A stretch of DNA of 63,794 nucleotides, the filler included, from Candidatus Coatesbacteria bacterium (lineage in GTDB: Bacteria > JAFGND01): assembly GCA_016927185.1 (NCBI GenBank). It is 5 parts of 5 records of this genome, joined end to end, with 100 filler letters (N's around TTAATTAATTAA, not from the genome) between each part and the next. Parts side by side here need not be neighbours in the genome. Positions count along the whole stretch, not along the records: positions 1 to 15,888 come from JAFGND010000025.1; 4 more parts are not named here. The stretch is one strand, 5' to 3'. Positions 1 to 63,794 of the stretch are shown here, in pieces. Position numbers and translations under genes: made by a program. The notes beneath the pieces were generated by a model. The model saw only the letters and a program-made list of their open reading frames with translations, did no database searches and was not told the origin of the DNA. Within the stretch, counting starts at the first letter, position 1. Every line of letters begins with the position of its first letter.

Positions 1-105
1 AAAGATTTTATTTTCCAGATCATCAGGATTGGTATTAAAATCTTTCCTTTTCACCTTGTTGTATGAAATTCTTATATTGCAGATTTCACTAAGCAGTTTT
101 ATCAT
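1..105 (-). CDS. Possible 5' fragment of a gene running off the window edge (MIKLLSEICNIRISYNKVKRKDF...)
   Basis: ATG at 105 with an open frame to position 1; divergent from the 285 ORF; no recognisable motif. Confidence 0.3.
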   Translation of the reverse strand, partial: MIKLLSEICNIRISYNKVKRKDFNTNPDDLENKIF

Positions 106-284
106 GAAGCCTTGCTATTTCAGAGTGTTGATTTGTCAATGATTTATTACATGGAATGAGTCTATGGTAATAAATCGATATTGTCATTCATGAAGAGGCA
201 ATATCCATTGACAAAATAATCTGAATGGAAATTCGATAACTTTCATGAATATAAGATTAGAGCGAAAGAGCGTATAGAATAATA

Positions 285-1931
285 GTGAAATCTTTTAAAA
301 ATGCAATTTCATTTATCCAGAAGCAGGATATAAAACCGATAGTGATATTGCTTTTTATCAGTATTATATCATATCAGCTACTTCTGCCATACAATTATTT
401 CGTTTTTGATGATTGGGCTTTGTTTGCACATGGTAGTACTCTTAACTCAAGACAGGTTTTCCAGAGTTCACTGTTGGAACCTGCAAGACCTTTTTACTGG
501 CTTGTAGACCTTACTTTGTCAAGCATGGCAGGAAGAAACATTTGGATTTACAGATCTGTCTGGTTCATTTCCTGGTTGATATTACCTTTGCTTGTTTATA
601 TTTTCTTCAGGGAATATATGAATAGCAGGTATTACGCAACAATAATTTCTGTAATTTATTTGCTCCTTCCTAACAAGCATGAAATCCATCACTGGTTCAC
701 AATACTTCCTGCAAACATCCACCTTGCTCTGCTTCTGGTAACATTGACTCTTATTATAAGAGGTATGAATCAAAACAAGCAGAACCTGCTTCTTGTTTCA
801 CCTGTTTTATATATCCTGATGCTAGCGCTTTATGAAATGGCTTTAGGTCTGCCTCTCTTGATTATAATTTACTATTACATCTGGAAACCACCCATTAATA
901 AAAAATTCGTTTTCAGATATGCTTTCATAATGCTATTTTGCTTCATTTTTTATATGATCTGGAGAATGAGCAATGCATTTGGTATGGGATATGAGATTGT
1001 AGAGAGAATAAGCAGAATTAATATTTATCCTACAATGATTATTTCAAATCTGATAAATGGTCTGGAATATATATCCCCATCTGGACTGTTATGTTTTGCC
1101 AATACAGGAATGCTTGGCTGGAATTTCATTTTCAGGTTTGGTATTGCTTTATTTATCCTGCATCTTGCATCAGCATTGATTTCGGTTTTTCTGCTTATGA
1201 AGTATCTGCATGAAAAGAATGAAACCAGCAATGAGAACATTGATTATAAAAGGCATTTGTTATTTGCATTTGCATCAATGTTTATTCTTGTCCCTACGCT
1301 TTATTTCTGGGGGGGTAGTGCAATAAGACATTGGGGTTATGGAGATATAGGATTATCTGTAATAGCTTTCTGTATCTTGTTCATCATCCTGAATGCAGCA
1401 GGAAGATACAGAAAAATAGTTTCAAAATTAATGATCTTGCTGCTATTGTTTTTAATTTTCATAAACCAGGGACAGTCAATGAACTGGGCTTTTGTTTCTT
1501 ACTGGCAGGAGCTTATTTACAGGCACCTTGAAACAAGGAAGGAGGATTTATCTGAAGATAAATATATTGTTCTGATAAGTTATTCTCCATACTTGCGAAG
1601 ATATTTCAACAAAAATTTCTTACAGTCATATCCAAATTTCATAAGGGGAGTAGGATTCTACGAAACATGGATAATAGAAGGAATGTCTGTTTTTATTACT
1701 GGAAAAAAACCGAAATATTTCAAATGCAAAGATGAGTATTCCGAAATGATATTCAGGGATGATTGCATTGAATATATTGATATCAATAATTGCATCAAGA
1801 AGATAAGCATTGAAGAAGTTGTCCTCGTAGATGTAGTTGAATTGCTTGCACCTCATGCCAGAGAATGGAAAATATTGCTTCCTGAGAAAAAAACAAAGAG
1901 AATTGTACCATGGTTTTCTGAAGTGAGATGA
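285..1931 (+). CDS. Polytopic membrane protein, probable GT-C fold glycosyltransferase (GtrII/PMT-like)
   Basis: About 11-12 hydrophobic segments; DDW acidic pair after TM1 followed by RP motif (ARPF); YE motif; soluble C-terminal tail; GTG start. Confidence 0.6.
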   Translation: MKSFKNAISFIQKQDIKPIVILLFISIISYQLLLPYNYFVFDDWALFAHGSTLNSRQVFQSSLLEPARPFYWLVDLTLSSMAGRNIWIYRSVWFISWLILPLLVYIFFREYMNSRYYATIISVIYLLLPNKHEIHHWFTILPANIHLALLLVTLTLIIRGMNQNKQNLLLVSPVLYILMLALYEMALGLPLLIIIYYYIWKPPINKKFVFRYAFIMLFCFIFYMIWRMSNAFGMGYEIVERISRINIYPTMIISNLINGLEYISPSGLLCFANTGMLGWNFIFRFGIALFILHLASALISVFLLMKYLHEKNETSNENIDYKRHLLFAFASMFILVPTLYFWGGSAIRHWGYGDIGLSVIAFCILFIILNAAGRYRKIVSKLMILLLLFLIFINQGQSMNWAFVSYWQELIYRHLETRKEDLSEDKYIVLISYSPYLRRYFNKNFLQSYPNFIRGVGFYETWIIEGMSVFITGKKPKYFKCKDEYSEMIFRDDCIEYIDINNCIKKISIEEVVLVDVVELLAPHAREWKILLPEKKTKRIVPWFSEVR

Positions 1932-1940
1932 GTAAAGTTT

Positions 1941-1966
1941 AGGGAGAGCAGAAATACTCTCCCTTT
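1941..1966. terminator. Hairpin between convergent genes, probable intrinsic terminator
   Basis: AGGGAGAG-cagaaata-CTCTCCCT inverted repeat followed by TT. Confidence 0.6.
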
Positions 1967-1969
1967 GCT

Positions 1970-2692
1970 TTATTTCACTTCATACTCAATGAGATCCAGT
2001 GTAACAACTTTTTTCTCTGATGATTCTTCTAGAGTATATATAGCACTTTGCTTTACTATTCCTATATCCTTGCAATACCAGGCATAAGTATTTTCTTCAC
2101 CTTCAGTCACATATTCAGTCTTTGCACAATTAGTGAAATCGTTTCCTTTGCCGGTTTTGTTAGTAACTGTCTCGAATGAAAGTATTCTGGCAGTATAATC
2201 AGGATCTTGCGGATCACATTGCCATGAATCTCCCTGCTTAGGAGTGCATTCAAAGAATCCCTCCCAATCTGAGAAATTGGTTGATTCGTCATCACCTTTA
2301 GACCTGTAATAGGTGTTATCTTTTCCAATATAATCATGGTCATAAATCGTGTCTATATAAGTATTTCCAGAAAAATTGGTGGTGATTATCTCTGTTTCAT
2401 CAACTATCTTGCATATTGTTGAGCCTTCTACCAGTGTATCTCTTACAACCCTTAAAGTATATTCAAGTTTTATGTGCACTGGTAAACCCATGAAAGTAAT
2501 ATCTGTTTCACCACTATATTTCCAGTAACTTCCATCAGTCAAGGGAATCCAGTTTCCTTCACCTCCAGTCCCTGTACCAGAACCGGTTCCAGTTCCTGTC
2601 CCATTATCAGTAGAATCATCTCCGCAGGAAGAAAAATAGAAGCAAACAGATATAATCAGAAGGGATATTGCAAGTTTGAAAGCATGTTTCAT
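1970..2692 (-). CDS. Lipoprotein with Gly-Thr repeat linker and beta-rich domain (DUF3108-like)
   Basis: Start moved to the ATG at 2692 (AAGGAGA upstream); lipobox FSSC; CGDDSTDNGTGTGTGSGTGTGG; C-terminal WY..DIGIVK motif. Confidence 0.7.
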   Translation of the reverse strand: MKHAFKLAISLLIISVCFYFSSCGDDSTDNGTGTGTGSGTGTGGEGNWIPLTDGSYWKYSGETDITFMGLPVHIKLEYTLRVVRDTLVEGSTICKIVDETEIITTNFSGNTYIDTIYDHDYIGKDNTYYRSKGDDESTNFSDWEGFFECTPKQGDSWQCDPQDPDYTARILSFETVTNKTGKGNDFTNCAKTEYVTEGEENTYAWYCKDIGIVKQSAIYTLEESSEKKVVTLDLIEYEVK

Positions 2693-2854
2693 TATTTCTC
2701 CTTTCATTTCATTTGTTGTGAAGTTATAACTCTATATGAAATGCAAATTAAAGCAAAGTTTGTCAATAAATTTTGATCTGCAAGTTAAGTTTCCTTGACA
2801 GAATTCGATTTATTAGATTCTAATTCATAGGCACCAAATGAAAGAAAGGTTTCT

Positions 2855-3715
2855 ATGAGAGCGATTCTATTTTGTTTACTTTTATGTTCAATACTTTTTT
2901 CTGGATGCAAGAATCATATTCAACCATCCTTGATTGTAGAGGATTTTCTGACAAATCTTCAATCTGGGAAGGTTGATGAAGCAATGAAATCAATATCTCC
3001 TTCTGATGCCAAACTCCTTAAGTCAATAGATGCTATATCCAGGAAAATTAAAAAAGATTATCCAGAATTGTCTAGGGAAATTGCCCCATTTGAAGTAATT
3101 CCATTTCTTTATTTGAACCTGAAGGGAAAAACATTTAAAACTACTGTTATTAAAGCTGATAATGACAAAGCTATAGTTAATGCGTTGATAATTCCCTCAG
3201 AAAAAGACAAAAAACCAATTTCCAATACGTTTAATTTAGTTAAAAACAAGGAAGATGGAAAATGGGTTATAGTTTTGTCGCTCAATCCTGAGCTGGAAGC
3301 AAAACTTAATGAACTAGTTCCCTTGACAATGGTAAGCACTTTCTATAAATACCTCAAGGAAAACAAGATCAATGAGGCAAAGGAATTTGTTGTAGAGGGA
3401 GAGAAAACTCTTATAGATAGTGTTTTCAAAACTCCTGTAACTTCAAAACCGGAAAATCCATTACCCCAGCCCAAAGTTGATACACAACCGCAAATTAACA
3501 TCAGTCCTTATGAAAGATTGAAGAATGGAAAAATCGAATGCAGGGGAGTCAAGATAAAAGGGGAATTAGCAACTGTTAATATAAGTTTTGAAGAAGCTGA
3601 TTACAAGGAGAGTCTGAAAATTGTTAATGGAAAGTGGAGAATAGATCTTTCTGGAAGTGAGATAATGGCAAAACTTAAGCCACCACTGCCAGTTACAGAT
3701 AACTTAAAACAATAG
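2855..3715 (+). CDS. Lipoprotein with two NTF2-like (DUF4878-like) domains
   Basis: Lipobox FSGC; two repeats of P..V..F...L......A and LVK..DGKW.I / LKIVNGKWRID. Confidence 0.65.
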   Translation: MRAILFCLLLCSILFSGCKNHIQPSLIVEDFLTNLQSGKVDEAMKSISPSDAKLLKSIDAISRKIKKDYPELSREIAPFEVIPFLYLNLKGKTFKTTVIKADNDKAIVNALIIPSEKDKKPISNTFNLVKNKEDGKWVIVLSLNPELEAKLNELVPLTMVSTFYKYLKENKINEAKEFVVEGEKTLIDSVFKTPVTSKPENPLPQPKVDTQPQINISPYERLKNGKIECRGVKIKGELATVNISFEEADYKESLKIVNGKWRIDLSGSEIMAKLKPPLPVTDNLKQ

Positions 3716-3728
3716 AAAAGGATTTGAA

Positions 3729-4493
3729 ATGAGGATAACAGTTTTAACATCGATACTATTTGTTTTTGGCATTTTTATAACAGGATGCAGGGGAAATGAT
3801 CCGAAAAGCAAAGCTATCGAGTTTATGGAAAGTTGCCAGAAAGGTAATACAAAAAATGTACTGGATATCTTGAGTGATAATGATAAAAAGGTTTTTTCTG
3901 AGGTTAATGATGAAATAAAGAAAATAGCCAGTGATTATCCCTTTCTTATGAAGAAAACTGGAATGCTGAATCTTCTTGACTTGGCAGAAAAAGACTTGAA
4001 AGGAAAGAAATTCAAGGTTTTAAATATCACTTTTTATAGTAACAACAAGGCTGATGTAGAGATTGCTGTTTTTTCAATAGAATCTTCTTCAAATCCCAAA
4101 GTAATTCCAGTTAGAATGATAATGTCAAAAGATGACCAATGGAAGGTATATTTAGGATTAGGGAATGGCGAGGCAAGCAAAATAAGGGAGTCAATTCCTC
4201 TTGCTGTCACAAAAATTTTCTTTGATAACCTGACACAAGGAACAGCTAACAATTTTCTTGATTTGGTTTGCAGCTACAGAAAAGAGAAAATCAGGAGTGA
4301 AATAGAGGAAAACGCTGAAAAATTCAGATATATAACTTTTAAATATGAACCGGTGGAAATAATAGCTGATTCGGCATTTGTTCCAGTGACTGTAAAAGGC
4401 GAAAAAAATGCTGAAAAACAAATGAAGATTAAACTTGTAAAGGAAAACAGCATATGGTATATAGATTTAGAGAAGCTTCCAGCAATTATATAA
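3729..4493 (+). CDS. Lipoprotein with two NTF2-like (DUF4878-like) domains, paralog of the upstream gene
   Basis: Lipobox ITGC; shared segments with the 2855 ORF (DYP.L, LKGK.FK, W.IDL). Confidence 0.65.
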   Translation: MRITVLTSILFVFGIFITGCRGNDPKSKAIEFMESCQKGNTKNVLDILSDNDKKVFSEVNDEIKKIASDYPFLMKKTGMLNLLDLAEKDLKGKKFKVLNITFYSNNKADVEIAVFSIESSSNPKVIPVRMIMSKDDQWKVYLGLGNGEASKIRESIPLAVTKIFFDNLTQGTANNFLDLVCSYRKEKIRSEIEENAEKFRYITFKYEPVEIIADSAFVPVTVKGEKNAEKQMKIKLVKENSIWYIDLEKLPAII

Positions 4494-4506
4494 TGGAGGA
4501 AACCAG

Positions 4507-6225
4507 ATGGGAATAACCGCAGGCATTGATCTTGGAACCTCAACATCTGAAATCGGTTACCTGAAGAATGGATTTCCTTATTTGATACCAAATCATGAGG
4601 GAAAGAAAATTACTCCTTCTGTTGTAGGAATGTCTCCTCAGGGAGAGTTATTGGTAGGAGATAGAGCTAAATCACAGCAAATAGCTAATCCATCGAACAC
4701 AATTGCAGAAATAAAACGTCATATGGGAACAAATTACAGGGTTAAGTTTGCTGATAAGCTATGTACTCCCCAGGAGATTTCAGCTTTTATTCTGAGGTAT
4801 CTGAAGAGCTTTGCTGAGGATTATCTTGGTGAAATCATAGAAGAAGCAGTAATTTCAGTTCCCGCTTATTTTTCAGATACTCAGAGACAGGCAACAAAAG
4901 ATGCTGGTGAGCTTGCAGGTTTCAAGGTTGAAAGGATAATTAATGAACCTACTGCAGCAGCATTGGCTTATGGAATAAGAAATCTTGATAAAAACCAGCA
5001 TCTTCTGGTTTACGATTTGGGAGGCGGAACTTTTGATGTAAGCATTCTTGAGATGTTTGATGGTGTTCTGGAAGTAAAAGCATCAGCTGGAAACAACAGA
5101 CTTGGTGGAACAGATTTTGATCAGAGAATAATGGATTTCGTTTTAGCAGAAATAAACAAGCAATTCAAGATAGATTTAAGCAATAATATGCAATCCCTGA
5201 CAAGGATAAAAGATGCTGCAGAACAAGCAAAAATAAAGTTAAGCGATGATCCGGTTACATTAATTTCTCTTCCATATATAGGAATGAAAGATAACAAACC
5301 GGTTTCCTTCGAAACAGAGCTAACCAGAACATATTTCGAGACAATGATTACGGATCTTTTAATGTCTACATTAAGTCCTCTGGATAAAGTCCTTCATGAT
5401 GCGGATCTAGCTGCAAAAGATATTGACATAATTCTTCTAGTCGGTGGTTCAACTAAAATTCCGTTATTGAAACAGCTTATTACTGATATGTTTGCAAAAG
5501 AACCTCGCTCCTCCATAAATCCAGATGAAGCCGTTGCACTTGGAGCAACTGTTCAGGCAGGCATCAAGGCAGGTCTTTACAGTGAAGAGAAGGATATATT
5601 GATTACTGATGTATGTCCTTATACTCTCGGTACTGATGTTGTAGTAGATGTAGGTGGCGAATTATTACCTGGAGTATTTGATCCATTGATAAAGAGAAAT
5701 ACAACAATACCTACTACTGCAAAAAAAATATATGCTACATTGATAGAAAATCAGGAGAAGGTCAGGATAGGGATTTATCAAGGTGAGGAAAGCATAGCAA
5801 AGGAGAATAATTTTTTAGGAGAATGTGAGCTATTGAATATCCCTCAAGGACCTGCTGGGAAAGAGAAAATAGAAGTAGAATTCTCTTATGATATAAATGG
5901 CATCCTGAAGGTAAAGGGTATTATATTGTCAACTTCAGAATCGGTTTTTATGACTATAGATACTAGCAACAAGGTAATGAGTGCTGAAGAAAAAATAAAT
6001 GCTGCAGCTGAAGTGGAAAACATTTGGAATCACTCTCAATATATGAAAAGGGTAAATGCTCTTCTGGAGAGTGCGGAAGAGAAATTGTCTGAAATGGAAG
6101 GTACTGAGGCAGGAAGACTTCAGGAAATACTTGAAAATCTGAGAAGTGCCTTACTTAGAGACGCAATTGATGAGGTTCAGAAATGGGAAGAGGAACTGAC
6201 GGATTTTCTATTCAATCTGGAATAG
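4507..6225 (+). CDS. Hsp70-family chaperone, HscC-like (not the housekeeping DnaK)
   Basis: GIDLGTS, VPAYF, INEPTAAALAYG, DLGGGTFDVS, LVGGSTKIP, PDEAVALGA; linker DILITDVCPYTLG resembles HscC; 572 aa with short lid; GGAGGA RBS. Confidence 0.92.
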   Translation: MGITAGIDLGTSTSEIGYLKNGFPYLIPNHEGKKITPSVVGMSPQGELLVGDRAKSQQIANPSNTIAEIKRHMGTNYRVKFADKLCTPQEISAFILRYLKSFAEDYLGEIIEEAVISVPAYFSDTQRQATKDAGELAGFKVERIINEPTAAALAYGIRNLDKNQHLLVYDLGGGTFDVSILEMFDGVLEVKASAGNNRLGGTDFDQRIMDFVLAEINKQFKIDLSNNMQSLTRIKDAAEQAKIKLSDDPVTLISLPYIGMKDNKPVSFETELTRTYFETMITDLLMSTLSPLDKVLHDADLAAKDIDIILLVGGSTKIPLLKQLITDMFAKEPRSSINPDEAVALGATVQAGIKAGLYSEEKDILITDVCPYTLGTDVVVDVGGELLPGVFDPLIKRNTTIPTTAKKIYATLIENQEKVRIGIYQGEESIAKENNFLGECELLNIPQGPAGKEKIEVEFSYDINGILKVKGIILSTSESVFMTIDTSNKVMSAEEKINAAAEVENIWNHSQYMKRVNALLESAEEKLSEMEGTEAGRLQEILENLRSALLRDAIDEVQKWEEELTDFLFNLE

Positions 6226-7574
6226 AGAACTATCCTAAATGTCCTATTTGCAATGAAACAGAAGTAAGCGGAAAAATCTGCAGGAAATGCAATGTGTCTT
6301 TGCTACCCCTGAAAGCGATTTTTGAACATGCGCAGATGCAATATAACAAATCACTGGAATCTGCAAAAAAAAGCAGGTGGAAGGAGGCAAGTCATTATCT
6401 TGAAGAAGCATACAAAATTATTGGAGACAATAATGAAATACTAATACTAAAGGGGTTGATTGATTACAATAACGGAGATTTTGCATCGGCAAAAGTAAAT
6501 TGGAAAAAAGCTGATACCTTGCTTCCCAGGGATAAGGCATCTTATCTTTTAAAAGAATATATAAGTCCATGGGAAGAAGCTATTGAGTTATATAATGATG
6601 CCCTGCACTTCTGCAAGATTAAAAAATACAGTGATGCCATAGAATTACTTGAGACAATAATAGATAATCTCGGGAATGAGAAGGATAAAGGTTATTTCCT
6701 TCTTGGTCTGGCTTATGCAAAAACGGGGAAAGTTGGCAGATCAATAATTGCTTTCAACAAAATAAAGGATGAACCGGAATTAAGCAGATCGAGATTTATA
6801 ATGGATTCATTGGAGATGAAACCTGGCAAGAAACAAGAAACAGGCAAAAGCAGTTTCATGATTTATGGCCTCTCAGGCATTCTTGCAGGTGTTATAATCA
6901 CTTCTGCGTTGTTGTTTTTATTACCATCCTACCTGCAGAACAAAACAAGAGAACCTGAAATAGTCTCCCCCAAAGTAATAGTAAAAGAAAAACTAAAAGA
7001 TCCTGATTTGAATTTGAAAATCTATAAACTGAGTAATACATTGATTTCTCTCAGGGTTAAAATGGAATGGCTGCAATTCAAGGTTTTCATGCAGGAACAG
7101 GATTATCTTAGTGCTGCATTGCTCACTAAAAGCATAAGAGAGATAGATTTGTCTGAAGAAGAGAGAATAGAGTTTAACAGAATGAAAGAAGAAGCACTCA
7201 TAAAAGCTGGTTGGATTCTGCTTAGAAAGGCAGAGGAAGATGCAAGAGGGAAGTATTTTGAAAGTGCTATTGATAATGCTAAATTATCATTTGAATTCTC
7301 TCCCAATCAATATTATTCGCAAAGGGCATACATGCTTCAGATTGAATCACTGCTTGCACTTTCAAGGAAAGAAGAAGCACTGAAGCTTTACCAGAATTTT
7401 TATAATAACTTTCCAAGGTATGGCGAAATAGACAGGATTTTGCAGCAGGGATATAATATTGCAGTGGAATTGAATGATGAAAAGGCAATTGATGATATTT
7501 TATCTCAACTTCGTTCTTATGCACCCTTTTCAGGAATTACAAGGGAGTTGAATAAAAGGAGAGATAGAGATTGA
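6183..7574 (+). CDS. Zn-ribbon + TPR + single TM + TPR protein
   Basis: CPIC-x9-CRKC; TPR-like helices (GYFLLGLAYAKTG); hydrophobic helix FMIYGLSGILAGVIITSALLFLL; C-terminal TPR (EALKLYQNFYNNFP); overlaps Hsp70 end by 43 nt. Confidence 0.75.
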   Translation: MGRGTDGFSIQSGIENYPKCPICNETEVSGKICRKCNVSLLPLKAIFEHAQMQYNKSLESAKKSRWKEASHYLEEAYKIIGDNNEILILKGLIDYNNGDFASAKVNWKKADTLLPRDKASYLLKEYISPWEEAIELYNDALHFCKIKKYSDAIELLETIIDNLGNEKDKGYFLLGLAYAKTGKVGRSIIAFNKIKDEPELSRSRFIMDSLEMKPGKKQETGKSSFMIYGLSGILAGVIITSALLFLLPSYLQNKTREPEIVSPKVIVKEKLKDPDLNLKIYKLSNTLISLRVKMEWLQFKVFMQEQDYLSAALLTKSIREIDLSEEERIEFNRMKEEALIKAGWILLRKAEEDARGKYFESAIDNAKLSFEFSPNQYYSQRAYMLQIESLLALSRKEEALKLYQNFYNNFPRYGEIDRILQQGYNIAVELNDEKAIDDILSQLRSYAPFSGITRELNKRRDRD

Positions 7575-8278
7575 AAAAAAATGCAAGATTACTTATTATT
7601 GTTTTATTAACAGGAGTTTTTAATATGTGTAGCAATTCTAACAAAACAAGTGCTGAGAACAATGATAATTCTGATGCAGTTTCCAGTGAGATAGTTCTTC
7701 CTTCTCCCAGCAAAGACGGGAAGGTTTCTGTAGAAAAAGCACTTCAAGAAAGGCGTTCAATAAGAAGATTTAAAGATACTCCACTATCACTAGGTATTGT
7801 TTCGCAAATGATGTGGGCTGCTTATGGAACAACAAATGAAAGAGGTTTCAAGACGACCCCATCTGCAGGAGCAATTTATCCTCTTGAATTTTATGTTGCA
7901 ATTAGCAAGGTTGAAGGGATTGAAGCAGGTTTGTATAAATATAATTCTCTTCATCACAAGTTGAAACTGATAAAGAGTGGGGATTTGAGAAAGGATCTTT
8001 CAGAAGCGTCATTGGGGCAAAGTTGTATAAAAAACGCATCGTTTATTATTATCTTCACTGCAGTATTTGGAAGCATAAAATTGAGATATGGCAACAGGGG
8101 AATCCAGTATACACATAATGAGGTTGGTCATGCCGGACAGAACATCTATTTACAGGCAGTTTCCCTTAATATTGGAACAGTTGTAGTTGGAGCGTTTGTT
8201 GAGGAAAAAGTGAAAGCTGTTCTTGATCTTAAGGATAATCAATCAGTCTTGTACATGATGCCTGTTGGGCAGAAGTAA
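7571..8278 (+). CDS. SagB/ThcOx-family nitroreductase-like flavoprotein
   Basis: RRSIRRF, PSAGAIYPLE, RYGNRG, EVGHAGQNIYLQA, VGAF motifs; start may instead be the internal Met (MCSNS) with AGGAG upstream. Confidence 0.9.
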   Translation: MKKNARLLIIVLLTGVFNMCSNSNKTSAENNDNSDAVSSEIVLPSPSKDGKVSVEKALQERRSIRRFKDTPLSLGIVSQMMWAAYGTTNERGFKTTPSAGAIYPLEFYVAISKVEGIEAGLYKYNSLHHKLKLIKSGDLRKDLSEASLGQSCIKNASFIIIFTAVFGSIKLRYGNRGIQYTHNEVGHAGQNIYLQAVSLNIGTVVVGAFVEEKVKAVLDLKDNQSVLYMMPVGQK

Positions 8279-8284
8279 GCGGGA

Positions 8285-10276
8285 TTATTCTACAATCATT
8301 CCTGCTGATGCACCTTCATCAACAGTTATCATGAATATGTCTTTTCCTCCTGAACCTGTTGCCAGGATCATTCCATTAGATGTCCCGAATTTCATTTTCT
8401 TTGGTTTCAGGTTAGCAACAAGTATCACTTTTTTCCCAAGAAGTTTTTCTCTATCATAAGCTTCCTTGATTCCAGCAAAAACCGTTACTTTCTTGAAACC
8501 AATATCAAGGATTAGTTTCAGAAGTTTGTCAGCACCATCAACTTCTTCAACTCCCTTTATTTCTGCAATTCTCAGATCCACTTTTGCAAAATCCTCATAT
8601 TCTATCTCTTTCTTGAGATTGCTGGCAGGTTTCTGCAGGGGGGGAGGTTCCTTGCTGGCATCCATTATTTGTTCCATGGTTTTTATATCTACTCTCTGAG
8701 CGAGATGTTCATAATTGTTTATTTCACAATTCTCCATATATTTTTCAATGTCTTCCCACTTGAAATCTTCTATCCTGAGCATTTTTTCAGCATTTCTTGA
8801 TATCACAGGTATAATCGGTTTGAGATATAGAACCAGAATTCTGAAGATGTTAATACAGGTAGTCAGATCTCTATGTGCTTTTTTCTTGTCTGTCTTTATT
8901 GTAAGCCATGGAGCTGCCTTGTCTATGAATATATTAGCTTCGTCTGCCATGGATACTATATCACGTATTATCTGGCTGAAATTCAATTCAGCGTAATATC
9001 GGGCTATTGCTTCTTTTATTTTCGTGAAATTATCAAGTATTTCCCTGTCTTCTTTTTCAAGGATACTTAGTTTTCCAGCAAAGTATTTGTGCAGCATCGG
9101 AATGGATCTTGAACCCAGATTAACAATCTTGCCAACAATCTCAGAATTAATCTTGTTAACAAAATCCTCAATTCCCATGTTCATGTCTTCAATGCTTGAT
9201 GTGAGCTTACTTGCATAATAGTATCTCAAGTAATCTGTATTTTTTATGTATTCTGCAAATGTTTTTGCCAGAATGAAGGTTCCTTTTGATTTACTCATCT
9301 TCTTGCCATCAATTTGCAGAAAACCATGGATATACACCTTGTCCGGTAATCTGTAATCTGCTGTTATAAGCATGGCAGGCCAGAACAAGCAATGGAAGTA
9401 TTGAATATCCTTACCTATAAAATGAATCAATTGTCTTGATTTATTTTCGAAATGTTCGCTGAAATCCTTGTTTTCCCTTTCGCACCAGTTTTTTATGGAT
9501 GCAAGATAACCAATTGGAGCATCCCACCAGTTGTAAAAGTATTTGTCATCACTATCCGGAATCCTGAATCCGAAAAATGGGGCATCTCTCGAAAAGTCCC
9601 ATTCCCTGAGTCCCTCATAAAACCACTCCATCATCTTTTTCTTTACTGATTCACTTAAAGCATCAGAATTTATCCAGGATTTCAGCTCTTCCGAAAGCAT
9701 TCGTAAGTCAAAGAAATAATGAACCGCTTCCTTCTTCACGGGAGATGTTCCACAAAAAGAACAATGTGCATCAGTTATTTCAGAAGGAGTGTATGTTGCT
9801 CCACATGTATCGCAGGAGTCACCATACTGGTCTTCAGCACCACACTTCGGGCATGTACCCTTGATAAATCTGTCGGGAAGGAATATCCCGTCTGAAGGGC
9901 AAAAAAGCATTTCAATGGTCTTGTTTTTGACCATTCCCTTTTTCAGAGCAGATCTGTAAAAGTTTAGAGTGAATTCCTCATTTTCCTTAGAATGTGTTGT
10001 ATAATAGTTGTCAAATTTGATATTGAATAATTTATAATCAGCAATATGTCTTTTCCTGACACTTTCAATGAATTCTTCTGGCTTCATTTTATTTTTTCTG
10101 GCAGCGATCATTATTGCAGTTCCATGAGAGTCATCTCCAGCAAAAAAATGACATTCATTTCCAGTCATTTTCTGGAAGCGAACCCAGATATCTGTCTGGA
10201 TTGCCTCTATTAAATGCCCTAAGTGAATTTCTCCATTTGCATAAGGGAGAGCCATTGTAACTGTCATTTTATTCAT
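8285..10276 (-). CDS. metG: Methionyl-tRNA synthetase
   Basis: ALPYANG..HLGH, Zn knuckle CPKC/CDTC, GKDI, KMSKS, C-terminal tRNA-binding OB domain (FAKVDLRIA...NLKPKKM). Confidence 0.98.
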   Translation of the reverse strand: MNKMTVTMALPYANGEIHLGHLIEAIQTDIWVRFQKMTGNECHFFAGDDSHGTAIMIAARKNKMKPEEFIESVRKRHIADYKLFNIKFDNYYTTHSKENEEFTLNFYRSALKKGMVKNKTIEMLFCPSDGIFLPDRFIKGTCPKCGAEDQYGDSCDTCGATYTPSEITDAHCSFCGTSPVKKEAVHYFFDLRMLSEELKSWINSDALSESVKKKMMEWFYEGLREWDFSRDAPFFGFRIPDSDDKYFYNWWDAPIGYLASIKNWCERENKDFSEHFENKSRQLIHFIGKDIQYFHCLFWPAMLITADYRLPDKVYIHGFLQIDGKKMSKSKGTFILAKTFAEYIKNTDYLRYYYASKLTSSIEDMNMGIEDFVNKINSEIVGKIVNLGSRSIPMLHKYFAGKLSILEKEDREILDNFTKIKEAIARYYAELNFSQIIRDIVSMADEANIFIDKAAPWLTIKTDKKKAHRDLTTCINIFRILVLYLKPIIPVISRNAEKMLRIEDFKWEDIEKYMENCEINNYEHLAQRVDIKTMEQIMDASKEPPPLQKPASNLKKEIEYEDFAKVDLRIAEIKGVEEVDGADKLLKLILDIGFKKVTVFAGIKEAYDREKLLGKKVILVANLKPKKMKFGTSNGMILATGSGGKDIFMITVDEGASAGMIVE

Positions 10277-13200
10277 CTTCTTCTTTTCCTTCTTTCCTTC
10301 TTTTCTGGAGACGGTTTTGTTGGATCCTCCATATTTACAGGTGATGAAGATTGTGTCTCAAGTCTTTTCAAATGATCATCTGCATCCTTTGAAATATCTT
10401 TGTACTTCTTTTGCTCTTTTGCTTTCATGTAATAATCTTTTGCCTTCTCTATATCCCCTGTTGCCTGATAGCATTCACCAATCATTATATGTGCTGCATA
10501 ATATGTTTCATCTCTGTCTTCAAAAAACCTTATTACTTTCATGAAATTCAGGACTGCCTTGTTATAGTCCTTGACCTGCTGATATGCCCCTCCTCTGTGA
10601 ATCAGTATATTTTTCTGGACTTCAGGATTGGAACTCATATTTTCAGCTTTCTTGAAGAAATGCAGAGCAGAATTCAATTGTCCCTGATTGTGATAGCAAT
10701 AACCAATCTGCATGAGTAGTTCAGCTTTTGCTTCGTTTTTTTTCTCCAGAGACAAGGATTCCTGTAAATACCTGATCGCTTCATCCCAGGCGCTTAACTG
10801 CTGAGACAACAATCCTAAGTTTGCCAGTATTGCTTTTCTGTGTTCTTGAGTCTTGCTTTGATTCAATAGCTGATTATATATCAACTTTGCCTCAGCCAGC
10901 TTCTCATTATCAATATAAAGATCAGCAAGATTGAAACCAGCTTCAATTCTCAGAGAATCTGTTACACCTTCTTTCATTACTTTGCTGAAATTGTATGTTG
11001 CAGTTTCCTCATCTTTTTCAAACCTTGATAAAACTCCAAGATGAAGCATTGACCATTGTTTTGTTGCTGTGGGTGTATTGTTATCCTTTATCAGCGAGCT
11101 GAATACCATTTTTGCAGATTTTATTCTTTTGCCCTTTACCTCAAGAAGTCCTTCTTCATATCTTATTAGTGCGTAATAATCCTCATCATTTGGATAGTAT
11201 TTCCTGTAGAATTTGATAATTCTTCTAGCTTTTGTAATTCTATTAAGTCTAAGATTGCATATTGCTTGATAAGCTACTGATTCTGGATCATCCTTATTCT
11301 TGATAAAGTAAGAAAGAGCTTCTTCGTATTTCTCATTCTCGAAATTAAGTTTGCCAATAGTTCTGTTATAATAAATTTCAGAAGATTTCGGCTTTAGTTT
11401 CTTCAGATAATCTAATGTTTCCTGGCTATGCCCCAGCTTTATCGCTATCTGTATCAGACTGCCAAGTATTTTTGCCTGGGTTTTCTTGTCAGAATTATCA
11501 ACATCTTTTAAAGCTTCCTGATACTTTTCATAAGCATCTTTTGTCCTGCCTGCAAGTTCAAGCGCATTTGCATACTGGTAAAGCAATTCTCCATGCATCT
11601 TCTTTGACTTGTGAATGGTAAGCAAGTTCTGGTATATTGCCAATCCTCTCTGAATTTTTCCAAGTTTTATGTATATATCAGCCAGTCTGGACTTTGATGA
11701 TAGCAAATCCTTGCCAAATGGAAATTCTATAATATATCTTTCATAAATACCAGCAGATTCAGATAATTGTCCGAGTTTAAAGTATGTTTCTCCCAACACG
11801 AAATATGCGTCTGATTTGTAAGGTGAACTATATGGAGAATTAACTGCATTGTAGAGATTTTTCGCGGCAATATTATATTCTCCATATTTGTTCCAGTATT
11901 GTCCAAGTAGGAAAAAAGCTTCAGTTTGATACTGTTTGTCTTTTTGATAAGCTTCTGTTAATGAAATTATGGCATCTGGAGATGTCTTTCCCCAATTCTT
12001 CAGAAGCAATGAGGCTTTCATGAGACTTAAATCCGCAAGGTAAGGTTCTTTAGGATTTTGTTTGAGCAAATCATCTATCATATTCAAAAGGGATGTAAAA
12101 TCATCGGTCTCTTTCAGCGAAATCAGGGTTATTGCTGCTGAGAACTCGAAATCACCCCCTGTTTTCAAATTCATCACTTCTTCTGCATTTTCTACAGCAT
12201 CATTTCTATATTTGCTGCTATTTTCATCATAACAAATAGCATAATAATATGCTTTTTCATTAAGAAGAGCAGCAAGAAGATGATAATTTGCCTTATCACT
12301 ATCTTTTTTCCGTCCTGATATTTCTGAAGCAGCTTTCCTGAAATCTATTATGTCCCTGTCTATTGCATCAGAGATGACATACCTGTTTCCTTTAGCAGCA
12401 ACAAGCAAAAGATTATCCAGTAATCCTCTTATATCCCCCTCAGTATTCTTATAAAGGAGACGGCTTTTTGCAAGTGGATAAAAACGTGAAGCAGACATTT
12501 CTTCTATAATCCTTTTGTAATGACTTTCAGATTTTGTATAATCCCCTTTTAAACGATAGTTTTCAGCTAGTTCAAAAACCACCCAGTCTGCTAATGGATT
12601 AACTGGCATAATGATAAGCTGATTTAAATATGATATTGCATCATCATATCTCTTGCTCTCCTTGAGGTTTATTGCTTTCCTGAGAAGAGGTTCAATTTTA
12701 CTTAAGTTGAATGATGGTTCAAGCGAACCTATTTCTCCCTTGTCTTTCAGATTATAAGATGATACCTCGCTTTTATATCTTGAGTTTGGATAGAGGGCAA
12801 GGAAATTTTCTATCTCCATTTTCACTTCTTCCCTTCCAGTCGAGTATAATGCCTTTATGAGATAGTAATGACCTTCTTCGGAATACTCAGAATTTCTTCC
12901 AAGAGACTGAAATTCTTCAAGATAACGTATTGCGAGGGCATAATTCCCAAGACTCAAGGCTGCCTTGCCAGCTTCAAGTCTTGCTCTGTTTGCAAGAGGA
13001 TGATAAGGATTGTTCTTGAGAAAGGATCTGTATGTTTCAAGGGCTCTAGGGTAATTTCCTGATGCTGACTGGATCAATCCCAAAGATAGATTTATCTGAG
13101 CTTGTTGGAGATTCTGAGGGAATTCCTTAAGCAGATTATTAAGAAGAATTTCTGCCTCATCATTTTTCTTCTGACCAATAAGACAATCTGCAATTAATGT

Positions 13201-13836
13201 TCCTGCTTCTATTTTTAGTTCAGGTTTCATTCCCTTGTATAGTCCTATTAGTGCTTCATAAGCTTCTTTGTAATTCCTTTCAGCAATATGGATTCTGCTT
13301 TTCAGAATAGCAATTTCGTTCACATATTGTTTCCTTAAATCCTGGGATAGATTATCAAGCATTGTTTTTGCAATACCAGGTCCTTCTTTTGAAAGGGCGA
13401 TCCTTATTTTATAGAGTTTCGCAATCTGTCCTGCAGGAGTATCCTGGTATTTTGCTTCCAGTCTGGAAAGAATACTCTCTGCTTCATTGAAACTGCCATT
13501 TGATATTTTTCTCTCTACTACTCCGATAAGAAGAGTAGGAGTTTTTGGATGATTTGGATACTTCCTTACAAAGGCTTCACTAAGGTTATTGATCTTGTCA
13601 TTATAACCAAGTTTTTCATCAACCTGAAATAAAAGCAGGTAGTATTCTATCAAATTTGGGCTGTTTGGATAAGTTTCCAGAAGCTCTTCCAGCTGTGCTT
13701 CTGCCAATTCATATTGCCCGGTAATTATAAGCTGCTTTGCAAATCCAAACAGGGTTTTTTCAGTAACAGCAGCACTTGTCAAAGAAACAAATATTAATAT
13801 TATGAAAAGATATCTGAACATATCACTCCATTCCAT
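10273..13836 (-). CDS. Large secreted TPR-repeat protein (CpoB/BamD-like repeats)
   Basis: Signal peptide; many TPR units with YP.S/FP turns (LLETYPNSP, YIIEFPFG); basic tail; start could be the second Met. Confidence 0.8.
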   Translation of the reverse strand: MEWSDMFRYLFIILIFVSLTSAAVTEKTLFGFAKQLIITGQYELAEAQLEELLETYPNSPNLIEYYLLLFQVDEKLGYNDKINNLSEAFVRKYPNHPKTPTLLIGVVERKISNGSFNEAESILSRLEAKYQDTPAGQIAKLYKIRIALSKEGPGIAKTMLDNLSQDLRKQYVNEIAILKSRIHIAERNYKEAYEALIGLYKGMKPELKIEAGTLIADCLIGQKKNDEAEILLNNLLKEFPQNLQQAQINLSLGLIQSASGNYPRALETYRSFLKNNPYHPLANRARLEAGKAALSLGNYALAIRYLEEFQSLGRNSEYSEEGHYYLIKALYSTGREEVKMEIENFLALYPNSRYKSEVSSYNLKDKGEIGSLEPSFNLSKIEPLLRKAINLKESKRYDDAISYLNQLIIMPVNPLADWVVFELAENYRLKGDYTKSESHYKRIIEEMSASRFYPLAKSRLLYKNTEGDIRGLLDNLLLVAAKGNRYVISDAIDRDIIDFRKAASEISGRKKDSDKANYHLLAALLNEKAYYYAICYDENSSKYRNDAVENAEEVMNLKTGGDFEFSAAITLISLKETDDFTSLLNMIDDLLKQNPKEPYLADLSLMKASLLLKNWGKTSPDAIISLTEAYQKDKQYQTEAFFLLGQYWNKYGEYNIAAKNLYNAVNSPYSSPYKSDAYFVLGETYFKLGQLSESAGIYERYIIEFPFGKDLLSSKSRLADIYIKLGKIQRGLAIYQNLLTIHKSKKMHGELLYQYANALELAGRTKDAYEKYQEALKDVDNSDKKTQAKILGSLIQIAIKLGHSQETLDYLKKLKPKSSEIYYNRTIGKLNFENEKYEEALSYFIKNKDDPESVAYQAICNLRLNRITKARRIIKFYRKYYPNDEDYYALIRYEEGLLEVKGKRIKSAKMVFSSLIKDNNTPTATKQWSMLHLGVLSRFEKDEETATYNFSKVMKEGVTDSLRIEAGFNLADLYIDNEKLAEAKLIYNQLLNQSKTQEHRKAILANLGLLSQQLSAWDEAIRYLQESLSLEKKNEAKAELLMQIGYCYHNQGQLNSALHFFKKAENMSSNPEVQKNILIHRGGAYQQVKDYNKAVLNFMKVIRFFEDRDETYYAAHIMIGECYQATGDIEKAKDYYMKAKEQKKYKDISKDADDHLKRLETQSSSPVNMEDPTKPSPEKKERRKRRR

Positions 13837-13884
13837 CCAAAAAGACTTTACCCTGAACTCATAAAGCCATGTCTATGTCAAGGT

Positions 13885-15575
13885 TTACCATAGTGTTGAG
13901 GCAGAAAGATACAAATAGCCTGAAAGAGGTTCATTTTTTCTTTCTATAGCATAATCTAATCCAAGCTTGATTGCCTGTCTTTGCATCCTGACACCAAAAC
14001 CGTAACCTAGCCTCCCAATTTCGCAAAACTCCTTTCCTTTGTAATTATGTTTGAAACCGATTCCGTAATCAAGAAGTGGATAAACCCAGAATCTTGGATG
14101 AGGATACAAATTGAATTGATTGTTTATGACAAGGCAAACTGTTCTTTTTATCATGTCAGGCTTCAAACCTCGCACACCATTTAATCCTCCGAGATCTATC
14201 CAGTCATATATATCAGGATTTGAATTTCTTGAATAGAGCCAGTTGATTTTTGGAGAAAAATAAAAGCTAATTCTCTTATAAAAGGGAATATATAAAGATG
14301 AGTAGCTTTCATTCAATAGCCTGAAGCTTTTTTCAGATTCTTTGGAAGTATGAATAATCCATTTGTAACCTGTACCAAATTCCATTCCTTTTTTGGGAAT
14401 AAATGGATTATCAAGATTCTTGTATTTCAAAGCTGTAATGAAAAGATTTTGAGAATAATTGGATGCGGAATCCTCATCTTCTGATATGCTTTTTGCAACT
14501 CCCAATCCAGTAGTGAAAGTAATGCTTCTTGAAAGATAAAGCAAAACATCAATTTCTGCGTCAAATTTGGTGAAAATGTCAGGTTTTCTCTGTCTTGATA
14601 TAGATAGTTTTATATCGAAAGGTACATTTAAAGGTCTTGGCTCGAGATATGAAAGCTCAAGTTCTGATTCTTTCTGTGAAAGCCAGTAAAGATCTACATT
14701 TCTACCTCTTCCTCCAAGATTTCCCAGCCTTATGTCAAGCTGCCCTAGAATAGTATTGCTGGTATCAGGTGAAGCTGATATGACACCAGAAATAAGATAA
14801 GTCTTAAGCTCATCCAGCTCAAATATCAGGTCAGCTTTACCAGGTTGATTTGTATCTGCCCAGTACACTTTGGGAAAGCTTTCATAGTAACCAAGAACAT
14901 ATAATCTTTCTCTTGCTGTCTCAATTTTTTCCTTTGTAAGCAACTCGTTCTTGCTAATAGAAGTTATTCTTGCAAGAAATGAAGGTTCGCTTCTTTTTAT
15001 ATTCTGGAATTTTATCGATTGAAGATAAACTGGATATCGTTCATAAATCCTGTAGTAAAGTTTCAGTATATTGTTTTTTTTCTCTATGTCAGTCAGAATT
15101 ATATATGCTTTAAGGTAACCGTATTCTGCATATAAAGAGATGAGTTTTTCTAGAATCCTTGCTGGATAATTACTATCGAATTCCTTTGCTGGATCTGAAA
15201 AGATCTTCCACTTTATGAAAGAATCAGAAAACCTTTTTATTCCGCTGATATTCATCTCTATCGTACTTGTTTTCAGTATATTTTCCGCTTTAAGATTATA
15301 TAGAATAGAACCATCCTTTATTCTCCAGTTCCATTTTATTTTTGCATCAAGATAACCAGCTCTGGAAAGGAAACCTGCCATGTTACTGGCATACTGCCTT
15401 GCATTATCTATTGTGAAAACATCACCAATCACAGGTTCGTTGAAAGTGATGTCTGAAGGAAAATCTATTTCACAACGTTTTAATGTTGGTTCAGAAATAT
15501 TTTCAGATGAGCAACCTGGCAAAATCAGAGAAACAAAAAAAAAATGGCAATTTTCGGAAATCTTAATGTCCCCAT
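13885..15575 (-). CDS. BamA/TamA (Omp85)-family outer-membrane protein; signal peptide out of frame at a T10 tract
   Basis: POTRA-like motifs (SRAGYLDA, AEYGYLKA, LYVLGYY), NLGGRGR, LGGLNGVRGL, GYGFGVR, terminal W; ATG at 15575 joins the 15522 frame if the tract at 15535-15544 is T11. Confidence 0.75.
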
Positions 15576-15888
15576 ACTAACCACAAGAAAATGAATCCTG
15601 CTGCAGTCGAAGCAGCAGTAAAAGGAAGTCCTAGTTTGATAAATTCCCAGCTGCTTGCAGTATGACCATTCTTTTTGAGCAAACCCATGGCAACCACATT
15701 TGCAGAAGCACCAAGTGGAGTTATGTTGCCACCTATGCAGGAGCCTATAAGCAAACCGAATAGAAGTAATACATATGCATGTTCTCCTCCAATACTCAAG
15801 CCCAGTTTTCCAGCCACAGGAAGCATGACAGTAATATATGGCACATTATCTATGAAAGCACTAAGCAAGACGCTTATCCATACAATCA
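15563..15888 (-). CDS. C-terminal part of an ArsB/NhaD/SLC13 (CitMHS-like) transporter, truncated by contig end
   Basis: SAFIDNVP, GGNITPLGASANVVA, EFIKLGLP motifs. Confidence 0.85.
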
Positions 15889-15988
15889 NNNNNNNNNNNN
15901 NNNNNNNNNNNNNNNNNNNNNNNNNNNNNNNNTTAATTAATTAANNNNNNNNNNNNNNNNNNNNNNNNNNNNNNNNNNNNNNNNNNNN
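15889..15988. other. Artificial contig linker (N44-TTAATTAATTAA-N44)
   Basis: Identical 100-nt spacer with stops in all six frames, seen four times. Confidence 0.98.
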
Positions 15989-16078
15989 AAACACTCTCTT
16001 GATACAAGTAGCTGGAAACAGGGAGTTTATATTGTGAAGAGCGGTAAAGAATGCAAGAGGGTAGTGAAGATAAGATGA
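15989..16078 (+). CDS. 3' end of a secreted protein carrying the T9SS-like C-terminal tail (not in ORF track)
   Basis: Translates KHSLDTSSWKQGVYIVKSGKECKRVVKIR*, matching the tails of the 16177 and 62093 ORFs. Confidence 0.8.
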   Translation, partial: KHSLDTSSWKQGVYIVKSGKECKRVVKIR

Positions 16079-16176
16079 ATGAGGAGTAGTTTTGCAAAAA
16101 ATTGACCTTTTTGCTGGCTGCATAAGCTTCTGGTTTTGGATAATTATGTAAAAATAAAGGGAGGTGAATTGCGATT

Positions 16177-16764
16177 ATGATGAAATCAGTACTTTTCATA
16201 GGATTATTTATAGCATCCAGCCTTTTCTCACAAATAAGGGTAGTAAAACCTAATGGTGGAGAGAGATGGAAGGCAGATACTGTTCAGCAAATAATTATAT
16301 ATATAAATGCAGCTGCAGAAGGACCATATTTCGACTTTTATTATTCGGTTGATAATTGCAGGACGTGGAAGTATATAGACAGCGGATATTACTATGGTAA
16401 TTACACATATGATTGGGATGTTCCTGACGATCCATCACAATTCTGTTTTGTTAAGGCATATGCTACTATGAGCGGAAACTGGGACACAAGTGATCATGCT
16501 TTTACAATATATAACGAACAGACTGGATTCAGGGAATATGAGAAAAATGCATTTTGTCTTCCATGCATTGAATTTAAACCAAATCCTTTCTCAAAGTGTC
16601 TATACCTCATCCTTCCAGATTCCACATCAATCTATTCCCTGACAGGACATCTGATACTTAAATTGGATAAGGGGAAATATGAACTTGATACAAGTAAATG
16701 GAGAAATGGAGTATATATAATAAAATCAGGGAACGAGATTAAAAAGATTGTCAAGATTGACTGA
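16177..16764 (+). CDS. Secreted protein with PNGGE (Kre9/Ser-Thr-rich-like Ig) domain and T9SS type A-like C-terminal domain
   Basis: Signal peptide; VVKPNGGERW, YSVDN..TW, WDVP, DTSDHAFTI; tail PNPF...IYSLTG...GVYIIK; GGGAGGT RBS. Confidence 0.75.
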   Translation: MMKSVLFIGLFIASSLFSQIRVVKPNGGERWKADTVQQIIIYINAAAEGPYFDFYYSVDNCRTWKYIDSGYYYGNYTYDWDVPDDPSQFCFVKAYATMSGNWDTSDHAFTIYNEQTGFREYEKNAFCLPCIEFKPNPFSKCLYLILPDSTSIYSLTGHLILKLDKGKYELDTSKWRNGVYIIKSGNEIKKIVKID

Positions 16765-16873
16765 AACCCAGAATTGGAACTTCTCTGATAATATTATATT
16801 TAGTACAACATTATTTTACTGGAAATCTCCAGAATCTGCTTTTGATTATATATGACAAGAAACGAAACAATTT

Positions 16874-18016
16874 CTATATGAAATTCTTCTTTCTGAAATA
16901 CAGGTAAGTAACAATTGAAGCAGTTATCATTATTACCCAGAGTGCTGGATAAGTCCATTTCATTTCAAGTTCAGGCATGAATTTGAAGTTCATTCCATAT
17001 ACACCTACAAGAAATGTTACAGGTATGAAAATGGTAGAAAGTGCAGTAAGAAATTTCATGGTTTCATTCAGCTTGTTACTCACGCTTGATAAATATATAT
17101 CAAACATCTCTGACAAGATATCCCTGAAAGTCTCAACTGTGTCAATAATCTGAATTGTATGATCATAAACATCTCTTAGATAAATCTTTGTCAATTCATT
17201 AATAAGGGGATTTTCTTCCTTCTGGAGATGATTGATTACTTCCCTCAACGGCCATGCAGATTTTCTTAGAAGCAGGATTTCCCTTTTAAGTATGTGAATC
17301 TCCTGCATTGTGTATGGAGAAGGATTTTGCATAAGTTCATCTTCAAGGATTTCTATTTCATCACCAAACTTTTCCAGTATCTCGAAATAATTGTCTATTA
17401 TTGCGTCGACAAGTGCATATGCCAGGTAATCAGTCCCCCGTTTTCTTATTTTTCCTTTTCCACTTCTCAATCTTGCCCTTACAGTTTCAAAAACGTCACC
17501 CTTCAATCCTTCCTGGAAAGTTATAAGGAAGTTTTTTCCGAAAATGAGAGTGATTTGCTCGGACTGAAGTTGGTTATTGTCATCATTATAAGTCAGCATC
17601 TTCAGGAATAATGAGAAAGAATCTGCATATTCATCTATCTTGGGTCTCTGCTGTGAATTTGCAATATCTTCCTGAAGAAGTGGATGGAGATTAAAAAAAG
17701 TTCCTGTTTTTTCTATAATAGAAGTATCATGGATTCCTTCTATGTTAATCCATAGTATTGAAATATCATCTTTTTCCTTGAAGCTTTCTTCGATATTTTC
17801 TATTTTCTTTTCCTCACAGAAATTATCTCCATATTTTATCAATGATATCCCGATTTTTTCAGTTATTTTATCTCCAATATGAACTATTGAACCTGGAGGT
17901 AATCCTGCTTTTTTCGATCTTTTCTTGAAAAAGCGTGACAGATTTAGTTTAGGACTCAGTTTCCCCTTCAAGGTTTTAAGCTTAGCGTGCATGTTTTTGA
18001 ATGATAAAAGAAGCAT
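16874..18016 (-). CDS. corA: Magnesium/cobalt transporter CorA
   Basis: GLPPG, LHPLLQEDI..QRPK, YLRDVYDH, YGMNF signature, MPEL; exact start uncertain. Confidence 0.95.
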   Translation of the reverse strand: MLLLSFKNMHAKLKTLKGKLSPKLNLSRFFKKRSKKAGLPPGSIVHIGDKITEKIGISLIKYGDNFCEEKKIENIEESFKEKDDISILWINIEGIHDTSIIEKTGTFFNLHPLLQEDIANSQQRPKIDEYADSFSLFLKMLTYNDDNNQLQSEQITLIFGKNFLITFQEGLKGDVFETVRARLRSGKGKIRKRGTDYLAYALVDAIIDNYFEILEKFGDEIEILEDELMQNPSPYTMQEIHILKREILLLRKSAWPLREVINHLQKEENPLINELTKIYLRDVYDHTIQIIDTVETFRDILSEMFDIYLSSVSNKLNETMKFLTALSTIFIPVTFLVGVYGMNFKFMPELEMKWTYPALWVIMITASIVTYLYFRKKNFI

Positions 18017-18083
18017 TTTTTAGTCAACTAAAAGTTTAGTTTCTTCTTTGCAAAAAAATTCAATTTTCAAACTCTCTCTGCCA

Positions 18084-18971
18084 ATGAAAAACCAAACAAA
18101 AGCATATATTTATGGGGGGATAACTGTCCTGCTCTGGTCAACTGTGGCTTCTGCCTTCAAACTTGGTCTCAAGAATTATAGCGTTGAACAGCTTCTGCTT
18201 TTCTCATCCCTGTCATCTCTTATTTCCATCTTCATTATTCTTGCCTTTCAAGGAAAGATACAACTGCTTGTAAATCAAGGAATAAGAGATTTATGTAAAT
18301 CTGCTTTTTTAGGCTTCATAAATCCATTTGCATATTACCTTATTTTGTTCAAGGCTTATGAATTGCTGCCTGCGCAGGAAGCTCAACCATTGAATTTCAC
18401 ATGGCCTCTTGTTTTAACAATATTATCAGTATTCATCCTGAAACAGAAAATCAGGATTATGTCAATTGCAGGGATTCTGATAAGTTTTGCTGGAGTAATA
18501 ATCATATCTACAAGAGGGGATATATTTTCCCTCAACTTCAAAAATCCTTTTGGTGCATTCCTGGCTGTTGGCAGTTCAATTTTCTGGGCTGTTTTCTGGA
18601 TTTTCAATATAAAAGATGAAAGAGACCCGATTGTAAAACTATTTTTGAACTTTCTTTTTGGATCTCTTTTCCTGTTTGTATTGAATTTGGTAAGGGGATT
18701 TCAAGGAGTAGGAAATCCATATATGCTTATATATCCGATATATATAGGATTGATTGAGATGGGTATTACTTTCTATTTCTGGTTAAAGGCATTGAGCTTG
18801 TCAAGCAAGAGCTCTTCGATAGCCAATCTGATTTATGTAACACCTTTTGCCTCCTTGATAGTTATCAGCTTTGTACTCAATGAGAAGATACTAATATCCT
18901 CAGTTGCTGGATTGGTTTTCATAATTTCAGGTATCTTGTTGAATGCTTATGTAGATAGAAAAACTAGGTGA
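18084..18971 (+). CDS. EamA/DMT-family transporter
   Basis: Ten TM helices in two repeats; LWSTVASAFK, AQPLNFTWP; likely start at MKNQTK. Confidence 0.9.
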   Translation: MKNQTKAYIYGGITVLLWSTVASAFKLGLKNYSVEQLLLFSSLSSLISIFIILAFQGKIQLLVNQGIRDLCKSAFLGFINPFAYYLILFKAYELLPAQEAQPLNFTWPLVLTILSVFILKQKIRIMSIAGILISFAGVIIISTRGDIFSLNFKNPFGAFLAVGSSIFWAVFWIFNIKDERDPIVKLFLNFLFGSLFLFVLNLVRGFQGVGNPYMLIYPIYIGLIEMGITFYFWLKALSLSSKSSSIANLIYVTPFASLIVISFVLNEKILISSVAGLVFIISGILLNAYVDRKTR

Positions 18972-20271
18972 TTCTCTCAGGTTCTCTTACAAACAGCATT
19001 AGTAAAATTGTTGATATAAATGCGATTAGCGATCCATAAAGAAATGCAATATTCCCATTGAAAGCTTTGTAAATTACTCCAAAGATAATGCTTGCCGGAA
19101 GTGCACCCAAACCAATTGCAAAATTGAATAATCCATAAGCACTTCCATGAAGTTCCTTTTCTGTCATATCTGCAACGAATGCTTTCTCAGTACCTTCTGT
19201 AAATGCATAATAGAAAGCATATACAGCGAACAGCAGGAACAGGACAGGCAGCTGCCAGTAAGGTGGTACTTTGTCCAGGAAAGCAAATGCAAGATATACA
19301 ATTGCATATATGAACCAGCCAATCTTTATTACCTGTTTCCTTCCAATCCTGTCTGATAAGGAGCTCAAGGGAGTTGAAAGCAGGGATTTAAGGATATGAA
19401 AGAAAGACCAGATAATGGGAATTAGCAAAATGCTTATAATTCTGTTCTGCAATTGCTTATCTTCAATTCTGGTTGCAATTACCTGAAGAGGGTGTATAAG
19501 CCCAAAGAGATAAGTGCTTATGTTGGATTTGCTTATGATTTCATCTGCCCTGAAAAGAAGGAAAGCATCAGAGGAATTTCCAAGTGTGAAAAGAATTATT
19601 ATGAAAAGATATTTCTTGAAATTCCTGTCGAATTGCTTCAATGAAAAGTTTACTGGCTTTGCTTTTTTATCTTCACATTTCGTTTCTTTTACAAAGAATA
19701 TTATAAGGAAAGCAATAATTCCTGGTATCAATGCAATCTTGAAAGTGAATTTGAGGGCATACAATATTGTACAAGGATAGCTTGAAAACAAGAGGTAAAG
19801 AATTAATATGGCAATTAATGGACCTGAAAATGCACCAAGATGATCCATTGCCCTGTGAAAACCGAATGCTTTTCCCAGACAAGATTTGTCAGTTGAACTT
19901 GCAAGCAGAGCATCTCTTGGAGAAGTCCTTATTCCCTTTCCAATTCTGTCAAACATCCTTACCAGAACTATATGCCATGATGAACCTGCAAATCCTATCA
20001 AAGGTCTTGCCAGTCCGGATATACCGTAACCAAGAAGAACAAACAACTTTCTTTTCTTGAGTTTGTCAGAATGAACGCCAGAAAGAAGCTTAAGAAGACT
20101 TGCTGTGGTTTCAGCAATTCCCTCTATTATCCCGAGAGCGATTGTTCCTGAACCGAGAAGTGAAACGAAAACAGGTATCAGGGGATAAATCATTTCAGAA
20201 CTTATGTCTGTAAAAAGACTTACTAAACCAAGAAAAACAACATTTCTTGAAATATTCTTGAAATACTTCAC
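18964..20271 (-). CDS. MFS transporter
   Basis: SLFTDISSEMI, SDKLKKRK, DRIGKGIRTSPRDAL, SDRIGRK; 12 TM. Confidence 0.92.
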   Translation of the reverse strand: MKYFKNISRNVVFLGLVSLFTDISSEMIYPLIPVFVSLLGSGTIALGIIEGIAETTASLLKLLSGVHSDKLKKRKLFVLLGYGISGLARPLIGFAGSSWHIVLVRMFDRIGKGIRTSPRDALLASSTDKSCLGKAFGFHRAMDHLGAFSGPLIAILILYLLFSSYPCTILYALKFTFKIALIPGIIAFLIIFFVKETKCEDKKAKPVNFSLKQFDRNFKKYLFIIILFTLGNSSDAFLLFRADEIISKSNISTYLFGLIHPLQVIATRIEDKQLQNRIISILLIPIIWSFFHILKSLLSTPLSSLSDRIGRKQVIKIGWFIYAIVYLAFAFLDKVPPYWQLPVLFLLFAVYAFYYAFTEGTEKAFVADMTEKELHGSAYGLFNFAIGLGALPASIIFGVIYKAFNGNIAFLYGSLIAFISTILLMLFVREPERIT

Positions 20272-20318
20272 GAATTTCCTATTTAGTAAACCTCTATAAG
20301 TCTTTGTACAATAAGAAT

Positions 20319-21662
20319 TTAGTCTGTTTTTTCTCCAGATATCATGACATTTTCAAACATCATTGAAGGATAAACTATCCCTCCTGGAAATTCTCTTCCG
20401 TCACTTGAGATAGCAACAAGATTCTTCATGAGATTAAATATAGTTGTTCCGAGCATGGCATTCTTTATGGGATACTTGAGCTCGCCATTTTCAATCCAGT
20501 AACCCAGATCAATTGCTGAAGATATATCACCATTTGAATTAGGCTGGAAGGCTGCTGAAGTAAGATAAATTCCTTTGTCTATCTGTTTTATCAATTCAGC
20601 TTCTGTCTTGTCTCCCGGGCTGACAACAATATTGGTGTAGGTTATTTCAGGTCTTGCCCCATATGACTGTCTCATTCCTCTCCCATTGGATTTTGTTTCT
20701 GCCTTTTTTGCAGTATAAGAATTATGAAGAATTTCCTTGAAACATCCGTTTTCAAGAAGAACTACAGGTTTGCAGGGAACTCCCTCACCATCATAAGAAT
20801 GGCTTCTTATTGCATCAGGGATGTTAGGATTGTCTATTATCGTCAGAAACGGAACAGCAAGTTTTTCTTCCAGCCTTCCAGTAAATGGGGAGCGCTTTCT
20901 CTGTAATGCTTCTGCATTAAGTGCTGTAGCTATGCTTTCAGCAAAAGTGCTTGCAGTATCAAAAGATGCAATTACTGGATAGTTTCCTGTAGCTATCTTT
21001 CTTGCACCAAGATACTTCAATGCTATCTCGGAAACATCTTTCCCGAAATTGTTAAATTGAAGATCACTCCATTTCCTGCCAACAATGAAGTCAGAGTATG
21101 TTCCAACGTCCTCACCCTTCTTTATTGTTGCAGAAAGATAGGACAGACAGAACACAGTATCGAATTCCTGCAAAATCCCGAGCGAATTCCAGATGAAATT
21201 TCTTTTAATTGAAATCCTTATGCTTCCTCTCAGACTCATTTCCTTATCTACCTGTATTGCTTCCTCAATCAGTTTGCTGGCAATATCTGCAAGATGAGCA
21301 GTTGAGATTTCAAGTGTCTTCTTATCAGGTTCTGCATTCATGAAATCCGAAGTAGAAGGCAATGGAAGACTGTGAAAATCAGGATCCGGATCAGAATACT
21401 CTATTGTATCTATAAGATTTTTTACTATATATTCTGTTGCCTTCAAATCAAGCCCCATCTGTGATACAAAACCGCTTGCCTTGTTCCTGAACGCTCTTAT
21501 CCCTAAGCCTGAATCATTATTGATTGACAGGTTCTTTATTTCATTTCCAAGTATTTCAACAGAAATCAATCTGTTTTCCTGTATATAAACTTCTGACTGA
21601 TCAATTTTCTTTCTTGATAACCATTTATCTATTTTTCCTGCTATTTCTTTATAATTTTTCAT
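20319..21662 (-). CDS. pmbA: TldE/PmbA-family protein
   Basis: YDGEGVP, NGDIS, GYWIENGEL.YP; lacks HExxH; directly downstream of tldD. Confidence 0.88.
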   Translation of the reverse strand: MKNYKEIAGKIDKWLSRKKIDQSEVYIQENRLISVEILGNEIKNLSINNDSGLGIRAFRNKASGFVSQMGLDLKATEYIVKNLIDTIEYSDPDPDFHSLPLPSTSDFMNAEPDKKTLEISTAHLADIASKLIEEAIQVDKEMSLRGSIRISIKRNFIWNSLGILQEFDTVFCLSYLSATIKKGEDVGTYSDFIVGRKWSDLQFNNFGKDVSEIALKYLGARKIATGNYPVIASFDTASTFAESIATALNAEALQRKRSPFTGRLEEKLAVPFLTIIDNPNIPDAIRSHSYDGEGVPCKPVVLLENGCFKEILHNSYTAKKAETKSNGRGMRQSYGARPEITYTNIVVSPGDKTEAELIKQIDKGIYLTSAAFQPNSNGDISSAIDLGYWIENGELKYPIKNAMLGTTIFNLMKNLVAISSDGREFPGGIVYPSMMFENVMISGEKTD

Positions 21663-21671
21663 TGAAGCCTC

Positions 21672-23069
21672 CTATTCCTGTCCACCAATAACCATTTTGC
21701 TTACTCTGACCATTGGTCCGCCATTATCTACAGGCATTCCCTGACCGTCCTTGCCGCAAGTTCCCGGTTCATTTATATGAAGAACATTTCCAATAGCTTC
21801 GATATTTGAAAGAGTTTCGAGTGTAAGTCCAGATACGCATACATCTCTTAACGGTTCTGCAAGTTTGCCATTCTTTATCATCCAGGCTCTGTTTGCATTG
21901 AAAGTGAACTGCCCCCTGCTTGTATCGACATAACCTCCACCAAAGCCTTTCAGGTAGACACCTTCATCTATATCCTTGTAAAGGTCTTCTTCCTTTGTAT
22001 CTCCAGGGAGCATGTAAGTCACTGATTGTCTTACAATTGGAGGGAATCGATGATCCTGCGACCTGCCATTGCCAGTGCTTGTAGTTCCAGCAGCACCAGC
22101 AGTCTGCAGATTGTACATGAATCCTTTCAGAACACCATTCTCAATAAGTATTGTTTTTTGTGCAGGAACTCCTTCGCTGTCAAAAATGTAATGACCATGC
22201 GTTTCAGGTATGCTTCCATCATCTATTATTGTGACAAGAGGAGAGGCTATCTGATCCCCGACCTTGCCTTTTATTATTGAATCTCCTCCCTGAACAAGAT
22301 CAGCTTCGGCATTATGCCCGAAGGCTTCATGGACAAACAGCCCTACAAGGCTTGGATCAAGGATTGTTGGGAAAGCGCCTGCTTTTGGAGGTTTTGCAGT
22401 TAGCAAATCCAGGGCATCAGTAGCTGCATGAATTGAGAATTTTTCAGGGTCTATCTCTTTCATTACTTCGTAACCACCAACGCGTCCTGTGAATCTGAGC
22501 CCTGATTGTCTTATATTTCCATCTTGAGTAACAACGAAGACATATATCTTGTTAAGGCAGAATGATTGCTTGAGAAATGTTCCATAAGTATTGCAAAGGG
22601 TTTCTGTATGATACAAATCATGGTAGAATATTCTCAAATTAGCCAGATAGTCTTTTGCTTTAGAGATGACTACCGATTCATGTTGTCGGAGCATCTTGAT
22701 TTTTTCCTTGAGAGAGACATTTCTTGGATTTATCTTCACAGGTATCTCAACCTCTCCCTCAACTGCTGGGGCTTTCGCAAGGATTATTTTTTCTTTTCTG
22801 TTTCTGGAGACAATTTTGGCTATTTCTAAGGCATCCAGAAGACACTGCTTGATATCACTATCCTTATCAGAATTGGTTGAAGCGAATCCCCATGCTCCAT
22901 CATAAAGCACTCTGATTCCCATTCCGAAGACATTTCCTGTATCAAGTTTATCAATTTTTTTGTCCTGCAGTTGAATATTAGTAATATTTTTCTCGACAAA
23001 CCTGAATTCAGCAAAGTCAGCACCTAATTTTCGTGCTTCATCTCTCAATTTGAACAATTTCTTTTTCAT
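21672..23069 (-). CDS. tldD: TldD metalloprotease
   Basis: GMGIRV...GAWGFAS, HEAFGHNAEAD zinc motif, FDSEGV, TGNGR, CGKDGQ. Confidence 0.95.
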   Translation of the reverse strand: MKKKLFKLRDEARKLGADFAEFRFVEKNITNIQLQDKKIDKLDTGNVFGMGIRVLYDGAWGFASTNSDKDSDIKQCLLDALEIAKIVSRNRKEKIILAKAPAVEGEVEIPVKINPRNVSLKEKIKMLRQHESVVISKAKDYLANLRIFYHDLYHTETLCNTYGTFLKQSFCLNKIYVFVVTQDGNIRQSGLRFTGRVGGYEVMKEIDPEKFSIHAATDALDLLTAKPPKAGAFPTILDPSLVGLFVHEAFGHNAEADLVQGGDSIIKGKVGDQIASPLVTIIDDGSIPETHGHYIFDSEGVPAQKTILIENGVLKGFMYNLQTAGAAGTTSTGNGRSQDHRFPPIVRQSVTYMLPGDTKEEDLYKDIDEGVYLKGFGGGYVDTSRGQFTFNANRAWMIKNGKLAEPLRDVCVSGLTLETLSNIEAIGNVLHINEPGTCGKDGQGMPVDNGGPMVRVSKMVIGGQE

Positions 23070-23227
23070 CTGTTACCTCCAAAAAAATCAACAGACTAGG
23101 GTAAAAATGCATTTGTTAAGTCAAGTTTTAAATTAATTTATATTGACTTAAGTTGCATGGAAAATGATTATATGTATATAGTGAAACAAGAATGAGATTC
23201 TATCCTTAAGGAGCATAGAATGCGTAT

Positions 23228-23327
23228 NNNNNNNNNNNNNNNNNNNNNNNNNNNNNNNNNNNNNNNNNNNNTTAATTAATTAANNNNNNNNNNNNNNNNN
23301 NNNNNNNNNNNNNNNNNNNNNNNNNNN
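23228..23327. other. Artificial contig linker
   Basis: N44-TTAATTAATTAA-N44. Confidence 0.98.
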
Positions 23328-23548
23328 CCTATTCTTGCTTTCAAGAATTCATACTCACTTTCTGTTATTTCAGCTGGATAATTAAATGGTATCCCTACCA
23401 TGATCAGTTGACCTATTTTTTGTTCCAGACTTAATTCAGCTTCTTTTTGCACCTTGACTAATTCTTTTTTTTCAACTATAAAATAATCTTGTTTGCCAGA
23501 TTTACAGGAAATAATAATTGTAATAAAAAAAAAAATGACCTGTTTCAT
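23328..23548 (-). CDS. N-terminus of a GH3 (NagZ-like) lipoprotein, truncated by contig end
   Basis: Lipobox IISC; LSLEQKIGQLIMVG is the typical GH3 N-terminal motif. Confidence 0.7.
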
Positions 23549-24456
23549 TATGGAGGACCAAATAGTATGTCAGCAATTTCCAATTGCATGAAAAGATAGA
23601 TTAAACCAAAGAGAACTATAAGGAAAATAAGAATACCTGAAATCCACCAGAGCAAAGAGATTTGCTCTCCTTTCTCTTTTTTAATCTCTTGACCTAATAT
23701 ATCAATAACTGATATGATAATTACTGTTATATTGTCCCTTCCACCTCTCTTGTTTGCTAATTCTATGAGCTCATTAATAATCTCCTGTGGAGTAATAGTT
23801 TTTGCCAGATGTACTTTTATATCATTATCAGTAATGTGCCTTGTTAGTCCGTCAGAGCATAGTAATATTTTCTCTCCTTTATGGAGTTTACGGCCATAAA
23901 GATCGACTTTAAGGTTTTCCTCCCTGCCAAGACATCTTGTAAGTTTACTTCCAACAGGGCTTTCTTGTGCTTGTTGAGTTGAAAGACCAAGTGCTGTAGC
24001 ATAAGTATGATCAACAGTAATCTGGATAAGTTTATCGTTCAGAAAACAATAAGCTCTGCTATCACCAATATTCGCTACATATAAATTATCTTTTTCGATA
24101 ATTGCAGTAACAACAGTAGTTCCCATATTTGATTTTTCCTGATCACTTCTTGCCATCCCAAGTATTTCATTATTTGCTTTTTTCAAAACATTTTCTATAA
24201 GAGCTTCTATTTTCTCTTTTTTTCGTATTTCAAAAAAGGACTTGGTTATTATTTCAACTGCTGTTTTGCTTGCAACTTCACCTGCTTTATGCCCTCCCAT
24301 TCCATCTGCTACAATAGCAAGTATTGGTAAATCCTTGTCCTCATCTCTTCTGTCTATTAAAGCATAAGCATCTTCATTATTGGTTCTGTTCATTCCAATA
24401 TGTGAGGATTTACCAACTTCTATTGTAAACTGGATTTTGTTTGTCTTTTTGTTCAT
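23548..24456 (-). CDS. PP2C-type Ser/Thr phosphatase (Stp1/PrpC) with C-terminal TM
   Basis: NNEDA, VADGMGGH.AGEVAS, MGTT, NIGDSRAY, LLCSDGL, GGRDNIT. Confidence 0.95.
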   Translation of the reverse strand: MNKKTNKIQFTIEVGKSSHIGMNRTNNEDAYALIDRRDEDKDLPILAIVADGMGGHKAGEVASKTAVEIITKSFFEIRKKEKIEALIENVLKKANNEILGMARSDQEKSNMGTTVVTAIIEKDNLYVANIGDSRAYCFLNDKLIQITVDHTYATALGLSTQQAQESPVGSKLTRCLGREENLKVDLYGRKLHKGEKILLCSDGLTRHITDNDIKVHLAKTITPQEIINELIELANKRGGRDNITVIIISVIDILGQEIKKEKGEQISLLWWISGILIFLIVLFGLIYLFMQLEIADILFGPP

Positions 24457-24580
24457 CTCTTTTCACACTGATTAATAAATATTTTTTTGTAAAGCAATTT
24501 TTTAAAATAAAAATTTCGTTGAGAAAATTTTAATGCAATAACCATTGACACTAATAACAAAATTAGAACCTTGTATCCTC

Positions 24581-24802
24581 ATGAGAAAGATTACCGTCAA
24601 GGTTTATCCGAATTCCAAGAGAGATGAAGTATATGTTGAAAATGACATCCTAATTGTTCGAACCACAAAACAAGCAAAAGAAGGTAAAGCTAACGATGCT
24701 GTTGTGAAATTACTATCAAAGTACTTCAAAATTCCCATTTCTTGCATATCAATTAAAACCGGAAGATCATCAAAAAACAAGATAGTAGAGATAAATGATT
24801 AA
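24581..24802 (+). CDS. DUF167 (YggU/UPF0235) protein
   Basis: ITVKVYPNS, GKANDAVVKLLSKYF, GRSSKNK; likely start MRKITV. Confidence 0.88.
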   Translation: MRKITVKVYPNSKRDEVYVENDILIVRTTKQAKEGKANDAVVKLLSKYFKIPISCISIKTGRSSKNKIVEIND

Positions 24803-24831
24803 AATTGGGATTGAGAAAATCAATCCCAATT
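24803..24831. terminator. Hairpin between convergent genes
   Basis: AATTGGGATTGA-gaaaa-TCAATCCCAATT perfect 12-bp stem. Confidence 0.7.
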
Positions 24832-24832
24832 A

Positions 24833-25093
24833 TTAAGAAACCATTAGAAGAGAACGGTTTTGTATTTCTGGTAAAATTTCCTTGTTGAAAATTGGAACAA
24901 TTTCTCCTGCTTGACTTATATTGAATATTCTTCCCTGAACATTAACTTTGCAGTCTTCTTCTAGCGAATTATTATCGAAAACTAGTTCTATTGCCTTGTG
25001 AAGCTGAAAAATTCTAATGCTTTCATTTAAAAACTGCAATACATCAATACCAACTTTTTTATCAGGTTTGAATATTACTTTTATTGGGAACAA
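24833..25093 (-). CDS. Small hypothetical protein (about 86 aa)
   Basis: GGAGGT RBS upstream of TTG at 25093; ends at the shared hairpin; no family recognised. Confidence 0.55.
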   Translation of the reverse strand: MFPIKVIFKPDKKVGIDVLQFLNESIRIFQLHKAIELVFDNNSLEEDCKVNVQGRIFNISQAGEIVPIFNKEILPEIQNRSLLMVS

Positions 25094-25228
25094 ATTATAC
25101 CTCCACAACACTAGTTGTACAAATCATACAACTGTTAAAAAAATACACCTATTAATAACCTATTACTTTCAATTTTATGATTATACTGCAAATAACATGC
25201 CAAGATATCAAGATACAACCTGCTTAAG

Positions 25229-25252
25229 AGCTGATGAATAAAATCATCAGCT
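25229..25252 (-). terminator. Hairpin downstream of rubredoxin
   Basis: AGCTGATGA-ataaaa-TCATCAGCT, 7 nt after the rubredoxin stop; weak U-tract. Confidence 0.55.
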
Positions 25253-25259
25253 TTGTGAT

Positions 25260-25421
25260 TTACTGTTCTAATGAAAACTCACTTTTACCTGCACCACATA
25301 ATGGACATGTCCAATCATCTGGCAAATTCTCGAATGCTGTTCCAGGTTCAATATCATTATCTGGATCTCCTACCTCTGGGTCATATACATAACCACAGAT
25401 TTCACAAACATATCTCTTCAT
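25260..25421 (-). CDS. Rubredoxin (53 aa, below ORF-track cutoff)
   Basis: [62 protein letters not shown]. Confidence 0.97.
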
Positions 25422-25453
25422 TTATTTATCCTCCCTTTCTATCTTGTTATTCG

Positions 25454-25984
25454 TTATTTCCCTTCAAAAGCTTTGAAAGTAGGCGCAGTTTTAGGACTTT
25501 TCCCTTTCTTCAGCAGGTGGTAATTAGCATAAGTTAATGGAGTTCCCTGTTTCAAGATATCTGCTGCAATAACCTCACCGATAAATACTGTATGAGTTAC
25601 TACATCTATGCTATTAATCACTTTTGCTTCCATGAATGATAGAGTATTATCAATTACTATAGGACAATTAGTAAATCCTTTTTTAAATCCCACAGAAGCA
25701 AATTTATCTATATCTCTTCCTGATCTGAAACCAAACAATCCAATGAATTTCAAATCAGCTTCTTCTTCAACAATTGATACACTGAAGAATCCACTTTTTT
25801 CGATATATTCATGGGTTAAATTGCTTTTGTTTATGCTTATTGCTATTGTGCATGGTTCTCCTGATATTTGAAAGACAGTATTTGCTATCTGCCCATTCAT
25901 TTTATCATCAAGAAATGATGAAACAATATAGAGTCCATAACTAATATCCCTTAGAGCTTTCTGATTAAGTACATTCTCTTCCAT
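25454..25984 (-). CDS. Flavin reductase-like protein (Hrb N-terminal domain-like)
   Basis: ISYGLYIV, NGQIANTVFQI, FGFRSGRDIDKF, THTVFIG, LTYANYH..KKGKSPKTAPT. Confidence 0.88.
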   Translation of the reverse strand: MEENVLNQKALRDISYGLYIVSSFLDDKMNGQIANTVFQISGEPCTIAISINKSNLTHEYIEKSGFFSVSIVEEEADLKFIGLFGFRSGRDIDKFASVGFKKGFTNCPIVIDNTLSFMEAKVINSIDVVTHTVFIGEVIAADILKQGTPLTYANYHLLKKGKSPKTAPTFKAFEGK

Positions 25985-25990
25985 ATTTAC

Positions 25991-26452
25991 CTATTCCTCT
26001 ACTATTAATAAATCCACTGGTTTTGGAGCTTTCACAGATAGGAAAACAGCAGGAGTATCCCCAATATTCTCAAATCTATGAGGGATATCCATTTTACCTT
26101 CTATAACATCTCCTTTTTCAGCTACGAACTGCTTATCTCCTACAGTAAAATTAATCCTCCCTTTTATTACAAAGAAAATTTCATCTGTTGTAGGATGTTT
26201 ATGCAGAGGACTTCTTTTTCCTGGAGGAAGGTTATAGATGAATGGAGCAAGAGACTTGTAATCACCGAAAAATGGATTTACTTCTATTTCATTTCCATAT
26301 GAAGCTTTTTGCGCATAATGCATGAATATTGATTCAAAATCATCTGATATCTCAGAAAATTTCTCTGCAGGTGCACCACAATTTGGACATTTATCAGGAG
26401 GAAACTCTCCCTCATGAATATAACCGCATACACTGCAACGCCATTTTTTCAT
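25991..26452 (-). CDS. Rubredoxin-like + cupin fusion protein
   Basis: [10 protein letters not shown]...CPNCGA; cupin [14 protein letters not shown]...PHRFEN. Confidence 0.85.
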
Positions 26453-26565
26453 AATACCTCCTTGTTTTAAAAGATTATAATAAATATTCCTGAAAAAATC
26501 AAGTTCTTTCAGGTAGTTTTTTCATATAGATGAATCTTTTATGTCCGCCACTAATCTCAGGAAAA

Positions 26566-27786
26566 TTACTTACATTCATTGAGTTTTACCTTCAGCGCTT
26601 TAGCAAGTTCTCTTCCATGTTCAACACATCTTTCAAGTGCATTAACATCAGGAACAAATTTCACTTTCAAACCTTCACAAGCAATGTTTATTTTCATCTC
26701 TTTTAAATAATTCTCCAAAATACCAATGCTCTCTCCACTCCATCCATATGAACCGAAAGCACAGGCAATCTTATTGATTGGTTTTAATCCTCTAATATAA
26801 GTCAAAACATCTGCTATTCTAGGAAGTATATTATTATTCAATGTCGGAGAACCAATCACTATCGCCCCTGAATCTAGAATCTCAGTAATCACATCACTTC
26901 GATGATTTTTGGACAATGGTAGTAAATTTGTATTTATCCCTTCTGAGATTATTCCCTCAGAAATAGCTTTTGCCATTATTGACGTGCTTTGCCACATCGT
27001 ATCATATATAATGGAGACCTTAGGTTGCATTTTCTGTTCTGCCCAGAATTTATACAAACCAAGGATTTTACTTATATCTTTGTTTGTTCTCCATATAGGT
27101 CCATGATCTGGTGCAACCAACTTCAAAGGCAAATCATATTTTGGTAAATCAACAAGCAGTTTGAGAACGAGGGACGAAAAGGGAAGCAAGATATTTGCGT
27201 AATATTTCGCTCCCTCATTATGTAAAATATCATCCTTGATTTCATCTGCAAAAAGCTCACTAGACGCAAGATGCATCCCAAAAGCATCCTGGGAAAACAG
27301 TATTTCCTCTTCATGCAGATAACTGAACATACTATCAGGCCAGTGAAGCATTTTTGTTTCTATGAATGTCATATTCATGTTTCCAAGGCTTATTTTCTCA
27401 CCACTTTTAACAGGAGTAATATCATATGTCGTATGCAGCTGTTCATTAAGAGCCTTGATACCAGCAACAGATGCAAAAACCTTTTCGGGTTTTGATATTC
27501 CAATCAAATCTTCTAAAGATCCAGAGTGATCCATTTCAGCATGATTAGAAATTATATAGTCTATCTTCTGAGGTTCAATAATAGAGCTTATTCTTGATAT
27601 TAGTTCATCCTTGAGGTATGATTTCACTGTATCAATAAGCGTTACTTTTTCAGCCAATACGAGAAAAGCATTATAAGTAGTTCCCTTGTTAGTGTTATAG
27701 CCATGAAAATCTGAAATACTCCAGTCAATAGCTCCCACCCAGTAAACTCTATCGGTGATTTTCTTAGCTTTGAATATATGCTCCAC
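26566..27786 (-). CDS. fprA: Flavodiiron protein (FprA, O2/NO reductase)
   Basis: GTTYNAF, NHAEMDHSG, LHWPD, FSQDAFG, PDHG, flavodoxin TMWQST, GSPT, FGSYGWSG. Confidence 0.96.
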   Translation of the reverse strand: MEHIFKAKKITDRVYWVGAIDWSISDFHGYNTNKGTTYNAFLVLAEKVTLIDTVKSYLKDELISRISSIIEPQKIDYIISNHAEMDHSGSLEDLIGISKPEKVFASVAGIKALNEQLHTTYDITPVKSGEKISLGNMNMTFIETKMLHWPDSMFSYLHEEEILFSQDAFGMHLASSELFADEIKDDILHNEGAKYYANILLPFSSLVLKLLVDLPKYDLPLKLVAPDHGPIWRTNKDISKILGLYKFWAEQKMQPKVSIIYDTMWQSTSIMAKAISEGIISEGINTNLLPLSKNHRSDVITEILDSGAIVIGSPTLNNNILPRIADVLTYIRGLKPINKIACAFGSYGWSGESIGILENYLKEMKINIACEGLKVKFVPDVNALERCVEHGRELAKALKVKLNECK

Positions 27787-27798
27787 TTTCCCTCCTTA

Positions 27799-29442
27799 TT
27801 ATCCAAGTATGGTTCTTAAATCCTCTTCAGGTGTTGTTATAGGTTTAATATTAAACTTCTCAACCAGTACCTTTAGTATTGCAGGAGTAACAAATGCAGG
27901 TAATGAAGGTCCAAGTCTCATATTCTTGATACCAAGATGCAGAAGTGTCAGAAGAATGGCAACTGCTTTTTGTTCATACCAGGAAAGAATTAGAGAAAGA
28001 GGAAGATTGTTCACATCAGTATTGAAAGCCTTAGATAATGCTACAGCAACAAGGATAGCAGAATATGCATCGTTGCATTGTCCCATATCAAGCAATCTTG
28101 GAATTCCTCCAATATCTCCATATTCCAGTTTGTTGAAACGATATTTTCCACATGCAAGAGTTAATATGATGCAATCTTTAGGTACTTTCTGGGCAAATTC
28201 TGTATAATAGTTCCTTCCCGGTTTTGCTCCATCGCATCCACCTATCAAGAAGAAATGCTTAATTGCTCCATTTTTTACTGCTTCTATAACTTTATCAGCA
28301 ACACTCATTACAGTATTATGTCCAAATCCTATCCATATCCTCTTCTCTTCAGCGTCCTCTTTGAAACCTTCTGCTTCAAGAGCTGCCTTGATTACAGGAG
28401 TAAAATCCTTATCCTTAATATGTACTACTTGAGGCCATGCGACAAGTCCAGTTGTAAAAATCCTGTTTTTGTAACTATCCTTAGGTTTTTGTATGCAGTT
28501 AGTTGTCATTAGGATTGCTCCCGGAAATTCGTTAAATTCCTTTCTTTGCTCTTGCCAAGCTCCTCCATAATTCCCGACTAAATGCTTGTATTTCTTTAGT
28601 GATGGGTAGGCATTAGCTGGAAGCATTTCTCCGTGAGTATATATATTTATTCCTTTTCCTTCTGTTTGTTTCAAAAGCTCTTCAAGATCTTTTAGATCAT
28701 GCCCTGATATCAAAATTGATTTGCCTTTCTTTGGAGTAATTCTTACCTGAGTTGGTTCTGGATGACCATATGAAGAGGTATTGGCATTATCAAGAATTTC
28801 AATAGTCAACAGGTTTATTTCACCACACTTCATACAAAACTCCAGCAATTTGCCAACTTCCTGCTTTTCACCTGCAAGATAAGCCAAAGATTCATGAATA
28901 AAAGAATAAATTCTGTCATCTTCCTTACCTAAAATTCTTGCATGATCAGCATAAGCACTAATACCTTTCAACCCATAGGTCAGCAGTTCCTGTAACCCAG
29001 TGATATCATCACCCAAACTCTCTTTACGCTTCAAAATCGTTACATCTTCTCCTTGTTTCATAATTGATTCTGAGTTTTCCTCAATTTTAAAGTCGGCTGG
29101 ACTTTCAATCTTTTCTGGCTTTATTCCTTTAAGTTTACAAGTTTCCTCATAAAGAGCTTTTGCCTTGTTTCTTATATCATTCGCTTCTTTCAGCAGCTTT
29201 TCATAACGGTCAGTGTCAAAATTTACGTTAGTAACTGTTGTGAACAATGCCTCAATAGTGAATCTGTTGATGTCATCATCTACTTTTCCCAATTTTCTAG
29301 CTAGATGTGCATACATTGATATCCCTTTTGTTACATAAATCAATAAATCCAGCAATGCAGCCACATGTGGATCTTTTCCACAAACACCAAATTTTGTACA
29401 ACCAGTTCCCTGATTTGTTTGTTCACACTGATAACAAAACAT
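27799..29442 (-). CDS. hcp: Hybrid cluster protein (hydroxylamine/NO reductase)
   Basis: Start MFCYQCEQT..GC..GVCGK at 29442 (AAGGAGG RBS); SGHDL, THGEMLP, TTNC, GGCDG, LACGKY, GQCND, SWYEQKA. Confidence 0.98.
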   Translation of the reverse strand: MFCYQCEQTNQGTGCTKFGVCGKDPHVAALLDLLIYVTKGISMYAHLARKLGKVDDDINRFTIEALFTTVTNVNFDTDRYEKLLKEANDIRNKAKALYEETCKLKGIKPEKIESPADFKIEENSESIMKQGEDVTILKRKESLGDDITGLQELLTYGLKGISAYADHARILGKEDDRIYSFIHESLAYLAGEKQEVGKLLEFCMKCGEINLLTIEILDNANTSSYGHPEPTQVRITPKKGKSILISGHDLKDLEELLKQTEGKGINIYTHGEMLPANAYPSLKKYKHLVGNYGGAWQEQRKEFNEFPGAILMTTNCIQKPKDSYKNRIFTTGLVAWPQVVHIKDKDFTPVIKAALEAEGFKEDAEEKRIWIGFGHNTVMSVADKVIEAVKNGAIKHFFLIGGCDGAKPGRNYYTEFAQKVPKDCIILTLACGKYRFNKLEYGDIGGIPRLLDMGQCNDAYSAILVAVALSKAFNTDVNNLPLSLILSWYEQKAVAILLTLLHLGIKNMRLGPSLPAFVTPAILKVLVEKFNIKPITTPEEDLRTILG

Positions 29443-29452
29443 ATTTCCTCCT

Positions 29453-29794
29453 TTAAATGATTTTACTTGGCTCTGTTGGTTTAGGTGTCTTGACAACCAG
29501 GATTACAAGATCTTCATCCGTATTATTGATAAATCGATGAGGATTTAGTTTAGGACTTTCGATCAAAGTATCTTTAAAGACCTCTGCTTGTTCATCCCCT
29601 ATTTCAACAATACCACTACCAGAAAGGATATAGAAGAATACATCAACTGGAGTTGAGTGCTTTAAGAGGCTCTCCCTGGGTTTCAACCTTAGGTGCATAA
29701 CCTCGACATCTTCAGTTGAGTGAAGCTTTCTTGCTTCTATATCATGTACAGTCTTTATCACTGATGCATCATCAGCTTTCAATAACCTAATCAT
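29453..29794 (-). CDS. Cupin-domain protein
   Basis: LKHSTPVDVFFYILSG...PHRFIN; AAGGAGGT RBS before ATG 29794. Confidence 0.88.
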   Translation of the reverse strand: MIRLLKADDASVIKTVHDIEARKLHSTEDVEVMHLRLKPRESLLKHSTPVDVFFYILSGSGIVEIGDEQAEVFKDTLIESPKLNPHRFINNTDEDLVILVVKTPKPTEPSKII

Positions 29795-29816
29795 GGTTAC
29801 CTCCTTTGTTTGTTTT

Positions 29817-30230
29817 CTATTTAAATACTTCAACTAACGCATCAATTGTTTTATGGGAAAGATATTCATTTAATTCACTGTTGAGGTTAATCAGCATATT
29901 ACCCAGTATACATTTTTCACCATTACAGAGAGGTTTTTCAAACAGGCAATTTAGTTTTTCATATTTGCCCTCTACTGCTTCGAATATATCTATCAGTTTT
30001 ATTTTATTGCTTTTCTTCCCCAACTTAAATCCACCCTGAGGTCCTCGCTGGGATTTTAACAATCCTGATTTTGTCAATATCTGCATAATCTTTGACAAGT
30101 GCCCTTCTGAAGCTTTCAGGGATTTAGCAATCTCTTTTACTGATACTGCTCTATTTTCGTGTGCTGCTATATAAATCATTGCATGAAAAGCAAGTGCTGT
30201 TCCTTCATTGAACTTCAGTATCTTAGCCAT
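29817..30230 (-). CDS. Rrf2-family transcriptional regulator with three C-terminal Cys (Fe-S sensor type)
   Basis: wHTH HLSKIMQIL...SQRGPQGGF; C-x6-C-x4-C. Confidence 0.95.
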   Translation of the reverse strand: MAKILKFNEGTALAFHAMIYIAAHENRAVSVKEIAKSLKASEGHLSKIMQILTKSGLLKSQRGPQGGFKLGKKSNKIKLIDIFEAVEGKYEKLNCLFEKPLCNGEKCILGNMLINLNSELNEYLSHKTIDALVEVFK

Positions 30231-30240
30231 TTGATTCTCC

Positions 30241-30288
30241 TATTTAAATATTTAAATACCGAAATATTATAATTATAAATCCTGTCAA
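30241..30288 (-). promoter_or_regulatory. Candidate promoter and palindromic operator of the rrf2-cupin-hcp-fprA unit
   Basis: TTGACA on the minus strand (30283-30288); TTATAATTATAA palindrome 30267-30278; imperfect palindrome ATTTCGGTATTTAAATATTTAAAT next to the RBS. Confidence 0.4.
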
Positions 30289-30327
30289 GTCTTTTTTTAA
30301 ATTTCTTTATGGAATGATAAATTGGTT

Positions 30328-30370
30328 GGGCAATGATTGACAGTTTTCAATTCTGCCAATCATTATTCCC
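30328..30370 (-). terminator. Long hairpin after the ferritin-like gene
   Basis: GGGCAATGATTGACAG...CTGCCAATCATTATTCCC imperfect inverted repeat. Confidence 0.5.
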
Positions 30371-30398
30371 TGAAAAAATATAAAGTATCAGGTAATAT

Positions 30399-30863
30399 TT
30401 AAATCTGAAGTAATTCCAACAGCTGAATAATATGCCTTATTTCCTCTTTTATAATATGATCTATCTTGTCTTTACCAAAACTTGCTGGCATAACTTCCTT
30501 CATTCCTGAATAAAAAGCTATTGAATCTTTTTCCAATCCAATCGCAATTCTTACAATATCTTCAAATGTGTTTTCTTCAGAAATAATATCCTTGGGTTCA
30601 GTCTCTAAATCAAAAACATAACCACCTGCAATTGCCTTCAAATAGTCTTTTGCTTCGTTATCTAACGTGAAATTAGAAAGCTCGTTTTTCATTGCAGTAA
30701 AAGCTTTCTCATGCTCATCTTCCATCTTGGCTAGTTTCTCAAGCAGGTTTTTTAACATTTCATTCTCAATTATCTTTATTGCCTTTCTGTAGAACGCTGC
30801 TCCGTTCTTTTCTATCTGTATAGCTATTTCGAATATCTCATCAGAATTAAAATATACTGACAT
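30399..30863 (-). CDS. Ferritin-like diiron protein (rubrerythrin-type four-helix bundle, no rubredoxin)
   Basis: AIQIEKNGAAFY, EDEH, AIGLEKDSIAFY, EEIRH. Confidence 0.9.
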   Translation of the reverse strand: MSVYFNSDEIFEIAIQIEKNGAAFYRKAIKIIENEMLKNLLEKLAKMEDEHEKAFTAMKNELSNFTLDNEAKDYLKAIAGGYVFDLETEPKDIISEENTFEDIVRIAIGLEKDSIAFYSGMKEVMPASFGKDKIDHIIKEEIRHIIQLLELLQI

Positions 30864-30874
30864 AAATGTCTCCT

Positions 30875-31222
30875 TTATTTGTTATTAACAAGTTCATCCC
30901 ATGTTTCAAAAGCTCTTCTAATATGGGGAATAGTTATAGAACCTCCCACGATAAGGCTGATTGAAATTGCCTCGCTGATCTCATCACTAGTTACTCCAAT
31001 ACTGAAGCATTCAATCAAGTGATATTGTATACAATCATCACAACGCAGGACTATCGAAGCCACAAGCCCAAGAAGCTCTTTTGTTTTTTTGGGTAATGCA
31101 CCATCCTCATAAACCTGTCTATCAAGACTGAAAAACCTCTTTATATTCTTTTCAGAATAATTCAAGACAATCTCATTCAAACTCAAGCGTTCTTTCTTGA
31201 AAATATCAGTCTTCTTACCCAT
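30875..31222 (-). CDS. Carboxymuconolactone decarboxylase/AhpD-family protein
   Basis: GALPKKTKEL, LRCDDCIQYH, VGGSITIPH. Confidence 0.9.
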   Translation of the reverse strand: MGKKTDIFKKERLSLNEIVLNYSEKNIKRFFSLDRQVYEDGALPKKTKELLGLVASIVLRCDDCIQYHLIECFSIGVTSDEISEAISISLIVGGSITIPHIRRAFETWDELVNNK

Positions 31223-31226
31223 AAGG

Positions 31227-31263
31227 AAAAACCGCTATCAGGAAACTAATAGCGGGTTTTTTT
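31227..31263 (-). terminator. Intrinsic terminator-like hairpin after ferritin
   Basis: AAAAACCGCTAT...ATAGCGGGTTTTTT with A/T tracts on both sides. Confidence 0.65.
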
Positions 31264-31267
31264 ATCA

Positions 31268-31780
31268 TTATTCAGCTGCGGGAGGAGTAAATACTCTTGC
31301 AGCCATCTCTTTGTCCAGCATAAACAATCCACCAGGCTGATCTTTCACCATTGCTAGCTTTTGCAATACTCCATCAAAAGATGATTCTTCTTCAACTTGC
31401 TCAGTAACAAACCAATTCAGGAAAACATCTGAAGCATAATCATTTTCCTCTTTTGCAATTTTGACAAGATTGTTTATTGATGCAGTAACTAATTGTTCAT
31501 GCTTAAATGATTCTTCAAAAACATGCTTGGGAGTTTTCCAGTTCGTAGGTGGGGCATCAATCGCTTTATCAATAAGAACTCTTCCCCTTCTCTCATTTAT
31601 GAAGTTAAAAAATTTCATTGCATGAGTTAGCTCTTCCAATGCCTGAACATTCATCCAGTTTGCAAATCCAGGAAGATTCATTGAATGAAAATATGCTTCC
31701 ATTGAGTAGTAAAGATATGCTGAATAGATTTCCTTGTTTATCTGATCATTCATAGCCCTTAACAGCTTCTTACTTAGCAT
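31268..31780 (-). CDS. ftnA: Non-heme ferritin
   Basis: Start MLSKKL at 31780; [39 protein letters not shown]. Confidence 0.95.
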
Positions 31781-32165
31781 CTTTTTCTCCTTTCCACAAA
31801 CCATGTATATTACAGTATTCCTTGGCAAATTTCACTTTATCAGGATAACAGAATTTGGCTTCTGGAACATCACCAGGTTTGAAATATTTCCTGATAATCC
31901 TGTCATCTGTTGTTAAAACTTCAATCCATTCTATATAATGCTTTTCTTCCATAGGGTGAGGAACAGATCCAACCTTGACAAGAACTTCATTATCATTCAA
32001 AACTTCAATGACCGGTATATGCTTTTCTTTGCTTGCATCAACAGTATTTTCTATTTTCAAGACCATTGGCTGCCCACAACAAATCATCTGCCCTTGACCC
32101 GCATGAAGCATTTCAACGATGTTTCCACAGATCTCACATTTATATACCTGAAATTTCTCTGTCAT
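31770..32165 (-). CDS. dfx: Desulfoferrodoxin (class I superoxide reductase)
   Basis: [36 protein letters not shown]. Confidence 0.97.
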
Positions 32166-32178
32166 TTAAACCTCCTTT

Positions 32179-32814
32179 CTAAAGCTTTTTATGGCAAAAC
32201 CACCAATCAAAGCATTCAAATTTCTCGAGTCTTTCTTTGGCTGTCTTTACATCTGAGGCTGGTGGGATTATTGCCCTGTCTCCTATTATTTCATTTTCTG
32301 GCCATCCTGCAGGTAATGCAACTTTATTAGTATCGGAAACCTGAAATCCTTTTACCATTCTTAATATTTCATCCATATTGCGACCAAGTTCCTGGGGATA
32401 ATAGAGCATTGCTCTCATTATTCCCTGGGGATCAACTATAAAAACTGCCCTTACTGTATTAGGTCCTTTTTTCTCATGAATCAAACCTAGTGTCTTGGCA
32501 ATATATCCAAGATCATCAGCAATTATTGGGAATTTTATTTCGACATCCAATTTGTCTTTTATCCATTCTATCCATTTCAAATGAGAAAAAACCTGATCTA
32601 CACTTAAGCCTATCAATTCACAATTCAATTCCGCAAATTTATCTGCTCTTTTCTGGAAGGCAACAAATTCAGTTGTACATACCGGTGTAAAATCACCTGG
32701 ATGGCTGAATAATACAAACCATTTTCCCTTGAAATGCTTTGGTAATTCAAGAACTCCGCAAGTTGTTTTAACGTTTACTTCTGGAAACTTATCACCAATG
32801 AGTGGCATTTCCAT
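32179..32814 (-). CDS. Peroxiredoxin (Prx6-like)
   Basis: [31 protein letters not shown]-terminal CFDWWFC. Confidence 0.95.
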
Positions 32815-32857
32815 AATATTCCTCCTTTTTTATAAAATTATTAAAACAAATAAATTA

Positions 32858-33433
32858 TTACCAGTTCTCAGCAAGTATCTCGAAATATGCTTGTGGATGT
32901 AAACAGGCAGGGCAAAGTTCAGGTGCTGCATCACCTTCATGAATATACCCACAATTAAGGCATCGCCATTTTATAGGTGCATCCTTCTTGAAAACCTTTG
33001 ATTCCTGAATATTCTTAAGCAAACCAAGATATCTCTTTTCATGATGTTTTTCTGCAACCGATATTGCATTGAATGTCTTGGCTATTCCATCAAAACCTTC
33101 TTCAAATGCTGTTTTTGCGAACTCAGGATACAATACTGTGTATTCATGATGCTCGCCAGCAGCAGCTGCTTTCAAATTATCAATAGTGCATCCAATAACA
33201 CCAGCAGGAAAATCTGCCGTTATTACTACATCTCCTCCTTCAAGAAACTTGAAGAATCTTTTGGCATGCTCTTTCTCCTGATTTGCTGTTTCCTCAAAAA
33301 TCCTTGAAATCTGCTCATAACCTTCTTTTTTGGCAGCACTGGCAAAATAAGTATATCTGTTTCTTGCTTGTGATTCACCGGCAAAAGCTTTCAGCAGATT
33401 CTGTTCAGTTTTTGTACCTTTTATTGAAGCCAT
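32858..33433 (-). CDS. rbr: Rubrerythrin
   Basis: AFAGESQARNRY, EKEHA, GEHHE, EKHH, WRCLNCGY...CPAC. Confidence 0.97.
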   Translation of the reverse strand: MASIKGTKTEQNLLKAFAGESQARNRYTYFASAAKKEGYEQISRIFEETANQEKEHAKRFFKFLEGGDVVITADFPAGVIGCTIDNLKAAAAGEHHEYTVLYPEFAKTAFEEGFDGIAKTFNAISVAEKHHEKRYLGLLKNIQESKVFKKDAPIKWRCLNCGYIHEGDAAPELCPACLHPQAYFEILAENW

Positions 33434-33510
33434 TATTCCTCCTTTATTTTAAATAAACAATTATATCTAATCAAGACATTCTAAATCCTGCTAACATAAA
33501 AATAATAATG

Positions 33511-35013
33511 TTAGCTCTCAAAAAACACTATTCCCTTTACTGTAAATCCACTATTCTCTATTGCTTTTTTCAGTATTTCGTTGTCAAGATTATTTCCTTT
33601 TATTACCACTTCTTTATCTGAAAGATTCACTTCTAATGAAGATACTCCATTGATTTTACCAACTGATTTCCTTATACTTTCTGCACAATGATTACATGTC
33701 ATATCTGGAACTATGATTTTAATTATCTGATTACTCATACTTTCTTCTACCTTGTATACTTTGTATCCCAGATCCTCTATTCCTTGCTTTATAGATTCAA
33801 TATCTATATTGCTTCCTTTAATATAAGCTTTATTGTTCTTTAAGTCAATATCTGTTGAAACTATATTTTTCTGTTTTTCTACTTCTTTTTTTATTGATGC
33901 AGCACAATGAGTGCATTTCATACCACTAATATAAAAAATAGTTGATTTGTCAATATCTGATATATCATTTTTCTTTTTCTTCAGAAATGATCTGCTTCTT
34001 ACGAAACCTATAATTAATATTGATAGGAGAATAACTGCTGATGCTTGTTTTACTACATCAGGAAGCATGAAATTATGGTTCATATGATTATAACTTAAAT
34101 CACCTTTATACTCAATAAATAAGTTCAGTATAGTTCCAGCAATCATTGAAAAAGCAGCAACACTTGCTAGATAAATAACTACTACCCTTTTACCCATTAT
34201 TTTCCAGATTGTACTTATTGCAGCAGCATTTGTAGCAGGTCCGGTCATCAGGAACACAAGAGCTGCCCCAGGAGAAATTCCCTTTATTATTAGAGAAGCA
34301 GCTATTGGAACTGAAGCTGTTGCACATACATAAACAGGTATACCTACTAACATCATTATAATCATTGTAAGGAAATCATTCTTGAAAAGACCGGAAAAAT
34401 AATCATCAGGTACAATAGTTGATATTATTCCAGCTAATATTATCCCAATAAGCATGGCTCTTCCTATATCCCCAGGAAGTACAATGAAACCGTATTTCAA
34501 AGCTTCAAGCAGGTTATTCTTCTTTCTTGCTTCTATGTTACATGAACCATTTTCACAACAATTGTTAATCTCAACTTGCATAGGTAAATCATCAGTCTTT
34601 TTATCAAAAAACCTTACTATCAATCCTCCAAATATTCCACTTAAAAAAGCAACCAAGGGTCTGTAAACAGCAAATAGTCCTCCGAGCATCCCATAAGTAA
34701 CTAGAATGCTGTCTATGCCAGTTTGTGGAGTTGAAAGCAGAAATGAAGTTGTAGCAGCTTTGCTTGCACCGTTCTTTCTCAAGGAAGCAGAGACAGGTAT
34801 CACTCCACATGAACATAGAGGTAAGGGAACTCCTAATAGGGATGCTAAAATTATTGGAATAATACCCTTCCCTCCCAAATGCTTTTCCACTTTTTCCTGG
34901 GATATAAAAACATATAGTATTCCCGCTACAAGAAATCCGAAAAGCAAATAAGGAGACATTTCTGTCAGGACATTCCAAGATTCCATGGAAATATTCAGAA
35001 ACATATTAAACAT
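33511..35013 (-). CDS. SO_0444-like (ArsP family) metal permease with two C-terminal HMA domains
   Basis: PLPLCSCGV, STPQTG, YVCATAS, GPATN; HMA motifs GMKCTHC and DMTCNHC; start uncertain. Confidence 0.9.
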   Translation of the reverse strand: MFNMFLNISMESWNVLTEMSPYLLFGFLVAGILYVFISQEKVEKHLGGKGIIPIILASLLGVPLPLCSCGVIPVSASLRKNGASKAATTSFLLSTPQTGIDSILVTYGMLGGLFAVYRPLVAFLSGIFGGLIVRFFDKKTDDLPMQVEINNCCENGSCNIEARKKNNLLEALKYGFIVLPGDIGRAMLIGIILAGIISTIVPDDYFSGLFKNDFLTMIIMMLVGIPVYVCATASVPIAASLIIKGISPGAALVFLMTGPATNAAAISTIWKIMGKRVVVIYLASVAAFSMIAGTILNLFIEYKGDLSYNHMNHNFMLPDVVKQASAVILLSILIIGFVRSRSFLKKKKNDISDIDKSTIFYISGMKCTHCAASIKKEVEKQKNIVSTDIDLKNNKAYIKGSNIDIESIKQGIEDLGYKVYKVEESMSNQIIKIIVPDMTCNHCAESIRKSVGKINGVSSLEVNLSDKEVVIKGNNLDNEILKKAIENSGFTVKGIVFFES

Positions 35014-35845
35014 ATATCTCCTTATCATCTAATGCAAGGAAATTCTTTAAATCAAGTTCCTTTATTATACCTAATCTAGTAAGGCTAAAATCATATTTTA
35101 CTGGATCTTCAGGTGAAATCTCCCTGAATTTGTTTGTTATGGCTTTAACTGCCTTGAAATTGGGTTGGCAAATTGAAGTAATCTTCAATTTCTGGGAGAT
35201 TCTAAGCATGTGAGTATCAACGGGAACCAGCAACTCTGATTTTGGAATACATGTCCAGCAACCAATATCCACCTCATCTTTTCTCACCATCCATCTCAAG
35301 AATAAATTAAGTCTCTTGAATGCTCCCTGACTTGATGGTGAAGGAATAAGAAACCTGCATTGGGAATCCTTATTAAACTTTAGAGAAAAATCTCTCAGCG
35401 CATTTTCCATACATCCATGTTTTTTTTCATATGAATCCATAAAGCAGTTTTCAAGACTACCATAATGCATTAACATTGACTTAATATTTATAAAGAACTC
35501 TCCAATATCATTACCTGAGGTGAATCTGTGCTTGAAAGTCCTGTTCTTTGCCATTATTATCTTATCTGTAGAATTTTTTAAAAATTCTGATGGTGAATCT
35601 TCTATTTCATATAGTAGTTTTCTTACACTCTTGATTATTTGTTTCATCCGTCCATAAGCAAGAGATGATGCTATCAAGCCTACAACTTCTATGTCTTCTT
35701 TTTTATCATATTGATGAAGGAACTCAAGGGGATCATGATATTCATCTGCTTTTATTGATTCTTCAATTGAATACGGCTTGGTGTAAAGGTATTTCTTCTT
35801 GTTATATCCTTTGTAAATCATTTCAAAAAAAACCTTGTTTAGCAT
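35006..35845 (-). CDS. TIGR02757-family protein (HhH-GPD/endonuclease III-like)
   Basis: DPLEF, LAYGR..QI, FKHRFT, KRLNLFLRWMVR.D.VD.G.W, PVDTH, PEDPVKYDF. Confidence 0.9.
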   Translation of the reverse strand: MLNKVFFEMIYKGYNKKKYLYTKPYSIEESIKADEYHDPLEFLHQYDKKEDIEVVGLIASSLAYGRMKQIIKSVRKLLYEIEDSPSEFLKNSTDKIIMAKNRTFKHRFTSGNDIGEFFINIKSMLMHYGSLENCFMDSYEKKHGCMENALRDFSLKFNKDSQCRFLIPSPSSQGAFKRLNLFLRWMVRKDEVDIGCWTCIPKSELLVPVDTHMLRISQKLKITSICQPNFKAVKAITNKFREISPEDPVKYDFSLTRLGIIKELDLKNFLALDDKEIYV

Positions 35846-36096
35846 ATCTCTCTTTTTTAAATAAAAACCCCATTCTATGCATTAAGAAAAATAACTATTT
35901 ATGAAAATTTGTCAAGTTATCTCAGATATAGACAATAATGCTTTTCTGTCTTAACAATAATTGATTTCTAAGATAATAAAAGAAAGTCATTTTATAATCA
36001 AATGTTTCTTTTGATATTGACAATAGCATGCTTGTTTGGTGCCAGTGACAGTATCAATTTTTTTATCGACATTATTTTGAAACTTGAAAGGTTAAT

Positions 36097-37386
36097 ATGA
36101 GAAAAAAAAGCAAGAAGAAATGGATTTTTATTAGTATCATAATTGTCCTGGTAATTGTAGTGTCGGTTGTTTATTCTATTCAAAAGAGCAAGAAAAAAGG
36201 TGAAGAAGTAATAATAGCAACTGTAAAGAAAAGAGATTTATCTTCTACAGTTAGCGGAACAGGAAAAATAAATCCAGTATCACAAGTAAAAATCTCAACC
36301 AATCTTAATACTCAGATAAAGAAGTTGTATGTAAGAGAAGGTGATATTGTAGAAGCCGGACAAAAACTCGTCAGTCTAGACAGAAAACCTTATATAACTG
36401 CTGTCAGCAGGGCAAGAGCTAATCTTAATTCAGCTCAATCTTCATACAGGAGATCATTGATGGATTACTCCAGAAACAATCAGCTTTTTGCAAGAGGAAT
36501 GGTATCTCAGCAAGTTGTCGATCAATCAAGAGCTGAAATAGAAACAACTGGTTCCAGCGTAGAAGTAGCAAAAGCTAATCTCCAGGATGCTATAAGAAAT
36601 CTTTCTGAAGCAGATATTGTAGCACCAATGTCAGGGATAATAACAGCTTTGAATAAAGAAGAAGGCGAAATGTGCAAAGGTGTTTATAGCGAAGATATAA
36701 TTATGATTATCAGTAAAATGGAAAAAGTAGAAGTTGTACTTGACATAAATGAAAATGATATAATAAACCTCAAGGTAGGTCAATCTGCCTTGATCAAACT
36801 TGATGCTCTTCCAGATACAGTTTTCAACGGAATAGTAAGCAGCATTGCTGAAACAGGAACTGCAAAAGGAACAACAGCTGGAACTTCAACAAGTGCAACA
36901 AGAGATGAAGTGTCTTATTTTGAAGTGAAAGTTGAAGTACTAGAAAAAATTCCAGGACTTAAACCCGGTATGTCAACAGGAGTTGATATCATTACCGAAA
37001 CAAGAAAAAATGTAATATCTGTTCCCATTCAGGCAGTAATTATGCAATCAGCAGAAAAAGATGAAGAGGATATTCAGAAACAAAAAGATGATTCTTCACA
37101 GAAAAAAGAAGGAGACATTACCGAAAAGAAAACTACAGAAAGACTTGCCAAACAAGAAAAATATAAAACAATAATATATCTATATAAAGCAAATCAGGCA
37201 ATTAGCAAGGCAATCAGGACAGGTTTATCAAGTGACATATATATGGAAGTAACAGAAGGTCTGGCTGAAGGAGATACTATAATTACCGGCCCATTCAAGG
37301 TTCTCAGAAAGATTAAAAACAAGGATAATGTATTTATCTATTCTTCAAAGAAAGATCGTGGTAAATCATCCAGGAAAGAAGAATAG
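36097..37386 (+). CDS. Efflux periplasmic adaptor (MacA-like)
   Basis: N-terminal TM; lipoyl-like VREGDIV..GQ.L; APMSG; LKPGMS. Confidence 0.92.
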   Translation: MRKKSKKKWIFISIIIVLVIVVSVVYSIQKSKKKGEEVIIATVKKRDLSSTVSGTGKINPVSQVKISTNLNTQIKKLYVREGDIVEAGQKLVSLDRKPYITAVSRARANLNSAQSSYRRSLMDYSRNNQLFARGMVSQQVVDQSRAEIETTGSSVEVAKANLQDAIRNLSEADIVAPMSGIITALNKEEGEMCKGVYSEDIIMIISKMEKVEVVLDINENDIINLKVGQSALIKLDALPDTVFNGIVSSIAETGTAKGTTAGTSTSATRDEVSYFEVKVEVLEKIPGLKPGMSTGVDIITETRKNVISVPIQAVIMQSAEKDEEDIQKQKDDSSQKKEGDITEKKTTERLAKQEKYKTIIYLYKANQAISKAIRTGLSSDIYMEVTEGLAEGDTIITGPFKVLRKIKNKDNVFIYSSKKDRGKSSRKEE

Positions 37387-37389
37387 TAA

Positions 37390-38091
37390 GTGAGTATTAT
37401 AAGGATTCAGGGAATCACAAAAATATATCAACTAGGAGATGAAGAAGTTCATGCCCTAAGAGGAATAGATCTTGAGATAAATCAAAATGAATATCTTGCG
37501 ATAATGGGACCTTCTGGCTCAGGGAAAAGCACGTTAATGCATATATTAGGCTGTCTTGACGTTCCAACTTCAGGCTTATATGATTTTGAAGGAAGAAATA
37601 TTGCAGAGATGGATGGAAATGAGCTAGCTGAAATAAGAAATCAAAAAATAGGTTTTGTTTTCCAGAATTTCAATCTTCTTTCCCAAAGCTCTGCATATGA
37701 AAATGTTGAGCTACCTCTTGTTTATGCTGGAATGTCCTCAGGCAAGAGAAGTAATAGAGTAATGGAGGTCATTAATCAGGTAGGATTAACCGATAGAGCT
37801 GATCATAAACCCAATCAGCTTTCAGGTGGTCAAAGGCAGAGAGTTGCTATTGCAAGGGCAATGGTAAACAAGCCAAGCATAATCCTGGCAGATGAACCTA
37901 CTGGAAATCTTGATAGCAAGACTAGCTATGAAATAATGAAATTGATAAAAGATATTCATGATTTGGGAAATACAATAATAATGGTTACTCATGAAGAAGA
38001 TATTGCAAGGTTCTGTCACAGGATTGTAAGATTAAGAGATGGCGTGATATTATCAGACACTAAACAAGTTCCTGAAAATGTTCCTGTTTAG
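37390..38091 (+). CDS. ABC transporter ATP-binding subunit (MacB/LolD-like)
   Basis: GPSGSGKST, LSGGQRQR, ILADEPTGNLD, VTH. Confidence 0.97.
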   Translation: MSIIRIQGITKIYQLGDEEVHALRGIDLEINQNEYLAIMGPSGSGKSTLMHILGCLDVPTSGLYDFEGRNIAEMDGNELAEIRNQKIGFVFQNFNLLSQSSAYENVELPLVYAGMSSGKRSNRVMEVINQVGLTDRADHKPNQLSGGQRQRVAIARAMVNKPSIILADEPTGNLDSKTSYEIMKLIKDIHDLGNTIIMVTHEEDIARFCHRIVRLRDGVILSDTKQVPENVPV

Positions 38092-39316
38092 ATTGTTTAA
38101 TAGCGTTAATCTTTCTATACGCTCCCTATTCAGCAATCTAATGCGCTCAGGACTTACTTTACTTGGTATTATAATTGGAGTATCTACTGTTATAGCGGTT
38201 ATTAGCATAGTTAATGGTATGAATGATTATGTTGCTGAGAAAATTGCAGTGATGGGACCTGGAGTTTTCTTTGTAGAAAAATTCGGGATTGTAAGAGGAA
38301 GGGAAGATTGGCTCAAGAGAATGCGCTGGAAAAACCTTTCCATAAATGAATACGAAGCATTATCCAAGCAGATGATGGAAGCAGAGGCTGTAGCTGCAAT
38401 GTTATCAAGATCCAGAAGAATCACTTATAAAGACTTATATATTTCATCAACCTCAGTAAGAGGAGCTACAGCAAATTATCTTAGTGTGTCTGAAATTGCT
38501 GTAGAAGATGGCAGATTTTTCACGGAATTTGAAGAACAAAGAAGAGCTCATATTGTAGTTATCGGATCTGATATCAAGAAAGCCTTATTCGAAGACGTAG
38601 ATCCAATTGATAAAATTATTGATATAGGAGGGGTGAAATATAAAATAATCGGTGTTTTTGAAACAGCAGGATCAGTTCTTGGTAACAGCCAGGATAATTT
38701 CGTTGTTATTCCTTTAAAGACGTATTTAGTATATTATTCAGGACTATATAGAAGAAGCTCATGGACAATAGGCATAAAGATAAAAGATCCAGACAGAATG
38801 TTTGAAGCACAAGAGGAAGCAAGATCAATCTTGAGAAGAGTCAGAAAAATACCTTCAAATAAGGAAGATGATTTCTCATTTATTTCACCTGAAGCAGTAA
38901 TGAATTTCTTCGAGGAGTTTAGCGGGATTGCTTTCATAGTTCTCATTGGTATTTCAAGCATAAGTTTGGTTGTTGGTGGCATTGTGATCATGAATATAAT
39001 GCTTGTAAGTGTTACAGAAAGGACTAAGGAAATTGGTATCAGAAAAGCAATTGGTGCAAAAAGAGGAGATATCTTGATGCAGTTTCTTATTGAATCTGTC
39101 CTTCTAAGCCTATTTGGAGGTTTAGCAGGTGTAATTGCTGGTTACTTGCTGAGTCAGGCAGTTGCACATTTTTCCCCTCTTCCTTCTGCAGTAAAACCAT
39201 GGACAGTTTTTTTAGGAGTAGCTGTTGCGTCAAGTGTGGGACTATTTTTTGGTATTTATCCTGCATGGAAGGCATCAAAGTTAGACCCAATAATTGCATT
39301 ATCATATGAACATTAG
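38078..39316 (+). CDS. ABC permease (MacB/FtsX family)
   Basis: RSGLTLLGIIIGV, VTERTKEIGIRKAIGA, LDPIIAL. Confidence 0.95.
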   Translation: MFLFRLFNSVNLSIRSLFSNLMRSGLTLLGIIIGVSTVIAVISIVNGMNDYVAEKIAVMGPGVFFVEKFGIVRGREDWLKRMRWKNLSINEYEALSKQMMEAEAVAAMLSRSRRITYKDLYISSTSVRGATANYLSVSEIAVEDGRFFTEFEEQRRAHIVVIGSDIKKALFEDVDPIDKIIDIGGVKYKIIGVFETAGSVLGNSQDNFVVIPLKTYLVYYSGLYRRSSWTIGIKIKDPDRMFEAQEEARSILRRVRKIPSNKEDDFSFISPEAVMNFFEEFSGIAFIVLIGISSISLVVGGIVIMNIMLVSVTERTKEIGIRKAIGAKRGDILMQFLIESVLLSLFGGLAGVIAGYLLSQAVAHFSPLPSAVKPWTVFLGVAVASSVGLFFGIYPAWKASKLDPIIALSYEH

Positions 39317-40562
39317 TATTATTTTATCTTTGCTTTATGGATTGAAAGAAGGTGCGAGAATCGCCTTTGATTCAATACTCAAGAATAAGCTAAGGAGTTT
39401 TCTAACTGTCTTAGGGGTCGTTATAGGCGTTGGAACAATTATAGCTATGGTTTCACTTATCTCGGGTATGGATAAAAGCATAACTTCCCAAATAGAGAGT
39501 TTTGGACTTAATGTTTTTTTTGTTACTAAATGGGAACCAACACTAAGGCTTGGTGGGAAAAGAGGAAGATTTGACAGATCACGACCAGATTTTACTATTG
39601 AAGATGCAGAAGCTATTAAGAAAGGATGCCCTTCAGTTGCAGCAGTATCTCCTGAAAACCATAGATTTGGAACTGTTGTAAGATATAAAAATAAAAGGAT
39701 GGAATCAACAAGAGTCATAGGTATCTGGACAGATTACTTCATTGTCCAGGAAACCAAAGTTGCTATTGGCAGGGAATTCACCCCTTTTGATATAAAACTA
39801 GGAACTCAAACTTGTATTCTTGGTGCTGATACAGCCAAAGAATTATTATCAGATAGAGATCCCTTAAATGAACAGATAACAGTTAATGGTCAACAATTAA
39901 GAGTAGTTGGAGTAACAGAATCAAGAGGAACATTCATGGGGCAAAGTCAGGATGATTTTATACTTCTTCCTTATGGGATTTATAAGAGAATGTTCCCTGA
40001 TGAAATTGAGCTGGAAATATCATGCAGTGCAGTAAATCCTGAAAAAATGACTGAGGCAATAGATGAGGTTACATCTTTAATCAGAAGGAAAAGAAAACTT
40101 AAGTTCTGGGAACCAGATAATTTTGCAATTGTCACTCAGGAAAGAATTCTTTCACAATACCGTGACATTTCTACAGCCTTCTACCTTGTAATGCTTATTA
40201 TAAGCAGTATAGCACTAATTGTTGGGGGTGTTGGTGTTATGAACATTATGTTAATGAGTGTTACTGAGAGAACAATGGAAATAGGAGTAAGAAAAGCAAT
40301 AGGAGCAAAAAACAGGTCTATCTTATTTCAATTTATGGTAGAAGCTGCAACATTAACTTCAGTTGGAGGAATTTTTGGAGTCCTGCTAGGTTATGGAATA
40401 GCATATTTGGTGAACTATCTGGTAAAATTACCTGCAACTGTATCACCCTGGTCAGTAATTGCAGGTATAGTATTTTCTGGAGGAGTTGGATTATTTTTTG
40501 GAACATGGCCAGCATACAAAGCTGCCAAACTGGATCCAATTGAAGCCTTGAGATATGAATGA
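39294..40562 (+). CDS. ABC permease (MacB/FtsX family), paralog
   Basis: RSFLTVLGVVIGV, VTERTMEIGVRKAIGA, LDPIEALRYE; start may be 39306. Confidence 0.95.
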   Translation: MHYHMNISIILSLLYGLKEGARIAFDSILKNKLRSFLTVLGVVIGVGTIIAMVSLISGMDKSITSQIESFGLNVFFVTKWEPTLRLGGKRGRFDRSRPDFTIEDAEAIKKGCPSVAAVSPENHRFGTVVRYKNKRMESTRVIGIWTDYFIVQETKVAIGREFTPFDIKLGTQTCILGADTAKELLSDRDPLNEQITVNGQQLRVVGVTESRGTFMGQSQDDFILLPYGIYKRMFPDEIELEISCSAVNPEKMTEAIDEVTSLIRRKRKLKFWEPDNFAIVTQERILSQYRDISTAFYLVMLIISSIALIVGGVGVMNIMLMSVTERTMEIGVRKAIGAKNRSILFQFMVEAATLTSVGGIFGVLLGYGIAYLVNYLVKLPATVSPWSVIAGIVFSGGVGLFFGTWPAYKAAKLDPIEALRYE

Positions 40563-41340
40563 GAAATTTTCAAGTAAAATGAAAAAGATAAAAAGGAATC
40601 TCCTTTCATCAAATGCTATTTTTAAATTGGTATTGAAATTGAAAGGTTTTCACAAGCCTTCCAAAAAGCTGGAATATAAGAAATATAATAGTGTTCTTAA
40701 AACAAAGGATGAATGGCAAGAAGCGTTAAATTTAATTAACAACTCAGGTTTACCATTTCATAACGACTTTCCCAAGAACTGGGACACCTTATCAGCATTA
40801 AGCCTAATTCTCGAAAAATTTGATGAAAATTCAAGGATACTGGATGCTGGATCAGAAATATATAGCAGCATTTTAATCTGTTTATACTTATATGGTTATA
40901 AAAACCTGTATGGAATAAACCTGGTTTTTAAAGAAAGAATAAAGAAAGGCAGAATTCTTTATGAACATGGTGATATAACTAAAACAAGATTCGAAAATGA
41001 GTATTTCAGTGCAGTCACATGTTTGAGTGTTATAGAACATGGTGTAAATTATGAAGATTTTTTTAAGGAAATGAATAGAATCATAAAAAAAGGGGGAATC
41101 CTTTTTATAAGTACAGACTACTGGCATGACAAAATCAATACTGATAAGATAGAGGTATATAATTCAAAAACAGTTATTTTTTCAAGAAATGAAATAGAAG
41201 ATCTATTGCAAATAGCCAGGAGGAGTGGTTTTGAATTACTTGGAGACCAGGATTTAAACTGCAATGAAAAAACAATCCATTGGGAAAAATATAACTTAAG
41301 ATATACTTTCATTAATATTGGTTTAATAAAGAGAGACTGA
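40555..41340 (+). CDS. Class I SAM-dependent methyltransferase
   Basis: ILDAGS, GDI, CLSVIEHG, RIIKKGG..ISTDY. Confidence 0.85.
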   Translation: MNEKFSSKMKKIKRNLLSSNAIFKLVLKLKGFHKPSKKLEYKKYNSVLKTKDEWQEALNLINNSGLPFHNDFPKNWDTLSALSLILEKFDENSRILDAGSEIYSSILICLYLYGYKNLYGINLVFKERIKKGRILYEHGDITKTRFENEYFSAVTCLSVIEHGVNYEDFFKEMNRIIKKGGILFISTDYWHDKINTDKIEVYNSKTVIFSRNEIEDLLQIARRSGFELLGDQDLNCNEKTIHWEKYNLRYTFINIGLIKRD

Positions 41341-41341
41341 A

Positions 41342-43243
41342 ATGTCTTCTCCTTTCGTACGAAATATATATAAAACCTATTCAGAAATCATCTTGCTAGC
41401 AATCCTGTCATTTACTCTATTTTTAAGCATTTTCCTTAAAGCCCAATGGATAGTAGACTGGGTAGATTCAGGAGAATTGGCAGTAGATGCTTACAGATAT
41501 GTACAAGCTCATCCTACAGGATATCCTCTTTATATCAATATAACAGCCCCATTATCCAGGATAATGGATCCAATTAAAGCTCAGGTTTTTTTATCAATCA
41601 TCTTTACAGTCTTGACTTTTCTTGTTTTCTATATGCTTATCCGCGTTATATTCCCTAAATTAGAAGTTCTTTATTCAATAATGTTTGCTTTTTCACTCTC
41701 AACAGGCTATGAGCTCATTAAACAATCAAGGCAGAACGAGGTTTATTCTCTAACAGCTTTTCTTTCTATACTTATAATCCTGTTTCTGATAAAAAGTTAT
41801 GAAAACAAGAAATTCCTATTTTTACTATCTTATACTGCTGGACTCAGTTTGGGAAATCATATGTTGATATTTACAATTGTAATACCTATTCTTCTATATT
41901 TGTTATTTCGTAAAATTAAATCCAGAAATTATAGTCATCTGTTCCTTATAGTCTTCTTCTTTTCCCTTGGGATATCCATTTATCTTTTCCTTCCTATAAG
42001 AAGCACGTTTAATATATTTCTTAATTGGGGAAAACCAGACAACATGACAAACTTCTATAGACATATTAGTGGATATCAATATAGAGTTTGGATGTTTAAT
42101 GATTTTTCAATTATTTTACCAAATCTGAAAAAAATCATTCTTAGTCTTATTAGTGAACACTCTTATTTAAATATTTTTCTTACAATAATTGGTTTTTACT
42201 TTCTGTTCAAGAAAGATAAAAAGCTTTTCTCAATTCTTATAATTTGCCTTCTTATCTCAGTTTTTTATATTGTGAATTATATCATTCCTGATATTGAAGG
42301 TTATTACCTCATTCCTTTCACATTGATAAACATACTATCAATATTTGGTGTCGGATTTATTTATAAAAGAATAAAGAATAAAATAGCAATTATGAGTCTT
42401 TTTGTTTTAGTCTTTTTCTTGTCAATAGTAAGAATTATATCACCCTATCCAATTAATAAAATTGCTTATGAAACACAGATAAATATTAACAAAGGCTTGC
42501 CTTATAAAACACATTTATTTACAAATAACTGGGACTATTGCTCTCCTGCCCTATACCATCAGGAAGTTAAAAGTATTCGACCTGATGTAATATGGATTGA
42601 TATAGAGCTGATGAGAAGAACATGGTATATAAACCATCTTGCTGAGTTGCTTGAACCAATAAATAGCAATCATCTGGATCCTTTTATAAAGGAGCTCAAT
42701 AAATTTGAAAACAATACACTAAAAGATGCAAGAATGATACAAATAGAATTTGTTGGTATACAAAGAGATATCATTTCTTACTATAGTCAGAGTTCATATG
42801 TTAATTCCTTAATTCCTCCTGGCTATGATCTTGATGAAAAGCAGATTTTTGGTGCTTTCAAGAGAAATCCATCTTCATGTACATGGGCAATAAATTCGAA
42901 AACTCTGCCTGGATTTTTGGATCCCAAATATCTGAAATGGACATATGACAAATCCAGGCTTACAAAAAGAGATTTTATTGCAATTAAAATAATTGCAATG
43001 CCTTGGTATATACAAGCAGAAGACTTTCTGGCAAGTGAATTGTGGAAACCTGCTGAAGCCTGCTTCACCAGTATTATAAATATGGGGCTGGAAGAAGCTC
43101 GCTCTTTAGGGGGATTATCTTATTCTTTATACAGGCAGGGAAGATTTGCGGAAGCAAAGGAAAGTCTATCAAGAATAAGAGATAAAGGTGATTATGAGAA
43201 ACAAATAAATCAACTTGAAAATGCGTTGAATCAGATCAAGTAA
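41342..43243 (+). CDS. DUF2723 (TMEM260-like) GT-C membrane protein with C-terminal TPR
   Basis: DSGEL...AHPTGYPLY, EVYSL, GLSLGNH, YLFLPIRS, NWG.PD, HISG.QY, PDIEGY, RPDV; terminal TPR. Confidence 0.85.
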   Translation: MSSPFVRNIYKTYSEIILLAILSFTLFLSIFLKAQWIVDWVDSGELAVDAYRYVQAHPTGYPLYINITAPLSRIMDPIKAQVFLSIIFTVLTFLVFYMLIRVIFPKLEVLYSIMFAFSLSTGYELIKQSRQNEVYSLTAFLSILIILFLIKSYENKKFLFLLSYTAGLSLGNHMLIFTIVIPILLYLLFRKIKSRNYSHLFLIVFFFSLGISIYLFLPIRSTFNIFLNWGKPDNMTNFYRHISGYQYRVWMFNDFSIILPNLKKIILSLISEHSYLNIFLTIIGFYFLFKKDKKLFSILIICLLISVFYIVNYIIPDIEGYYLIPFTLINILSIFGVGFIYKRIKNKIAIMSLFVLVFFLSIVRIISPYPINKIAYETQININKGLPYKTHLFTNNWDYCSPALYHQEVKSIRPDVIWIDIELMRRTWYINHLAELLEPINSNHLDPFIKELNKFENNTLKDARMIQIEFVGIQRDIISYYSQSSYVNSLIPPGYDLDEKQIFGAFKRNPSSCTWAINSKTLPGFLDPKYLKWTYDKSRLTKRDFIAIKIIAMPWYIQAEDFLASELWKPAEACFTSIINMGLEEARSLGGLSYSLYRQGRFAEAKESLSRIRDKGDYEKQINQLENALNQIK

Positions 43244-44170
43244 TGAGTAAACTTCCTGTATCGGTTTTCATGATAATCAAGAATGAAGAAGAGAATCTTC
43301 AAGAATGTCTTGAGAACCTTTTATGGGCAGCTGAATTGATAATTGTTGATACAGGAAGTTCAGATAAAAGCATAGAAATTGCAAAAAAATTTACAGATAA
43401 AGTTTTTATTGAAAAATGGGAAGGTTTTGGAAAAACAAAAAATAAAGCTCTGCTTCATACAAATCTGGATTGGGTATTTTCTATTGATGCAGATGAAAGA
43501 GTAACAAATGATCTGAAAAAAGAAATAGAGATAGCAATAAAGAATGAAAGAATAGATGGTTACTACATTAAAAGACTGCCTTATTTTCTAGGGAAACCAG
43601 TTTTTCATGGAGGATGGTATCCAGGATGGGTACTAAGACTTTTCAAAAAGAAAAAAGGAAGATTCAGTAATAAAAATATTCATGAGAAAATTCAATTAGA
43701 AGGTAAAACTGCTTTCCTTGAAAATGATCTTATTCATCTAACGTATCCTACAGTAGAAGAATACATTAGAAAACTAAACATCTATACTACGATCTCTGCC
43801 AAGGAAGTTCTCAATGACGGCAAGCAAGCAAAAATGATAGATATATTTGTGCGACCTGCTGCTTTATTTATAAAAATGTACTTTCTTAAAATGGGATTTT
43901 TAGATGGAATAAATGGTTTTATTTTGGCAGTTTTTTCATCAATATATCCTCTTTTGAAATATAGTAAAGCCTATTTCTTCGAAAAAAAGCGAAGAATGAA
44001 TGATAAGAAAAAGAACAGAAAGATACTAGTAATAAAATCGAGAGGTTTAGGGGATACAATATTAATGATCCCGTTTCTTGAAAATCTTAAATCATACTTT
44101 TCTGAGAGCGATATTGATGTAATGATAAATGAAAAGTATATTAATCTTCTTAAAAGCATTGATTTCATTC
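43243..44170 (+). CDS. GT2 (WaaE/KdtX-like) glycosyltransferase fused in frame to the start of a GT9 heptosyltransferase-like domain; truncated
   Basis: KNEE, DTGSSD, IDADERV, GGWYP, GFLDG; then without a stop KILVIKSRGLGDTIL..P. Confidence 0.85.
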
Positions 44171-44270
44171 NNNNNNNNNNNNNNNNNNNNNNNNNNNNNN
44201 NNNNNNNNNNNNNNTTAATTAATTAANNNNNNNNNNNNNNNNNNNNNNNNNNNNNNNNNNNNNNNNNNNN
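44171..44270. other. Artificial contig linker
   Basis: N44-TTAATTAATTAA-N44. Confidence 0.98.
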
Positions 44271-44307
44271 GTTTTCCATATAATTATTAAGGTAAGAAAA
44301 TTATATT

Positions 44308-44370
44308 AACCTCACCCCGTCTTCCAGACTCCCCTCTCCTACAAGGAGAGGGGCTAGAGGTTAAGGTTTA
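44308..44370. repeat. REP-like palindromic element
   Basis: AACCTCACC...CCCCTCTCCT-aca-AGGAGAGGGG...AGGTT; related copy at 63646-63688. Confidence 0.7.
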
Positions 44371-44402
44371 CAACTCAGTCCATGATGTCCAGGGGCTAGA
44401 TT
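44371..44402 (+). repeat. 32-nt dispersed repeat, copy 1
   Basis: CAACTCAGTCCATGATGTCCAGGGGCTAGATT; 29/32 match to the reverse complement of 63469-63500. Confidence 0.8.
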
Positions 44403-44484
44403 TAGACCAAACAAGAAAAAAATTGACAATATTAGCTGGAAAATAGGAAACAGCCTTCAGATTGACCGAGATATGGAGGTAGTA

Positions 44485-44937
44485 GTGGGAGAGTTCGAAC
44501 CCAGAATCGTAGGTTTCCTCTGCAAATGGTGTTCTTATGCGGGTGCAGATCTTGCCGGAACAAGCAGATTGACTTATCCTGACAATGTGCAGGTTATAAG
44601 AGTAATGTGTTCTGGAAGAGTAAATCCATTGTTCATTCTGAAGTCTTTCCAGTCAGGAGCTGATGGTGTACTCATTTGCGGCTGCCATCCAGGAGACTGT
44701 CATTATACTCAGGGGAATATGTTTACCAGAAGGAGAATGACTGTTTTCAAATATCTCCTTAAATCACTCGGAATAGACACAAGGCGAATTAGAATAGAGT
44801 GGGTATCAGCTTCTGAAGGTGCAAAGTTTGCTGAGCTTGTCAAGGAATTTACAAATGAAATCAGGGCTTTAGGTCCAAACAAACAGCCTGCATTTTCAAA
44901 GTTTGCTGATGATGAGCAAAAGAAGATAACGGTTTAA
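44485..44937 (+). CDS. mvhD: MvhD/FlxD-type [2Fe-2S] subunit (methyl-viologen-reducing hydrogenase delta)
   Basis: FLCKWCSYAGAD.AG, RVMCSGRV, GADGVLICGCHPGDCHY, WVSASEG; GGAGGT RBS before GTG 44485. Confidence 0.93.
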   Translation: MGEFEPRIVGFLCKWCSYAGADLAGTSRLTYPDNVQVIRVMCSGRVNPLFILKSFQSGADGVLICGCHPGDCHYTQGNMFTRRRMTVFKYLLKSLGIDTRRIRIEWVSASEGAKFAELVKEFTNEIRALGPNKQPAFSKFADDEQKKITV

Positions 44938-46543
44938 TCTTATCCCATAGAATATTAGGTGATTCCTTTTTGACATAAAGTAGTGTCAATTTATAAATTA
45001 TAGGTATATAATGATCTTTCGCCATTTTCCTGAAATCATGTCTGCCCCATCCTAGAGTTGCAAAATCTGGTTTCAACTTAAGAAGAGAATAATCCATGTC
45101 TATCTTGTTGTAACCGGGAATACTATTCATTCCCTTGAAACCATACTTCCCTGAGATATCAGGCATAAGTCTTGCAATTCTCCTGTCAGTCCTTCCTAGA
45201 AAGTCTATAGTATATCTCTCTGAGTAATATGGTAATACTCCAATCCATGTCAATCCCAGTTTTGCATCCATAGTCATTATTTCATTTATTGCAACCGCTC
45301 TTCTAACATTCCTTGTATTATCTTCATAAGAGATGATTGTTTCCCTCAAAAGAGCTTCCTTGATGTAATTCTTGTTCAGCATGAATATGGATATTACAAA
45401 TGCTGCATGAATCAAGATATCCAGCTGCCATTTCCTTAATCTGTATTTCTTTCCAAGATCCTTGAAAAAACCCAGGGTTAATATGAAAAGCAATGGTATA
45501 AAAGGACATATATTCTTGATAAAATATCCAGAATCTCCCCCTGAAACAATAGCATATAACAATGAAGTCAGGAAAAGCAGGAAGAGAAGAATATACTTTC
45601 TTCCATAAAAAAATATAACGCATGCAGATGCAATTATCAATAAGGGAAGCAAAGATAGTAAATTGGAATATACGAAAACCATTCCATTTTTTATTGCAGT
45701 ATACAAGGGCAAGCCATAATACCTGGCAACAATAATATTCGGGATCCAATCACCGTAATATATCCTGCTGAATAGCAATCTTCCAAATATCACCAGAAGT
45801 ACAATTGATATTTCCTGCAAATATTTCTTCCAGCCAGATCTTGTAAAAAACATGTAAAAAAGAAAGACTAATATAATGGTAAAAAATTCTATCTCCATCC
45901 AGAAAGTTAATCCCAGAAATAATGAAAAAAGTATATTAGCCTTTAAGGATTTTTCATGTTTGAAAAAAAAGTATATAGCTAGATAGATGGTAAAAGTGAA
46001 CAGGCAATAATTGGTATTCATTATATTTATTAAATCAAGGGGGAAGTAGCAAAATGCTGAAAAGAATGCAAGGAGAACAAAAGGTTCTTTCTTTCCTAAT
46101 ACAAGAGTGGCAATTTTTGCAGAAAGAAAGGCTATTGCCAGACAAAACAATGCAGAAATTATCTGCATGAACAGAACCGATTTTACTTTGGATAAAAATT
46201 TCTGAGGAACTGCCATGAATAATGCTGGTATTAATCCAGAGAAGCCTTCAACATACTCTCCCTTGTTGAATACAAGTCCATTTCCCTTTACCAGGTTGGT
46301 TGCATATCTCATCGAAACCATTGATTCTTCTGACAGGCAGAAATACCTGTGCTTGTCAAATGAGACGATTGACGACTTAAGTATGAAGAATCCAGCCCAG
46401 AATATGAATCCAAAAATAATCAATCCATATAGAAAGTTAAGGATTATTCTGAATGCCTTTATCAGTCTTACTTTGTATTCTTTTGTCCCGACTTTCAATG
46501 ATATTAGATTGTTTCTTTCCAGGATTTCTGCTATTTTCAGCAT
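44861..46543 (-). CDS. AftB-like GT-C membrane protein, copy 3 (degenerate motifs)
   Basis: [40 protein letters not shown]; start uncertain (46573 or 46543). Confidence 0.75.
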
Positions 46544-48296
46544 GGATTTTTTCCCAGACAACTTCTTTTGCATCCTTTCTTAAAACTAAACTGACACCTT
46601 TGTAATAAACTTCTTCATAATTCTCTGAAACCCATTGAGTTAAATCAGCATCACCCAGCTTTTTTATTGTTGTAAATGTTGGTTTTCTTTCCTTCAAAGA
46701 GTAATTCAAATCATATTTGTTATGCCCTGGTTTTGTTTTAACTCCAGCCCAGCTTGTCCTTGAAGTCAAATCAGGTTTCAAATGAGCAATTCTTTTGTCA
46801 ATCTTTCCCAGATAATCAATTGCATATCTTTCTGAATAATATGAAATAGCCCCAAGCCAGATAATTCCAATCGTGGCTTTCTCAGTCGTAATCTCTTTTA
46901 GGACAATAGCTTTATTTAACTTAGCAGTTTGCTCAACAAGACAGAAAATATAACTCTTGAAAATGATTTCCTTTAAGAAATTACTGTTTGGCATATATAT
47001 TGAATAAAAAAGGAACACTGAAATTATCAGACATAATCTTATCAAATTCAGTATTTTTTTACCTGAAAAATTGAAGAACAAACTAATTATTAGAAGGACG
47101 GAAACTGAAACGATATAACCGTATGCTTTCCAGTAATTTAACATATTTTTATAAATTGACATGACAATTGTCAAAATCAATAACAAAAGAAATACAATTA
47201 TATATGTTTTCGTGTTTCGCATTATTCTATATCTCTGTCTCATGAAAAAGTCACTGATTCTTTTAAACTCATTCTCCTGAGTAATATCATTTAACAAGGA
47301 AAAAATCAATATAAAAAGCAAGGGGACAAATGGAGCAAGAAATCTCCAGTAAAACCATGCATCTCCTCCAATGTATATCTGATATAATAAGCCCGAAAAA
47401 AATACGGAAAGTAGCAATAATTTCTCACGAGTATATTTTATAATCAGACTCAATATTGCAGCAAAAAGAAGCACCACTATTGATTTGACAAAAGGTTTTA
47501 TAAAAAGCAAACCATTTTCTATTCTTGAAAACAGAGTGAAACCATACATTTTAAGATAATAAGTATTAGGAAGCCATTCACCATAGTATATTTTGCTGAA
47601 AGTAAATCTATAAAACAAAATAAGTATTACTAGTGCTAATTCCTTGTAAAATATTGCTTTGTGTTGATTTGTTACCATCCTGTAAAGCAAAATCATTGAT
47701 ATTGATATAATTATGTCTATTCTTGTAAACAGTGCCAATACAAAAATAATGATAAGTCCATAATCCAGTTTATTTTGGTTTTTTGTCTGGATAGCTCTTG
47801 ATATCCCGAAATACAGCAGGAAAGTCAGTAAACCTGTTTCCATACCCATCAAACTCCAGAAATTAAGTGGGTAATAAAGCAGGGAAGCAAGGAAAACCAG
47901 CACTAGAAAAGGTTCCTTTATATTGATTACCTGCCTTGCTATTTTCCTTCCAAAAATCGCTATAAGCAAGCAGAAAAAAATCCCTGAGATCTGTATGAAT
48001 AATGCTGAATTTGATTTTGACAAAAATAATTGTGGTACAGCCATGAACAATATCATTAGCAGATTTGTATATCCCTCTACAAACTCGCCTTTGTTAAATA
48101 CAAGTCCATTTGAATCAACGAGATTGCAGGCATATCTCATTGATATCATTGCATCATCAAATAAACAGAAGTACCTGCTGCCATCAAATGTCTTAATGGA
48201 GGTAAAGTATATGAAATAGCTAGACCAGATTATAAATCCAAGAACAATAAGGAAATATAAGATTTGATAGAAGATTTTTAATCTATCTTGTTGCAT
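46437..48296 (-). CDS. AftB-like GT-C membrane protein, copy 2
   Basis: [54 protein letters not shown]. Confidence 0.8.
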
Positions 48297-49830
48297 TTCT
48301 TATCTTGTTCCAGTATATATCATCTGATCCTCTCTTCAACCTTAATTCAATTCCATCATAGTTCACTAAATCATATATTTCTGATGCTTCAATAGTTATA
48401 TTGTCTTTTCCGCTTATGAATGACTGTACATAGGTAGGTCTTTTTTCTAAAATGGAATAGTGCAAATCGTATTTATTATGTCCCGGGACGAAGTTCATGC
48501 CATGCCAGGCAACAGAATCTTTAAGTCTGGGAGGTAAACCTGCAATGTATCTGTCAGTTTTCCCGAGCATATCATGACAGGATCTGTCAGTAAAATATGG
48601 TATTATTCCAGCAAAAGTCACTGCTAGAGTGGCAGAAGGTTTTGTTATTTTATCAACTGCAAGAGCTTCATTAAGCAGTATGAAGTTTGAGTTTACTGTA
48701 AAAGGTATTTTCTGGAAAATCATTTCAGGAATAAATTTCTGGTTTGCAATAAAAAAAACAATAATGAAAGCAAAAAATTCAAGTAAATAAACAGCTATCT
48801 TCCATTTTTTTATCTTTTCTGCAATATTGCTTAACAGAACAATAAATAGTATGGAAAGAAGAGGTATTGCAGGAGTCATTATCCTCCAGTAGTTCCAAGG
48901 CTCACCACCTGTCCAGATCTGATATATAACAGTCATTAAGAAGAGTATGAATAGGTATAATTTATTCCTGTCAAATTTATAAACCATTCCCAGAAAAGCA
49001 AAAGGGAGAAGCAGGAATATTGACTTCAGAAAAGGGATAACAAAAAGTAAACCGTTTTTATACAATTCTAAAGGTGGATGACCTCTTACTTTAAGAGTAT
49101 AAGTATTGGGAAACCAGGCATTATAATAAAGTTTGCTTAATATCAATTTAAGTATAACAATCAGAAAAATAAAACCTGCTTCTATTAAGAATCTCTTTTT
49201 TGCCCTTTTTTCTATGAATCTGAAGAAAACTAATGGGAAAGTCATTATTATTGAATCCATTCTTGTCAAGAATGCCAGAAGAATTAGCAAGAGAAACAAA
49301 TAATCTATATTATCGTTTTCTCTTGTTGTCAGAAACCTGCAAATACTTAGAAACAGCAAGAATGTCAATAAACCTGTTTCCATTCCCATTAAAGACCAGA
49401 AAGAGAATGGATAATACAAGAGCACTCCCAGAAAAGAAAGAAGTGGAAAAATTCCTTCAGTTTTCAGAAAATCTTTCGTTATAAGATAACTCAAATAGGC
49501 TGTTCCCAGACAGAAAAACACACCCAGTATTTGTATGAAAAGTGAGGCATGCGGTTTAGACAATATCAAATTGGGAATGGACATTATCAGTACCAGAAGA
49601 AGATTGGTATAACCTTCTATATACTCTCCTTTGTTCCAGACTAATCCATTACCATGAGCAAAATTCCATGCATACCTCATGGAAATCATTGCATCATCAA
49701 ACAGCATGAAATATCTCTTTCCTGATATTATTGTTGAAGTATTGTTTATGAAATATGCAGACCAGAGAATATATAGAATTGCAATTGTCAGTAATGAAAT
49801 ATAAACTAGCTTTTTGTTATTTATGGGCAT
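48283..49830 (-). CDS. AftB-like GT-C membrane protein, copy 1
   Basis: [56 protein letters not shown]. Confidence 0.8.
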
Positions 49831-50969
49831 TATAATGTATCTATTTCCTGTTTCAAATTGACGCCCCTTCTTGAAAGCTCATCAAGAAGATAACTTACAT
49901 ATGCTTTATCCTTTGCCATTAATTCTAGAGGAAGAATGCCAGTTTCCTTGATTTTGTTTTTTAGAATATATCTTGCAGTTATTGAAGCGGGAAAACCAGT
50001 AGTTCTAGCCATTGCAGTATATCCTGTCTTTCTATCATGATAATCGAGCAAGAAGAATCTCATTCTTTCATGCTTTTTCTTTCTTATTCCTTTAGATTCA
50101 ACATCAAGCAGGCAGAAATCACCCTCATCTTCTGGCATTTTCCAGACTTTCTGCAATAATCTCTTGCTTAAATCTCTTGGTGCAATTTTCTTTCCATCAA
50201 TATCTATAGGCTCAGTATCAAAAAAACCAGTATATCTTAGTGTTTTCATTAAATCAGCATGCCCTGGAAATCTCAGGGTTTTTTCTACAAGATTCCTCAA
50301 TTTCACAGTGAATAAAAGTGTCCTCAACCCATCACTATTAAATCCCTCCAGCGAACCTATTTCAGGGAAATCAATTATCTCTACTTCACTTAAGGCATCT
50401 TTTATTATTACTTTTCCATCGTTTATCATCCTTGCAGGTCTCACATATTCCTCAATCACATCAGCAGCAGAGAAGACTATTCTATACTGATAAGGAAGCT
50501 CTCTTCTTAAAGGTAGACCTCCAACACAGATTCTCCCTTCAATAAAATCATCAAAATAAAGAGAAGCTAAACCAATTGCTAAATTACTTAATCCGGGAGA
50601 AACTCCACAATCAACTATTACAGGGATTCTTTTTTTCTTTGCTAATTTATCCAGATATAGCTGGTTTTCTGGCATAAATGCAATATCTACAATTGGTTTT
50701 GCTGTTTCAATAAGATTAGATAATACTTCATAGCCCATGAATCCTGGAACTGCACTTACAATAAGATCAAAATTGCCTGCAAGTGACTTCAAAACCTTAT
50801 AATCTCTGAAATCAGTTCTGATCAAAGCTAAATTATTAACTTTCGCAAAGATTTTCAAATGTTCAGTTGCAATATCCGAAAGCGATACCTTGATTTTCCT
50901 GTCTGCTGCCAGGTCAGCAGCAATTACTTTACCTACTAATCCTCCTCCTAGAACCAGGATTTTATTCAT
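49830..50969 (-). CDS. Saccharopine dehydrogenase / lysine 6-dehydrogenase family oxidoreductase
   Basis: VLGGGLVG, SAVPGFMG, DCGVSPGLSN, VGGLP, EEY.RP, KTLRFPGH, AMARTTGF. Confidence 0.9.
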   Translation of the reverse strand: MNKILVLGGGLVGKVIAADLAADRKIKVSLSDIATEHLKIFAKVNNLALIRTDFRDYKVLKSLAGNFDLIVSAVPGFMGYEVLSNLIETAKPIVDIAFMPENQLYLDKLAKKKRIPVIVDCGVSPGLSNLAIGLASLYFDDFIEGRICVGGLPLRRELPYQYRIVFSAADVIEEYVRPARMINDGKVIIKDALSEVEIIDFPEIGSLEGFNSDGLRTLLFTVKLRNLVEKTLRFPGHADLMKTLRYTGFFDTEPIDIDGKKIAPRDLSKRLLQKVWKMPEDEGDFCLLDVESKGIRKKKHERMRFFLLDYHDRKTGYTAMARTTGFPASITARYILKNKIKETGILPLELMAKDKAYVSYLLDELSRRGVNLKQEIDTL

Positions 50970-51052
50970 GACATCTCCCTGAAATTGAATGTTAAGCTAT
51001 TATCACTTGACTGGTTTTTAGAATAAGTTTTTTTAGGCAACAAGATTATGAA

Positions 51053-52063
51053 ATGATTGAAAACGAAAGAAAACTTCTTATAGAGAAATTGAAGAAGAAC
51101 AAGGTAAACTTCAAGATAATTAATGACAGTCTTCTTTTCGTTCCTGCTTTTGGCGGCAGGCTTTTTGCTATATTCTTGAAAGACAATAATTTACTCTGGA
51201 CTAATCCCGATTTCAGAAACAGATGGAACAAGGGAGGTCATAGAACATGGATTGCTCCTGAAGGAGGAAAAGGAGGTTTTTTCTTTTCCCTGTCAGGTAA
51301 AAAATGGAATGTTCCCCCATCTCTGGATCCTGCTTCCTATTCAATGAATTATTTTAAGGAAAAAGAAAGAATTGATTTGCAAAGCGATGTTAATATAAAA
51401 AACAACAGTAATCAAGTCTTTAATCTTGAAATAACAAGAACTTATAGTGAAATAAAGTGCAGTCCTTGTTCAATATCATTCACTTTTCAGCATCAAGCGA
51501 GAAACAAGAATTCTCAACAATTTATCAATACAATTGCCCTGTGGTCAATACTACAGGTTCAACCCCCTGGTTATATGTTTATAGGAAACAATGACTTGCT
51601 ACTCCCTGAAAGCTGGTCTGATAAATATTATGAAAAAATACCCGAAGGCTTTTTGATGGAAGAAAATGGATATGTCATGATAAGAATAGAGGGAGGAAAA
51701 AGATTCAAATCGGGTTTCCATCCTGCATCAGACAGAGGTAAACTGGCTTATATTTTCAAGAAAGCAACAGATTTCTGTCTTGTAACCAAAGAATGTCAAT
51801 TATTCAAGGATAACATATATATTGACAAACCAATAGCAGATTACAAAGGCAATGGTCATCCACTTCAAGTCTATAATCACTATGAAACAGGCAGAAAAGC
51901 ATTTGCGGAGCTAGAGTGTCATAGCCCCTCGATAAGTTTGAAACCTGGTGCCAGATATGGATTTGATATTAAAATATCTGCATTACTTGGAAAAAAGAAA
52001 ACTGTTGAAGAAAAACTTGAAGAATTTCTTGGTCTTTCATTAAAGAGGAGCATTGATGTATAA
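51053..52063 (+). CDS. DUF6786-like (aldose epimerase/galactose mutarotase-like fold) protein
   Basis: FGGRLF, LLWTNP, GGHRTWIAPEGG, W.VP..LDP, LWSILQ, QVYN, FAELECHSP. Confidence 0.65.
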   Translation: MIENERKLLIEKLKKNKVNFKIINDSLLFVPAFGGRLFAIFLKDNNLLWTNPDFRNRWNKGGHRTWIAPEGGKGGFFFSLSGKKWNVPPSLDPASYSMNYFKEKERIDLQSDVNIKNNSNQVFNLEITRTYSEIKCSPCSISFTFQHQARNKNSQQFINTIALWSILQVQPPGYMFIGNNDLLLPESWSDKYYEKIPEGFLMEENGYVMIRIEGGKRFKSGFHPASDRGKLAYIFKKATDFCLVTKECQLFKDNIYIDKPIADYKGNGHPLQVYNHYETGRKAFAELECHSPSISLKPGARYGFDIKISALLGKKKTVEEKLEEFLGLSLKRSIDV

Positions 52064-52418
52064 ATTGAAAGTAAAAACCTATTTTTCAGCAGCACATTGT
52101 CTGGAAGGTTATCCTGGTGCATGTCAGAGGATTCATGGTCATAACTGGGATATTACTGCCTGCTTCTCTTCAGACAAGTTGAATGAATTGGGTATGGTAG
52201 AGGATTTTAATGTGCTGAAAAAAGAGTTGAATATGCTTATTGAAAAGCTGGACCATAGATTATTAAATGAAATAGAGCCATTTGATAAAATCAATCCAAC
52301 CTCAGAAAATATTGCCAGATGGCTATTCGAGAATCTGGAAAACAAATTCAAGAATGTACACGTGCTATATGTAGAAGTATCTGAAAGTAGTAACAGCTTT
52401 GCAAGGTATGAGAAATGA
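52056..52418 (+). CDS. queD: 6-carboxy-5,6,7,8-tetrahydropterin synthase
   Basis: FSAAH, C.RIHGHNW, LDHRLLN, NPTSENIA, VSES. Confidence 0.95.
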   Translation: MYKLKVKTYFSAAHCLEGYPGACQRIHGHNWDITACFSSDKLNELGMVEDFNVLKKELNMLIEKLDHRLLNEIEPFDKINPTSENIARWLFENLENKFKNVHVLYVEVSESSNSFARYEK

Positions 52419-54244
52419 TTACAAACAGGGATTTTCTGGGATACTTCTCTAAAAACAAGCCGAACCCAACAGATGTTTCACGGATGATAAGGATATTCGG
52501 ATATTCACCACAAGAAACAGTCTTCAAGGATACCCTTTTTCTTTATGGAGATTTTACCATCTTTGAAACACCTAAGTTCGTAGTTGCTATTTCAGGTTAT
52601 TGCATGAATGAAATAAATGCCAATCTGGTAGAAAGACTGGAACTAATACCAACTCAGGTTATGAACTCTCTTGACGGACTTTTCAGGTTAATTCATTACA
52701 ATTATGAGAAAAGAATTCTGCTTTTAACCTGTGATTATTTCGCAAAAAGGACTATTTATTATAGAGCTATGATGGATGAAATAATATTCAGCAATAACAC
52801 GAGTATACTGGCAAACTGGGGAGACAGAGAACCAGAACTGGATATTTCTGGATTGCAGCATTTTGCTGGCTATGCTTATACTCCAGCCCCTCACACTCTC
52901 TTCAAGAATGTTTATGAAATACCTTTTGGCTCTTATATGACAATCAAGCTGGGAGAAGATCCTCAAATAAAGAAATACTGGTCAGTTCCTGTTGTAAAGC
53001 AGAAGAAAATCTCTTATCCAGAAACAACAAATGAACTTAAAAATCTTATTCAGGAATCTGTATCAAGAACAATAAAGGTTATTGATGGAGTACCGGGTTT
53101 TTTTTGCAGCGGAGGTTTAGACACTTCTTCAGTTATCTGGGCAGGAAGCAAGATTCTCAAGGATAAAATAAGAACCTATACTGTTGGTTTTAATCTATCT
53201 GACACTGCTCTTAATAAGGAATATGATGAAGCCAATTATGCAAACACTATAAATAACCACTTCTCAGCTGATGCAAATGTTACTCACATAGATGGAAAAA
53301 TAGCTAAAAAACTCCTGCTTCCTGCGATTTTTGCCATGGAAAAACCAAGTGGTGATGCTCTTAATACATATTTTGTTCTGAATAGTATCAAAAACGAGAA
53401 GCATATATTAAGTGGAACTGGGGGAGATGAAATATTCTATGGAGTGGTTTTTTATCCATTACTCAAGTGGATGAGAAAAAGAAAATTAATGGGTATTATT
53501 CCTAATCCCCTAAGGAGAATTATTTCAAATGCTTTTGTGAAAAGTGACAAATTATCAAGAAGAGTTTTGGCAGCATACATGAATAACAATCTAGTTTCTT
53601 TATATTCAACATGGAGAACCCAGCAAAGCAGATATGAACTCCTGAAATATTTCTCAGAAGAATACTCATCAAATCTTTATAACGAGCAAAAGGAATTCGA
53701 GGAAATGCTGCTTGCTTTCAAAGATATACCTCTGTCTACTCAAATCTCTTATCTCACTCTAAGAGATATAGTTGCAGGGGTTCAACTGAGAGATATTGAA
53801 CACATGTCAGGCAAATTCGGAATATTTGTATGGTCTCCTCTTCTAAGCAAGAAGATACTTGAATTTATGTATTCTCTGCCTTTCAATGAGATTGCAATTC
53901 CGAATGTAAGTAAGCCTTTGCTACAGAATGCCATGCAAAGTGAATTTCCAGAAGAAATAATGAGAAGAAGTAAAAGAGGATTTATTATTCCTATGCAAGT
54001 CTGGCTTGAGAAGGATTTAAGATTTTTGGCAGAGAGAATAATTAAAGATGGAAAACATAAGGAGTTAGGTTACTGGAGACATGAAAGATTGCTTGAGTTA
54101 CTTGCTGAATTGAAAAAACCAAGAGTTGGATATACTTTCTTCAAAATCTGGAATGTTATTGTAGCTTATATATGGTGCAGAATGCATTTGATAGAGAAAA
54201 GAGAAACCCCTCCCTCCGTTTCAATCGAAGAATGGCTAGGGTAA
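52415..54244 (+). CDS. Asparagine synthetase B-like ATP-dependent amide ligase lacking the catalytic N-terminal Cys
   Basis: SGGLDTS, SGTGGDEIF, SPLL, KRGFIIP; N-terminus MITNRDF instead of MCGI. Confidence 0.85.
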   Translation: MITNRDFLGYFSKNKPNPTDVSRMIRIFGYSPQETVFKDTLFLYGDFTIFETPKFVVAISGYCMNEINANLVERLELIPTQVMNSLDGLFRLIHYNYEKRILLLTCDYFAKRTIYYRAMMDEIIFSNNTSILANWGDREPELDISGLQHFAGYAYTPAPHTLFKNVYEIPFGSYMTIKLGEDPQIKKYWSVPVVKQKKISYPETTNELKNLIQESVSRTIKVIDGVPGFFCSGGLDTSSVIWAGSKILKDKIRTYTVGFNLSDTALNKEYDEANYANTINNHFSADANVTHIDGKIAKKLLLPAIFAMEKPSGDALNTYFVLNSIKNEKHILSGTGGDEIFYGVVFYPLLKWMRKRKLMGIIPNPLRRIISNAFVKSDKLSRRVLAAYMNNNLVSLYSTWRTQQSRYELLKYFSEEYSSNLYNEQKEFEEMLLAFKDIPLSTQISYLTLRDIVAGVQLRDIEHMSGKFGIFVWSPLLSKKILEFMYSLPFNEIAIPNVSKPLLQNAMQSEFPEEIMRRSKRGFIIPMQVWLEKDLRFLAERIIKDGKHKELGYWRHERLLELLAELKKPRVGYTFFKIWNVIVAYIWCRMHLIEKRETPPSVSIEEWLG

Positions 54245-55192
54245 ATCGTAAATAATGTAACGAAATCCTACATCAAACTGCGTTGTTGTTTTATCAAGAA
54301 TCCTTCTCTCATAGCAATCAGGTACACCATCTTGAATATAATAGATACCACCCTTTGCCATAACCTTATCGTCAGCATCAATACTTCTTGTCCATTGCCA
54401 GCAATCTCCTATCAAATCATAAACATATGAAGATGATGCTGGAAATGATTTAACTGGCTTTGGAAAACTTTCAAGCCAATTAAAATCCTTGAAAAAGTAT
54501 GAAATATCTATATCTTCCATGACTCCCCATGGATAAAGTACTGAGCTATTCCCCATGTTTACAGCCATAATGAACTCATTTTCATCAGGTAGAAATCCTT
54601 TTACCCATTTTGTATAAGCAATTGCACCATAATAAGAGACTTCAGTAATAGGTATGTCATCACTCTTCTTCCTTAATCCGTACTTACCGTTTTTGAAATG
54701 AATTGGACAATCTCCATCATTATAATCCAGCCACTTTGAAATCTCAATATTAGATGCATTGCTGCTCTCCATGAATTTCAGGTATTGTGATGTTTTCACA
54801 AGATGCTCTGCCATAAAAAAACCTTTTGTTTTTCTGCTCCCTTTAATCCATCTCAAAAGCATGCCATCTTTCCGGTTTTTATATCTATCAAGAAGAATTA
54901 TTTCTGTCATGCTGAGCGGTCTAGTGTAAATTTCCCTTTGAATAATATGATAGTTTTCCCTGGATACTTTTATGGGAAGTATTTTGTCAACATCAAGATG
55001 TGAAATCATCAATGGAGTATTCCCATAATATTCTTCATTGATATAGATTTTTGCATCACTTGGTATTGAATATAAGTATAAATTACAGGAGTGCTTTTCA
55101 AATTCATAGTAAAAACCTGAAATAAAAACAAAGATGACTGTCAAAACAAGAATAATGGCAACTAGCAAGATAAATGTTTTAGAAACTTTCAT
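54236..55192 (-). CDS. Membrane-anchored PEGA + FGE/sulfatase-modifying-like domain protein
   Basis: TM; SIPSDAKIYINEEYYGNTP (PEGA); PITEVSYYGA.AY..W...LP.E.E, YPWG, YDLIGDCWQW, VGFR. Confidence 0.8.
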   Translation of the reverse strand: MKVSKTFILLVAIILVLTVIFVFISGFYYEFEKHSCNLYLYSIPSDAKIYINEEYYGNTPLMISHLDVDKILPIKVSRENYHIIQREIYTRPLSMTEIILLDRYKNRKDGMLLRWIKGSRKTKGFFMAEHLVKTSQYLKFMESSNASNIEISKWLDYNDGDCPIHFKNGKYGLRKKSDDIPITEVSYYGAIAYTKWVKGFLPDENEFIMAVNMGNSSVLYPWGVMEDIDISYFFKDFNWLESFPKPVKSFPASSSYVYDLIGDCWQWTRSIDADDKVMAKGGIYYIQDGVPDCYERRILDKTTTQFDVGFRYIIYDLP

Positions 55193-56382
55193 TAATTGAA
55201 TTCAAAGACGCTTCCATTTGGTATCAGTAAATCAATCTGAAATCCTTGAGGAGAAATGTTCTTTATGCTTAACTTACCAGATATGCTTTTGGCAAAAGCA
55301 TTGGCATTATACAAGCCATAATGAAACTTCTTCGATTCTGCTGAAGTTTCATAATATAATGAGAAGATATTATCTATATCAAATTCGTTCAAGGAATTTC
55401 CATTTGAGATTACCATTATTTCTATATATTCATCAGTTCTCATATAATTAAGCTGAATTTTCTTTTTCCTCTGCTCTACTGGGAAACTTGAAAAAACTAC
55501 ATGAATTATGTCATAGAATGCTTCTATGAATTCGATAATACTTCTTTTTATAATTATATTACTTAAGTCTTTATCAGATTCAAACTGAATCTCTTTATCT
55601 GTCTTGTCTTTATGAATATTAAAAACGATTTCTGATAATTGTCTAAGTGATAGCTGATTGTTTTCAAGATATTCTATGAAGATTTTATCAAAGAAAGTTG
55701 AGTTTTCTTCAATTATATTCAGAATTCTTTTATGTGAATTTTTTAAGTTTGAAATTGATTGGAAAATCTCTTTCTCTATCTCTGCCAGATAATTAGCTAG
55801 TTCTGGATGGTCTTTCTGGAAATGAGTTGATACTGGAACCATCCTTGTCCATACCTGTTCAATCTTTCTTAGTCCAGAATTGGCATCCACTATAGGCTGA
55901 TTCAGGTGATGTGAAGATACAGAAGCTAGCATTGATAGAGATATGAAATCATTTTCAATCTCATTACATATTACTTTTTCCTGAACATCACTGTTCTGGT
56001 TCTGCGATTTACTCAAACGGGAAACTGAGGCTTCAAGTTCATTCAAATCAATAGGTTTTCTGAGTAAATCAAATGCATTCTGTTTTAATGCTTCTATTGC
56101 GATTTCCAAATCAGCATAAGCAGTTATAAGGACTACTGGTATATCAATTTTCCTGAAATTCAGCTGCTTCAATAAATCAAGCCCACTCAGGTTAGGCATG
56201 CAAACATCTGTAATTATGATATCAAATTCTCTTTCTTTTTCTATTGTATCAAGGACGTCTATTGCATTGTTCTTGGTGATGACTTCATGTCCGAGATTAA
56301 CAAGAAAGTTTGAAAGAGCATTAAGAGCAAGAGTATCATCTTCAGCAAGTAATATCTTGAGCTTTTTATTTTCATTTTTCAT
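55192..56382 (-). CDS. Receiver domain + degenerate histidine-kinase-like domain
   Basis: LAEDD, ITDVCMP, LITA, LRKP intact; SSHHLNQP H-box-like; N, G1 and G2 boxes eroded. Confidence 0.8.
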   Translation of the reverse strand: MKNENKKLKILLAEDDTLALNALSNFLVNLGHEVITKNNAIDVLDTIEKEREFDIIITDVCMPNLSGLDLLKQLNFRKIDIPVVLITAYADLEIAIEALKQNAFDLLRKPIDLNELEASVSRLSKSQNQNSDVQEKVICNEIENDFISLSMLASVSSHHLNQPIVDANSGLRKIEQVWTRMVPVSTHFQKDHPELANYLAEIEKEIFQSISNLKNSHKRILNIIEENSTFFDKIFIEYLENNQLSLRQLSEIVFNIHKDKTDKEIQFESDKDLSNIIIKRSIIEFIEAFYDIIHVVFSSFPVEQRKKKIQLNYMRTDEYIEIMVISNGNSLNEFDIDNIFSLYYETSAESKKFHYGLYNANAFAKSISGKLSIKNISPQGFQIDLLIPNGSVFEFN

Positions 56383-56383
56383 T

Positions 56384-58558
56384 TCAGTTCCTTAATGAAG
56401 GTCTAACTTGATTTTTTCCCTTTTTCTTTGCTTCATACAAAAGTGTATCAGCTTTTTCTATCAATTTCGAAATTTCACTTTCATCATCTGGATAACAGGC
56501 TACTCCAAATGAACATGTTATTCTGAATTCATATCCTTTGTTTTTTGAGAAAACAAGCTTTGCTATTTCCTTTCTCAACATTTCAGCAAAAACAACACCT
56601 TTTCCCAGATCTGCATCAATTAGAATGCAAATAAACTCTTCTCCTCCATATCTTGCTGGATTAAATGTTGAATCTATTACCTTTCCGATTTCATCTTTCG
56701 TATACATGCTTCTATAAGTGTCGTGATAAAAACTTACTTTCTCGTATCTTATCCCATCTTTTTGAACAATTTCCTTGCTCTTGGATCTCAACAAGCAGGA
56801 AATACCCTCTAATACCTTATCTCCTGTTGGGTGTCCGTAAGTATCATTAATCTTCTTGAATTCATCTATATCAAACATTATTATGCAGAACTTGCTATTC
56901 GTATCCTTGGATTTCAAAATAGCTTTTTTCTTTATCTTCTTTATCTCATCCATAAAATGACGATGATTCCATAATCCTGTCAAGCTGTCTTTTCGGGATT
57001 TGTTTTCGAAATCCTCTTGCCTTATAGTGTACAAACAGAATGTTATAAAAGTATCTGTCAATATTTCAAGGAATCTTGCATCACTGATATCAAAATTATT
57101 AGGATTCGGAGAAGTTAATATTATCACTCCAGGTTCTCCATTATCACCTATTGAATTGAGATAAGTTCCTATAACACTTTTATAATTGAATCTATCAATA
57201 TTAGTCTGTGGATTAAAGACCTGGGTAATTTTAGGATCAATATGTGTTTTTATATAATGATGCCTGTTTTTCAAAATCCACTTCACAATGCCGCTGTTAA
57301 TAGCTTGTCTATCAAATATATTGAATATACCGCGTCTGTATCTGAGTTCTATCTTATCATCCTCTTGTTTTCCTATAACAATCACAATATCACTTGTCTT
57401 GAATACTTCTTCATAGTATTCTAGTGCTTTCTGAACAAAATCGTTTAACGAGGCAGAATTTCCACCAATGTTATGCATGCTTTGAATTGTAGAAAGGTAT
57501 TTATTGCTTTTTACCATTTCCAGCTGCTTGCTTACCCATTCATCTATCATGCTAAATACATTTGCAGTTCTTTCAACAATAGACTGTATCTGTTCATCAA
57601 AAACATTGGGATTTGCATGATCAAGTACTATCACTCCTACCAAATCCTGTTTTTCATTCTGCGAAAATACTGGAACAGCTAATATGCTCTCTATGAATGC
57701 TTGATTTGTATAGTATTTAAGCAAATTGCCAGGAGTATGAAGTTGACCATTCAATACAGTTTTTTTCTCCTTCAAAATCCATCCAATTGCACCTACACCT
57801 GATGGTATTATTGCTGTTGGAATGATATGGTTTTCAACAGAAGAGAAATATTTAACAAGTCTCAAATGATCTCTTTCAACAGCAAAATATGCTATTGTCT
57901 GTAAAATCAATCCATTGTAGAGATTTTCAAGGAGATGTCCCACTATACTCTTGTGGGAATTGAGTATCAATTGCCATTCCTTGTCAAAATTCCTGACATC
58001 CAGGGGATCTCCTGAGGCATTATTTTTCTCAATTTTACCAATATTTACTTCATCAAAATTATCTTTTTCATCTTCCTCTTGTCCATGAAATTTTTTATTC
58101 AAGCAATACCCAATGAAGCCGCATGTAATAGGTAAAAAGATTGTATTTCCTAACATAAGATAAATGTTTATTTCAAATTTATTGTGAATCAAAGCTCCTG
58201 CAGTTAATAAGGGAGAAATAGCACCCAGGAGCATTATCTCTTTTCTATTGTATTTGAACAAGAGGAATCCAAACAATATGCTTGCTATTGTATTTGGCAA
58301 GAAATGAATCATATCCTCATTGGATCTCAGCAATATATCAGATATTATGAAATATAATCCCGCTGCAAAGAAAACTGTATCCTCTGCATATGATTTTTCT
58401 TTGAACAAAACGTAGAGAAACAATACAAGAATTAATGGAGAAGTAATTGTTGCTAGCGGCTTGAAAACAAAAATCTCACCCCAAATAGCAAGATAAACAA
58501 GATAAATAATTGTTAAAAGCAGTATAATAAATTTTGATAAATGCTTCTTAAATTTCAT
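56384..58558 (-). CDS. Membrane diguanylate cyclase with two GAF domains
   Basis: N-terminal TMs; GAF-like SILAVP...VGVIVLD; DSLTGLWN, DIDEFKKINDTYGHPTGD, RYGGEEF, ADTLLYEAK. Confidence 0.92.
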   Translation of the reverse strand: MKFKKHLSKFIILLLTIIYLVYLAIWGEIFVFKPLATITSPLILVLFLYVLFKEKSYAEDTVFFAAGLYFIISDILLRSNEDMIHFLPNTIASILFGFLLFKYNRKEIMLLGAISPLLTAGALIHNKFEINIYLMLGNTIFLPITCGFIGYCLNKKFHGQEEDEKDNFDEVNIGKIEKNNASGDPLDVRNFDKEWQLILNSHKSIVGHLLENLYNGLILQTIAYFAVERDHLRLVKYFSSVENHIIPTAIIPSGVGAIGWILKEKKTVLNGQLHTPGNLLKYYTNQAFIESILAVPVFSQNEKQDLVGVIVLDHANPNVFDEQIQSIVERTANVFSMIDEWVSKQLEMVKSNKYLSTIQSMHNIGGNSASLNDFVQKALEYYEEVFKTSDIVIVIGKQEDDKIELRYRRGIFNIFDRQAINSGIVKWILKNRHHYIKTHIDPKITQVFNPQTNIDRFNYKSVIGTYLNSIGDNGEPGVIILTSPNPNNFDISDARFLEILTDTFITFCLYTIRQEDFENKSRKDSLTGLWNHRHFMDEIKKIKKKAILKSKDTNSKFCIIMFDIDEFKKINDTYGHPTGDKVLEGISCLLRSKSKEIVQKDGIRYEKVSFYHDTYRSMYTKDEIGKVIDSTFNPARYGGEEFICILIDADLGKGVVFAEMLRKEIAKLVFSKNKGYEFRITCSFGVACYPDDESEISKLIEKADTLLYEAKKKGKNQVRPSLRN

Positions 58559-58602
58559 AATAAACTGGTTAACTTGACACTTTAAAAGCAGCTTTTCATA
58601 AG

Positions 58603-59406
58603 TTAAATCACTTTGAAAAAAACTATTTTTTCAGGTTGCTGCTTATCATTATAATATAAATGAAGTTCATAGTCTCCTTTTTCAAGTTTTTTCTTCGTCT
58701 TGTATGAAAACAATGCCTTATTGGTATCTTTCTCAAGCAATTGTTCAGTTTCACCAAGTAACACTCCCCTATCCTTGTAAAACCAGCTTGCCTTGAGTTT
58801 TGAGCCTGAAAGATTTACTCCCTCAAGCAATACAAGGCATAAAATTTGCTTCTCTTTCTGTTTAAATTCATTTGATGGATTAGCCAGTGATTCTTTTTCC
58901 TTATCAAAATGAGTTCCAAGACTTATATTAGTTATTTTTATGGCTGTTTTCATTATAAAACCAGGATTATCCTTGTATTTTGAATACAACTCATTTGTAG
59001 AGGTAATTGTAAAGAAAACCTCTTTCACTTGTTTCTTGTTGATTAATAGTTTTATCTTGTAATCCCCATGTTCAAAAGGTTTTTCATCATCTCTTTTCCA
59101 TCTCAACTTGAAAACCTGTTCAGGCTTATCTGTTCTTACAGAATCAATGAAGACTGTTCTTTTTTCAGTTGCCTGTATCCATTCATGTTCTACTAGCATG
59201 TTTTTTCCCAGAGGATCCTTGAATTTCACAATAGCGCATATCTCCTTTGCAAAAGGAGAAAATTCCTCTCTCCTTCCGAGTACTTTGTCACCAGAAAAAA
59301 CAAGACCCGTAGAGAATTCTGAGATTAGCTTTGAATAGTCCTTCTCTCTGCAAGAAAAAAACATAACGAAGTATATAAAGAGAAAAAGCAGTCTTTTATA
59401 AATCAT
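58603..59406 (-). CDS. Lipoprotein with two tandem Ig-like domains
   Basis: Lipobox FFSC; repeated F....K.I, W, G.Y...L..N.K.....F.I pattern. Confidence 0.65.
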   Translation of the reverse strand: MIYKRLLFLFIYFVMFFSCREKDYSKLISEFSTGLVFSGDKVLGRREEFSPFAKEICAIVKFKDPLGKNMLVEHEWIQATEKRTVFIDSVRTDKPEQVFKLRWKRDDEKPFEHGDYKIKLLINKKQVKEVFFTITSTNELYSKYKDNPGFIMKTAIKITNISLGTHFDKEKESLANPSNEFKQKEKQILCLVLLEGVNLSGSKLKASWFYKDRGVLLGETEQLLEKDTNKALFSYKTKKKLEKGDYELHLYYNDKQQPEKIVFFKVI

Positions 59407-59460
59407 TTCTCTGTCAGTTCCATCAAAATCCTATATTTGTCAAGCAAGTCGGTTTTATTT

Positions 59461-60366
59461 TCATTTTCTCTGTTTTTTACTTAATAAGAACTTGCTTTTC
59501 ACCAGTTCATAGAGAAGCTTGTTGGCAGGAAGTCTGATGCCATGTTTTTCTCCAAGTTTCAGAATAGCTCCATTCATAAAATCCAGTTCAGAATCTTTAC
59601 CCTTAAGATAATCCTGCAACATAGAGGTTTTGTTATCACTGCTTACGTATTTGTTCAAATCCCCAACACTTGTTGCTATTTCGTATCCTTCAAGTCTGGC
59701 AACCAGTTTGATTTCTTCCATAAGATTTTCTTTCAACAAATTCAGTTCTTCAGCTGCAATGGTCTTGTTATCAGCCTCAAAAAGAACACTCAGAGGATTC
59801 AATGTGCAGTTTATAACGAGCTTGCGCCAGATTTCATAATCAATATCCTTTACCAGACTAACCTTGAGAGATGCTTTGATTCCAGTTTCCTTTAGCCAGA
59901 GACTTAGCTTGTTTTCTTCCAGTCTCAGTCCTCCACCATAATAACCAAGAACATTATCTTTAAGTATAGTTGCCCCTATAGATGCTATTGCTGTAAAGTA
60001 ATTTCCCTCAAGATGTTTTGCAAGAATATCCTTTATTCCGTAACCATTTTGTATTGCAAGAACATAACTTGATGGAAATAACTTGTCTTTGATATTTATT
60101 ACAATATCCTCCAGATCATAAGCTTTTGATGCAATAACAATAAGGGTTTCGTCAAGGTTTTCCTGCAAACCTGCGTATGTCTTTATATTTATGAAACCTT
60201 CTTTTATGCCCGTATACTTCCAACCCCTGTTAAGGATATCTGCATATTTGTCACTCCTGACAACCAGATGTGTCTCTATTGCAGATGATACAAGCAAACC
60301 TATTGCCCTTCCGATTGCCCCTGCACCAATGATGACTATCTTCACTGGTTCATGAAATAACTCCAT
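59461..60366 (-). CDS. panE: 2-dehydropantoate 2-reductase
   Basis: GAGAIG, KAYD, QNG, WRKLVINCTLN, TSMLQD, SELDFMNG; start at 60366 overlaps the upstream stop (TGATG). Confidence 0.9.
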   Translation of the reverse strand: MELFHEPVKIVIIGAGAIGRAIGLLVSSAIETHLVVRSDKYADILNRGWKYTGIKEGFINIKTYAGLQENLDETLIVIASKAYDLEDIVINIKDKLFPSSYVLAIQNGYGIKDILAKHLEGNYFTAIASIGATILKDNVLGYYGGGLRLEENKLSLWLKETGIKASLKVSLVKDIDYEIWRKLVINCTLNPLSVLFEADNKTIAAEELNLLKENLMEEIKLVARLEGYEIATSVGDLNKYVSSDNKTSMLQDYLKGKDSELDFMNGAILKLGEKHGIRLPANKLLYELVKSKFLLSKKQRK

Positions 60367-60530
60367 CACTTGAAACATCCTAGCTGGCAGTTAACTACCT
60401 TAATTTTGTTCTGATTGCAGTAATCCCCTACTTCACTTGGTTTGATCTTGAGTTCATAGGCTATTGCAAGGGCATCCTTACAGTTGATTTTGTTATCCTT
60501 GACTTTAGCAAGAATTTTTTCTGCTAGCAT
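60366..60530 (-). CDS. Small 4-Cys protein ending CQLGCF (54 aa, not in ORF track)
   Basis: MLAEKILAKVKDNKINCKDALAIAYELKIKPSEVGDYCNQNKIKVVNCQLGCFK; AAAAGGAGG RBS; coupled to panE. Confidence 0.85.
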   Translation of the reverse strand: MLAEKILAKVKDNKINCKDALAIAYELKIKPSEVGDYCNQNKIKVVNCQLGCFK

Positions 60531-60672
60531 TCCAGCCTCCTTTTAATTTCAGATACTTCAAGCTATTTGCTATCTTGATGTCAAGTTTTTTGTAAATCAA
60601 TATAATGAAGGATGCTTACCGTTCAGGAATATTTGATTAACCATATCAAGATTTTCAAGATATATTGATATA

Positions 60673-60772
60673 NNNNNNNNNNNNNNNNNNNNNNNNNNNN
60701 NNNNNNNNNNNNNNNNTTAATTAATTAANNNNNNNNNNNNNNNNNNNNNNNNNNNNNNNNNNNNNNNNNNNN
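60673..60772. other. Artificial contig linker
   Basis: N44-TTAATTAATTAA-N44. Confidence 0.98.
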
Positions 60773-61192
60773 AGACTTTCAGTAATTCCCTTACTATCTT
60801 GAAAGCCATTTTTGTTTCATAGCTGGGATTTGAAAACAAGGTTTTAATAATGTCCCGCCGGGTATAATAAAAAGTGCAGCATAATATACATTCTCAGTCC
60901 AATACAACAATCTTGTAGGCAAACCATGATGCTGCATAAGAAATAACCATTGATTCTACCTTCCCGTTTCTGGAGTATCTTGAATAAATCCAGGTGCTTT
61001 TAATCTGAAGTAAATAGACATTGGAGCTTCATCATATCCTCCATTTCTAAAAACTGAAGGAAACAAACTAAGTTTCTCTGAATTACTAACACTTCTAAAT
61101 CAGATGATATCAGAAGACCATTATTTTGATAAATAATCTATATGTTTTATCAAATCAAAAAGACTTTCTATTGGAATCCCTTTTAATTCCAT
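60773..61192 (-). pseudogene. FRG-domain pseudogene
   Basis: One frame from ATG 61192 reads ...II*FRS...LFPSVFR...R*NQWLFLMQHHGLPTRLLYWTEN...; in-frame stops at 61121-61123, 61100-61102 and 60956-60958. Confidence 0.85.
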
Positions 61193-61268
61193 AAATCCCT
61201 ACTCCTATTCACATTCTTCATCCAATCATCATAGGATATGTTCCCACAGGATGGATTTCATGCTTGCT

Positions 61269-62027
61269 TTATTTATAAATCTTGAGATCATCAATTATTC
61301 CATTTGTAGAATAACCATCTTGCCCATCTAATTTATCTCCAACAACTAGCTTCTTTCCTGATTTAGATGGTTTTACAACCGTAATATCAAGACCAATTTC
61401 TCCATCAACCTTGACAACAACATGATCATTATCTAAATTAAATTCTATAAAAGACCATTGGTTTTCCATTACTCCTTTTTCAGAACCGTAATAGAATACT
61501 TCTCCATTTGCAGTTACAACTGAAATCTTGCTTCCATATAACCTTAAAATATAACCACAATTGGCATAAGGAGAATCATTGGTATATGTATCAATTAAAT
61601 AATGATATTGAGGCAAACTAGTATCATACACATAAAGCCAGAATGTGAATCTAACTGGTTTTCCATCGTTAAATTCGTCGGGATCTCCTATTTCAATTCT
61701 GTTCCCTTGTTTCTTAAATTCTAAAGCATAATTAAAATGTCCTTCTGTCCAAGTAGGCATTGAAATTGAACATTCAAACTCCCCACCTGTTCCTTTTCCC
61801 ATAGTCATATTTCCTGTTCCTTCATCAAAAGGGAAATGAGCATAACAATCAGAATCATATCCAGTTCCTGTACTGGTTCCCGTTCCTGTTCCAGTTCCTG
61901 TACCTGTTGAAGTGCCAGTTCCAGTTCCTGTATTATTTCCGTCATCAGTGGAATCATCTCCACATGAAGAAACTATTAAAACAAAAATAAAGAACAGACT
62001 GCTTAAAACTAGTCCTGTTTTTTTCAT
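61269..62027 (-). CDS. Lipoprotein with Gly-Thr repeat linker and LamG/concanavalin-like domain
   Basis: Lipobox VSSC; CGDDSTDDGNNTGTGTG...; AHFPFDEGTG, W.EG....ALEF, TFWLY, GIIDDLKIY; GAGGAGG RBS. Confidence 0.82.
   Translation of the reverse strand: MKKTGLVLSSLFFIFVLIVSSCGDDSTDDGNNTGTGTGTSTGTGTGTGTGTSTGTGYDSDCYAHFPFDEGTGNMTMGKGTGGEFECSISMPTWTEGHFNYALEFKKQGNRIEIGDPDEFNDGKPVRFTFWLYVYDTSLPQYHYLIDTYTNDSPYANCGYILRLYGSKISVVTANGEVFYYGSEKGVMENQWSFIEFNLDNDHVVVKVDGEIGLDITVVKPSKSGKKLVVGDKLDGQDGYSTNGIIDDLKIYK
61861..61932 (-). repeat. Coding Gly-Thr low-complexity repeat
   Basis: Degenerate 6-nt repeats encoding TGTGTGTSTGTGTGTGTGTSTGTG. Confidence 0.85.
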
Positions 62028-62092
62028 ATTAAACCTCCTCCTTAATCCTCATCGTGCAATTCGAATAGAATATATTCACTGGATGGATTTAC

Positions 62093-63385
62093 TTACATTT
62101 TTATTATTTTCTTTGTTTTTTTGTTACTTTTAATTATATAAACTCCCTCTCTCCACTTGCTTGTATCAACAGAATGTTTTCCTTTATCCAGTTTCATAAT
62201 CAGCTGACCGGTAAGGGAATAGATTGCTCCTGATGATGGCAGGGAGAGTGATAATCTGGATGAAAAGGGGTTGGGGGAAACTGAGAAAGATTTGGCTGGG
62301 AGATGTGAAGCTGATTTGTTATTCTTGAAGCCTGAATCAAATGCTTCAACAGCATATAGATATTGCTGACCACTTGCGCAATAAATGTTCTGCAAACCAT
62401 ATGTCAATCCTTGCAGACTTCCTGCATCAGCGTTATATTTCCAGAAAACATCAGAATTGCTTGCATTTAAAGAAGTGATATAGCCATTTAATGAACTGAA
62501 AAATACGTATCCTTCTGAAATGCATGGAGTTGAGCACACTCCCCCAGCATCATATTTCCATACAAGTTTGCCTGTCAATGCATCACAACAATAAACATTA
62601 TTATCGGAACTGCTTACATATACAAGTTCCTTTGTATCCCAAACAACTGGAGATCCTACTTTCCCATTTGTCTTATATTTCCATACAACCGTTCCATTCT
62701 GGGCATTAAATGAATAGAGATTTTTATCAGTAAGTGGTGATCCATAAAAGACAAGATTATTATAACAGGAGGGAATACTTATGTTTGCGTTATCTATCCT
62801 GTAACTCCACTTTTCGATACCATTTGTTGCTGACAAGCAAAACAAATTTGTCCAGCTTGCTGTACTCTTTTCAACTCCAGAGAAAAACAATAGAGTATCT
62901 CCCAGACATGGAGTATAGTTAGCATAATAGGTATTTGATTCCCATAAAAGACTTCCATTGTCAGAATTCAGGCTATAAAAGTATGTATCAGGGCTTCCCA
63001 TGTATAGAATTCCATTGAAAACCTCTGGAAATGAATATCCTCCCCTTGTATTGAATGTCCACAATAACTCACCATTTGTTGCATTCAATACAATAAGATA
63101 AGCAGCGTTTTTACCAGTGTAGATTTTTCCATTAAAGTAAACTGGATAATTGTAATATGTGCAATTACCTGCAAAGTACTCCCATTTTCTCATTCCATTC
63201 AATGCATTGAAAGCATATATATATTTATCATTAGCATGTACGAAAACCATTTTATGATCCGTATCAATGCAAGGTTTTCCCTGAGTTGCTCCTCCTATAT
63301 CAGTCTTCCATATTAAATCTCCTGGTGCTGAAAAAAGAAGAAATGAAAAAGAGAATAGAATTATTGCTGATACAAGATTTCTCAT
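62093..63385 (-). CDS. Secreted PQQ-like beta-propeller protein with T9SS type A-like C-terminal domain
   Basis: Signal peptide; about 8 repeats ..YA.NA.NG...W.Y; tail SPNPF...IYSLTGQ...GVYIIK...KKIIKM. Confidence 0.85.
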   Translation of the reverse strand: MRNLVSAIILFSFSFLLFSAPGDLIWKTDIGGATQGKPCIDTDHKMVFVHANDKYIYAFNALNGMRKWEYFAGNCTYYNYPVYFNGKIYTGKNAAYLIVLNATNGELLWTFNTRGGYSFPEVFNGILYMGSPDTYFYSLNSDNGSLLWESNTYYANYTPCLGDTLLFFSGVEKSTASWTNLFCLSATNGIEKWSYRIDNANISIPSCYNNLVFYGSPLTDKNLYSFNAQNGTVVWKYKTNGKVGSPVVWDTKELVYVSSSDNNVYCCDALTGKLVWKYDAGGVCSTPCISEGYVFFSSLNGYITSLNASNSDVFWKYNADAGSLQGLTYGLQNIYCASGQQYLYAVEAFDSGFKNNKSASHLPAKSFSVSPNPFSSRLSLSLPSSGAIYSLTGQLIMKLDKGKHSVDTSKWREGVYIIKSNKKTKKIIKM

Positions 63386-63468
63386 AATAATCTCCTTAGT
63401 ATAATCATGGTCTTCCTTTTCATATATATTTCACTTAAAATTTGACAAGATTTAATGTCAAGGATAAT

Positions 63469-63500
63469 AATCTAGCCCCTAGACATCATGGACTGAATTT
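63469..63500 (-). repeat. 32-nt dispersed repeat, copy 2
   Basis: Reverse complement AAATTCAGTCCATGATGTCTAGGGGCTAGATT matches 44371-44402. Confidence 0.8.
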
Positions 63501-63645
63501 TAAATATTCTTCTTTCTCTTCCCAAATAAGGTATTTTTGTAAGTGTTCAATGGATAAGTATTTATCTGGCTGCTGCTGAAAAATTCATGAAATACATTTC
63601 CTCCTTCTCCTTGGGGGGAAAGGAAAGAGAATGACTGCTAGGAAT

Positions 63646-63688
63646 AAACCTCACTCCTTGTCCCCTCTCCTGCAAGGAGAGGATGGAC
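63646..63688. repeat. REP-like palindromic element, copy 2
   Basis: AAACCTCAC...TCCCCTCTCCT-gca-AGGAGAGG, same core as 44308-44353. Confidence 0.7.
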
Positions 63689-63794
63689 TTCTATATATAA
63701 TTTTTTCCCTGAAATAATTATATGGAAAACCATTCCTGATGATTTACTAGCAAGCATTTCTTTTTAATTATGAATCATAAAATTATATAAAACA

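Follow-up and report, generated by a model that had tools for sequence, protein, structure and literature searches.

The five genes at positions 2855..8278 of the window (the whole 63,794-nucleotide stretch of Candidatus Coatesbacteria DNA that was analysed, filler included) form a scattered and envelope-linked version of an accessory Hsp70 cassette that is otherwise conserved, and no description of which was found in the literature searched. The reading that we favour, and to which we give slightly better than an even chance, is that the locus encodes the core pair of an HscC-type machine—an Hsp70 and a bitopic Zn-ribbon/TPR protein—with J and GrpE helpers acting in trans and an outer domain that couples the machine to the envelope. 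A specialised, non-housekeeping Hsp70 and a dedicated Zn-ribbon/TPR protein, the latter bitopic at the inner membrane, would form the core. The cytoplasmic Zn-ribbon-TPR domain would bind the Hsp70 and keep it at the inner membrane, while xPE J-like proteins and a second GrpE would power the ATPase cycle in trans. The partner's outer TPR-like domain would link the machine to envelope proteins, most probably the tandem NTF2-like lipoproteins, which could serve as its ligands or clients or supply a signal.

All five genes are on the + strand and tightly packed, in the order lipoprotein 1, lipoprotein 2, Hsp70, Zn-ribbon/TPR/TM partner and SagB-like gene, with successive spacings of a 13-nt gap, a second 13-nt gap, a 43-nt overlap and a 4-nt overlap; a GGAG/AGGA-like stretch precedes each of the five start codons. 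ORF calls, Pfam and NCBIfam matches and motifs read from the sequence confirm the co-oriented, close-packed arrangement given in the preliminary description, and the gaps and overlaps suggest that the five genes may share a single transcript. Contigs from runs of a second study, 95-99% alike, bridge the lipoprotein 2/Hsp70, Hsp70/partner and partner/SagB junctions, so the arrangement is not an assembly artefact; that study's other run covers lipoprotein 1 through into the Hsp70. The flanking genes are of housekeeping or envelope type (MetRS, a large TPR protein and a BamA-like protein, by Pfam), and no mobile-element or nuclease genes were seen among the ORFs and Pfam matches of positions 1-16000. 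These surroundings argue against an anti-phage or conflict module, which we consider scarcely credible: one weak PADLOC match (the Hsp70 to PDC-M61B, E 3.2e-4, 17.5 bits) speaks for it, and the five other scanned proteins have none.

The Hsp70 (4507..6225, + strand, 572 aa; PF00012, E 2.8e-166) has the ATPase motifs GIDLGT (residue 6), NEPTAAA (146), DLGGGTFD (170) and LVGGST (311), the linker DILITDVCPYTLG at residues 363-375, and a C-terminal acidic/aliphatic tail, EEELTDFLFNLE, whose motif is conserved across the clade and which would be one candidate contact for the Zn-ribbon-TPR domain. It scores under the cut-offs of both the DnaK and the HscA models of NCBIfam, and trees group it with E. 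coli HscC, separate from DnaK and HscA. The query, the one close relative found (L083), short Hsp70s of Clostridia, Bacilli and Myxococcota, and E. coli HscC form one clade, with SH-like support of 100 in one tree and 99 in another (37 rows), all support being from FastTree and E. coli HscC being a long branch. This clade is nested in a 50-row clade (support 100) with all of the short Hsp70s that have Zn-ribbon-TPR partners, and all 22 canonical DnaKs fall outside the larger clade. The query and E. coli HscC also have in common a 24-residue deletion in the NBD, an 8-residue L1,2 insertion, lid gaps and a CPY linker. The trees and the three indels bear out the earlier HscC-like assignment, and by sequence comparison the protein belongs to the HscC superclade; its nearest named relatives, in Clostridial operons, are 38-51% identical.

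The partner (6183..7574, + strand) is a 463-aa ORF made up of a Zn ribbon, a TPR domain, a transmembrane helix and an all-helical TPR-like domain. Its sequence, weak Pfam TPR matches and an AF2 model agree with the build noted previously: CxxC-x9-CxxC, TPRs, one TM helix and further TPRs. The Zn ribbon (6240..6290, + strand; CPIC-x9-CRKC, residues 20-36) is read directly from the sequence as C20-P-I-C23, nine residues and C33-R-K-C36, and C20, P21, C23, C33 and C36 are invariant in all ten rows of the partner-family alignment (A1). Outside the ribbon, likeness within the family is at the TPR level only. The cytoplasmic TPR domain (residues 41-209; 6303..6809, + strand) is assigned from weak Pfam TPR matches and from AF2 helices that are confident to about residue 140, and contains the consensus YN.ALE.A..G...EA common to the family. 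A single hydrophobic helix, IYGLSGILAGVIITSALLFLLPSY, modelled as such and taken as the transmembrane segment, spans residues 224-254 (6852..6944, + strand); the other parts of the protein are entirely helical. The net charges flanking this helix, +2 before and +1 after, differ little, and the topology proposed here would follow mainly from the Zn ribbon being cytoplasmic in character and from the absence of a signal peptide.

The predicted extracytoplasmic domain (residues 255-463; 6945..7571, + strand) has weak TPR_6/TPR_14 matches at residues 382-416. By Atlas features it falls with TPR clusters (0.90-0.91), and TPR of the YfiO/BamD type is among the Atlas structure rows, at TM 0.48-0.52; the BamD model TIGR03302 gives 19 bits, far below its cut-off of 81. 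AF2 pLDDT for the partner is 83-93 over residues ~30-110 and low elsewhere, falling below 50 for most of residues 167-376. No paralogue of the outer domain was found in its own genome, and its sequence does not resemble the C-part of any other bitopic family member. Among 8000 scored candidates from a word-indexed library the partner recovered only itself as a close homologue, and a metagenome scan gave none. Scored with an HMM built from the small Clostridial TPR partners, it comes 9th among the TPR ORFs of its own genome.

The same general build is found directly after related Hsp70s. Bitopic Zn-ribbon-TPR-TM proteins with CPxC-x10-CxxC, TPR, one TM helix and a long C-part take this place in four of 15 loci sampled from distant genomes (L167, L168, L169 and L170), and a soluble protein with a Zn ribbon and a helical part does so in four more (L160, L161, L162 and L171, the first three with Pfam TPR matches); the 150 top matches of a profile search across the library include eight further bitopic family members. 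By this comparison, a Zn-ribbon/TPR gene directly downstream of the Hsp70 is a recurrent trait of the clade, in both soluble and membrane-spanning forms. The earlier suggestion that the partner tethers the Hsp70 at the inner membrane is accordingly plausible in view of the four bitopic loci, and a membrane-tethered Hsp70 would be a fair reading of the sequence. Hsp70 control of regulators has precedents, in sigma-32 by DnaK and in the Rcs pathway by DjlA and DnaK, and a cytoplasmic Zn ribbon, one TM helix and an outer repeat domain resemble single-pass signalling proteins. The partner might then be a signal transducer or regulator under Hsp70 control, reporting an envelope state sensed through the lipoproteins. 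We think this unlikely, given that Pfam and NCBIfam find no DNA-binding, sigma or anti-sigma domain in the locus and that the soluble form in four sampled loci is more in keeping with a co-chaperone or adaptor than with a sensor.

Both lipoproteins are predicted to have two NTF2-like domains. Lipoprotein 2 (3729..4493, + strand, 254 aa, lipobox ITGC) matches DUF4878 (E 3.6e-7, 30.9 bits against a cut-off of 24.1), and its AF2 model (pLDDT 83.6, pTM 0.72) has two alpha+beta domains, for which Foldseek finds in the PDB the NTF2-like 3ub1 (E 7.8e-6), tandem NTF2-like epoxide hydrolases, and 3k7c with a TM by target of 0.65. Lipoprotein 1 (2855..3715, + strand, 286 aa, signal peptide with lipobox FSGC) has no Pfam match of its own and is assigned as DUF4878-type by its paralogy with lipoprotein 2 (phmmer E 6e-15); its two halves show a weak resemblance (25% over 122 aa, E 0.02). 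At least four more DUF4878 lipoprotein paralogues are scattered through the genome. The last gene (7571..8278, + strand, TTG start) encodes a 235-aa SagB/ThcOx-like nitroreductase-fold protein (PF00881, E 1.4e-27; TIGR03605, 131.7 bits against a cut-off of 78.4) with a lipoprotein-like N-terminal signal (..GVFNMC), and seven of nine fetched homologues also have an N-terminal hydrophobic signal. Three runs carry an in-frame TTA insertion in this gene behind position 7603, upstream of an inner ATG.

Conservation of gene order is seen in L083, where lipoprotein 2, Hsp70 and Zn-ribbon protein recur in the same order. Its Hsp70 is 77% identical to the query; upstream of that gene the C-end of lipoprotein 2 is conserved (41% over 34 aa, E 1e-5), and the Zn-ribbon protein has the overlapping start and the Zn ribbon (31% over 58 aa, E 4.5e-8). 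The other related Hsp70 loci have no lipoprotein or SagB-like homologue, which restricts the envelope link to this lineage. The same absence favours a narrower reading, in which the machine is tethered and HscC-type, its clients are cytoplasmic or in the inner membrane, the lipoproteins and SagB-like protein are mere operon neighbours, and the outer domain only anchors or oligomerises. Members of the SagB-like exported family, like DUF4878 lipoproteins, are common and are also encoded elsewhere with no Hsp70, the C-parts of the bitopic members are unlike one another, and those of L167 and L169 read as a long, low-complexity, charged helix. This reading is possible but on balance doubtful: the 13-nt gaps and overlaps point to a single transcript, lipoprotein 2 has stayed upstream of the relative's Hsp70 although the flanks have diverged to 31-41% identity, and a TPR-like outer domain is typically a protein-binding module. 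A link between the lipoproteins and the Hsp70, as the favoured envelope-coupled machine supposes, is suggested by co-orientation, tight spacing and the retention of lipoprotein 2 in L083.

The preliminary description also held that the system has no J-protein, which stands for the locus and fails for the genome. Neither HPD nor HPE occurs in the five proteins or in two upstream ORFs, Pfam DnaJ has no match among the locus proteins, and a local J-domain HMM finds nothing in the five even at E <= 100 (best 2.8 bits), so that no hidden J domain is present in the TPR protein by this search; GrpE is likewise absent from the five. Elsewhere in the genome (G000), seven ORFs have J domains, four with HPD and three, unlinked to the locus, with xPE: J/TPR genes at C78:6131-7408 (PPE) and C38:10986-12638 (SPE), and a giant 1075-aa TPR-J protein at C2:3747-6974 (SPE). 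One of the two GrpE genes, also unlinked (C83:6251-6826), has as its best matches the GrpE-likes adjoining Hsp70s of the clade. Hsp70-family matches in the genome are DnaK, the query gene and one weak actin-like match, leaving a single HscC-type Hsp70.

J-like genes are the rule among relatives. With a J gene scored within two genes of the Hsp70, a J-like gene is present in 96, and a GrpE-like gene in 87, of the 101 related loci in which both neighbours can be seen, in a sample that is mostly Clostridia, includes near-duplicate loci, and supplied the Pfam-verified subset from which the J and GrpE HMMs were seeded. The His of HPD is absent from all 98 adjacent J domains (SPE 55, PPE 12, PPD 11, TPE 9, others 11). 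Downstream, 22 of the 101 have a non-J TPR gene, eight a Zn-ribbon-TPR gene and four a Zn-ribbon-TPR-TM gene. Judged from these neighbourhoods, relatives of the Hsp70 almost always have their own GrpE-like and xPE J-like/TPR genes, so that pairing of homologues with a J-like protein is close to, if short of, universal. Seven of the eight Zn-ribbon-TPR loci also have a J-like gene, and the Zn-ribbon-TPR protein is therefore not a J substitute elsewhere. A J-independent trans-envelope system, with the TPR protein serving as activator of the Hsp70 or in place of the J-protein, would account for the lack of J domain and GrpE in the five proteins and for a locus that is among only five of 101 without a nearby J gene. 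We nevertheless regard it as decidedly unlikely, since three unlinked xPE J/TPR proteins and a second GrpE-like gene have one HscC-type Hsp70 to serve.

Several known systems can be set beside this one. A single-pass partner recruits an Hsp70 to the inner membrane in the DjlA-DnaK pair of E. coli; DjlA, listed as a DnaK partner in the literature excerpts, is however a membrane-anchored J-protein and is not homologous to the Zn-ribbon/TPR partner. Passages on Myxococcus xanthus SglK (MxDnaK2) describe a non-heat-shock second Hsp70 that is encoded beside a private GrpE homologue, MXAN_6672, and has a role in cell-surface and social traits. SglK is described as a protein of the PRK00290 DnaK type, and those passages mention no Zn-ribbon/TPR partner.

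The E. coli HscC locus (ybeQ-ybeR-djlB-ybeT-ybeU-djlC-hscC) has a short specialised Hsp70 of the same clade and with the same indels, together with TPR-like Sel1-repeat genes. According to excerpts of the HscC literature, this Hsp70 has as partners DjlB and DjlC, J proteins with an HPE motif that are tail-anchored in the inner membrane; a plasma-membrane role has been suggested for it, and GrpE is thought not to be used. The variant J motif retains its His in E. coli and lacks it in the query genome (xPE), and the membrane anchor is a J-protein there and a J-less Zn-ribbon/TPR protein with a large outer domain here. The GrpE-signature loop, absent from E. coli HscC, is kept in the query, whose relatives have GrpE-like genes.

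Clostridial operons run GrpE-like, Hsp70, (small TPR), J/TPR/SEC-C, with the TPR gene directly downstream in the closest ones and the xPE motif of the query genome's three J/TPR proteins. Their small TPR protein has neither Zn ribbon nor TM helix, unlike the partner here, and they contain J and GrpE genes and no lipoproteins. The accessory cassette as a whole—giant TPR, His-less J-like, GrpE-like, short Hsp70 and Zn-ribbon protein—has the Hsp70 superclade in common with the query and a Zn-ribbon(/TPR) gene directly after the Hsp70, and the query genome has its other parts as the xPE J/TPR proteins, the giant TPR-J protein and the GrpE-like gene. Here, however, the cassette is broken up, and only the Hsp70 and the Zn-ribbon protein remain together; two NTF2-like lipoproteins occupy the usual J/GrpE place, the Zn-ribbon protein continues into a TM helix and a TPR-like domain outside, and the next gene encodes a SagB-like lipoprotein.

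The locus is found on contig C53. The genome, at 2.99 Mb and 93% completeness, is related to all 400 comparison genomes at the domain level only, and within the compared collection the organism seems to be isolated at a high rank. The stretch 23328–44170 of the window corresponds to contig C58, and the locus to C53 at the same coordinates; the window and the assembly may be divided differently. Five plus-strand open reading frames (orfs) of 286, 254, 572, 463 and 235 aa are tightly packed between 2855 and 8278; they code for two lipoproteins, an Hsp70, a Zn-ribbon (ZnR)/TPR partner protein and a SagB-like protein, and are separated by gaps of 13 nt and 13 nt and then by overlaps of 43 nt and 4 nt. 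A GGAG/AGGA-like stretch precedes each of the five starts. Contigs from two runs of another study, 95–99% alike, cover the junctions between lipoprotein 2 and the Hsp70, the Hsp70 and the partner, and the partner and the SagB-like gene, and one contig of that study reaches from lipoprotein 1 into the Hsp70; the gene arrangement is thus not an assembly artefact. Promoters and terminators predicted in the region did not rise above shuffled sequence (28 promoters against 21.2 ± 5.4; 2 terminators against 4.4 ± 1.8), and PADLOC, run on the local proteins, gave one weak match and nothing else. Two RNA contig pieces were considered as transcripts of the locus and rejected: they are 90–95% alike, their ends are unlike, and their matches fall on conserved parts of the Hsp70, and they therefore derive from other organisms.

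Tail-to-tail with the operon, on the minus strand between 8285 and 15522, are genes for MetRS, for a TPR protein of 1187 aa that has BamD-like stretches, and for a 545-aa POTRA/Omp85 protein (BamA-like, 13885–15522); since the BamA-like gene is nearby, the cell has an outer membrane. A divergently oriented lipoprotein gene on the minus strand (1970–2707) encodes a product that contains a Gly/Thr-rich linker and belongs to no Pfam family, and has about 20 weak paralogues genome-wide.

The third orf is an Hsp70 (Pfam, E 2.8e-166) that does not reach the curated cut-off of any DnaK or HscA model in NCBIfam (586 against at least 648, and 409 against 709). The intact ATPase motifs and the HscC-type linker that had been read from the sequence are both present, the linker being DILITDVCPYTLG. 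Its closest relative is 77% identical (P0003 and L083, the latter a 2-kb contig) and the next ones, Hsp70 family proteins of roughly 570 aa from Clostridia, Bacilli and Myxococcota, are about 50% identical. In FastTree phylogenies, where placement is by SH-like support only and E. coli HscC forms a long branch, the query and its relatives group with E. coli HscC with support of 100 (40 rows) and 99 (77 rows), as the preliminary description had anticipated; E. coli DnaK and HscA, the DnaK of the same genome and 22 further canonical DnaKs all fall outside this grouping. The query belongs to a 50-row clade with support of 100, and the short Hsp70s linked to ZnR-TPR(-TM) genes form its basal branches. 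A canonical DnaK-DnaJ pair is encoded on contig C54, and the genome has no full Hsp70 other than this DnaK and the locus gene.

HscC proteins, according to the accessible part of the review by Mayer (2021; PMC8215388), have 550–580 residues, a deletion in lobe I of the nucleotide-binding domain (NBD) at about DnaK 76–101, an insertion of 4–8 residues in loop L1,2 of SBD-beta and a deletion in helix B of the lid. At 572 aa the query lies within that range of lengths, and in an alignment with E. coli DnaK, HscA and HscC its NBD lobe I has a 24-residue gap that coincides with the one in E. coli HscC; the match to the Pfam HMM also breaks at 75/100. Eight residues are inserted in L1,2 after LGTD (four at the same place in E. 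coli HscC), the CPY linker is common to both proteins, and lid gaps of 4 and 3–8 residues, although dependent on the alignment, coincide with those of E. coli HscC. The accessible text of the same review describes E. coli HscC as being without the GrpE-signature loop (DnaK ~285–295). This loop is kept in the query and its near relatives, where E. coli HscC and HscA have a gap; its retention fits the presence of GrpE-like genes beside the relatives, and its absence may be specific to the enterobacterial branch. Members of the clade also end in an acidic/aliphatic tail, ..ELT(D/N)(L/F)L(F/Y)(E/D)L(E/D/G), which is conserved from Myxococcota to Clostridia and is found neither in the basal ZnR-TPR-TM group nor in DnaK; in the window (6187–6222) it reads EEELTDFLFNLE.

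The 463-aa protein encoded directly 3′ of the Hsp70 gives only weak TPR matches in Pfam and NCBIfam. Its proposed CxxC-x9-CxxC ribbon is confirmed as CPIC-x9-CRKC, its single transmembrane segment corresponds to one hydrophobic helix at residues 224–254, and the possibility of a hidden J domain is not borne out, since neither Pfam DnaJ nor a local J HMM (--max, E ≤ 100) matches it and it contains no HPD or HPE. An alignment of the relatives with the window partner and the L083 fragment has four Cys and a Pro invariant in 10 of 10 rows, and the helices that follow the Zn ribbon share the consensus YN.ALE.A..G...EA; the window protein is a member of this family. When the alignment was used for a library-wide profile search, it returned 241179 matches at E ≤ 1e-3, of which 10 of the best 150 begin with a Zn ribbon and 8 of the best 150 are further bitopic family members; being flooded by giant TPR proteins, the search gives no family size. 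Among 8000 scored candidates the only close homologue of the partner is itself, none was found in metagenome contigs, and matches in other genomes are at the TPR level only (4 of 40). An HMM built from the small TPR partners of Clostridia ranked the window partner ninth among the TPR orfs of its own genome and so did not single it out, and pairwise BLASTP in the same comparison reached an E-value of 0.008 at best.

The outer domain of the partner is helical and TPR-like, and the full-length model is poor (mean pLDDT 56.5). The domain resembles neither the C-terminal parts of the other bitopic members nor anything in its own genome, and is thus the variable part of the family. BamD/YfiO was considered as an identity for this domain and rejected, with TIGR03302 scoring 19.2 bits against a cut-off of 81.4; the pointers to BamD/YfiO are Atlas structure rows alone (TM 0.48–0.52), and the likeness is in repeat type only.

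Neighbourhoods of related Hsp70 genes were compared in 66 named genome loci, 41 metagenome loci and 15 short-Hsp70 loci from the 400-genome sample. In Clostridia a GrpE-like gene comes first, then the Hsp70, then (among the closest relatives) a small TPR protein, and last a J/TPR protein of ~465 aa whose C-terminus is a SEC-C motif; the order in the broad sample is J(-TPR), GrpE-like, Hsp70 and TPR protein. The Clostridial J/TPR partners (downstream genes of L027–L082) carry the C-terminal SEC-C zinc motif PF02810, and two J/TPR proteins of the window's own genome, on contigs C78 and C38, carry CxxC..CxxC. In two Myxococcota relatives the gene after the Hsp70 (L020:7789–9396 and L026:2013–3578) encodes a fusion of TPRs with a Lon-type S16 protease.

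Among the 101 loci with both neighbours visible, a set that is dominated by Clostridia and includes near-duplicates, a J gene lies no more than two genes away in 96, a GrpE-like gene lies upstream in 87 and a non-J TPR gene lies downstream in 22. ZnR-TPR genes occur in eight of the 101 and ZnR-TPR-TM genes in four, so that the Hsp70-ZnR/TPR part of the lipoprotein-Hsp70-ZnR/TPR order sought from the preliminary description does recur in distant loci. A ZnR(/TPR) gene stands directly 3′ of the Hsp70 in the window, in 8/101 related loci and in 8/15 loci of the broad sample. The architecture of the window protein is found in four loci (L167, L168, L169 and L170), where the CPxC-x10-CxxC at the N-terminus of the 3′ protein is followed by a TPR domain, a single TM helix and a long C-terminal part. 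Three others (L160, L161 and L162) have a soluble ZnR-TPR protein of 206–221 aa at this place, L171 has a soluble 182-aa ZnR protein without a Pfam TPR match, and L157 and L158 have a protein with TPR, hydrophobic segment and TPR but no ribbon, the segment being a TM helix by score in L157 only. At the window locus there is no GrpE-like gene directly upstream of the Hsp70, and lipoprotein genes are there instead.

The J domains that adjoin clade Hsp70s have one feature in common. In loci L017–L123 and L157–L172 the His of the HPD motif is missing from all 98 of them, the motifs being SPE (55), PPE (12), PPD (11), TPE (9), NPE (4), RPE (3), DPE (2), PNE (1) and PPQ (1). E. coli DjlB and DjlC have HPE, which the available part of a 2026 review gives as the sole tolerated replacement of HPD; reviews, in the portions available, regard His-less J domains as presumably inactive. 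Stimulation of the HscC ATPase is by its own J-proteins only, according to the accessible text of PMC8215388.

The preliminary description held that the system has no J-protein. This stands for the locus, one of five in 101 (a Clostridia-dominated set) without a nearby J: neither HPD nor HPE occurs among the seven local proteins, as had been noted for HPD, and the five locus proteins give zero J or GrpE signal even with unfiltered local HMMs. It does not stand for the genome, where there are seven J-domain orfs, four with HPD and three, all outside the locus, with TPRs and a His-less motif (xPE). These three are a 425-aa protein (C78:6131–7408) with PPE and a C-terminal CxxC..CxxC, a 550-aa protein (C38:10986–12638) with SPE and a C-terminal CxxC..CxxC, and a 1075-aa protein (C2:3747–6974) with SPE, whose J domain lies inside a giant TPR protein resembling the 1323–1331-aa proteins of L160 and L162. 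GrpE, too, is encoded twice in the genome. The stronger gene, on C72, best matches DnaK-linked GrpEs; the weaker and divergent one (C83:6251–6826, minus strand; 191 aa, 70 bits), which lies between a 169-aa lipoprotein gene and a 243-aa orf, best matches the GrpE-likes beside clade (HscC-type) Hsp70s. Helpers of the clade type are thus encoded in trans, and because the genome has a single HscC-type Hsp70, it is simplest to suppose that this protein is served by the xPE J/TPR proteins and the second GrpE. The HscC-type system of this genome is not J-less.

Both lipoproteins have lipoboxes, and they are paralogues of each other (E 6e-15). Lipoprotein 2 matches DUF4878 (PF12870; 30.9 bits against a cut-off of 24.1), and its model (pLDDT 83.6) has two alpha+beta domains that match tandem NTF2-like structures (3ub1, E 7.8e-6; 3k7c, TM 0.65 by target); lipoprotein 1 has no Pfam or NCBIfam family and is of DUF4878-type, NTF2-like character by paralogy with lipoprotein 2 only. 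Further DUF4878 paralogues are present in the genome. One on contig C67 (35059–35934, plus strand) is a tandem DUF4878 lipoprotein of 291 aa, about 1.1 kb from a 244-aa HPD-type J/TPR protein (33175–33909, minus strand); the gene for a second small HPD-type J/TPR protein (27156–27860) overlaps a 315-aa TPR gene.

Part of the gene order is kept elsewhere: in L083 a homologue of lipoprotein 2, represented by its C-terminal end (41% over 34 aa, E 1e-5), lies upstream of the 77%-identical Hsp70, and a homologue of the partner, represented by its Zn ribbon (31% over 58 aa, E 4.5e-8), follows it with the same overlapping start. Apart from that lipoprotein 2, the related Hsp70 loci contain no homologues of the lipoproteins or of the SagB-like protein, and the lipoprotein link is therefore lineage-specific.

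The fifth orf (7571–8278) encodes a nitroreductase with the SagB domain TIGR03605 (131.7 bits against 78.4). The locus contains no cyclodehydratase or precursor gene that would give a TOMM context, and the protein carries an export signal; it is therefore SagB-like and, by context, not a TOMM enzyme. The database gene call begins at an inner ATG (217 aa), and the longer form has a lipoprotein-like signal whose conservation extends to an 86% relative and to many homologues. Three runs have an in-frame TTA insertion ahead of this inner ATG, in support of the long, exported form. The family is large (986 matches among 1393 candidates), seven of nine fetched members have an N-terminal hydrophobic signal, several with Cys, and these sequences suggest that an exported SagB/ThcOx-like family is widespread.

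The most likely working model is as follows. The cytoplasmic ZnR-TPR domain of the partner would bind the Hsp70, with the conserved C-terminal tail as one candidate ligand, on the model of EEVD tails and TPR co-chaperones (a 2026 review, in the part available). This binding would fix the Hsp70 at the inner membrane, where the xPE J/TPR proteins and the second GrpE might run its cycle, and the outer TPR-like domain could tie the machine to envelope proteins, the putatively co-transcribed NTF2-like lipoproteins being the first candidates. A bolder form of the proposal would make the ZnR/TPR protein a coupling subunit whose bitopic forms join ATP-driven Hsp70 work to the envelope, have its outer domain bind both NTF2-like lipoproteins, and let the module sense the state of the envelope or assemble or turn over an envelope complex; we think this bolder form improbable. 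If true, it would describe a chaperone-based trans-envelope device without described precedent.

The locus and its relatives point to the ZnR/TPR protein as a constant companion of HscC-type Hsp70s; this companion often crosses the membrane once and has a variable outer domain, and the accompanying J-like proteins are uniformly without the His regarded as essential. They offer handles on the third bacterial Hsp70 system, namely its tether, its activator and its compartment, to which the window contributes a possible set of envelope clients or ligands, the NTF2-like lipoproteins.

The literature on HscC, Djl proteins, GrpE neighbourhoods and Myxococcus SglK, as far as it was covered, did not yield a ZnR/TPR partner, His-less J partners or private GrpEs for HscC-type Hsp70s; the review PMC8215388 does not contain the word TPR and proposes only a vague plasma-membrane role for E. 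coli HscC. Among described systems, E. coli HscC with its tail-anchored DjlB and DjlC comes closest. E. coli HscC is like the query in the NBD lobe I deletion, the L1,2 insertion, the lid gaps and the CPY linker, and unlike it in missing the GrpE-signature loop; the J motif of DjlB and DjlC is HPE, whereas the candidate helpers of the window genome have xPE without His. The relatives mostly keep the J and GrpE-like genes of an accessory cassette (short Hsp70, ZnR protein, GrpE-like, His-less J and giant TPR protein) in the operon, whereas here they are unlinked. The window version of the cassette is broken up, with only the Hsp70 and the ZnR protein together, the partner membrane-spanning and lipoprotein genes around them.
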